Counted from the stretch's first letter, positions 1 through 41,767 are shown. The stretch is DNA of 41,767 nucleotides from Trichosphaerium sp. ATCC 40318 (GCA_038496445.1 JALMLS010000595.1:1-41767), one strand, 5' to 3'. Translations and numbers: made by a program. The notes: generated by a model from the sequence alone, not told the origin.

Positions 1-1343
1 CTTTCAAAGACAATACCTGTTGTTGGTGTATCAGATGGTGCGGCTGTTGGCACTGATGTTGGCAAAACTGAAATGAACAATATTGTTATATCTTTGTTAA
101 GTTTAACAATATCCTTACCTGTAGGTGCTGCTATCGTTGTAGGTACTGTTGGTGGGTCTATCTCACATATAAAGAGTTCTGTTCTGTCACAAGTAATATC
201 ACCCCACAATACCCCTGCAGTATAATTGCGCATGAATACACAATTTTCTTTGCTGTCGTGTTTTCCAGGCTCATTTTCCTGCCAAGGTACTACAAAAAAC
301 TCTCTTCCAAAATCAAGTGGCTCATTCGTTACTGCCTTTGTATGTGTTAATTGATAGTAGGGTTAAGACCTATTAGTACCCATTGAAAGTCAAGGTGAGT
401 TCTGTATCCACTTGTCAATCCAATCATTGCAGTATAACCTCGATCTACACTTTCTAGAGGTAAAATAGTTCCAATGAACTTATACTCCTCATCGCTGTTG
501 ATTGTAACAAGATATCCGCCTTGTTGCAAACAATGACCTGTTTGATAAGGTTATTACTATTTACTTTGCAGAGTACCTTGGGCTTCAGGCCATGTATAAC
601 GCATTTCAAAAGGATTATAGCAATGATCTATATTAAATCAACAAATAACGGAGAACGAAACAAGTTTTTAACTGAATACCTGAGCTCATATGCTCACAAG
701 ATATATTTTGTGATATATCTATGCAAGGTTTTGATACTGGTATAGTATCACTGGAGGGTGCTTCACAAACGAAATGATCTGAGGAGCAATTACCGTTTTG
801 TATGATCTACCACAAAATAGGTGATTTAATACTGTTTGCCAAACCTATTGTACGCACGCCTCCCAGAAGTGTAGGGCAATTACTGTCGTTTATAACACTT
901 CCTTGATATGCTACACCCATTGCAATGTTATTGACAAGCGAGTTATCATACCAAAAGTAATCAATACTGTTTGAAGTGGTAATATTCAAACGTAATCGCT
1001 AATCGACCTTTTAAAACAAAACACGTGATTTGGAGATAAAAAAAAACCCACGTGATTCGTTCATCGGTTAGTTTTGTGGACGTACGGGAAATAAAGTCAT
1101 TACAGATGCTTCCATAATACTGTCTAGTACAAGAGGATTGAATCCTAACCAAGGAAAATGTAATTATTACGGTAAATAAGGCTATTCAGTTTGGCTCATA
1201 CCCATTTCGCACGAATCGTTGTCTGTATCATTATGGAGCGTGTATGTTGTATTTTCCCAAGTACACCTTGAAATAACTGCGCACGTGCCCATAGTTATGT
1301 AAACATATAAAGCGAGTGCAGACAGAGCATTACTTGAGGTCAT
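1..1343 (-). CDS. Tandem C-type lectin-like surface protein, copy 1 (multi-exon; 3' end runs off the window)
   Basis: ATG at 1343 and signal peptide, then RCTWENTTYTLHNDTDNDSCEM. Later exons read YFWYDNSLV..NCPT, C.QQGGYLVTINSDEE..IGLTSGYRTHLDFQW and AVTNEPLDFGREFFVVPWQENEPGKHDSKENCVFMR..WGDITC..FICE (CTLD W/EPx/ENC/WxD/FICE pattern). Introns are GT-AG, about 50-90 nt. Confidence 0.8.
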
Positions 1344-1441
1344 ACGAGCTTTTGATGTCCGGCGTATGTAAAAAATGTGATTGGTTTTGTTATATTTAAG
1401 ACGACTACCGCATGCGTCAATCTTCAAACATGTACCATCGA

Positions 1442-1549
1442 GGACCTTTTTCTATGTACTTGACACTCAAATTGGCTTTCGTTTCAATACCAGAATTTAT
1501 TGTCACGTGCTAACAAATGTATCGCAAACCGTCTAAAATTGGTCTTATC
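1442..1549. repeat. Diverged ~110-bp dispersed repeat containing TTGTCACGTGCT (copy A)
   Basis: Aligns by eye with 3207-3328 (gaccttttt...actca.attg..ttcgtt...tattgtcacgtgct.ac.aatgt...gtctaa..tggt..tatc). Confidence 0.6.
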
Positions 1550-1770
1550 AAGTGAACATCTTATCCACTTTGCTTTTAACCACGTGATGACTTGTCATTC
1601 CAACATGCATTCTCCTGATGAGTCTTCGTTTACTATTTCCAAAATTAATTGATAAATAGTGAAGATTTTTTCAACTGACTGTTCTTGGCGCCTGCAAGAA
1701 TCTAGCGTGTAGTAACATTTAAACATGCGGTATAGTTTAGTGGTTTTGAAAAGTTTATTAAGACACGTGA

Positions 1771-2898
1771 TCAAACACGATCAATCTTACATGCTTCTTC
1801 ACAAGTAATTTGAGTGCCATCATAGTAAAACTCCACACAATTCTCCATCAAATATGGAATACACTCATTTGTTACCAGGCCACAGGAATTTACCATAATA
1901 CATTCAGCTTTCGTCAAAGTCTTAATACCTTCATCAGTAACAAGTGAACATTCGCTCAAATCGATTTCTTTAACACCTTTTAAGCCAACAGCTCTCACTC
2001 CAACATCAGTGATGGCTGTGCAACCTGAAACATAAAGAATGCTAATACCTGCAAGAGCTATAAGTGAAGTATCTGTTATAGAAGTCTGACAAAGAACTGC
2101 AGAATAGCAACCTTTAAGTGCTTTAACACCTTCATCTGTTACACGAGTACAACTGTTAATATTGATCGTATGTACACCTGCCAATGCCTTTAGGCATTCA
2201 TCTGTTACAGGTAAGCGTCTTAAATTAACAGTATGAACACCAGAAAGCGTAAGAAGTCCTTTAGAAGTCAGATTATTGCAACACGTGAGGTCTATTGTTT
2301 TCACTCCTTTAAGTGCTTCAAGACCCTCATCTGTGATAGCTGCACCGGCAAGATAGATAGTATGGACTCCTTTTAATGCTTTAATACCTGTATCAGTGAT
2401 AGACTTGCAATTCTCAAGCAGTATAGTATGGACACCTTGAAGTGCTATCAACGACTTATCAGATATCTTAGTCGCTGATAAATCGATTGTATGGATCCTC
2501 TTGTTGTTTTGAACAAGTGACAACACCCCAGTATCAGTTACCTCAGAGTGCGACAGGCCAATGGCATGTATGTCATTGAGCTCTGACACGCATTCATCTG
2601 TGATATTAGGAGTATAAGAAGCATCAACATCTCGAACATTAGCCAAAGGTCTAAAGTCCGAAACTGTCAAATCGTTCATTTGAGATAACATAATTTTCGT
2701 GTTTTTGAGAAGCGGATTGTTGTCTAGGAGTTTTAATGCGCTCCTTGAGCGTATACGTATTTTACCATAGCCAATACGGTGCCTTACGATGGTCGATAAG
2801 GCTTTACAAGTTTGAGCGGCTGTATAACGCAGTTTGATATTCCCAAAGCGTATAATAAGCGCTAACATATCCAATGGTAGGTCTAGAATACATTGTGG
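1771..2898 (-). CDS. F-box-like/leucine-rich repeat protein (AMN1/FBXL type); first exon unresolved
   Basis: The N-terminal CILDLPLDMLALII..TAAQTCKAL resembles an F-box. It is followed by ~23-aa Cys-containing LRRs (L.GVHTI.L..C..ITD.G.KA). Confidence 0.85.
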   Translation of the reverse strand, partial: PQCILDLPLDMLALIIRFGNIKLRYTAAQTCKALSTIVRHRIGYGKIRIRSRSALKLLDNNPLLKNTKIMLSQMNDLTVSDFRPLANVRDVDASYTPNITDECVSELNDIHAIGLSHSEVTDTGVLSLVQNNKRIHTIDLSATKISDKSLIALQGVHTILLENCKSITDTGIKALKGVHTIYLAGAAITDEGLEALKGVKTIDLTCCNNLTSKGLLTLSGVHTVNLRRLPVTDECLKALAGVHTININSCTRVTDEGVKALKGCYSAVLCQTSITDTSLIALAGISILYVSGCTAITDVGVRAVGLKGVKEIDLSECSLVTDEGIKTLTKAECIMVNSCGLVTNECIPYLMENCVEFYYDGTQITCEEACKIDRV

Positions 2899-3206
2899 AC
2901 GTAAGTCACTACAGCTGAGTTAAAAGACGCAAATAAGCCATTACTTTGCTTTTGTACCTCATGTTGGCGATGGAAATCGAACGTAAGCGCTTTGTTGTGT
3001 CTGTTCGTAGAATTAAAAGACATTTACTAAAGCCAACTTAAATCGTTTCGGAGAAAACAAGCTAAAAATGGGTATTGTTAATCTGTTTTTTTCGATAATC
3101 AGGGTCAACACCAAGCATGTTCATACATTAACCAAACGATCAATTCTCCCTTGGGGCTGGAAAACGTGCAATCAAAATCAGTTTTGCTGAATAATTGACA
3201 CAAAAT

Positions 3207-3328
3207 GGACCTTTTTTATTCGCATTTAAAACTCAGATTGCCTGCTTCGTTGCAAGGGCCAATATTATGATTATTATATTGTCACGTGCTTACCAATGTG
3301 TAACAAATAGTCTAATAGTGGTACTATC
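3207..3328. repeat. Diverged ~110-bp dispersed repeat (copy B)
   Basis: Similar to 1442-1549. It lies upstream of the LRR gene on the minus strand. Confidence 0.6.
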
Positions 3329-3373
3329 TACATCTACTTGAAAGAAACGTAGCAAATGACTTTTAACATTTAA

Positions 3374-5109
3374 TCACAATATCAGAAACAACATTACAAG
3401 AAGTAATGCAGTGCACATAGTAAGTCTGGGAGAGCCACACTCGAAAGTTGAAATATTAAGGGTGCTTAACAGTGATGTAGATGATCTTGTTTGCTCTTGA
3501 CACTGCTTTGTACCCAAGAGAACCATTGGTGTCACTGCTACACACTCTGTTTTTTGTGATATTAATACCGAAGCAACCTATAAATACACATGTGATTAAA
3601 TTCTATAAAGACAATATTGGTTGTACCCTGACTGACTTTACATCAACAATAAATGTTCCAATAATACAACCAGTCACATTGACTATTGTATTAGTGTTTC
3701 TTATCTGAAGTGTCGTATTACTGAACCTAACAGTGCCTATGATAAAGAGTTGAGTTAGTACAACATACATCCCAACCACACAAGTACCATTAACAACAAG
3801 ATTTGAGTCTAGTACAACAACACTATCAGGTGTAAACTCTACAACATATTAGTAACCAACCTGATTACTCACACTAGTGTTTATGTACGTGTTGGAATTT
3901 GTTCTATCTCACATATAAAGAGTTCTTCTCTGTGACAAGCTATATCAGCCCATATTACTTTCGTAGTATCGTTACGCATGATCACACAATTTTCCTTAGT
4001 ATCGGCGGTGGTTGATGGCTCATTTTCAAACCAAGGGAATACAAAAAACTCCCTTCCAAAATCACGTGGTTCATTCGTTACTGCCTTTGTATGTGTTAAT
4101 TGATAGTAGGGTTAAGACCTATTAGTACCCATTGAAAGTCAAGGTGAGTTCTGTATCCACTTGTCAATCCAATCATTGCAGTATAACCTCGGCTTAAACT
4201 TTCCAGAGGTAGGATGCTAGCAATGAAATTGAACTCATCAGTGCTGTTTATTGCCACAAGGTATCCGCCTTGCTGTAAACAATGAGCTATTTGCTATAGT
4301 TATTCTCTATTTGTATATAGCACAGACTTTTTCTAGACCTTACCTTGAGCTTCAGGCCATGTGTATCTCATTTCAAAAGTGTTGTAGCAATGACCTGGTA
4401 AATAATCAAAAAAATGAAATAAAATCGTCACACTACCCGAAATAAAGCTGTAGTGATCACAAGGTATGTTCTGTGCTACATCTATACACGGTATTGATAC
4501 TGGAGGTACATCACTAGAAGGTGCTTCACAAACGAAATGCTCAGTGGTACAATTACTGTTGTGTACGAACTAGAAAGAAGTGAGATAAATGAAGATAAAC
4601 TTGAATAATGTCACAGCACGAAATGCACTCACGCCTCTATGTAGTATAGGACAGTTTGTGTTATTAATGGTACTCCCTCGAAATGTTATATCCAAAGCAA
4701 TTGTATTTACAAACGAGCTATCATACCAAGAATAATCTGAACTTCCTTGAGATATATTTAACCTTAGCTGCTAATAACCCTTTATTAAAAAAAGACACGT
4801 GATTTCGGAGATTCAATTAATTTTTGCCTCGTGGACGTACGGGAAATAAAGTCATTATAGATGCTTCCATTATACTGTCAAGTACAAGAGGGTGGTAGCC
4901 TAAAGTCGTAAAAACGGTTTAGAGCTTATTAATGAGTACAATAAATACAATCTTTACTACAACATACCCATTTCGCATGAATCATTCCCTATATCGTTAT
5001 GAAGCGTGTATGTTGTATTTTCCCATGTACATCTTGAAATAACCTCACAAGTGCTTGTAGAGATATTAATATACAAAAAGATTACCAGCAGGGCAAATCC
5101 GGAACTCAT
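3374..5109 (-). CDS. Tandem C-type lectin-like GPI-type surface protein, copy 2 (multi-exon)
   Basis: ATG at 5109 (MSSGFALLVIFLY..SRCTWENTTY). Ligand exon AVTNEPRDFGREFFVFPWFENEPSTTADTKENCVIMRNDTTKVIWADIACHREELFICE. Hydrophobic C-terminus and TGA at 3374. Confidence 0.8.
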
Positions 5110-5457
5110 ACTTAATGTTTGATGTTATAATTATACTATGATTAGATCATTCCGGTACAATGTGATTTCTAGCCTGTCATTTGATTACTAACGTGTTCGC
5201 CTTTCTCCATGGTACTAAAAGTCGGCTTTTCAAAACGAAGGGCCTTTATCTAGGATCAAAAAACTTTGAAATCACGTGATTAATACACAGGAATATTATA
5301 AGATAGTTGAACTTTTAAAGACTCTAGTATTGTTGATTTTAACAGGATTTACTTTATTTGATGGCCCAGTGGTTGGAAAGGCAATGTTGCTCCACAATCT
5401 CTTTCTTAGGACAAGAATATAAAAATGGTAAAGTGATGCTTGGACTAATCTTCGGCC

Positions 5458-7268
5458 TTACAATATAAAAAATAGAATGATTATCAGTAATGCAGTACAA
5501 ACAGTAAGTGTTCTACTGCTACACTTGAAAACCTGTATATTGAGAGTGCTTGATAGCAATGACGATGTTCTTGTTTGATCAAAGCATTGGTTTGAACGCA
5601 AGAGGACCATTGGTGAGATCTCTGTACATTCTTTTAGATGCGATAACATAATTGAACCTGCCTATAAAATAACATGTGCGTAAGTGTTTCGTATAGGATA
5701 TTTGAGTTGGTACCTCAATTGATGTTGCATCGATGTTAAAAGTGCCAACTATACAGTCGCCCACTTCAAATATTGTATTTGTTTTGCTCAGTTGAAGTGT
5801 TGTGTTATTGAATCTAGCTGTGCCTTCAAACGTATATTAGATTGTAACGATTCCTGGTTCTAAAAATTACCATCAATAGAAATATCAAAATCGAGTAGGA
5901 CAACACTGTCAGTTGGTATAAAATCTAACTACAAGTTAGTAACTAACACTTGGTATTTTAGTTGAAACAAACCTGTTGTTGGAGCATTAGATGGAGCATC
6001 TGTTGGCGTGGATGTAGGTAAAACTGATAAAATATTAATATTTCGCAACTTCATCACATACGTGTTGGAGCTGGTTCAATCTCACATATAGAGCGAAACC
6101 GTCTATCACATGTTATGTCATGCCAAGTAAAATTTCCTGTTGTGTCGTTCCGCATAATTACACAATTTTCCTTGCTTGTATTGAAGAATTGTGGTTCGTT
6201 TGGTCCTTGCCAAGGGAATACATAAAATTCTTGTCCAAAATCACGTGGTTCACTCGTTACTGCCTAAGTGTATGCGTTAGTTATACAAATCGGCAAAATA
6301 TAATAGTACCCATTGAAAGTCAAGGTGATATCTGTATCCACTTGTCAATCCAAGTACTATAGAAGTTATGGGATAGTCGTAAGGGAAAATACTTTTAATA
6401 AAATCAAACTCTTCAGCACTGTTGATTGTTACAAGGTATCCATTTTGTTGTAAACAATACGCTATTATTGTAATTAGAGTATAATTTGTATACAATAGTA
6501 CCTTGAGCTTCAGCCCATGATAAATACGACCCAATAGAGTTGTAGCAATGATCTGTGATCTGCTTTAATAAAAGGGAGAATACTAAAAAAGTTTCTTTTC
6601 GTTTATAATACCTGTATCGTTGTTGGGGTGCTCACAAGGTACGTTATCCGATATCTCTACGCAAGGCGTTGCTACTAGTGGAACATTGCCAGAGGGAGCT
6701 TCACAAACGAAATGATCTGATGTACAACTATTTTGAATGAACTATCAAAAAGATTAAAAATTATCAACAAATTTTGAGAAAAAACATTGTACGCCTCTAT
6801 CGAGTGTAGGACAGTTGGTATCATTAATAGGGTTTCCTCTATATTCAATCAATTGTTCCATAGCGATGTCATTGACACGCGAGTTATCATACCAAAAGTA
6901 ATTAAGACTGTTTGAAGTGGTGATATTCAAACGTAATCGCTAATCAACCTTTTTAGCAACAAACACGTGATTTGGAGATAAAAAACAAGATAAAAATTTG
7001 TGCTCTCGTACGGGAAATAAAGTCATTACAGATGCTTCCATAATACTGTCAAGTACAAGAGGGTTAAATCCTACGAGAAAATAAATAAGTGGCGAAAATA
7101 AAGGTCCTTTCTCATAGAAAAGTTACCCATTTCGCACGAATCGTTGTCTGTATCATTATGGAGCGTGTATGTTGTATTTTCCCATGTACACCTTGAAACA
7201 ACTGCGCACTTGTAGTTGGAGATGTAAATAACCATAAACAGTGCGAACCAGGCAAGTCTTGAAGTCAT
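5458..7268 (-). CDS. Tandem C-type lectin-like GPI-type surface protein, copy 3 (multi-exon)
   Basis: ATG at 7268. Ligand exon AVTSEPRDFGQEFYVFPWQGPNEPQFFNTSKENCVIMRNDTTGNFTWHDITCDRRFRSICE. C-terminus CSSRTLTVCTALLIIILFFIL*. Confidence 0.8.
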
Positions 7269-7670
7269 ACTTGGAAGCTTGGTTGAAACTCTATGTCTTT
7301 TGAAAATAAAAGAAATTGTGATCGAAAGTAACAAAACAATTGTGAAAAAAAAATTTACTTTACCGGAACTTGCTTAAGTGCACTTAATATATCTAAGTTA
7401 CAACTTGGACACGATACCAAATTGATTAACCTGGATCTCCGTTTTTCCACGAGAGAATTGGCTCCCGCAGTTCAGAGAATACCGGAGTTGAAAAATAAAG
7501 CATGCGTCAACAAGGGATGAGCACTAAGCTGGGATTGTTCGCATTATGCATTGATTTAGCTGACAACAGTAACTAGAAGTATCTCGTGTAGTAATTTTAT
7601 GAGCTCTCTAAGAAAAAAGCGTGTAAATTTACGCCTGTTTTGGTACCAAACACGTGATTATTTTGAAAAC

Positions 7671-7829
7671 TATTGTACGTTTCAGTCAAGTTAGTCAACT
7701 AGTTATTTCGCCAGTTATTTTTCGCTCTGGAAGCACTTTATTTGTGTTGTAGTATCCATTGGAGCACTTTTTACGAGAAAAATAACTGACGAAATAACTA
7801 GTTGACTAACTTGACTGAAACGGACAATA
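7671..7829. mobile_element. MITE with ~50-bp terminal inverted repeats, TA-flanked (Tc1/mariner/Stowaway-like)
   Basis: tattgtacgtttcagtcaagttagtcaactagttatttcgccagttatttttc matches the reverse complement of gaaaaataactgacgaaataactagttgactaacttgactgaaacggacaata with 2 mismatches. TA at both ends. Confidence 0.8.
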
Positions 7830-7854
7830 CATAATAAGGAAACTAAAAAAAATT

Positions 7855-7960
7855 AATGATGATTATTTTGGTATGATGACTCACTTGTACGTCGAATTGC
7901 TATGATCACAGAATACCCTGGTACTAATGTTGATAGTTTTAATTGTCCTAAAATGGGGTA
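7855..7960 (+). pseudogene. Isolated exon remnant of the lectin family
   Basis: Translates DYFWYDDSLVRRIAMITEYPGTNVDSFNCPKMG followed by gtaag, homologous to exon 3 of the family. Confidence 0.65.
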
Positions 7961-8200
7961 AGACTGCCATTGTTTACACATTTTTGTAGAACATTTCAAA
8001 AACTAATTCATTTTGTTGTGCGAAATGACAATTGCTCTAAAGTACCTCCAATTGATATTCGTAAACAATTAAAGCCTTGTGTGAAAGCAACACAGAAACT
8101 ACCTTGCGAGCAAAAGTAATGAATCAGTACAGCAATTGTTTTCTTATACTGGGGTTTTGCTCTTAGGTCATAAGCCGGCTACGAAAAATAAGGGTAAAAC

Positions 8201-9128
8201 TAACGCCCTTCCGTTATGAATATAAGCAATATTCATATTCATAGCACCAAACGGCATATTCATTAATATTCATTCATGAATATTCATGGAGTGTTTGGTG
8301 AGTATTTTGAGGAGCTTTGTAGCACCTAGCGATGTTCCAGATGGATAGATTTAACAAGTTGCATTTGAAAAAAAAAATTTCTCAGTTTTCTCTCGCTTTT
8401 ATGGTGAGACAAAACGCATCAACAAATTACATCCTTATTACTGCCCATTTCTTTACATCCTCACAACGTCTGAGACTTTTTTAAATCAAGCGACAAATAG
8501 AGCAAACTACAAAATTATGTTAAAATATGTTTTTACCCCGAGCTCTGGCTATTTCTACGCCTGGAAAGTACTAAAAAGTGGTTTGAGACAGCAAAAAAAT
8601 AGATCACGTGCCGGGCGCAAGATTGGCTCGAATTGTCAAAAAAACGTCACCACTGGCACAATTTCACACAACAAAGTGTCGGTTAGGGCTACAATGACTT
8701 AGTTTACCGCTAAAATGTAGATATCTTAAACTCACTCAATATATGGCTTTCAACCACTCTATGTATAGAACTATGCTTTTTAGAACATATGAGAGTAGTT
8801 TGGATGAAAAAAAGCACATAGAGACTGAAAAAAAGCCAACAACTTCAGTTTTATGATGCTTTATTTTCGTGGCGCCAAATTGTAAAACCGTCACTCACAA
8901 CGTATTCATGTGTGCAGTACTCTTGTCTGTGATGCGTTATTGTAGTTCTTATGGTAAGTAGAATTGTAACTGCCAAACTGTAAACCAATACTGTGCGATC
9001 AATTTTCTACTGCGTAAGTTGCAGCAAAAAGGGCATGAATAATGAATGAATTTTTTTAGTCATGAATATTTGTGAATATAGGCTGTATTTGAATATTCAA
9101 ATTATTCATTCATAACGGAAGGGCGTTA
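8201..9128. mobile_element. Non-autonomous hAT-like DNA transposon (928 bp)
   Basis: Perfect 21-bp TIRs (taacgcccttccgttatgaat / attcataacggaagggcgtta). 8-bp TSD GGTAAAAC at 8193-8200 and 9129-9136. Subterminal TATTCAT/ATGAATA repeats. No transposase ORF. Confidence 0.9.
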
Positions 9129-9477
9129 GGTAAAACTCAACCTTTTGGCGTGATACTAGAATCGAACACAAACGATTTCAAAGCCAATGAGAGCATGTAG
9201 AACTTAAAAAAACGCATGTGGTGGCATGGTACAATACCAACAAAATTTCATAGGTTCCTTAGCATTCCGTTAACCGAGCGCTACAGGTTTTTGTAGCCGA
9301 CTTAGAGGGACCGTAAGCACCTCTTATATCAGGCTCTGTTTTATCTTCTGTCTTGTTGCATAATTGTAGAACGCACATTTATGAAGTGTCATTGAATTAA
9401 GTGACTGTTTGTGTTCGTGTCAATTTTTTTTTACATTCAGACCATCAATATACAACGCCTACATACCACAAATCGCT

Positions 9478-11359
9478 ATGACTGACTGCAATGACATGGA
9501 TATTGATAACAGTACAGAGGTTCCTAGAATTGAAGTTGATAAAGAAGCTTCCTGGGCCGTTTGGTGCTCTGGAAAGCAGCTTTACATGAAGGTAGAGCCT
9601 TTTTATCATGCTGATGAGTCTTTGGTTCACCACTTGTTTTAAATGTCACGTATACCATCCTCATGCGTAGTAGCATAATGTTTTAGCATGTATGGTCGCA
9701 TCAGCTGTTGGTGATACAACAGAAGTACCAACAGGCGTCAAAACACCTGTAAATTACGCTGATACCCTTCTAATATGGCAAAAAGAAGGTCAGGGTACTC
9801 CACTATCCATTAAACTGCCGGAATCGCCAAAACCAAATAAAAAACGTAAAAAACCCGAAATGAATAGTGAACTGGACGCCATTGACGAAGACGAGCTTAC
9901 AGATATCACACGAGCACGCTTTTTACGCTTAAGCCTTTTTCGAAGAAACCACGTGTCAAAAATCAAACCCAGGAACTTACAATTGTTGCTTAGATGTCAT
10001 CATCAAGGGAAGAAAAAACGCCAACAAAAACAGTATCAAAGAAACGAAAAGTTGTCATCTCTAGAACGGATAGTGATATTGCACGCAAAATGCAGAAGGA
10101 GTTTGATACTGAAATTAAAAGACGAGATCAAGCTAAAGCTGATAAAGACTATGCACTGGGTACCAAGAGACATAGATAAAAAATCAATGACCAACATTGA
10201 ATGCTGAAAGTACTTTTTTTAGCTTTTTACCTACAGAACAGAGGTGAAGAACCAGTGTACTCCTTACCTGATAAAACTGCTCAAGTGATTCCATTGGAGT
10301 ATGGTGTCATTCTATTCAAGAACTATCTCAATGTGGTATGTATCTTTCGACAACAACATTAAGTCTGAGACTTATTATTTTTTAACAGAGCGAACAAGTT
10401 GGTATTTATACAATGTGCTCGGAACTAAACAATGCCAGTTAGCAATAGTAACAGAGATTCCCAATATCCTTATATTATATTCTAGGTATTCCTAAAGCTA
10501 CTACAGCAACTCATCCTGCTACCGTGTTCATGTACAACTGGGCGAATTATCAACAGTAAGTTCTCTTTGAAACTCTTCAACTCGATTCTATCTACAAATA
10601 TCTTGTTTGCTTGTATGTCTTTAGTGATTTTTATTATTACAGACCTAATCATGAAATTGCTAAACCAAAAGATTTATTTGCTTGGGGAGAAGGGCTATAT
10701 AAAAAGGCACACTATTATGCCAAAGAAAATAACATTTTAATGGACACAAACGATCATAAATTTCGCCACCCCACAACATTCAAACCAGATCAACTTATTG
10801 GATTATTGTATACTGGTAAGTAATGTATCTTGTACTTGAGTACATTGAATTCATACTAAAATCAAACAAGAGTTTGAGACTTATTAAGTCACTTTGCGCT
10901 GGAGTTAACTTAACCTACATAAGTTTGTGGTCTTACTCTTTTTTGTAGAAACGGGCAGCTTGTACTGCCATAAAGATGGTGTACCCGGATGGGTAATAAG
11001 TACCACAATAGGTAACGATGTTATATTTTATGTTGCAGGCAACCAAAAAGGCACTGAAGGACGTTTTGGTTAGTTGATCATTTAAATCACAAAAAAACCT
11101 GTAAATACTCACGTTTATACGTAGATATGAGACTTCAATCTGGTGATGTTGTATTGTTCAATGGTAACGATACTTTCCATGGTATTGAAAAAGTATATAA
11201 TCACACTGTAGGTGTTCTAGAGATCAATATTTTTCTTTCTTTCCTCGAAAAGTGAATCCGCTTTTTCTCATTTTTTTCTAGGCTCCCCCCTTTTGGAATG
11301 ACTTAGAAACGTTTGGATATGCGAGATTCAACTTGCAGTTCAGGGAGAGACAAAAATAA
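9478..11359 (+). CDS. AlkB-like 2OG-Fe(II) dioxygenase (multi-exon; 5' exons uncertain)
   Basis: Spliced 3' exons read GLLYTETGSLYCHKDGVPGWVISTTIGNDVIFYVAG..MRLQSGDVVLFNGNDTFHGIEKV..APPFW..YARFNLQFRERQK*. This gives the HxD...H triad and the RxNxxxR motif of the AlkB family. Confidence 0.8.
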
Positions 11360-11489
11360 CTCATACCTTATGACATCTTGTACATTTTTGTAAATACAGT
11401 AGATCAGTATTAAGTAAACCTCAAATAAACTTACGCAACATTTCGTAGGCAGTCAAGGCTATACTTTCATCGTATACAAGCTTCGAGTA

Positions 11490-11995
11490 TTGACATCAAG
11501 ACTTGCATTATTCGCACTGTATATGTTAATTTACATCACCAACAGCACGTGCGCAGTTGTTTCAAGGTGTACATGGGAAAATACAACATACACGCTCCAT
11601 AATGATACAGACAACGATTCATGCGAAATGGGTAATGTTTTAATGAGAAAGAACTTACTCGCATTTTATTTGCCCTAACATTGCTTTGTTAGCTAGGATT
11701 CAATCGTCTTGTACTAGACAGTAAACATGGAAGAATCTGTAATTACTTTATTTCCTCTGTATGAGAATGCTATAGAAATCACAGACTATAATTGTGGTTA
11801 TCACAAAAAAAAAAAAAAAAAAAAAAAGGCAACCTTCTCCCTCTTTTTAAAGGCTTTACAGGTCATTGCTACAGCCCTGTTCGCTTGAGGTACACGTGGC
11901 CTAAAGCTCAAGGTACCCTACAAAAAAATAGTATCTCTGAAATATTAATATATTAATAGTTCATCTCAAGGACATTGTTTACAACAAGGTGTACT
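11490..11995 (+). pseudogene. Lectin-family pseudogene (copy 5)
   Basis: Exon 1 homologue starts with TTG instead of ATG. Exon 2 is degraded, middle exons are replaced by a segment with an A-run, and it ends after CLQQG. Confidence 0.75.
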
Positions 11996-12212
11996 AAAAA
12001 AGAACCTATCCTTTGTGTTCTTGTTCGCCACTTGTCATTGTTGTTAACTGATTTGCTTCTTTGTTGTGTATTGTATGAGAATAGAATAGAGTCGGTTCAC
12101 TCAGTTCAAACGCGTGAAATAATCGAAAGTCATTCAAAAACAATTGTTTACGTTGTACGACTTTTTTTTCTTTTCTCTTTATTAATCTTGCGGGCAACCC
12201 TTAACTCCATTA

Positions 12213-13175
12213 ATGACATCCAAAACACCAAAATACAATGTACGGTATAAACGACGTCACACTACGACTAACAACAACAAAAACTAGTTACCATCCGAGG
12301 AATGTCTTGTATTGTGTCTTCCGTTGGAACTACATTGTGAAATCATTGATTTAAGCTTTGAAGTTTATCAAAAGTGGTCGTTGTTATCAAAATACACAGC
12401 AACAACAACAAGGTTTGACAACGAGTTAAATAAACATGGGAAATGGATAAAAAAAAGAGATAAACTGCTAACTGTTTTATTTCACGTGCATTTCAAAAAC
12501 GGTTTACGTCATGGATATTCGAAGAGTTGGTATGATGACGGCCAAGTATCATCTCAAGTACAGTTCGTGAATGGTAAAGAACAAGGAGAGTTTAAGAAGT
12601 TCTATCCTAGTGGTACATTGAGGCAATGTTTCAATTACATAGATGGTAAAAAAGACAAAGAGTTTAAGCAGTTCTATAGGAATGGTCAAGTATCTACGCA
12701 CCGTAATTATTCCAATGGAGTACTAGAAGGAGAGTACAAAGAGTGGTATACTGATGGTAAAATGAAGATGAAGGTATTTTATGTCAACGGTAAAAGAGAA
12801 GGAGTGAGCAAGCGTTGGTATGAAAATGGCCAATTGAGAGCTCACTACAATTATGTGAATGGTAAAGAAGAAGGAGAGTGTAAGTACTGGTATGAGAATG
12901 GCCAACTGAGAGATCAGTACAATGCTGTAAATGGTAAACATGAAGGTGAGTGTAAGCGGTGGTATAACAATGGGCGATTGTGGAGTAATACATACTACAA
13001 AAATGGTACTATTGAAGGAGAAGCCAAGGAGTGGTATCAAAATGGACGAACAAAGAAAATAGTTTATTATGAGAATGGCAAATATAATGGCACTTTTAAG
13101 AGGTATGACTTACGGGGCAACTTGACTTTACAGTGTAGATATGTAAATGGTTTGAGAACGAAAAAAAATAGCTAA
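12213..13175 (+). CDS. F-box-like + MORN-variant repeat protein (2 exons: 12213-12239, 12288-13175)
   Basis: MTSKTPKYN, then a 48-nt GT-AG intron with an ACTAAC branch point, then LPSEECLVLCLPLELHCEII and 24-aa repeats (G..K.WY.NGQL.....Y.NGK.E). The intron position is conserved in the paralogue at 35145-35890. Confidence 0.85.
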
Positions 13176-14284
13176 AACTAAATAAAAAAGGTTGATAGTT
13201 TGAACACTGACACCAGATGCTGCACCGTATAATAAGGTATTCACTGCTTAATCTTCTTCAAGTCGAACATGCAAAGTTTCACACTAATGAATCGTAGACA
13301 GACACTGCGTGATAATTCAATATGAAACCAGCACACGTGTTTTTTAACAACACTTGTCTTAAATAGCTCACACTGAGTCTTTACAGGTCATTAACCCTAT
13401 TACTGCTAAAGGTTGGCTACCATGAGATGTTATCTTCATCAAACCTGTACTAAGTGTCCAAAATGTTGAGATCCGAGTAAAGTGTTGTCCGTTTTATATT
13501 ATCCGTCTCATTTTCGTCTTACTATTTTCTAGCAAGTGAGTTTCTAGCACTTTTAGCAGATCTAGCAAGAATTGACACTTGTCAAATGGTGTAGATCTAC
13601 TATCACCATGTGAACTATCTGCATTACTATATTGTTTCATAGTATGACTTGCGTACCTTTAAGGCTAACAAAAATGTGTATGTCAGTTTCAACAGACCCC
13701 GTAAGATTGCAGTATTTTACCTACGCAAACTGTACACGGTACGAGCCCACAAGAGTGCTCAATGAGGTAAAAGCGAATTAACAAGGTATGATGCCCTACA
13801 AAGCTATTGCATTACGGCCAAACACGATATGAATGGCCTCAAACACCGTTTGCTGTTTGTTTTGCAACAAAAATTCAACGTAAGTGTATAACTTACTAGC
13901 GCTACACTGGCGCCTACCCCACGCTAACAAAAGTGCTACGGCAGCACCCAAACAGCAAGTCAGGTGTAGCAATATTAAACCCTCCCAAAGTGCCACTAGC
14001 GTTGCTGTAGGCTTTGTAAACGCCGCCAGGTGTCAAATATTTGTATTAAAAAATTTTGCAATGGGTTTGTTAAATCACGGTTTCCACGTGGGTTTGAACT
14101 GTTGGATTCACTCGACAGGCGGGAGGCTAGATTATTTGAAAAAAGATCTATCGGAACTGTCAATCCGTCAGATAATGGATAGACAATGTTAAGGTTTTCT
14201 TTGGGAAATGGTAAACGACTTTCTTTAGTTCACAGCATATTCTAGAAAATAAGAAGCTACTCTTGAAAGTAATATGATAAAGGT

Positions 14285-14364
14285 TGTCACGATATTTGAC
14301 ATGTACTTATATAGAATAAAACACACTTAACTACAACTCGTACCTCGCACCTTTTCTCGTAACA
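14285..14364 (+). repeat. 5' LTR (80 bp)
   Basis: tgtcacgatatttgac...cttttctcgtaaca, identical to 20945-21024. Contains TATATA and AATAAA. Confidence 0.95.
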
Positions 14365-14369
14365 TAATT

Positions 14370-14386
14370 TGGCGACTTGAAAGGAT
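14370..14386 (+). other. Primer-binding site (TGGCGAC..., tRNA-Arg/Ser-like)
   Basis: TGG (complement of CCA) lies 5 nt after the LTR. The primer tRNA cannot be fixed without the host tRNA set. Confidence 0.65.
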
Positions 14387-14516
14387 ATTTGAACCATAAA
14401 TATAGCGATTGTTAAGTATAAACAAAAAACTTACAAATTGGGGGCAAACGCTTTAAAACACGTGTTAAAGCTCTCCTACAACAACAGAAATCGACTCGCT
14501 TTCAGTAGTAAGTCGT

Positions 14517-14832
14517 GGGGCAGTACATCTCCTTAATACCTGTACAAACAAACGGTACGCGCGTCTAACGCAGTACCGGGGGCAGTACATCTCCTTAAGA
14601 CCTGTACACAAATTTAATTGAGAGACACCTTTGACTTGGGTGTTTCCAAACGGTACGTGCTCTAAACGCACTACTGGGGGCAGTACATCTCCATAAAACC
14701 TGTACACAAAATTAATTGGTAGGTACCTTTGACTTGGGTACCTCCAGGGGCAGTACATCTCCATAAAATCTGTACATAATCGGTACGTCAAAAGACAACG
14801 CCGGGGGCAGTACATCTCCTTAAAATCTGTAC
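14517..14832 (+). repeat. Five 29-nt repeats GGGGCAGTACATCTCCwTAAnAyCTGTAC separated by hairpin-forming spacers (retroelement 5' leader)
   Basis: Copies start at 14517, 14579, 14677, 14747 and 14804. Spacers are 33, 69, 41 and 28 nt. Confidence 0.9.
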
Positions 14833-14983
14833 TTCTGAAAACGAACGCTTTCACACGGACAAAAAGTTTAGACGGCAAACGTCCTTCTGTGCGCAGGTAT
14901 CTAAAGCGCACCACGAAAGCTACGTACCACTACAAAACATAAAAATTGCTTTTGTAAGAAACATTATTTGATCACGATTAGTC

Positions 14984-16801
14984 ATGTCAAATAATTCGAA
15001 TGACCAGATGATGCAAATCCTGTTAAACCTTCAGTCACAGATGCAACAGACTCAAAATGAGATGCAGCGACAGGGTCAGGTTATAGCAAACCTATCACAA
15101 CGGGATCAGCCATCTACGAAGTCTCCTACTATTGCTGCGACGACTTCACCTTACCGACAACCATCGAGTTTTCTATACGCTACACCTCACATTATGGCAC
15201 AGCGACAACATCAGAGACAGATGCAGTATCTGTCTACACAACCTCAGATGACTCCCTTTTTGCCGAGAACACAGATGTCATATCAACCGACTGGTCAACA
15301 ATTACAGTCTGTACCACGAACCACAACTGTACAGCAGCCGATGTCAAGGCCTCCAGCAACTCCGTTTGTTTCCAGAACAGCCACTGTCACCACAAAGACA
15401 GTGAAGAAGAAGAATTTTCCAAAGAAGAAGAAGGACGTTCCAAAAGAAAAGAATGTTGCAACAAAAAGAATAAAAAGAAGGTTTATTCTACCAACAAAGA
15501 TTCCTGTGGAGACAGGACAAGTTACAAAACTTTGGAACAACGCTTTGGCTGAATCTAAGAAGAATATTCAACCAGCTATATTGGACAGTCAAGCTACGAA
15601 GGAACAGATTGCTGATCGTGATAAAACTTATAAGCAAAATCAACATGATTATGCTGTTCAGTATTTTGGTAATCTCTGTGTTGCTTATGCTAGAGAGAAA
15701 GCACAGACAGAGTTAGACAAGTTCTTTGCTAGAGAAGGTAAAGAAGAAGAATCAATTAGTGATTCAGAAAGCGAGACAGACGAAGATGACGAGGATGACG
15801 ACGATGATTCATTCGACTTCACAGAAATTCGCAAAGCCTTACCTGAAGATCCTAAAGTGACACCAAGTTCTTTACCACAACCAAACTTTGGTACTAATCC
15901 TATTATTCCTCAAGCACAGCCTTACATGATGCCGCAATACCAAGTTCCAATGCCAGGTTATCCGAATATTATCACCAACAACGCAAGTGATAATGAAATT
16001 TTCTTTTATGGAAAACCAGGTGAAAATGTCTTGAGATGGATTGCTGATATATCTGCTGTTGCTACACGTAGTCCTACGACTGTCCAGATGTTTATTGGAC
16101 TTATCGAAAAGAACCTGAAGGGTTTTGCAAAAGATTATTACAAAGATCAATTCCCTGGTGGTGCGGTCGAAGGACAAGAGAATGAAGTTTTTGAGAAACT
16201 TCAAAATTATTTTTCTTCTGAAGTAACAAGAGAAGGACTTCGACATGCATTCAAGAGCTACGTTCAAGATCAACTACCAGTATTGCAATACGCAGCTAGA
16301 AAAGGAAGAAAAGCTAACGATGCTGGCTATCATATCAACCACCAGACGCGTATCAAATATTTTATTAAAGGACTCAATCCTGAGATACAAGAACATCTGA
16401 GGAAAGAACGATACAAGTGGGAAGATTGGTCCGAATGTGTTACTAGAGCACATCACATTGAAGCGGCTATTAATGATACTAAGAAAGCTGTTGGAGATAA
16501 GAAGAAAGATAAGAAACCAAAGCCTAAGCCGAAACCAAAGACGAAGACCAGCGAAGAACAAACCGACAAAACAAAAGCCGATTGGTCTGATCCAAATGTA
16601 CAACCAAATCCTAGAACACATTGGTGTGTACATCACAAGAAATGGAGTTATCATACCTCCTACAAATGCGAATTGAATCCGAAGGTCATAGCCAGGAAGA
16701 AAAGACGAGCTGAACGAAAGAAGAAAGCTGAAGAAGAGAAAGATGTCACAGTTGCTTCCATCAAGACCGAAGAATCAGGTGAAGATTCGGGAAACGAGTA
16801 A
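14984..16801 (+). CDS. gag: Retrotransposon Gag
   Basis: 605-aa ORF after the leader. It has a capsid-like region (FYGKPGENVLRWI...NLKGFAKDYY...FIKGLNPEIQ) and a basic C-terminus with a Cys/His cluster. Confidence 0.9.
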   Translation: MSNNSNDQMMQILLNLQSQMQQTQNEMQRQGQVIANLSQRDQPSTKSPTIAATTSPYRQPSSFLYATPHIMAQRQHQRQMQYLSTQPQMTPFLPRTQMSYQPTGQQLQSVPRTTTVQQPMSRPPATPFVSRTATVTTKTVKKKNFPKKKKDVPKEKNVATKRIKRRFILPTKIPVETGQVTKLWNNALAESKKNIQPAILDSQATKEQIADRDKTYKQNQHDYAVQYFGNLCVAYAREKAQTELDKFFAREGKEEESISDSESETDEDDEDDDDDSFDFTEIRKALPEDPKVTPSSLPQPNFGTNPIIPQAQPYMMPQYQVPMPGYPNIITNNASDNEIFFYGKPGENVLRWIADISAVATRSPTTVQMFIGLIEKNLKGFAKDYYKDQFPGGAVEGQENEVFEKLQNYFSSEVTREGLRHAFKSYVQDQLPVLQYAARKGRKANDAGYHINHQTRIKYFIKGLNPEIQEHLRKERYKWEDWSECVTRAHHIEAAINDTKKAVGDKKKDKKPKPKPKPKTKTSEEQTDKTKADWSDPNVQPNPRTHWCVHHKKWSYHTSYKCELNPKVIARKKRRAERKKKAEEEKDVTVASIKTEESGEDSGNE

Positions 16802-16853
16802 AAGACATTGCATTTGGCTCAAGCAATGTCACTCGTGAACATACTCCAGAGCC
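16789..16853 (+). promoter_or_regulatory. -1 programmed ribosomal frameshift signal
   Basis: Slippery G GGA AAC (16789-16795) in the gag frame, an 8-nt spacer, then stem GACATTGC/GCAATGTC (16804-16830). Loop GGCTC can pair with GAGCC (16849-16853). The -1 frame is open into pol. Confidence 0.85.
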
Positions 16854-19800
16854 TTTTGGAGATGTAACAACACACAATAAAGAAGTTAGATCAAAACGTG
16901 TTGTCAATTCTCCAAGCCCTCCTTCTTACGTCCTGGCCCATATAAACCAAGCTCCTATAGTGTCATATTTGGATGGTGGATGCGATAAATCTATCATTCA
17001 CTCCTCTTTTCTTAACAACTTACCAGAAGTAGAAGTACTATCAACTACAGCGCAAGCTAGTACTTTGAATTCGAACAAATTCAAGCTGGATGGTATTGTT
17101 TCCGTTTCTCTTTCCTTTGGAAATCAAGAACAAAGATTAGTAGAATTATACGTGACATCAGATATGGAAGAAGTCTTGGTTATTGGACGTGACCTACAAG
17201 AAAGATTTAATATGAGTGTCAACTATGCTAAAAGAACAGTTACATTTGCAGATGATTCAACTATTCCAATTATCAACCGATCCAATAAAGAAGGAGAAGT
17301 TCGTCTCCTATACTCAAGAGATCAGATACAGATATATCCGAAAGAGACAGTGATTTTGACTATGAAGTTTCGTAGTCAGTTACCAGATGGAACAGTTGGA
17401 ATAGTCACACCGGTTGGCCCGATATGGAAAAGAACTAGATTAGTTACTGGACCTATTATATCTGTCATTAATAATGGTCATTGTGTTATGCAAATAACCA
17501 ACTTGTCTGAAAAGACAATAAACATTCAACCAGGTCAACGACTTGGTAAATTTCAAACTCAGAAGTCTAAAATGCTGGTTAGAGGATTAAGAACAATCGA
17601 ACAGATTAACGCATATAAAGCAACTCAAGCAGAGCTAGATTTGGTGGAAGAATACTTTGGTGAGCAACTTAAGGAATGTGCTATCAAAGACGAAGAAGAA
17701 CTTCATACTATTCGCAACCTATTGGCTACGCATTTGAAGTCGTTTGATATAGCCTTAAACAAACCTCCTAAAACGGCCGTACGCATGCATATTAATACTG
17801 GTGACTCACAACCAGTTGCCACAACTCCACGACGTTTTCCTAAACGTTATGTTGAGTTTATAAGGAAATTTATAAAAGATTATTTGAAGACTGGACTTAT
17901 CAGGCCTTCTACAAGCCCCTGGGCTTCACCTATAGTCATCGCTCCAAAGAAAGATGGTACATTGCGATTCTGTATCGATTATCGTGGACTGAACGCAATC
18001 ACTAAGAGAGATGTCTATCCAATTCCCAACATTGATGATGCTTTTGATGCATTGGTTGGAAGTCATTACTTTTCAGTAATGGATGCTTTGTCTGGGTTTC
18101 ACCAACTACAGATGGATGAAGCATCGATTGAAAAGACAGCGTTTGTAGACCAATCTGGTCTATATGAGTGGACTGCAATGCCTTTTGGATTAACGAATGC
18201 ACCTGCTACTTGGCAACGCTATATGAACTTAGTCTTAGCAGGTCTCACCTGGCAGATCTGTTTAGTATATATTGATGATATCATTGTATACTCTAAAGAC
18301 TTCAAAACACATATTCAGAGATTAGACACCGTTTTAACGCAACTGGAGAAATTCAACGTTAAACTTAAACCAAAGAAATGCAAGTTCTTCATGAAGGAAC
18401 TTAATTACTTAGGGCATGTAGTTACTAACAACGGAAGAAAACCTGATCCTGCAAAAATTGAGGCTATAGCTAGAATGCCTCCTCCTAGTGGAAAAAATCG
18501 ATTAAAACAACTCCAAAGATTCTTGGCGATGATCAAGTATTATGGATGTTACGTTAATAATCTAGCTAAAAGATCATATCATTTACGCATTTTAACTCAT
18601 AAGAATGCTGAATGGGTATGGAGAAAAGAGCAACAAGATGCCTTTGAAGACCTTAGAAAGTGTTTAGTAATGGAACCTATTGTATTGGCTTATCCAGATT
18701 TCGATAAAGAATTCGAACTCCACACTGATGCTTCAGATGAGGGTCTTTGTGCAATCTTAACGCAAAGAGATGATGATGGTAAAGAGAGAGTTGTATCTTA
18801 TTATTCTCGATCGCTCAACAAGGCTGAACGAAACTATTCAGCTTCCGTGAAGGAAGCGCTGGCGGTGGTGGCTGGTGTTAGAAAATTTAGACCTTATTTA
18901 TTATCTAAACATTTCACAATCTGGACAGATCATCAAGCTTTGGTTTGGTTCTACCGACACCAAAACCCTGATGGAAAAATGATTAGATGGTCTATATTCC
19001 TCTCAGCATATGATTATACTATCAAACATAGACCTGGTGTAAAAAACGCTAACGCAGATACTGGGTCTCGGTCTCCTGTTATTTCTATCGAAGATGCTCC
19101 AAAGAAAGAATTTGAAGTCAACGAAATCTATACTCCTGTTATTCAAGCTAGAGGAGTTTCGATCTTTCCTGGGCATGTGGTACATAGGAAACCAGTTCCA
19201 GAACCATTACTTCGATTATATTATTTACAAAGACAAGACGCTTTTATGAACAAACAAATAATGTATTTACAATCTCCCGATGTATTCAAGTATTACAAAG
19301 ATGTAGAACGTTTAACTAGAAGCACGAAAGATCTTTGTCTTGACGATTATGGTATACTTTGCAGGAAGTGGATACCTCCAAAGTCTCAACGATCCGATAA
19401 AACCGAAAGAATCCAAACAGTTGTTCCTACACAGATGAGATTGGAACTACTTAGGTTAAACCATGATATCCCTACCTCAGGACATCTGGCAGTTAAACGT
19501 ACTTATCTTAAACTTATGGATAAGTACTGGTGGCCTAACATATGGTTGGATGTTAATCAATATGTTAAAGGATGTACACAATGTCAGACTAAGAAAATCG
19601 ATCGGTGAAAGAAGTTAGGTGGACCAATGGGAACAGTTACTTCAAGATGTCCGATAGATGTTATTGCCGCGGATTTAATCACAAAGTTACCGCGTACCAG
19701 AAACGACAACGTTTGCATTTTGGTGGTTATGGATTACTTCACCAGATATGCTAAGTCTATTCCACTTCCAAACAAAAGGGCATCAACAATTGCACGTGCA

Positions 19801-20916
19801 ATTTATGATGAATTTATATTAGAACATGGAACACCTAACATATTTCTCTCTGATCAAGGTGGTGAATTTAAAAATGTACTTAAGGAACTTATGAAGTTAT
19901 TAAATGTCGACCAACGCCAAACCACAGCATATAGACCTCAAACGGATGGATTGGTTGAAAGATTTAATGCTACCTTAGTTAACATGATAAAGATGTATTG
20001 CAATGACAACCAGACAGATTGGGATGAATATGTAAGACCTTGCACATTCGCTTATAACACATCAGTTCATGAAGAATTAAAAGAAACACCTTATTTCCTT
20101 ATGCATGGTAGAAGAGCAGTATCGTCTTGGGATCAGGCTTTAGGACGAGTATCTACCAAATCAAAAGATAAATATATTAAAAACATTGCAAAAGTGATAA
20201 AGAAAACACATGAAACGTCAGCTATGCTTAGACAGAAAGCATATCAGAGACAGAAGAAACGGTATGATGAGAAGCATCGTACCAAGACATTTTCTGTTGG
20301 ACAAAAAGTTTATTTACGCGTTAACAAGAAACGTGATGTACCATGGGGTAAATCACGAAAGCTTTTTAAGAACTATTCCGGAGTATATTATATTGCTGAA
20401 GTTAAAGGACACCATAACTACCGTATTGGAGTCATGAATAAGGATGGTACTAAAGGACCTATCATCCCAGATGTCTATAACGTTGATCGACTCAAGGAGC
20501 ACAATGAACAAATTTCCGGCGATACAGATAAATTAGTTCAAATAGTAGAAGCTATACCTGTTCTTTCTCCTGCAGAGAAAGCATATGCTAAAGAACAGAG
20601 AGAAAAAATTACAACGAAGGATAGTAATCTTACTATCACTAAGAAAGTAAGCCCTTTTAAAGATGCTTTATTAGAAGTATACAATGCTGTTTCACAACGC
20701 TCTGAAGCGGGTTCAATCACAAAAAAGGTCTTACAGGTTTACAAAAATACACTACATGATCTTATCGCTGGCGATCTTTCCATGTTTGTTACGAGAAATT
20801 CCAGAAGAAATTATTTCAAAGGACAGTTGAAGAATGTTACCACAGTGAAAAAATTTCTGGATTACATGGACTCACTCATTTCCAATTTCGAGACTATCTT
20901 TAAGTCTGAACTATAA
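16789..20916 (+). CDS. pol: Retrotransposon Pol (PR, dUTPase-like insert, RT, RNase H, integrase) with one in-frame TGA at 19606-19608
   Basis: YLDGG protease, SPWASP/RFCIDYR/MPFGL/YIDD RT, TDAS..KEALA..TDH RNase H, HHCC zinc finger and DDE core (ADL..SDQGGEF..GLVER). The two track ORFs (16960-19608 and 19627-20916) are in the same frame. Confidence 0.93.
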
Positions 20917-20935
20917 CTATGTATGGGTTCAGTTT

Positions 20936-20944
20936 GGAGGGGTA
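20936..20944 (+). other. Polypurine tract
   Basis: GGAGGGGTA immediately before the 3' LTR. Confidence 0.7.
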
Positions 20945-21024
20945 TGTCACGATATTTGACATGTACTTATATAGAATAAAACACACTTAACTACAACTCG
21001 TACCTCGCACCTTTTCTCGTAACA
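20945..21024 (+). repeat. 3' LTR (80 bp)
   Basis: Identical to the 5' LTR and followed by the TSD AAGGT. Confidence 0.95.
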
Positions 21025-23357
21025 AAGGTGACCTTGGCACTACTTTTTCTATGTATTTATACGAGCGAAAGCACGTGCTCAGTCGTTTCGAGGTGTTTTT
21101 GGGAAAATACGACCTACACGCTTCATAATGATACAGATAACGATTCATGCGAAATGGGTATGTTATAATAAATGGGTAAATGACTTTTACTTACCAAAAG
21201 TTTTTTACGGATTTAGGCTACAATCCCCTCAAACTGGACAGTATTATGGAAACATCAGTCATGACATTATTTCCCGTACGTCGCGTAACATCTTTTGAAG
21301 CGACTTGGATTTTTCTTCAAATCACGTGGTTTTTAAAAAGTTGTTTAGCCGTTACGTTTGAATATAACCAGTTCAAACGGTACTGCTTTTTTTTGGTATG
21401 ACAACTCACTTGTAAGTCCCATGGCTATGTATAGAGCGTATCCTATAAGTTTCATTGATGATAGCAACTGTTCTACACTTGTAGGAGGCGTGAGTGCTTT
21501 TTTTTCTGTAGCGTGAGATGGTGTTTTATTGATCGCTTTTACATAGTTCATTGCAAATACTTGCACCTCAGAACATTTTGTTTGTGAAGCACCTTCGGAC
21601 ACTGTCCCTTTTGTATCTACACCTTGTTTTAATCCAATACCAAGTGTATGTGAGTACAGGAGCTCTGTTTCAGGTATGTAGAAAATGAATCAAGAAATAT
21701 TTTGTCTGATACAAAATTTCTTTAATTGATGTTTAGATTCTTGCTACAATCCTGTTTCAACACGTCGTACATGGCCTCAAGCACAAGGTACATAAAAAAA
21801 TTATCGCATTTATAAACAAATACAAGTTCTATTAGAACAGTACAATAACTTTTACAATAGCGCATTGTTTACAACAAGGTGGATATCTTGTTACAACCAC
21901 CAACGATGATGAGTTGGATTTTATTTCTGGTTTGATACCACCAGGTGTACAAAACTGTACATGGACTGGATTGACAAGTGGATATAGAAACGATCACTTT
22001 GACTTTCAATGGGTACTCCCACAAACTATTAAGTCTTAAGGGGCACGTGCCCCTTAAATCACAAGTCAATTTAATCCAAAATACACTTAGGCAGTAACAA
22101 ATGAACCACGTGATTTTGGTGATGTATTTAAGGAACACCCTTGGAGTCCAGTTGAGCCAAATGATCATACAATTGATGGCGGTATCAAAGAAAATTGTAT
22201 TATTATGTGCAATAGTAGGCCAAGTATATGGGCTGATGTACATTGCTATCGGGGCGAGTTCTTTATTTGCGAGATTGAAATACCCAAGGGTATGCTGAGA
22301 TAAGTGATTTGTCCGTCAGTAACTGGTTTTTTGTAGGGTCTTTTATACCTACTAACAGTGTAGTTGTAATAGACTCGGATCTTATTATTGATGGTAAGTT
22401 ATTTCATGTTTACACTCACACTGATTCTTTTCAAGGTTTGGCACTGTTCAGCAACACAACACTTCAATTAAGAAAAACCAATACAATATTTAATGTGAGT
22501 TCATGTATCATTGGGGAGTTTAACATTGATACAACATCTGTTGAGGTACCACACCTGAATTAATTGTCACGTGATCAAATTAATCGCTCAATATATTTAT
22601 AGGCAGCTGCAATACAGATATCACAACTAAAAGGATGTGACGAAGTTGATCCAATGGTTTTCTTGGGCAGAAATCAGTGTCTTGAGCAAACTAGATCATC
22701 TACATCACTGTTGAGCACTCTCAATGTAGCAGTTTTAAAATGTAACAGCCATAAGCTTACTCTGTGCGCTGCATTACTTCTCATCATAGCTTTTTTGGTA
22801 TTTTAGGAATAAAAAACTATTCTCAAAGAACCCATGTACAAGTTAGCAGAAATATGAACTGAGAATGTTCAGCTCTGGAGGTTATGTGTCAATGAAAACT
22901 GATTAACAGTATCAACATCATCAGTGCAATAAATGAGTTACAAAGAAAGAATGTGTAGTCCATTGCAGTCACTCGAACAGCAGAAAAAAATTGTACTAAC
23001 AAAATTAAATTCCTCAGCTCTTCATCACGTTAAAAGACAGTCGGCAGTTTAACGCTTGTTCCCCATTGGCGTTGGCAAACAACACAATACACAAGTATAG
23101 TCTACTAAAACCAATAACATAATTATCTAGTCAATGCAGTAGAAGATTGTGAGTCCCCCATAACATGTTCAAATTCAAAAAAAAAAAGCAGAAAAAAGAA
23201 GGAAAAAACTGATTACAATTCTACAACCTTATTTCTTCTTTATTACCAACCCCTCTTCATACAACATATCTAATATAACCCTATTTCTTTCAATAAGGGA
23301 TACAAATACAAAATAAAAAAAGTACAAGGGTTCTGTAATAACATAAAAAAAACCAGA

Positions 23358-24131
23358 TTATCGCTTTCTCATAGGCTCTAATCTATCAAAAATATAACAG
23401 TTTGCCTCGGCTGCAACGATCTCTCTATCTTCATTTTTGCTATTCTTCCTACTATGATAACTTTCTACAAGTCTCTCAACCCTTAACGAGTCTGAAGAGT
23501 CGCTATAAGGCAATGATGATATCAACTCTTGTTCTGTTACTTTATCGACGTTTATCTTTTGTTCGACGCTGTTCTTCGTTATAAGTATCTGTTTGCCATC
23601 CTTGAACTTGGACATAGCTTGTTCTAAGAGCCTATTGATTGGGAGGAAAGGATATTCAAAAATAAACGTAAACATAGCACCGCGAGGGCCAAATGTTGTA
23701 TTATGAAGGGGCATCATTGGATTTGCAGCGTTATGAAACGAATGGTTGTAAAAAGCTACAGAAGGCATTTCTTTTACCGGTAACACTTCCATTGCGCCCA
23801 TTATACGCTGTACGTTCTTCGCTGATATCAAAGAATCATGATTTGGTTCTATGTCTCTGGTATCGTTTACAATATAGTTTGATATCTCGCAACCACTTTG
23901 GTAAAGCTCTTGAGACAATACTACGTCAGCTGAAGCGTTTCCAGAACCTAAACTCAAAATGCGTAGCTTGTTTAGAGTCGTAGGCGGTGCGTTCCTGTTG
24001 ATGTAATCAACTACAACTCCAGCATTACTCGATTTAAGCATGTCAGAACATGTGTTAATCGCTCGAACACCTATCGTTTTCTTACGCGCATAAGTTGTTT
24101 GTTGTGTGGCGAACCGCGTGGCTCTAAACAT
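23358..24131 (-). CDS. Class I SAM-dependent methyltransferase-like protein
   Basis: 257-aa intronless ORF with motif I-like LRILSLGSGNASAD and FYNHSFHN. The Arg/Thr-rich, acid-free N-terminus resembles a mitochondrial presequence. Confidence 0.6.
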   Translation of the reverse strand: MFRATRFATQQTTYARKKTIGVRAINTCSDMLKSSNAGVVVDYINRNAPPTTLNKLRILSLGSGNASADVVLSQELYQSGCEISNYIVNDTRDIEPNHDSLISAKNVQRIMGAMEVLPVKEMPSVAFYNHSFHNAANPMMPLHNTTFGPRGAMFTFIFEYPFLPINRLLEQAMSKFKDGKQILITKNSVEQKINVDKVTEQELISSLPYSDSSDSLRVERLVESYHSRKNSKNEDREIVAAEANCYIFDRLEPMRKR

Positions 24132-24504
24132 TGTGCTCGAACAAAATGAATGACAGAACAGTTTTGACTACAGGACTAGAGTATTAACGCGCGTGTGGAA
24201 CTCATGATACATCTTTATAACTGTACACGGCTAAAGAAAAACCACATCAAATGGAAAAAGGAGCTACAAGACAATCCTGACTGTAATTAATGTCTACGTA
24301 GCTATTACAACTGTTTTTTGCCAAAATAACACTGTTTAAATAAAAAGTGATGCGCTTTCGCGTAAGAACGATAGACATTGATTTTTGTTATACGTAAAAG
24401 CCAACTACACCACGTAATCTCTACTTCTATAAATGGGAATTATTGACAAAGTCTGACTTTCTTTTTTGCTCGGCTTTCATTTTACTGAATTCGGAATCAT
24501 AAGT

Positions 24505-26581
24505 ATGGCATCTCATAGAGCATCTGAAACCATAAATAAGCCACCAGAAGCAAAAAGAGTTCCTCCAGGCACGCTGATTTTTTTGTAGTAACAAAAGCGT
24601 GTAAGAGCGATCTAATTAACAAGTAAACTCTATACCTTTCGTATTTATAAGGTTTAAAACATTAAAAACATTATTAATGCTAATTGAGTAGATGAACTGT
24701 TAAAATGGACTCTTGTTACCCTACCAAATGAAATGGTGCTTGAAATTTACTACCACCTTGATCTTTCCGATGTAAGCAGCATTGGAACTGCTAATAAGCA
24801 TCTAAGAAGCATTGTACAAGGTCATAGGGCTGCTAAAGTGCGTTTGAAACATTTTCTGATAAACGCGACTTCCGTAATTCCAAAATACGCGTATCCATTC
24901 TACAATCAAACTATAACTAGTTGTATAGCGAAACAAAATAGTCAGAGTGTTAACAAATGTGCACCTCCGTTTTTCTGAATGAATCAAAGTTTTTTTTTCC
25001 GTTTTTTTACGATTCATTGTGCAGTTTTTGTTTTGTTTGAATTTCCATTCTGATGATTGTATTAGCAATGTTTGCATGTGTTTAATGTTGATATGATAGT
25101 ACCTGATACAGGTATTACTGCTGGAATTATATTTAACTCCAAAGGACACGTGCGTAATCGCTAGAGTTTTTTTATTTTTAGTGCTTTTTTTTTTTCATAA
25201 GATCTTTTTTTGGCGTTTTATTTTTGCTATTTTCTACGTATGTCTTTGGATTTACTGAAAGAATGTTACGAAAAGAATACCATACGTATTTTTAGGTTAT
25301 TAATAAACTAAAAGCAAAAAACTCAAAGGCGTATGATCGCCGGTTTTAGGCTCAAAAGTTCAGAATTTTTTATGAAAATTGTGTTCTTCTTTCCTCCTTC
25401 TTCTTACCCTCTTTCGTTTAGCTTATATTTACTGACTTTGGAAGACACAGTATATGTTCTTTTGATATGGATACACGCACTCTTAAAAAGCTTATACCCT
25501 GTGGAGATCAACCCGAAGAAGAAAATGAAGAAGACTTGAAACCACAAACTGGCGATTGTCCATTAGAAAAAGCAAAAGTGAAAAGTCCTCATAGCCTAGC
25601 TCTTGACAAGCATGATAATATAATATTTTCAGATGCTTATAATCACGTGGTACGTAGAATAAACGTAACATTAAATATTGTGGAGACATTGGCTGGACAG
25701 TCTGGATTGTTTGGATACACAAATGGTAGTAAGGCCAAAGCAACTTTTTATTATCCTTTCGGGATTGTCTATAATGATGATGGTACTATACTTGTTTGTG
25801 ACGATTGGAATCATTGTGTAAGAATAGTAGAACCTTGTGGGGATGTTAAAACTCTTGGTACGTCTTGCATTCGAAAAGAAACAAAAACCCAACCAAAAAA
25901 AAAAAATGCGAACAACTTTTTCCTGTTTTTTTCTCATCAAAGTAATGCTCTTTACTATCGAAAACAAGTATTATACATCCCTTTTATACGCCCTTAAATC
26001 GAAAGGATATCCACAAACGCTTTACAAATAGTAAGCGTACAAGAAAACGAAACGTTTCGACATGTTTTTTTTTGTGTATTTACTGCTTGGTCTGGTCGTA
26101 CTAATTGTTCTCCTTTACAGTCGGATCTCCGGCTCATATGCAATATAAAGACGGACCTATTAAAGAAGCACATATGGTATATCCAGGTTATATATGTAAA
26201 AATGATAAAACAGGAGAGTTATACATTGCAAGTGAACATGGTATTAGAGTAATTAAAAAAAATATTGTTTCAACAATTTGGGCGCATGCTTCGAATGTAC
26301 AGACGAATTATTTAAGAATATCTGGTATAGCTATTGATAGATATGGTGACTTATACTTTTCTCTTGCTGAGAGTAAGAGTGATGACAGGACAACCGAGAT
26401 ACATAAATCTGAAGGTATTTATAAAATATTTTTATCAATGGAAAAAAGACATGTTGTTAAGTTACGGTTAAATGTTGTTTTGGATAACATTTTTGCTTTA
26501 AAGTATTATAAAGGATCTATATATTTTAAAGGAACAACAAGAGAAAATGAGCAAAATATATACAAGATGCAGTGTTTGTAA
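24505..26581 (+). CDS. F-box-like + NHL-repeat (beta-propeller) protein; multi-exon, linkage of the two parts inferred
   Basis: F-box-like LVTLPNEMVLEIYYHLDLSDVSSIGTANKHL at ~24710. NHL repeats SPHSLALDKHDNIIFSDAYNHVVRRI and FYYPFGIVYNDDGTILVCDDWNHCVRIV at 25560-25858. Last exon runs ~26121-26581. Confidence 0.65.
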
Positions 26582-26764
26582 AAAGTCATGTTTTTCAAAA
26601 AAAAAGAAAACAAATAAAACAAACCAAATATGTTACTATTTGTATCTACGTGTATAGTTGACTCTAGCGTAATTTTTTTTTCAAGGAAGTGAACCTTTCA
26701 AGCGTGTGAATGTTGACCAAACTATGAAGTGAGGTGATCTGAAGCGCAGATTTCAGATAAGGAT

Positions 26765-27636
26765 TCATAAAAATACCAAAGTCATAACAAGAAGTAATGT
26801 AGTGTACACGGTGAGTCTGCGACTGCTACTCTTGAAAACATCGATGTCAAGAGTGCTCAGTAGCAATTTGATGATCTAGTTTGCTCAAGACACTGATTTG
26901 TACCCAAGAAAACCATTGGATCACCTTCGTCACATCCTTTTAGTTGTGATATCTGTATTGAAGCTGCCTATAAATACATTGAGTGATTAATTTGATCACG
27001 TGACAATTAATTCAGGTATGGTACCTCAACAGATGTTGTATCAATGTTAAACTCACCAATGATACATGAACTCACATTAAATATTGTATTGGTTTTTCTT
27101 AATTGAAGTGTTGTGTTACTGAACAGTGCCAAACCTTGAAAAGAATCAGTGCGAGTGTAAACATGAAATAACTTACCATCAATAATAAGATCCGAGTCTA
27201 TTACAACTACACTATCAGTAGGCATAAAAGACCCTACAAAAAACCAGTTACTGACGGACAAATCACTTATCTCAGCATACCCTTGGGTATTTCAATCTCG
27301 CAAATAAAGAACTCGCCCCGATAGCAATGTACATCAGCCCATATACTTGGCCTACTATCGCACATAATAATACAATTTTCTTTGATAGCGGGCTGTTTAT
27401 ATCATGAGGCTCATCTGAGCCCCAAGGGTGTTTCTTAAATTCATCACCAAAATCATGTGGTTCATTTGTTACTGCCTAAGTGTATTTTGGATTAAATTGA
27501 CTTGTGATTTAAGGGGCCCTTTAGACTTAATAGTTTGTGAGAGTACCCATTGAAAGTCAAAGTGATCGTTTCTATATCCACTTGTCAATCCAGTCCATGT
27601 ACAATTTTGTACAAGTGTTTCATCTGGTGGTATCAT
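26765..27636 (-). pseudogene. 5'-truncated lectin-family pseudogene (copy 7), inverted near-duplicate of the 3' half of copy 6
   Basis: Exons and introns are nearly identical to ~21935-22700. It lacks the 5' exons and has an apparent frameshift between EPHDINSP and IKENC. Confidence 0.8.
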
Positions 27637-27789
27637 AATAAATCAGTTAGCAGATACACTTTTTCCGTTACTTTTGGTTTCAGGCAGAATTGACACGTCA
27701 GCTAAATTTTTTTATCGTAGCTCATGTTTCAGCACACATCTGAAGATTGTGTCGTCTTAACTGATCCAATAATTTAGAAACAGTCCTGG

Positions 27790-27874
27790 TTGCGATATTC
27801 AAGCAATCCATCTGAATTTGCTATTTCGCAGTGGCCCACATTATGCCGAAATGCGAACACAATGTAAAATCCTT
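27790..27874 (+). repeat. ~85-bp dispersed repeat (copy A)
   Basis: ttgcgatattcaagca...ggcccacattatgcc.aaatgcgaacacaa.gtaaaatcctt also occurs at 30007-30091. Confidence 0.8.
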
Positions 27875-28236
27875 AGATCACGAGGCTCAAGATTGGCTCA
27901 AATTGTCAAAAAATCCGTCACCACCAACACAATTTAGATACAATGCTATATCTTATTCTTTAATAGACTTACCGAGAGGTATACATAAGTTGTACGGATG
28001 TACAAGCACGTGTGCTGGAGAAACTTTTATTTCAACAAACCAAGGTGTTTTCATTTATGTTGATGGAAAGAACACGCTAGGGAAGTTAAAGATACAAGTG
28101 GATGGTCATGTCGGAGCTATTTGGTTAAGTGAATGTATAATGTATGGTGTAGTGGAGAAGAATAACATTGATGGGAATAATGTAAGTTTATTTAAACTTG
28201 ACTTGTAAGTCTACAATTGCGTTTTTTTTTTCAAAA

Positions 28237-29613
28237 TCACTTTATTGCTTCTTGTCTTCTTTCCCACCATGACTTACGTGGTTCATCATGGCGAGATTTT
28301 TTACGCCACCAGTACTTGTTTTCTCCTTCTCCGCAGAAAGATTCAAAGTAGGTTCTGTGCAGTTCAGTGTACAAGTGTTTGAAAGCGTCCATCCTTACTT
28401 CCTGTGTTGTATTATTAATATATTGTTTAGACACAAAATGTGATTACACTTACTGGAATATAAGCAGCAGTACGATCGCAGATATACATAAACTGAGGTT
28501 GTGTTTGCGTGACGTGTAAATCAGCAAGCATAACAGCAGTGCCAACATCTTCAAAGTAATTTAATTTTGCTCTTTTTTCTATTGGCTATTTTGTTCATAG
28601 TAAGTTTTACCTCAATGTTGTTTCTAAGCAATGCTGATTTTGTACGCACAAGCATCCAGTAGCTATTATACATATGTAATGCAAGATCATGTGATAAGAT
28701 ATAAGCTCCACCAATAGCGTACTGCAGAGGAAGATATTTTTGTGGTACAATAGAAGTTGAATCGTTGTATATTGCTGTCCGCCCGTAGTACACTCGCCTC
28801 TTTGGGAAGTACTTTGAATACTCTAAAATTTTGTTGGGAAGGATCCATGTCATCATCACCTTTGAAAGTGTTAGATCAGATTGCTACTAGCAATTGTTTT
28901 TTTATAAATGTTGAATGTTCAATATGTGAATGTACATTTTAGGATGTAGTCAAAGTTGTAAGTCTCAATCGCGTATTTGATAAACAACATTGTCTTCATT
29001 GATAGGTCCTCGTATTTATCTTTCATTGGAAGTAGTTTAATGTCTCCATACGTATCGTTCTCTATCAATATTAGATGGCCAAAACAAAAAATTAAAAAAA
29101 TGGATTCCTTGCGAACAAGATTGTACCTCTTTTAAGTTCCTTCATAATATCATCACCTTTACAATCAATAAGTCATAAAAGTGCTTTAAAATTAACAGGC
29201 ATACGTATATGTTTACCGCCCATTATCCAATACGCTTCGTACTCCGTACCTCGTGTATCTTTAGGGAATCTACCATAAAACGTTAGTCCTTTAGACAAAA
29301 TCTATTTTTAGTTGTACAAGTTCCACCACGTGTTTCTTACAGGTCTCCGTCTACGTATGTATTGTGGTGATGAAAACACTCCAAAAATTATTTTCCTGTG
29401 CGGTACCGATTTGTTTCTTAGTTTAGCAACGTGTGGAACTATTTTATCAACAAATTTTGGCATATCTGAGACTTTTGAGACTTCCGAGGGTTCCAGAAGG
29501 CTGTTTTGCTCGATTTGATTTTTCGGCTTTGTAGTCATAATATTTACGAGAACCAAGATTAATATAACATTGTAGAACAAAAGCCAATATGATTTCCAGA
29601 GTATCATTTGCAT
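28237..29613 (-). CDS. GT31-family beta-1,3-galactosyltransferase-like gene (multi-exon; possible frameshift)
   Basis: N-terminal TM segment, IIFGVFSSPQYIRRRRPVRNTWW, KCDDD, YYGR, YAIGGAYILSHDLA and spliced E-DVGTAVML motifs. Confidence 0.8.
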
Positions 29614-29888
29614 GACCTTACGTCAAGGAATCTTGACAATTTATGACCATGATACTGATTGTTGAAAGATTATCTGAGATGTATCTCGTTCTATCACTAA
29701 GGGCAATGACCTACAAGTGTTATGTGGTTATGACGGATCCGGTCGTAATAGCTTGTTGGTGTAACAAAAGCTAGCGAGATGACGCGAGGAATAGCTTTAT
29801 TGAATATTTGAAGTTTTCACGTGCTCAAATACTTTGTTATTACATCGCTATCTTGCGCTTGTGACTAAGTTTTGTAACTCCATCTGTT

Positions 29889-29960
29889 GTTTCGCCAGTC
29901 ATTTTTTTCGCTGACAGTGCTCTGCAATTCATTTAAAGTGCTTTCAGGGGAAAAATACAA
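29889..29960. mobile_element. Degenerate relative of the 7671-7829 MITE
   Basis: tttcgccagtcatttttttcg..agtgctc...taaagtgcttt cag..gaaaaata aligns with the internal part of that MITE. Confidence 0.45.
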
Positions 29961-30006
29961 CTATTCTGTTACAGTTGGTATACTCTAACTTTTGAGTAGT
30001 CTCATA

Positions 30007-30091
30007 TTGCGATATTCAAGCAGTCTATCTGCAGTTACTATTTCGTAGTGGGCCCACATTATGCCCAAATGCGAACACAAGTAAAATCCTT
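30007..30091 (+). repeat. ~85-bp dispersed repeat (copy B)
   Basis: Direct repeat of 27790-27874. Confidence 0.8.
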
Positions 30092-31009
30092 GTCAATTCC
30101 TCCTTAAAAACAATTCCGATTTATTGTTAGATGAGAGAAGTAAGAAAATTCTCCTTTACAACCAAATGTAGCGCTATGTACTTAGCATGTTACTTAATAC
30201 ATGGTTTAGTTTCCATACCTAACCTTCGTACCCTTACAATGTTGTTGTATTCTATTGTTGCTATTACCTTTCTTTGAATACATTCTACTTTTGTTCGTGT
30301 TCTCATGTGGCATCATCAATACTTGGAACATGTGAATTGTATTTGGATTCAAGAATATTGAATTATCTATTGCATTCTTTTATGTTGTTTCCAAAGAAAG
30401 ACATGACCTGTTGATGTCATTGCTCCAATTACAAACTCATTCTCAATAGTATGAATTTTCTTCGTATCAGACTTATATGTACTTGTGCTCACAACGTCAA
30501 GAGTACGTATTTTCGCTTAGATTCAACTGTTGTGGATCCTTTGGGTTATTATTAAAGACAAGTATGCCCACAGTTTCGCTTCAGGACTCAATAACATCAA
30601 GTCTCTCCGACAAAACAAATACCTGTTCATAACATTGAAACCGATAGGGTGTCAGTATTGACAAGGTTGGGTATTTCAAGCGAAAGAGCAGAACAGCTTG
30701 GATCATTGATGAATGAACTCGGTATCCAGCTGAAAGACATTAATCAAGATGTGTTGAAACACTTGGGTTCAGCCTGATAGAACGTATCAAGGTGAAAAGC
30801 AAAAAGAACTCCTTTACTTATGATAGTAAATAACTAAACTGGTTTGTAACAGCATAGGAAAACATGCTTGATTAGATCCAAGTCAAACAAAGGCTTTGAT
30901 TGAACACGTGGTTTCTTCGAATTATAACTGGCGCCAAGTTTTCTGAAAACTATTCTTCAACGAAAATTCGTATCAAGTATAACAACTGTTCTCGTTTTGT
31001 CTTCTATCT

Positions 31010-31643
31010 ATGGCATCAAAAGGTGTTTTTCAACTGAAGGATACTTTACAAATCAAGGTATGCCGTTGCTATTAGTAGTTTTACTTACAACTTTAAACAG
31101 GTGAAACATTTATTAGACCTTCCTGTAGAGTTACATCTTTATATTATGGATATAGACTTTGAAGTGTATGTAAAGTGGCCTGGTTTATCTAAATACACAG
31201 CAATAAATACAAGATTTGATTCAGACATGAAAAAACAAGGTAGATGGTTAAGAAAGCGATGGGTTGTGGCTACATCAAACATGTTACTATCACAAAGTGT
31301 ACTTCAAACTACATTTGATGAAAATAGAAAGAATGGCGAAGAGAAGGAGTGGTACGAAACTGGACAACTCAAAAGACAAACTACATTTGTTGATGATAAA
31401 AGAAATGGAGAATCAAAGAAGTGGTATGAAAATGGACTACTGGCTGAACAATTCTTCTTTGTAAACGATAAACAAGAAGGAGAACAAAAGATATGGTTTG
31501 AAAATGGCCACTTGAAGACACAATCAAATTACGTCCATGGTAGACAACATGGGGAATACAAGTGTTGGTACATAGATGGCACGATGTCTCAATGGGGATA
31601 CTACATATCAATATTCAGTCAAAATGAAGAACAAACAGAATAA
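31010..31643 (+). CDS. F-box-like + MORN-variant repeat protein (exons 31010-31057, 31101-31643)
   Basis: MASKGVFQLKDTLQIK, intron gtatgc..aaacag, then VKHLLDLPVELHLYI..TRFD and 24-aa repeats (GE.K.WYENG.L). Confidence 0.8.
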
Positions 31644-31939
31644 CACCGTCTGGTGTCAGCAAATAGCTACACTCTCCGAAGTCTGTGTAATGGGCAGTAC
31701 AACATCTTTGACTTACAGCTTCTGTAATAAATACTGCTTGAGACATACAAATAAAGTTGTGATCAAAGTAGTGTGAAGCAAGATTCCGTCGAAAGCTAGC
31801 TATTTTACTAACATTAGCTTGATGCCAAAAGGCATGTACTTAGCCTGAGAAAACACATCCACAAACACAGAATAAAATTGAGAAAAAGTAAATATCACGT
31901 TTGTGAACAATTAACTTGAATGAAGTTTATTGACAAAGA

Positions 31940-33360
31940 TCAGAATGTAATAGTCGCTGCATCAACAAGAGAGCAAACCTTCGCACTAGACGATCCAGGT
32001 ACTGTTACAGCAACACCACTGGTATAAGGATTAACAGCAGACCACTAAATACAAACGTCAGTACAAAAAAAAGGTTTAAACCCAAAATAAACTATAAAAG
32101 AGCGAAGACTACGTACGTATTTAACTCCTCTTGGAAATCCTGTTGCTTTACAAGAAAACACTGCTTGGTTCACAGGTGTAACTGAACTATCTTTGAAGTT
32201 TGAATGAGGATTGATACAATTATCGAGATATTCAGAAAGTAGCTTTGTTATGGCAATATTATTCGTCACTTGAGATATCTGCCAGTTAAACCATGTGTAA
32301 CCAGGTTCATTACATGCGTCTACTACCATACCAGCTCCAACAGAGTTGAGGTAATCAGCTATTAAGAATAAAATCAGAAAAAATGGCGAAATCAAGTGAA
32401 ATGTGTTGGTGAGCACGTGCCTATGAACTCAATAAAGGCTTCTGACTGAGGACTTTGGTTGTTGTACGCTGTCGTGACAAGTGCTTCTAGATCTTTGAAG
32501 GCCTGAGAGTTGGTATCGTTGATGACTGTTGGAAGTCGTTTAACACTCCAGTATGTTCTTGTGTAGTTCCACAACCCGTTCTTTAAGCCAATATAAGCAT
32601 CATTGTATGACTGCTCCTTGACGACCAAGAACTGCTTCCATTCTAAATTCTCACAGTAGTGATTATTTTGGGTGTTTGTAGAGAACTTTAAGGTGCTGCT
32701 CGCGACATTGAGTGCATCTACAATTAGTGGCCCGACATCTGGTAGCGCTGATATGATTTTAGTGAAGATTCCAAACAAAATTTTTCCGATTCTGTATTCG
32801 CTGTATGAATGACCAATACTGAGTTTACCCGCTGACGCACATTCCTAGTCCTAGCTAGCTTGTAATTTTAGGAAGGCATGTAACTAAGTTCTGTACAAGC
32901 CAAACAAACCTTACTTTATTCCGGTGGTGTTCAAGTTTGTACCACTCGAGTGGATTTTGGTAACTAGTCACATATTAACCTGTGCTGCCACACCCACCAA
33001 TGGATGACATTTTGTGAGCGAAGGTCGGGGTCTTGTCCCGAGCAAAGCGATGGGCCGACCGAAAGCGAACAGTGCTCTATATTAGCTTGCATTCGCTGGC
33101 CCATACTCGAATAGTGTTAAACCAAACTGGGAATACTAAGAATCCACTTGAGTGCAGCAGAAAACGTTGAGAGCGTTTTATGTCCGGAAAATGACGAGGC
33201 TTGAATGACTGAGACCAGCAGTTTCAAGAATTCCCTCTCCTGTAACACATTCTCCCTTCCTTAATAAAATTCACGTCAATTCCTTAAGACCCGCCACTGC
33301 CACTGTGCTCCCCATCTCCTTTCTTTGTGCTTTGGGGTAAAGCACTCTGGCGTACTGTCT
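31940..33360 (-). CDS. Multi-exon gene of unknown function (5' end uncertain)
   Basis: Open coding-like segments at 32045-32778 are bounded by GT-AG sites. The last exon WSAVNPYTSGVAVTVPGSSSAKVCSLVDAATITF* is followed by AATAAA. Confidence 0.5.
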
Positions 33361-34817
33361 GAGGTTTTGTACCTTTACAGCCAAACCAGTGTTATTGAAC
33401 TACTCAAAAAATATATCAGTTGTGTCACACGTTCTAATCATTTGCTGTAGCGACTGTTAACCAAGCTGTTTTAGGTGCAAGGTGCGCTATCTAGACGTTC
33501 AAAAAAAAGATAGTTTTATTTAAACGTACAGATGTTGTTCAGGTACAAATGCATTTTTTTTGGCTTTTACGTCGCATTATTTATCTCTGTCTACCCCTCC
33601 TGGTAATCCATATATCTATATTTTTAACGGGCTAAACAAACCATCACGTGATATGTTAGGAAGCTATGAAGAGAAGAGTCATAGCTAGCAAAAAAAAATG
33701 GAAAAAAAAAGCTATCAGTTTTCAATGAAAATGTGTGCTAAGAACTTTTCGGATAAGCACCTTGTCACGTGGTCGGACATTCTTTGAAAGTTAACAACAG
33801 TTTCTCAAGTGTTAAACCCACAATTTTTTTCTTGACGGATTGTGAGTGTATAAATATAAACAATCAAAACTTTTATAACAGGAAAGTAAGGTAGTCTGAC
33901 TACCATACAACAATTCCTCAGGAGTCCTACCTCTTGTACAACGTAGGACCCTCGCCGCACTAATGAATGGACAATTAGTAGGCACACCAAATCCCCTTTT
34001 GCAACCCTAGGACACCTTTGTTATTTGATAAGGTGCAGAGTTGAAACCCGTTTTGTTTGATTTAGAAGGACGTTGTCGTACGTGATTACCGTTAAGCTAG
34101 TAGCTCCAATACATAACAAAGTAAAATATCGCACAGGCTTCTTAAGCATCATGTAGGTGTTGCGTATGAAGGCGCAAGCAAATCCACAAATTCTATTTAT
34201 TGCAACAAGTTCACATTCTTTTTTTGCGCAAATCTAATTGGGCTCTAATCACCTTATCTGCTTCAAAAATGTTACGTTACACAACACGCAGTAGTATTAG
34301 AGCGGTTAGTAGTAGAACCTTTACTGTTTATTCTTTTATCAAGCGAGACTGTTGTTCTTAGCTCCTATACAAACTATCACCTATTTAATAGCGTCAAAGG
34401 TACTTTAAACAAGTATCGGTTGAAAAAAACGTGATCTGCCGGTTTGGGTTTGAAGCGTCATAAAAAACCCTCTACTCACTCGTGTTCGTATTATTACACG
34501 TGTTGCTTATTGTATTACAGTGATTCCGCTCCAAAAACGTATCACACGTTCATTTTCAAACTTGAGCTTCGCACAACCTTAAAAAGCTCGATAAACGTAT
34601 ATCTTCGCATTTTATTCGTATTAACCGGTTATTTGACTGATTTGGTAAGCAAGTTTCGCATTCGTAATGGCTTCTCAACGAAGTCGAAGTGTACAGATAG
34701 CTGAATAAACTGAAATACACTTCCTACGAATCTTAGCTACGATTTCGGACTGCAAATAAGCATCTCAGGTATTTTTAGCGGCTGGGGTATAAATAGAACA
34801 CTTATGCTAAAATATTT

Positions 34818-34891
34818 GTTCACGTAGCTCAGATGGTAAGAGCGTTTTACCTTTAACGAAAAGGTCCGTGGTTCGATTCCACGCGTGTTCA
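34818..34891 (+). tRNA. Aberrant tRNA or tRNA pseudogene (best fit Lys-UUU)
   Basis: A box TAGCTCAGATGG, D stem GCTC/GAGC, T arm CGTGG-TTCGATT-CCACG, TATAAATA at -30 and a T7 terminator. Mismatches at acceptor pairs 2 and 3 and in the anticodon arm. Confidence 0.75.
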
Positions 34892-35144
34892 TGTTTTTTT
34901 AACAAGAGGAAGTGTTGATGGTGCTTTACACAACCACAAGCATCCAACTGTAGTGGAGGCGCTTTTGCTGATTATACTCGGGTGACTCAGGCTGCATTCA
35001 ACCCACCTCAAGGCGGCACCTCGGGCTCGGTGTAAGTCCTTTGACTTACTTGAGGGCTAACTGACAGTATGAAGATTTTATCTTACCTACAAAACAAACA
35101 GCCGCCTAAGAAAAATGTACAGAGGAGATTTCAAACTACAAGGT

Positions 35145-35890
35145 CTATTGTTGACTCAAGGTATCATTAAAGTAGTATAGCTTGCTCCGCAATTGCCCAT
35201 TGAAACTCCAACGCTTGCACTCACCTTCTTTTTTACCATTCACAAAATAGCATTGGTCTCTCAATTGGCCATTTGCATGCCAACGCTTGCTCACTCCTTC
35301 TATTTTACCATTGATATAAAATACCTTCTTCTTCAGTTGACCATCAGTATGCCACTCTTTGCACTCTCCTTCTAGTACACCATTGGAATAATTGCGGTCC
35401 ATAGATACTTGACCATTCCTATAGAACTGCTTGTACTCTTTGTCTTTTTTACCATCTATGTAATTTAGCTGTACCCTCAATGTACCATTAGAATAGTACC
35501 TCTTGATCTCTCCTTGTCGTTTACCATTCACAAAATACCTTTGAGATGAAACTTGGCCGTTATCATACCAACTCTTTGAATTTCCATGACGTAGACCGTT
35601 TTTGAAAAACACGTGCCATAACACATTTTGGTTTTTAAATACTGTTTTTTTTATCCATTTCCCATGTTTATTCAACTCGTTGTCAAACCTTGTTGTTGTT
35701 GCTGTGTATTTTGATAACAACGACCACTTTTGATAAACTTCAAAGCTTAAATCAATGATTTCACAATGTAATTCCAACGGAAGACACAATAGAACGCATT
35801 TCTCTGATAGTAACTAATTTTTATTGTTATTAGCCGTAGTATGCCATCTTTATACCGTACGCTGTATGTTAATGTACTTTTAGATGTCAT
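35145..35890 (-). CDS. F-box-like + MORN-variant repeat protein, close paralogue of 12213-13175
   Basis: MTSKSTLTYS, intron, then LLSEKCVLLCLPLELHCEII. Identical N-terminal block to the paralogue but fewer repeats. Confidence 0.85.
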
Positions 35891-36162
35891 TTGTGAAGTT
35901 AAGGGTTCCCCTTTGATAACATGAATCAAAAAAGAAAAAAGTCGTTCAAAGTAAACAACATCTTAACTTGTTGTAGATAGATCCCATAATATCACCTTGA
36001 TTAATTAAGGAAGCTATAGCATACGTAATTTCTTATATCTTCATAATTCTAACTGGGTCATTGTACTTTTATCCAGGACAAGAAGATAAGAATAAACAAA
36101 CCTCAAAAGAAGAAAAGTACAAAATGATTTTATAGGCATCATTAAATTTTAGTTCATTCATT

Positions 36163-37895
36163 TTACAAAAGCAAAAATACCATGACAAGAACTAATACAG
36201 TACACATAGTGAGCGTTCTACTGCTACACTTGAAAATATCTATATTGAGATTTCTCACTAGTGATGTGGAAGATCTTGTTTGCTCTTGACACTGGTTTCT
36301 ATTCAAGAGAACCATTGGAGCAACATCTTCACATCTTATAAGTTGTGATATCAGTATTGAAGCCACCTACAAATATATGTGTTACGCTTAAGGCTAAAGT
36401 GAGAGATAGTGATGTACTTCAATTGATGTTGCATCAATGTTAAATGTACCAATGATACAGCTTCCTACTTCAAATATTGTATTTGTTTTGCTCAGTTTGA
36501 GTGTTGTGTTATTGAACCTAGCATCTCCTGTCGAAGCCTGTTAGTATCAGCGTGTATGAGCAAACAAAGTACCAACAATAGAGACATCAAAATCGAGTAC
36601 AACAACACTATCTGTTGGTATAAAATCTAACAACAAACATTAGCAAATGCACTGTATTTTTTCCTACTGCAAAAAGTTGTTACCTGTAGGTAGTGTAGTA
36701 CGTGAAATTGAATCAAGCTCACATACAAAGAAGTGAGGAATCTCACAAGGAAGATCAGACCAGGCTACCCCCCTTGTAGTTTCATTGAGCATGTATACAC
36801 AATTTTCATTAGAAGCAATGTCTTGGCTTGGCTCCGAGCTATGCCAGGGAATTTGAAAAAATACTTGTCCATAATCAAGAGGTTCATTCGTTACTGCCTT
36901 TGTACTGGTGTTAATTGATTGTAGATTTCAAGTTAGGAAATATCAAGTACCCATTGAAAATCAAGGTGCTCTCTGTATCCACTTGTCAATCCAATTAGCG
37001 GCCGTGAAGTTGTAAGAGTAAAAGGTACAATATTTCTAACAAAATTAAACTCCTCAGTGTTGGTGATTGTCACAAGGTATCCGCCTTGCTGTAAACAATA
37101 TCCTTTTGATAAAGTTATTTATGATATGTAATTTGCAAACAGTACCTTGAGCTTGAGGCCATGAGTGTCTCACACTAACAGGGTTGTAGCAATGACCTGT
37201 TCAATGAAATAAGTTAAATACAAACTTAACATGATTGTTCTTCAATACCTGAAACGTTGTTGTAGTGATCACAAGATACATTCTGTTGTATCTGTATACA
37301 AGGAGTTGTTACTAGTGGAACATTGCCAGAGGGAGCTTCACAAACGAAATACTCTGAGTCACAAGCATTTGTTATGATCTATCAAAAACGATTAAATGTT
37401 GTTTCGTAAACATATTGAACGCACGCCTCCCTCAAGTGTAGGGCAGTTGTTATCATTTATGACGCTCCCAGGATATGTAAATCTCATAGCGATGGTACTG
37501 ACAAGCGAGTTGTCATACCAAAAATAATCAATACTGTTTAAAGTGGTAATATCTAAACGCAATCGCTAATCAACCTTTTAACAACAAACACGTGATTTGA
37601 ACGAAAAGTGAAATAAATTTTGTGTTATCGTCGTACGGGAAATAAAGTCATTACAGATGCTTCCATAATACTGTCAAGTACAAGAGGATTGAATCCTAAC
37701 GGAGTAAATAAATAATTAGGGAATAATTAGGTCCGTTCTCTTAGAAACAATACCCATTTCGCATGAATCATTGTCTGTATCATTATGGAGCGTGTATGTT
37801 GTATTTTCCCAAGTACATCTCGAAACAACTGCACACGTGCTTATGGTGATGTAAATAAACACAAACAGCGAGAATAAGGTAAATCTTGAAGTCAT
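36163..37895 (-). CDS. Tandem C-type lectin-like GPI-type surface protein, copy 8
   Basis: ATG at 37895. Ligand exon AVTNEPLDYGQVFFQIPWHSSEPSQDIASNENCVYMLNETTRGVAWSDLPCEIPHFFVCE. Hydrophobic tail. Confidence 0.82.
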
Positions 37896-38841
37896 ACGAT
37901 ATTCGAAGATGAAAAAATCAACTATGAAATGTATGAAAATAAGAAAATGTGCAGCAGATTTATGGAACTCCGATAGAGTTAAAACACACTGTGGAACCTC
38001 CAACTGCAAGTACAGCTTATGATATTGAGAATACAAAATAGGGTTACTGGGCCACACGTGTTCCATATTTATTCAGTTCCAAACGTCTAAACACCTATAA
38101 AACACACACAAACGAACGTACAGCAGTTAAAAGGCTAAATAAGCTAAACTGTTGGTGTAAAACTCCGCGGAATAGTACTCCATGCGCTTAAGCGTATGCC
38201 ACGCAACATCTACTTCAAGCTTGGCCCAATTAGCACCACAACGTAAATTCATAATGGCTCCTAGTTAGCAGTCTTTTATACTTGTATTGTATTATCCTAT
38301 CTTAACACGTTGCAATGTTATTTGTGTTAGCGCTTTCTTTGTTTCAGGCTTTCTGGTAGAGCTTCGTATTCTCATACTAGTGACTCTCCAATACCATCCA
38401 GAAGTGTTATGATTGCCCACTTGACAGTGCTACTGAAGTCACATACCTCCAATGCTGCCTCGTGTTAACATTGCATTGTATTTACATACTTAGTCTATAT
38501 TAAGATCACCATCACCTTGACACGTTTAACTTTGGTTTTGTTACTCCCAAAGTTCAATTGGAGACTTAGTGTTCTTTGATGTCAACAGAAACGGCACTCA
38601 AGTTAAAGTAATGTTACTAATGTTGAAGTTGTTCTAAGCAAGTATATTTTGTATTTGTTCCTCAAACCATGTGATTTCTTGCTTCCAATGATAACGTATT
38701 ACTGTGCTATGGCACTATCCATTCTGGTAAAAACGCTATCTACCCGATTGGGTTAGAAGATATGAGATATCAATACCAATAAACAACCTTCTAAGGAAAG
38801 AAAAAAGTATAAAATGATGATTTGTTTAGATTTTATTCAGT

Positions 38842-40724
38842 TTACACAAGCAAAAACACCATGACAAGAACTAATACAGTACACACAGTGAGCGTTCTAC
38901 TGCTGCACTTGAAAACATTTATATTGAGAGTGCTCGAAAGCGATGTAGCTGTTCTTGTTTGCTCAATACACTGGTTTCTACTCAAGAGAACCATTGGAGC
39001 AACCTCTTCGCATCCTATAAGTTGTGATATCAGTATTGAAGCTGCCTACAAAATATGTGTTATGCTTAAGACTAAAGTGAGAGATAGTAGTGTACATCAA
39101 TTGATGTTGCATCAATGTTAAATGTACCAATGATACAGCTTCCTACTTCAAATATTGTATTTGTTTTGCTCAGTTGAAGTGTCGTATTTTTGAACCTAGC
39201 ATCTCCTGTCGGCCTGTTAGTATCAGCGTGTAATAACTACCATTGTACCATCAAGAAAAACATCAAAATCGAGTACAACAACACTATCCGTTGGTATAAA
39301 ATCTAACAACTAACATAAGAAGACATTTAACCTGATACTATGGTGTACTGTGTACCCGTTACTAGTTCATCAGTTGGGGCTGAAGTTGGCATTGCTAAAA
39401 AACAGTTAACAATTTCTTTTCTTTACCAAAAAGTCTGTACCTGTTGATGGTGTATCTGTTGGTGTGGATGTTGGAATAACTAAACAAACTCGAGTTACAT
39501 ACAAATGACAAGCAAACTGTCTGTACCTGTAGGCGGTAGTGTAGGACGTGGAATTGAATCAAGTTCACATATGAAAAATTCTGCTCTGTCACAAGTAATA
39601 TCAGCCCAACCTATCCCCCTTATAATTTCAGTACGTATGAATACACAATTTTCATTGGAATTAGAGTCTTGTTCTGGCTCTAAAACCAACCAGGGAGTTT
39701 GAAAAAATACTTTTCCATAAACAAAAGGTTCATTCGTTACTGCCTTTGTACTGGTGTTAATTGATTGTAGATATCAAGTTAGGAAATATCAAGTACCCAT
39801 TGAAAATCAAGGTGCTCTCTGTATCCACTTGTCAATCCAATTAGCGGCCATGAAGTTGTAAGAGTAAAAGGTACAATATTACTAACAAAATTAAACTCCT
39901 CAGTGTTGGTGATTGTCACAAGGTATCCGCCTTGCTGTAAACAATATCCTTTTGATAAAGTTATTTATGCTATGTAATTTTGCAAACAGTACCTTGAGCT
40001 TGAGGCCATGAGTGTCTCACACTAACAAGGTTGTAGCAATGACCTGTTCAATGAAATAAGTTAAATGCAAACTTAACATGATTGTTCTTCAATACCTGAA
40101 ACGTTGTTGTAGTGATCACAAGATACATTCTGTTGTATCTGTATACAAGGAGTTGTTACTAGTGGAACATTGCCAGAGGGAGCTTCACAAACGAAGTTCT
40201 CTGATATGCAAGTATTTCGTATGAGCTATCAATAAAGCGATTAAAAATGGTAGCCTAAACCGATTGTACGCACGCCTCGTTCAAGTGTAGGGCAGCTGGT
40301 ATCATTTATGACGCTCCCAGGATATCCTGATTCCATAGCGATGGTACTGACAAGAGAGTTGTCATACCAAAAATAATCAATACTGTTCGAAGTGGTAATA
40401 TTCAAACGTAATCGCTATTTAGCGGTAAATCACGTGATTTGAACGAAAAGTAAAATAAATTTTGTGTTGTCGTCGTACGGGAAATAAAGTCATTACAGAC
40501 GCTTCCATAATACTGTCAAGTACAAGAGGATTGAATCCTAAAGAGTAATAAATAATTAGGTCCGTTCTCTTAGGAACATCACCCATTTCGCATGAATCGT
40601 TATCTATATCATTATGGAGCGTGTATGTTGTATTTTCCCAAGTACACCTCGAAACAACTGCGCACGTGCTTATGGTGATGTAAATAAACACAAACAGCGA
40701 GAATAAGGTAAATCTTGAAGTCAT
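38842..40724 (-). CDS. Tandem C-type lectin-like GPI-type surface protein, copy 9
   Basis: ATG at 40724. Ligand exon AVTNEPFVYGKVFFQTPWLVLEPEQDSNSNENCVFIRTEIIRGIGWADITCDRAEFFICE. Two extra stalk micro-exons. Confidence 0.82.
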
Positions 40725-41234
40725 GTGATATTCGAAGATGAAAACCAAATATGAAATGCATAAAAAAAGAAAATGTGAATAAATATTGTTTTAGTTGCTA
40801 AATTAACAAAAACACGCACCAAAGGACACCTCTGTACTGAATAGCTAAAAGGAGATTTATGGAACTCCGAATAGAGTTATGGTTCCAATTTTTTCAAATA
40901 TGACGGAATTTCTGAAACTGTCTCAAAAACAATGCTGGCCATGCCTCGTCAACCACTTTAAACTACAAAACTAATTTCCACTGTATTTAGACTTAGACAA
41001 TACAAAACATGTTGTAAATAGATCTCGAGAAAGTATGAAATCGCTTTCTATGGTTTGAATAAGAATGCAACAAAATTCTGGTGCTCACACACAGTTACAA
41101 AAAAGCCTGAAATAGTTATGTGCAACTTCATTCCCCACACTCTCAATTAAGATGATACTGTCTAATTGCTTTTTTAATCGCTTAGATGGAACAACTTTTA
41201 GCTGACATATCATAGCAATATGATCATTAGTGTT

Positions 41235-41767
41235 TCAGCTCCAATAATTACTATCCCATTTAACTTCATGTACACCAATCAATACCTTGGCACCCTCTTT
41301 AGTTGCACGTGTATCATATAAGGTAATGGTATGAACACCAACTAAGTACTTCAAACATTCATATGTAATTATAGTTCTTTCTAATTCAATCTCATGAACA
41401 CCAGCCAATGCCTCTACACCCTCATCTGTAATTGAAGTACTATGTAAATCAATTGTATGAACACCAGCTAAAGCCTTGATACCCTCATCTGTTATATTGA
41501 CACAGTATGACAGCCTAATAGTATGAACACCAGCTAACGCCTTCAAGCTTTCATCTGAAATGCCATCACAGTCACGTAAGTTAATTGTATGAACACCTGC
41601 CAAAGCCTTGACGCCCTCATCTGTAATATAATCACATTCTGATAAGTTAATAGTATTTACGCCCTCCAATAAGTACAAGTGCTTATCACTGATATCTCTT
41701 GAAATGAAAACAGTCTCAATAGAGGTGTTTTGAAGCAAAGGGCTTCCAGAAAGAAGATATTCCCCTT
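41235..41767 (-). CDS. Leucine-rich repeat protein (5' part outside window), paralogue of 1771-2898
   Basis: Repeats of ALAGVHTI.L..C..ITDEG.K. Confidence 0.85.
   Translation of the reverse strand, partial: GEYLLSGSPLLQNTSIETVFISRDISDKHLYLLEGVNTINLSECDYITDEGVKALAGVHTINLRDCDGISDESLKALAGVHTIRLSYCVNITDEGIKALAGVHTIDLHSTSITDEGVEALAGVHEIELERTIITYECLKYLVGVHTITLYDTRATKEGAKVLIGVHEVKWDSNYWS

Follow-up and report, generated by a model that had tools for sequence, protein, structure and literature searches.

Gene conversion tracts bordering divergent ligand exons in a tandem family of C-type lectin-like genes of the amoeba Trichosphaerium

In Trichosphaerium sp. ATCC 40318, neighboring lectin-like genes can be near-identical through several introns and differ widely in the adjacent exon, which encodes the putative ligand-binding part of the domain, raising the question of what has kept the two parts of the same gene on such different courses. 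We scrutinized a 41,767-nt stretch of DNA (contig C299, hereafter the window), which carries six full copies of the gene and two fragments (Table 1) rather than the nine full copies implied by the numbering in a preliminary description of the locus. Across the 70-Mb amoeba genome, exon 7 (E7), the ligand exon, had 35 matches including haplotype duplicates, equivalent to ~25 loci in tandem arrays. Naive copy counts include such duplicates because the window is collinear with C72:226275-259753 at 95-98% identity and C48:1-4746 is a third copy of the region around copy 9 (c9).

Table 1. Positions of genes, fragments, ligand exons, and shared tracts in the window, counted from its first nucleotide
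Feature	Position	Strand	Description
Copy 1 (c1), exons 1-7	132..1343	-	EPG, WGD; 3' end truncated by window start
121-nt run identical in c1 and c2	322..442 (c1); c2 side about 4072-4192	-	End of E6, intron 6, start of E7
Copy 2 (c2), exons 1-7	3874..5109	-	EPS, WAD
Copy 3, exons 1-7	6051..7268	-	EPQ, WHD
c4 fragment	11490..11912	+	Exon-1-like and exon-5-like pieces only
Copy 5 (c5), exons 1-7	21016..22298	+	EPN, WAD; no ATG at family start position
c6 fragment	27273..27602	-	Inverted partial duplicate of exon 6-7 region of copy 5; EPH, WAD
Copy 8 (c8), complete gene	36163..37895	-	Without stalk mini-exon
c8 exons 1-4	E1 37895-37754, E2 37695-37637, E3 37565-37425, E4 37378-37249	-	
c8 exons 5-7	E5 37196-37146, E6 37102-36951, E7 36897-36684	-	
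c8 3' exons	36626-36573, 36527-36418, last 36366-36163	-	Last includes stop
Ligand exon E7 of c8	36684..36897	-	EPS, WSD
Gene-conversion tract, c8 side	36880..37352	-	3' portion of exon 4, on to intron 6 and the first ~17 nt of E7
Copy 9 (c9), complete gene	38842..40724	-	GT-AG sites, open frames, translation of 3' exons
c9 exons 1-4	E1 40724-40583, E2 40537-40479, E3 40414-40274, E4 40225-40096	-	
c9 exons 5-7	E5 40043-39993, E6 39948-39797, E7 39743-39527	-	
c9 stalk mini-exons (two)	39479-39441, 39394-39356	-	39 nt each, T/P-rich
c9 3' exons	39302-39249, 39205-39096, last 39045-38842	-	Last includes stop
Ligand exon E7 of c9	39527..39743	-	Beta2-to-beta5 part of CTLD; EPE, E-N-C, WAD, FICE
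Gene-conversion tract, c9 side	39726..40199	-	From identity in 50-bp windows and per-segment differences

Genes of the family contain 10-12 exons, with GT-AG sites and open frames kept across the six window copies and ~20 further paralogues. The predicted protein begins with a signal-peptide-like N-terminus (MTSRFTLFSLFVFIYITISTCA), followed by a ~135-residue Cys-containing domain of unrecognised fold, whose sole resemblance to a C-type lectin-like domain (CTLD) is an F-V-C-E-type motif, and by one canonical long-form CTLD split over exons 4-7. Downstream lie a T/P-rich stalk, assembled from 39-nt mini-exons whose number varies, a C-terminal region of ~100 residues, and, at the very end, a hydrophobic tail that resembles a GPI-anchor signal, small residues coming before it and no cytoplasmic extension after it. 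The C-terminus of c9 reads ...KCSSRTLTVCTVLVLVMVFLLV-stop, a layout found also in c8 and in P0066, and a secreted or surface location of the repertoire is plausible from these predicted features. P0066, the transcript product of paralogue L024, matched the genome at 100% identity in six exon blocks and is hence spliced; the intron positions of c9 agree with it, transcript evidence being limited to this one paralogue. Exon 6 starts at 39948 in c9 and 37102 in c8 and supplies the alpha-1 cysteine; part of what had previously been assigned to intron 5 is coding and belongs to this exon.

The predicted proteins are members of the CTLD superfamily. When Pfam Lectin_C (PF00059) was searched exon by exon, E6 alone matched profile positions 11-52 (20.3 bits, E = 9e-4) and E7 alone positions 68/71-106 (16-22 bits, E = 3e-4 to 0.02; 21.9 bits and E = 3e-4 in c8, positions 68-106 and E = 0.02 in c9), single exons falling just below the 22.6-bit cut-off with matches that are consecutive and collinear. 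P0066 carries PF00059 in precomputed annotation. Family profiles matched solved CTLDs with E-values of 1e-9 (E7) and 3e-22 (E6), and the E7 profile matched MBP-A (1.4e-7), an alignment in which EPx falls on EPN, ExC on E193, and WxD on WND. The C1-C4 cysteines are present, those of YCLQQGG, E-N-C, W-x-D-x-x-C, and F-I-C-E being invariant or nearly so, and the upstream C...(G)xCY pair corresponds to the long-form C0-C0' cysteines. Within the WIGL-type motif, (W/L)IGLTSG, the G, L, S, and G are invariant. The N-terminal domain gave nothing in Pfam searched by exon, in PDB searched with a profile, or in an hhalign comparison with the exon-7 profile (probability 0.3%), and the suggestion of a "double C-type lectin" was rejected as unsupported.

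Read from tblastn matches, the EPx triplets (EPG, EPS, EPQ, EPN, EPH, EPS, EPE) and WxD triplets (WGD, WAD, WHD, WAD, WAD, WSD, WAD) are those given in the preliminary description. Family-wide, the first triplet is EPE, EPS, EPG, EPQ, EPN, EPH, DPG, or QPQ, and no family copy has WND, the forms seen being WAD, WSD, WGD, WHD, WVD, WID, and WRD. The canonical EPN/QPD triplet is absent from c8 (EPS) and c9 (EPE); within the window EPN occurs in copy 5 only, together with WAD. The acidic Ca2+ ligands of MBP-A fare better: among 22 sequences, the equivalents of E193 (E-x-C) and D206 (W-x-D) are invariant, and that of E185 (first residue of EPx) is E in 19, D in two, and Q in one. Because the two Asn with which MBP-A binds Ca2+ and sugar correspond to variable positions here, the earlier interpretation of EPx and WxD as sugar-specificity codes seems doubtful; likewise, with the equivalents of N187 and N205 not conserved, canonical monosaccharide binding cannot be assumed from the predicted proteins.

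The family appears restricted to the Trichosphaerium lineage, as far as databases show. A word-index protein search with exon 7 returned no match, and the same search with P0066, whole or as residues 1-135, returned itself and three ~30%-identical mussel CTLD proteins (E of at least 0.008). Scanning 1.84 billion representatives with the exon-7 profile in HMMER gave 1278 matches, mostly multi-CTLD animal giants, among which P0066 was the only family member. The same profile found two chance 12-residue matches in metagenomes, neither a CTLD, and an ESM Atlas search with the C-terminal region of P0066 gave nothing usable. One transcript fragment is the only public protein of the family found in these searches.

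The contrast within the genes is sharpest between c8 and c9. The two had been described as differing at ~7 positions over ~460 bp, and aligning 36890-37348 with 39738-40194, which spans exons 4-6 and introns 4-6, gave 6 substitutions and 4 gap positions in 460 aligned columns. Differences per segment numbered 10/130 in E4, 1/51 in E5, 2/152 in E6, and 47/210 in E7, and 1/52, 1/43, and 1/53 in introns 4, 5, and 6, so that 3/148 sites differ in introns 4-6 versus 28/155 in introns 1-3 (Fisher p = 1.8e-6). In 50-bp windows, the pair is 94-100% identical in the tract, 66-78% in E7, and 72-88% upstream, delimiting a tract of 470 bp with ~98.7% identity. The c9 alleles on C72 and C48 show the c8 state at two replacement differences inside this tract. 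Silent divergence (dS) is 0.35 in E7, roughly as much as between these genes and a paralogue on another contig, 0.043 in E4-6, and 0.16 in E1-3. Because silent divergence in the ligand exon is ~8-fold above that of the converted block (0.35 vs 0.04), the contrast between the two mainly marks where conversion tracts end, i.e., a difference of age.

Comparable tracts and mosaics were found elsewhere in the family. As noted previously, c1 and c2 share an intron plus flank beside divergent ligand exons; over the ranges first given (325-441 vs 4075-4191), 2/118 columns differ, and the identical run is 121 nt. The remaining introns of this pair differ at 113/257 sites, and the probability of observing 0 differences in the 44 sites of intron 6 at p = 0.44 is 8.5e-12. 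In the triplet analysis, the resemblance of c1 to c2 was confined to the 3' half of E6, intron 6, and the first third of E7. In another paralogue (L014), L017-like sequence gives way to L011-like sequence and then returns, a switch lying inside exon 7, and none of 300 permutations reached the score of its 5' block. The 3' half of c9 exon 7 is nearer to L005 on contig C136 than to c8. Mosaic switches are thus located in and around the ligand exon, and five of six close pairs combine a near-identical intron 6 with a divergent exon 7, the exception being L016/L019, in which exon 7 is as similar as the remaining gene. Gene conversion between paralogues, proposed earlier, is well supported by the c8/c9 and c1/c2 tracts and the breakpoints in L014, c9, and c1, in several independent pairs.

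Whether selection has acted on the ligand exon was a separate matter. The c8 and c9 exons differ by 26 replacement and 4 purely synonymous codons among 61, matching the manual count in the preliminary description (26 residues, ~4 silent codons), a ratio that looked extreme because replacement sites are ~3.8x as many as silent sites and multi-hit codons hide silent changes. Exon-wide dN/dS of E7 is 0.80 between c8 and c9 and 0.42 across the family, other close pairs having values of 0.3-0.7. In a binding-loop partition fixed in advance it is 0.82 (CI 0.59-1.19), compared with 0.28 in the framework, and the loops exceed the framework in silent divergence, too (0.525 vs 0.326). All these values favor a purely neutral account, in which the exon-7 loops are unconstrained, tracts end by chance or mismatch, no adaptive diversification takes place, and some copies are decaying. 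Signs of decay are the fragments c4 and c6, a frameshifted paralogue (L018), the start-less c5, and the c8 allele on C72, which carries two internal deletions and has lost half of exon 7.

Site models weigh on the other side. Alongside tree-free independent pairs, we used marginal-likelihood models with branch lengths fixed up to a scale factor; these preferred M2a to M1a for E7 (2dlnL = 26.3, p = 2e-6), placing ~20% of codons in a class with omega ~2.5, and M8 to M8a (p = 1.4e-3). Such tests are open to false positives where there is recombination, an indel-rich loop alignment, or saturation (tree length 15.7 per codon). The signal in exons 4-6 is equally strong, so exon 7 is not uniquely selected; the N-terminal exons 1-3, a control run with the same code, gave none (p = 0.3). 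Candidate sites in E7 align to MBP-A residues 179, 182-184, 187, 189, and 212-214, around the Ca2+/sugar site, and coincide with ligand-contact positions. An AlphaFold2 model of P0066, whose alignment covered exon 7 only, had a mean pLDDT of 49.6 and a pTM of 0.26, too low for use. Frames are intact in ~22 paralogues, in which the Cys, Trp, E-P, E-x-C, and W-x-D residues are invariant, a further point against neutrality, and we regard the purely neutral account as rather unlikely. Positive selection on the ligand exon, as had been suggested, is nevertheless not demonstrated: the per-exon dN/dS and site-model check recommended at the outset gave exon-wide values of at most 1 throughout, with positive site models for both E7 and exons 4-6.

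Taken as a whole, the locus is, somewhat more probably than not, explained by duplication with frequent short conversion, near-neutral loops containing a minority of diversifying sites, and a germline surface repertoire as the outcome. The family grows by duplication and undergoes frequent short gene conversion between paralogues. Conversion would repeatedly homogenise the scaffold and stop at, or shuffle pieces of, the loop-encoding exon; tracts may stop there through divergence that blocks heteroduplex extension, selection against homogenised variants, or both. The binding loops would be near-neutral overall, diversifying selection acting on a minority of their sites, and the products would be germline-encoded surface binding proteins of differing specificities, plausibly serving in prey or microbe recognition. 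Of the diversifying surface-receptor repertoire initially envisaged, the conversion, a plausible surface layout, and one spliced transcript hold, but positive selection is undemonstrated and antigenic variation unsupported.

Such a repertoire would be neither a somatic nor a programmed diversification system. Antigenic variation and diversity-generating retroelements, the latter of which also use the C-type lectin fold, are the models for a rival in which exon 7 would undergo hypermutation or be overwritten by silent donor cassettes. Mosaic breakpoints do lie inside exon 7, partial copies such as c6 could serve as donors, and intron 6 with the first 15-20 nt of exon 7 is conserved and might act as a homology anchor. 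However, allelic silent differences amount to 3/~144 sites in E7 versus 12/~564 in E1-6, c9 exon 7 is identical in three contigs, and exon 7 divergence between alleles on the second and third haplotype contigs is no greater than in the rest of the gene. The assembly holds no closer donor for c8 or c9 exon 7, and the only nearby reverse transcriptase lies in an ordinary Ty3/gypsy-type element missing from the other haplotype. Conservation of intron 6 as a family-wide feature was rejected, its mean identity being 0.59 versus 0.56-0.61 for other introns. Programmed or ongoing diversification is therefore very improbable, and the antigenic variation raised by the preliminary description finds no support, with allelic exon 7 identical or nearly so on the second haplotype contig. 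An assembly error, with collapsed or duplicated haplotigs producing the c8/c9 near-identity or the copy number, is more improbable still: the collinearity with C72, the third copy of the c9 region, and the start of C48 exactly at the c8/c9 junction of similarity would fit such an artefact, but the c8-c9 arrangement and tract were recovered independently on C72, fixed c8/c9 differences lie within the tract between very different flanks, and every copy has its own distinct exon 7.

Duplication with frequent conversion might also be given a stronger form, which we consider unlikely, of ~25 predicted GPI-anchored CTLD receptors in which conversion within the loop-encoding exon shuffles loop modules between paralogues and conversion of the scaffold keeps the remainder uniform, providing combinatorial, selection-maintained recognition of prey, microbes, or kin that arose outside animals on the fold employed for variable binding by animals and diversity-generating retroelements. 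If copies bind different targets, a free-living amoeba would possess a large repertoire of CTLD recognition receptors, which would bear on prey discrimination by phagocytic protists and on how far back before animals "innate-immune-like" receptor diversification extends. The locus is a clean natural example of conversion tracts ending at, or recombining within, a binding-site exon, for which existing assemblies of two or three haplotypes allow comparison.

Segmental conversion is known to homogenise and reshuffle binding-site exons in MHC class II exon 2 and in Plasmodium var genes. As in the amoeba family, breakpoints there fall within the binding-site exon, flanks are conserved, and old lineages, allelic or paralogous, persist at the binding site; the amoeba family differs in that its diversity lies between paralogues, not alleles. 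Among animal CTLD receptors, the rodent Ly49/NKG2 families diversified after tandem duplication. For snake-venom C-type lectin-like proteins (snaclecs), "accelerated evolution" is attributed to Ogawa et al. 2005 Toxicon as cited in PMC6062510 (review, PMC6468738), and bivalves have expanded C-type lectin repertoires (PMC10140915). Animal CTLD families share with the amoeba family the CTLD scaffold, conserved cysteines, WIGL-type core, and tandem arrays, variability concentrated in the long-loop/beta3-beta4 region, gene conversion among neighbors, and noncoding sequence whose conservation can exceed that of coding sequence. The amoeba family is set apart by its N-terminal Cys domain of unrecognised fold, single CTLD, mini-exon stalk, and GPI-signal-like tail, and its exon-wide dN/dS is below 1, whereas classical venom cases are reported with dN at or above dS. 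Its evolutionary mode of tandem duplication, gene conversion, and loop diversification is already familiar from animal CTLD families, its adaptive component being putative.

Among solved structures, the exon-7 profile best matched Ca2+-dependent carbohydrate-recognition domains, namely MBP-A and collectins (PDB 1MSB, 1KWT) and CTLD4 of the macrophage mannose receptor (5XTS), with E-values of 1e-9 to 1e-7. The amoeba family has invariant equivalents of P186, E193, W204, and D206 of MBP-A and of its C2-C3 and C1-C4 cysteines, and that of E185 is mostly E; the position of N187 (EPN) is occupied by E, S, G, Q, N, or H, and that of N205 (WND) by A, S, G, H, V, I, or R. Outside animals, PMC4053784 places "C-lectin" candidates among the pattern-recognition receptors of Acanthamoeba, and PMC4362344 records CTLD transcripts with variant EPN-type motifs in Radiolaria. 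As far as the relevant passages of these two sources go, they concern single genes or transcripts and do not describe conversion tracts and loop diversification in a tandem array; like the amoeba family, they represent non-animal CTLDs with noncanonical motifs, for which recognition of microbes or symbionts has been proposed.

The window is the whole of contig C299 (41.8 kb), part of a 70.3-Mb assembly of 642 contigs from an AT-rich eukaryotic genome (GC ~36%). Copies of the lectin-like gene were located by tblastn with exon translations (table below) and modelled from reading frames and GT-AG sites conserved across copies. A start resembling a signal peptide and an N-terminal region with cysteines are encoded by exons E1 to E3. 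That region closes with F-V-C-E in E4, where the next domain, a C-type lectin-like domain (CTLD) of the long form, opens, and E5 to E7 supply the rest of this domain. E6 had been read as starting too far downstream; its true start lies further upstream and the exon carries the alpha-1 cysteine (Y-C-L-Q-Q-G-G). Zero to several T/P-rich mini-exons of 39 nt follow the CTLD, then three further exons, and the predicted protein ends in a hydrophobic tail without cytoplasmic residues. The mini-exons encode 13-mers of the PTSTPTDTPST type and number two in c9, one in c3 and none in c8; stalk length thus varies between copies through exon gain or loss.

Searching the whole genome with the ligand exon, E7, returned 35 matches, in arrays on C72, C48 and C299 and as singletons on C136, C91, C106, C10, C193 and C39, with frames intact over E1 to E7 in ~22 paralogues. 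Since C299 is collinear with part of C72 at 95 to 98% identity and the c9 region occurs a third time on C48, distinct loci number ~25 rather than 35, and the window is either another haplotype of the C72 array or a duplicate of very recent origin. Assembly artefact does not explain the copies, because the c8-c9 arrangement was recovered independently on C72. A full HMMER scan yielded one family member, the transcript-derived protein P0066 (275 aa, JGI, 1282-nt contig), which maps at 100% identity to a C48 paralogue in six blocks, introns being absent at the modelled positions. Introns 5 and 6, together with three introns further downstream, are thereby confirmed as spliced, and at least one member of the family is shown to be transcribed. 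Expression evidence for c8 and c9 themselves was not found, and protein and metagenome searches found no public proteins of the family besides P0066.

Coordinates of the lectin-like copies and associated features (window positions unless a contig is named)
Feature	Position	Strand	Remarks
c1	1343-132	-	full copy
c2	5109-3874	-	full copy
c3	7268-6051	-	full copy
c4	11490-11912		fragment
c5	21016-22298	+	full copy
c6	27602-27273		fragment
c8	37895-36163	-	full copy
c9	40724-38842	-	full copy
N-terminal region of c9	40724-40096		E1-E4; in every copy
Stalk mini-exons of c9	39441-39479; 39356-39394		39 nt each, phase-1
Identical stretch, c1 (vs c2)	322-442		121 nt
c8 allele on C72	36650-36981 vs G000:C72:254922-254999		two internal deletions
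11-nt motif, intron 2 of c9	40431-40441 (minus strand)		CACGTG palindrome
Ty3/gypsy-type retroelement	14283-21023		6.7 kb; dUTPase, reverse transcriptase, RNase H and integrase ORFs
Direct repeats of retroelement	14285-14364; 20945-21024		80 nt, perfect
LRR_6 (RNI-like leucine-rich repeat) and MORN_2-repeat ORFs	1771-2874; 41235-41738; 12312-13175; 31101-31643; 35145-35789	-; -; +; +; -
Collinear with C299	C72:226275-259753
Third version of c9 region	C48:1-4746
L014	G000:C48:29071-32280		mosaic paralogue
Paralogue encoding P0066	C48:27063-26005

LRR_6 and MORN_2-repeat ORFs are interspersed among the lectin genes, so the array is not purely one of lectin genes. The retroelement, bounded by its direct repeats and missing from the C72 haplotype, adjoins the 5' end of c5, a copy with no ATG at the family start position. 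Within the otherwise variable intron 2, the 11-nt CACGTG motif is kept at the same place in all six window copies examined (6/6) and may serve in regulation or splicing.

Pfam searches run exon by exon on the spliced models matched E6 to Lectin_C profile positions 11-52 (E = 9e-4) and E7 to positions 68-106 (E = 3e-4 to 0.02). Family profiles gave E = 1e-9 for mannose receptor CTLD4 and 1e-7 for mannose-binding protein A (MBP-A) with E7 (A1, 22 paralogues), and 3e-22 for the PLA2 receptor with E6 (A2, 21 paralogues); by these similarities the domain appears to be a genuine CTLD. In the alignment to MBP-A, E-P-x corresponds to E185-P186-N187, E-x-C to E193 and W-x-D to W204-N205-D206. The E193 and D206 equivalents are constant in 22/22 paralogues and that of E185 is Glu in 19/22, Asp in two and Gln in one; the variable family positions are both of the MBP-A Asn residues that ligate Ca2+ and sugar. 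Canonical lectin activity is therefore not to be presumed for this CTLD. The N-terminal region of ~135 residues, with its cysteines and F-V-C-E end, resembled no Pfam or PDB entry in exon-by-exon searches. A "double C-type lectin" was considered and is unsupported, no CTLD signal being detected in this region by exon-wise Pfam, PDB profile search or hhalign; the region has an omega of 0.30 and no positive-selection signal.

The preliminary description had reported near-identical introns beside a hypervariable ligand exon, and every element of that observation held on recheck. Over 460 aligned columns of the near-identical c8/c9 ranges there were 6 substitutions and 4 gap positions, while the adjacent E7 differed by replacement in 26 codons and by silent change alone in 4. 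By exon, differences numbered 5/142 (E1), 1/59 (E2), 16/141 (E3), 10/130 (E4), 1/51 (E5), 2/152 (E6) and 47/210 (E7), and by intron 9/45 (I1), 9/64 (I2), 10/46 (I3), 1/52 (I4), 1/43 (I5) and 1/53 (I6). Introns I4-I6 thus differed at 3/148 sites versus 28/155 in I1-I3 (Fisher p = 1.8e-6), a contrast in which coding constraint plays no part because introns alone are compared. In c1/c2 the identical stretch lies in a pair whose remaining introns differ at 44% of sites, and the probability of intron 6 being without differences by chance is 8.5e-12.

The gene conversion put forward earlier recurs across close pairs. Of the 210 non-allelic pairs, nine show identity of 90% or higher in one intron or more, and intron 6 is affected most often (5 pairs). 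In five of six close pairs (c8/c9, c1/c2, L011/L014, L014/L017 and L025/L026) intron 6 is 91 to 100% identical and E7 only 76 to 86%; L016/L019 is the exception. Triplet analyses also revealed mosaic copies. Compared with L011 and L017, L014 has three parts: an L017-like upstream part (32/33 informative sites, a score matched in 0/300 permutations), an L011-like part from exon 1 into the first part of E7, and L017-like sequence again from mid E7, which reveals a recombination or conversion switch within the ligand exon. From E4 through intron 6, c9 is c8-like at 93/95 sites decisive between c8 and L005, a paralogue on a different contig from both; within E7 it is L005-like at 28 sites versus c8-like at 25, siding with L005 most strongly in the 3' half. 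Similarly, c1 is c2-like only between the 3' half of E6 and the first third of E7. E7 distances among c8, c9 and L005 (dS 0.35-0.55) are on a par with whole-gene distances to L005 (dS 0.36-0.46). The simplest history would be an old duplication followed by later conversions that re-homogenised the scaffold and left E7 out.

Across all paralogues, conserved residues in E1, E2, E6 and the start of E7 keep one codon in 80-100% of cases, for example in the blocks G-L-T-S-G-Y-R and A-V-T-N-E, silent divergence of distant members being otherwise saturated. Such same-codon blocks flank the variable segments, and the scarcity of silent variation at conserved residues is consistent with either repeated micro-conversion or nucleotide-level constraint.

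Exon-wide positive selection on E7, as first proposed, did not stand. By pairwise Nei-Gojobori estimates for c8/c9, omega was 0.80 in E7 (dS 0.347, dN 0.276), at or below the dN/dS of 1 that the proposal had to exceed, 0.93 in E4-6 (dS 0.043, dN 0.040) and 0.28 in E1-3 (dS 0.161, dN 0.044), and E7 omega was 0.29-0.70 in other close pairs. The 26:4 count looked extreme partly because E7 has ~146 replacement versus ~38 silent sites and partly because silent changes are masked in codons hit more than once. Since silent divergence in E7 is ~8-fold above the neighbouring block, the contrast is chiefly one of coalescence times and does not mark a burst of amino-acid replacement.

Codon site models (GY94, F3x4 frequencies, IQ-TREE topologies with only the overall scale of the branch lengths left free) gave an M0 omega of 0.42 for E7, with M2a favoured over M1a (2dlnL = 26.3, p = 2e-6; 20% of codons at omega 2.5) and M8 over M8a (p = 1.4e-3). 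E4-6 behaved alike (M0 omega 0.41; M1a vs M2a p = 2.5e-5; M8a vs M8 p = 2e-5), and no positive-selection signal was obtained for E1-3, the negative control for the site-model code (M0 omega 0.30; M1a vs M2a p = 0.34; M7 vs M8 p = 0.28; M8a vs M8 p = 0.19). The selection signal is carried by the whole CTLD, not by E7 alone. E7 sites with M2a posterior > 0.8 (c9 numbering) were T16, L19, V20, L21, E24, D26, A54, E55 and F56, E24 being the x of EPx. HMMER alignment placed the candidate sites at MBP-A S179, K182-D184, N187, H189 and S212-T214, of which N187 and H189 are sugar contacts. Residues 211-213 are those changed to Lys in selectin-like MBP-A mutants, in agreement with a QKKKT variant chain in the alignment. 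Loops were also delimited beforehand from MBP-A homology and compared with framework in ten phylogenetically independent pairs, without use of a tree; omega was 0.82 for loops (bootstrap CI 0.59-1.19) and 0.28 for framework (CI 0.13-0.49). Overall, the loops show relaxed-to-diversifying evolution, and the evidence for positive selection at a minority of loop sites is suggestive, not decisive. The predicted structure model (mean pLDDT 49.6) was too poor for assessing spatial clustering of sites.

Nor was ongoing diversification seen between alleles. At four loci compared between haplotype contigs, E7 showed no excess divergence over the remainder of the gene, with silent differences at 3 of ~144 sites versus 12 of ~564 in E1-6 and replacement differences at 3 of ~580 versus 14 of ~2115, and c9 E7 was identical in three contigs. 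In the C72 allele of c8, an 83-nt deletion takes out intron 6 with the last part of exon 6, and a second deletion of ~171 nt takes out the 3' half of E7 with the first part of the following intron; outside both, the allele is 99.3% identical. It is likely a null allele, hence a presence/absence polymorphism, and the deletions indicate such polymorphism together with decay, not a programmed process.

Our literature search turned up no account of an amoeba with a tandem CTLD array shaped by gene conversion. CTLDs outside animals are recorded from Acanthamoeba (PMC4053784) and Radiolaria (PMC4362344). The evolutionary mode of the family is that described for animal CTLD families, namely the C-type lectin-like proteins of snake venom (Ogawa et al. 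2005, as cited in PMC6062510; PMC6468738) and the bivalve CTLD expansions (PMC10140915).
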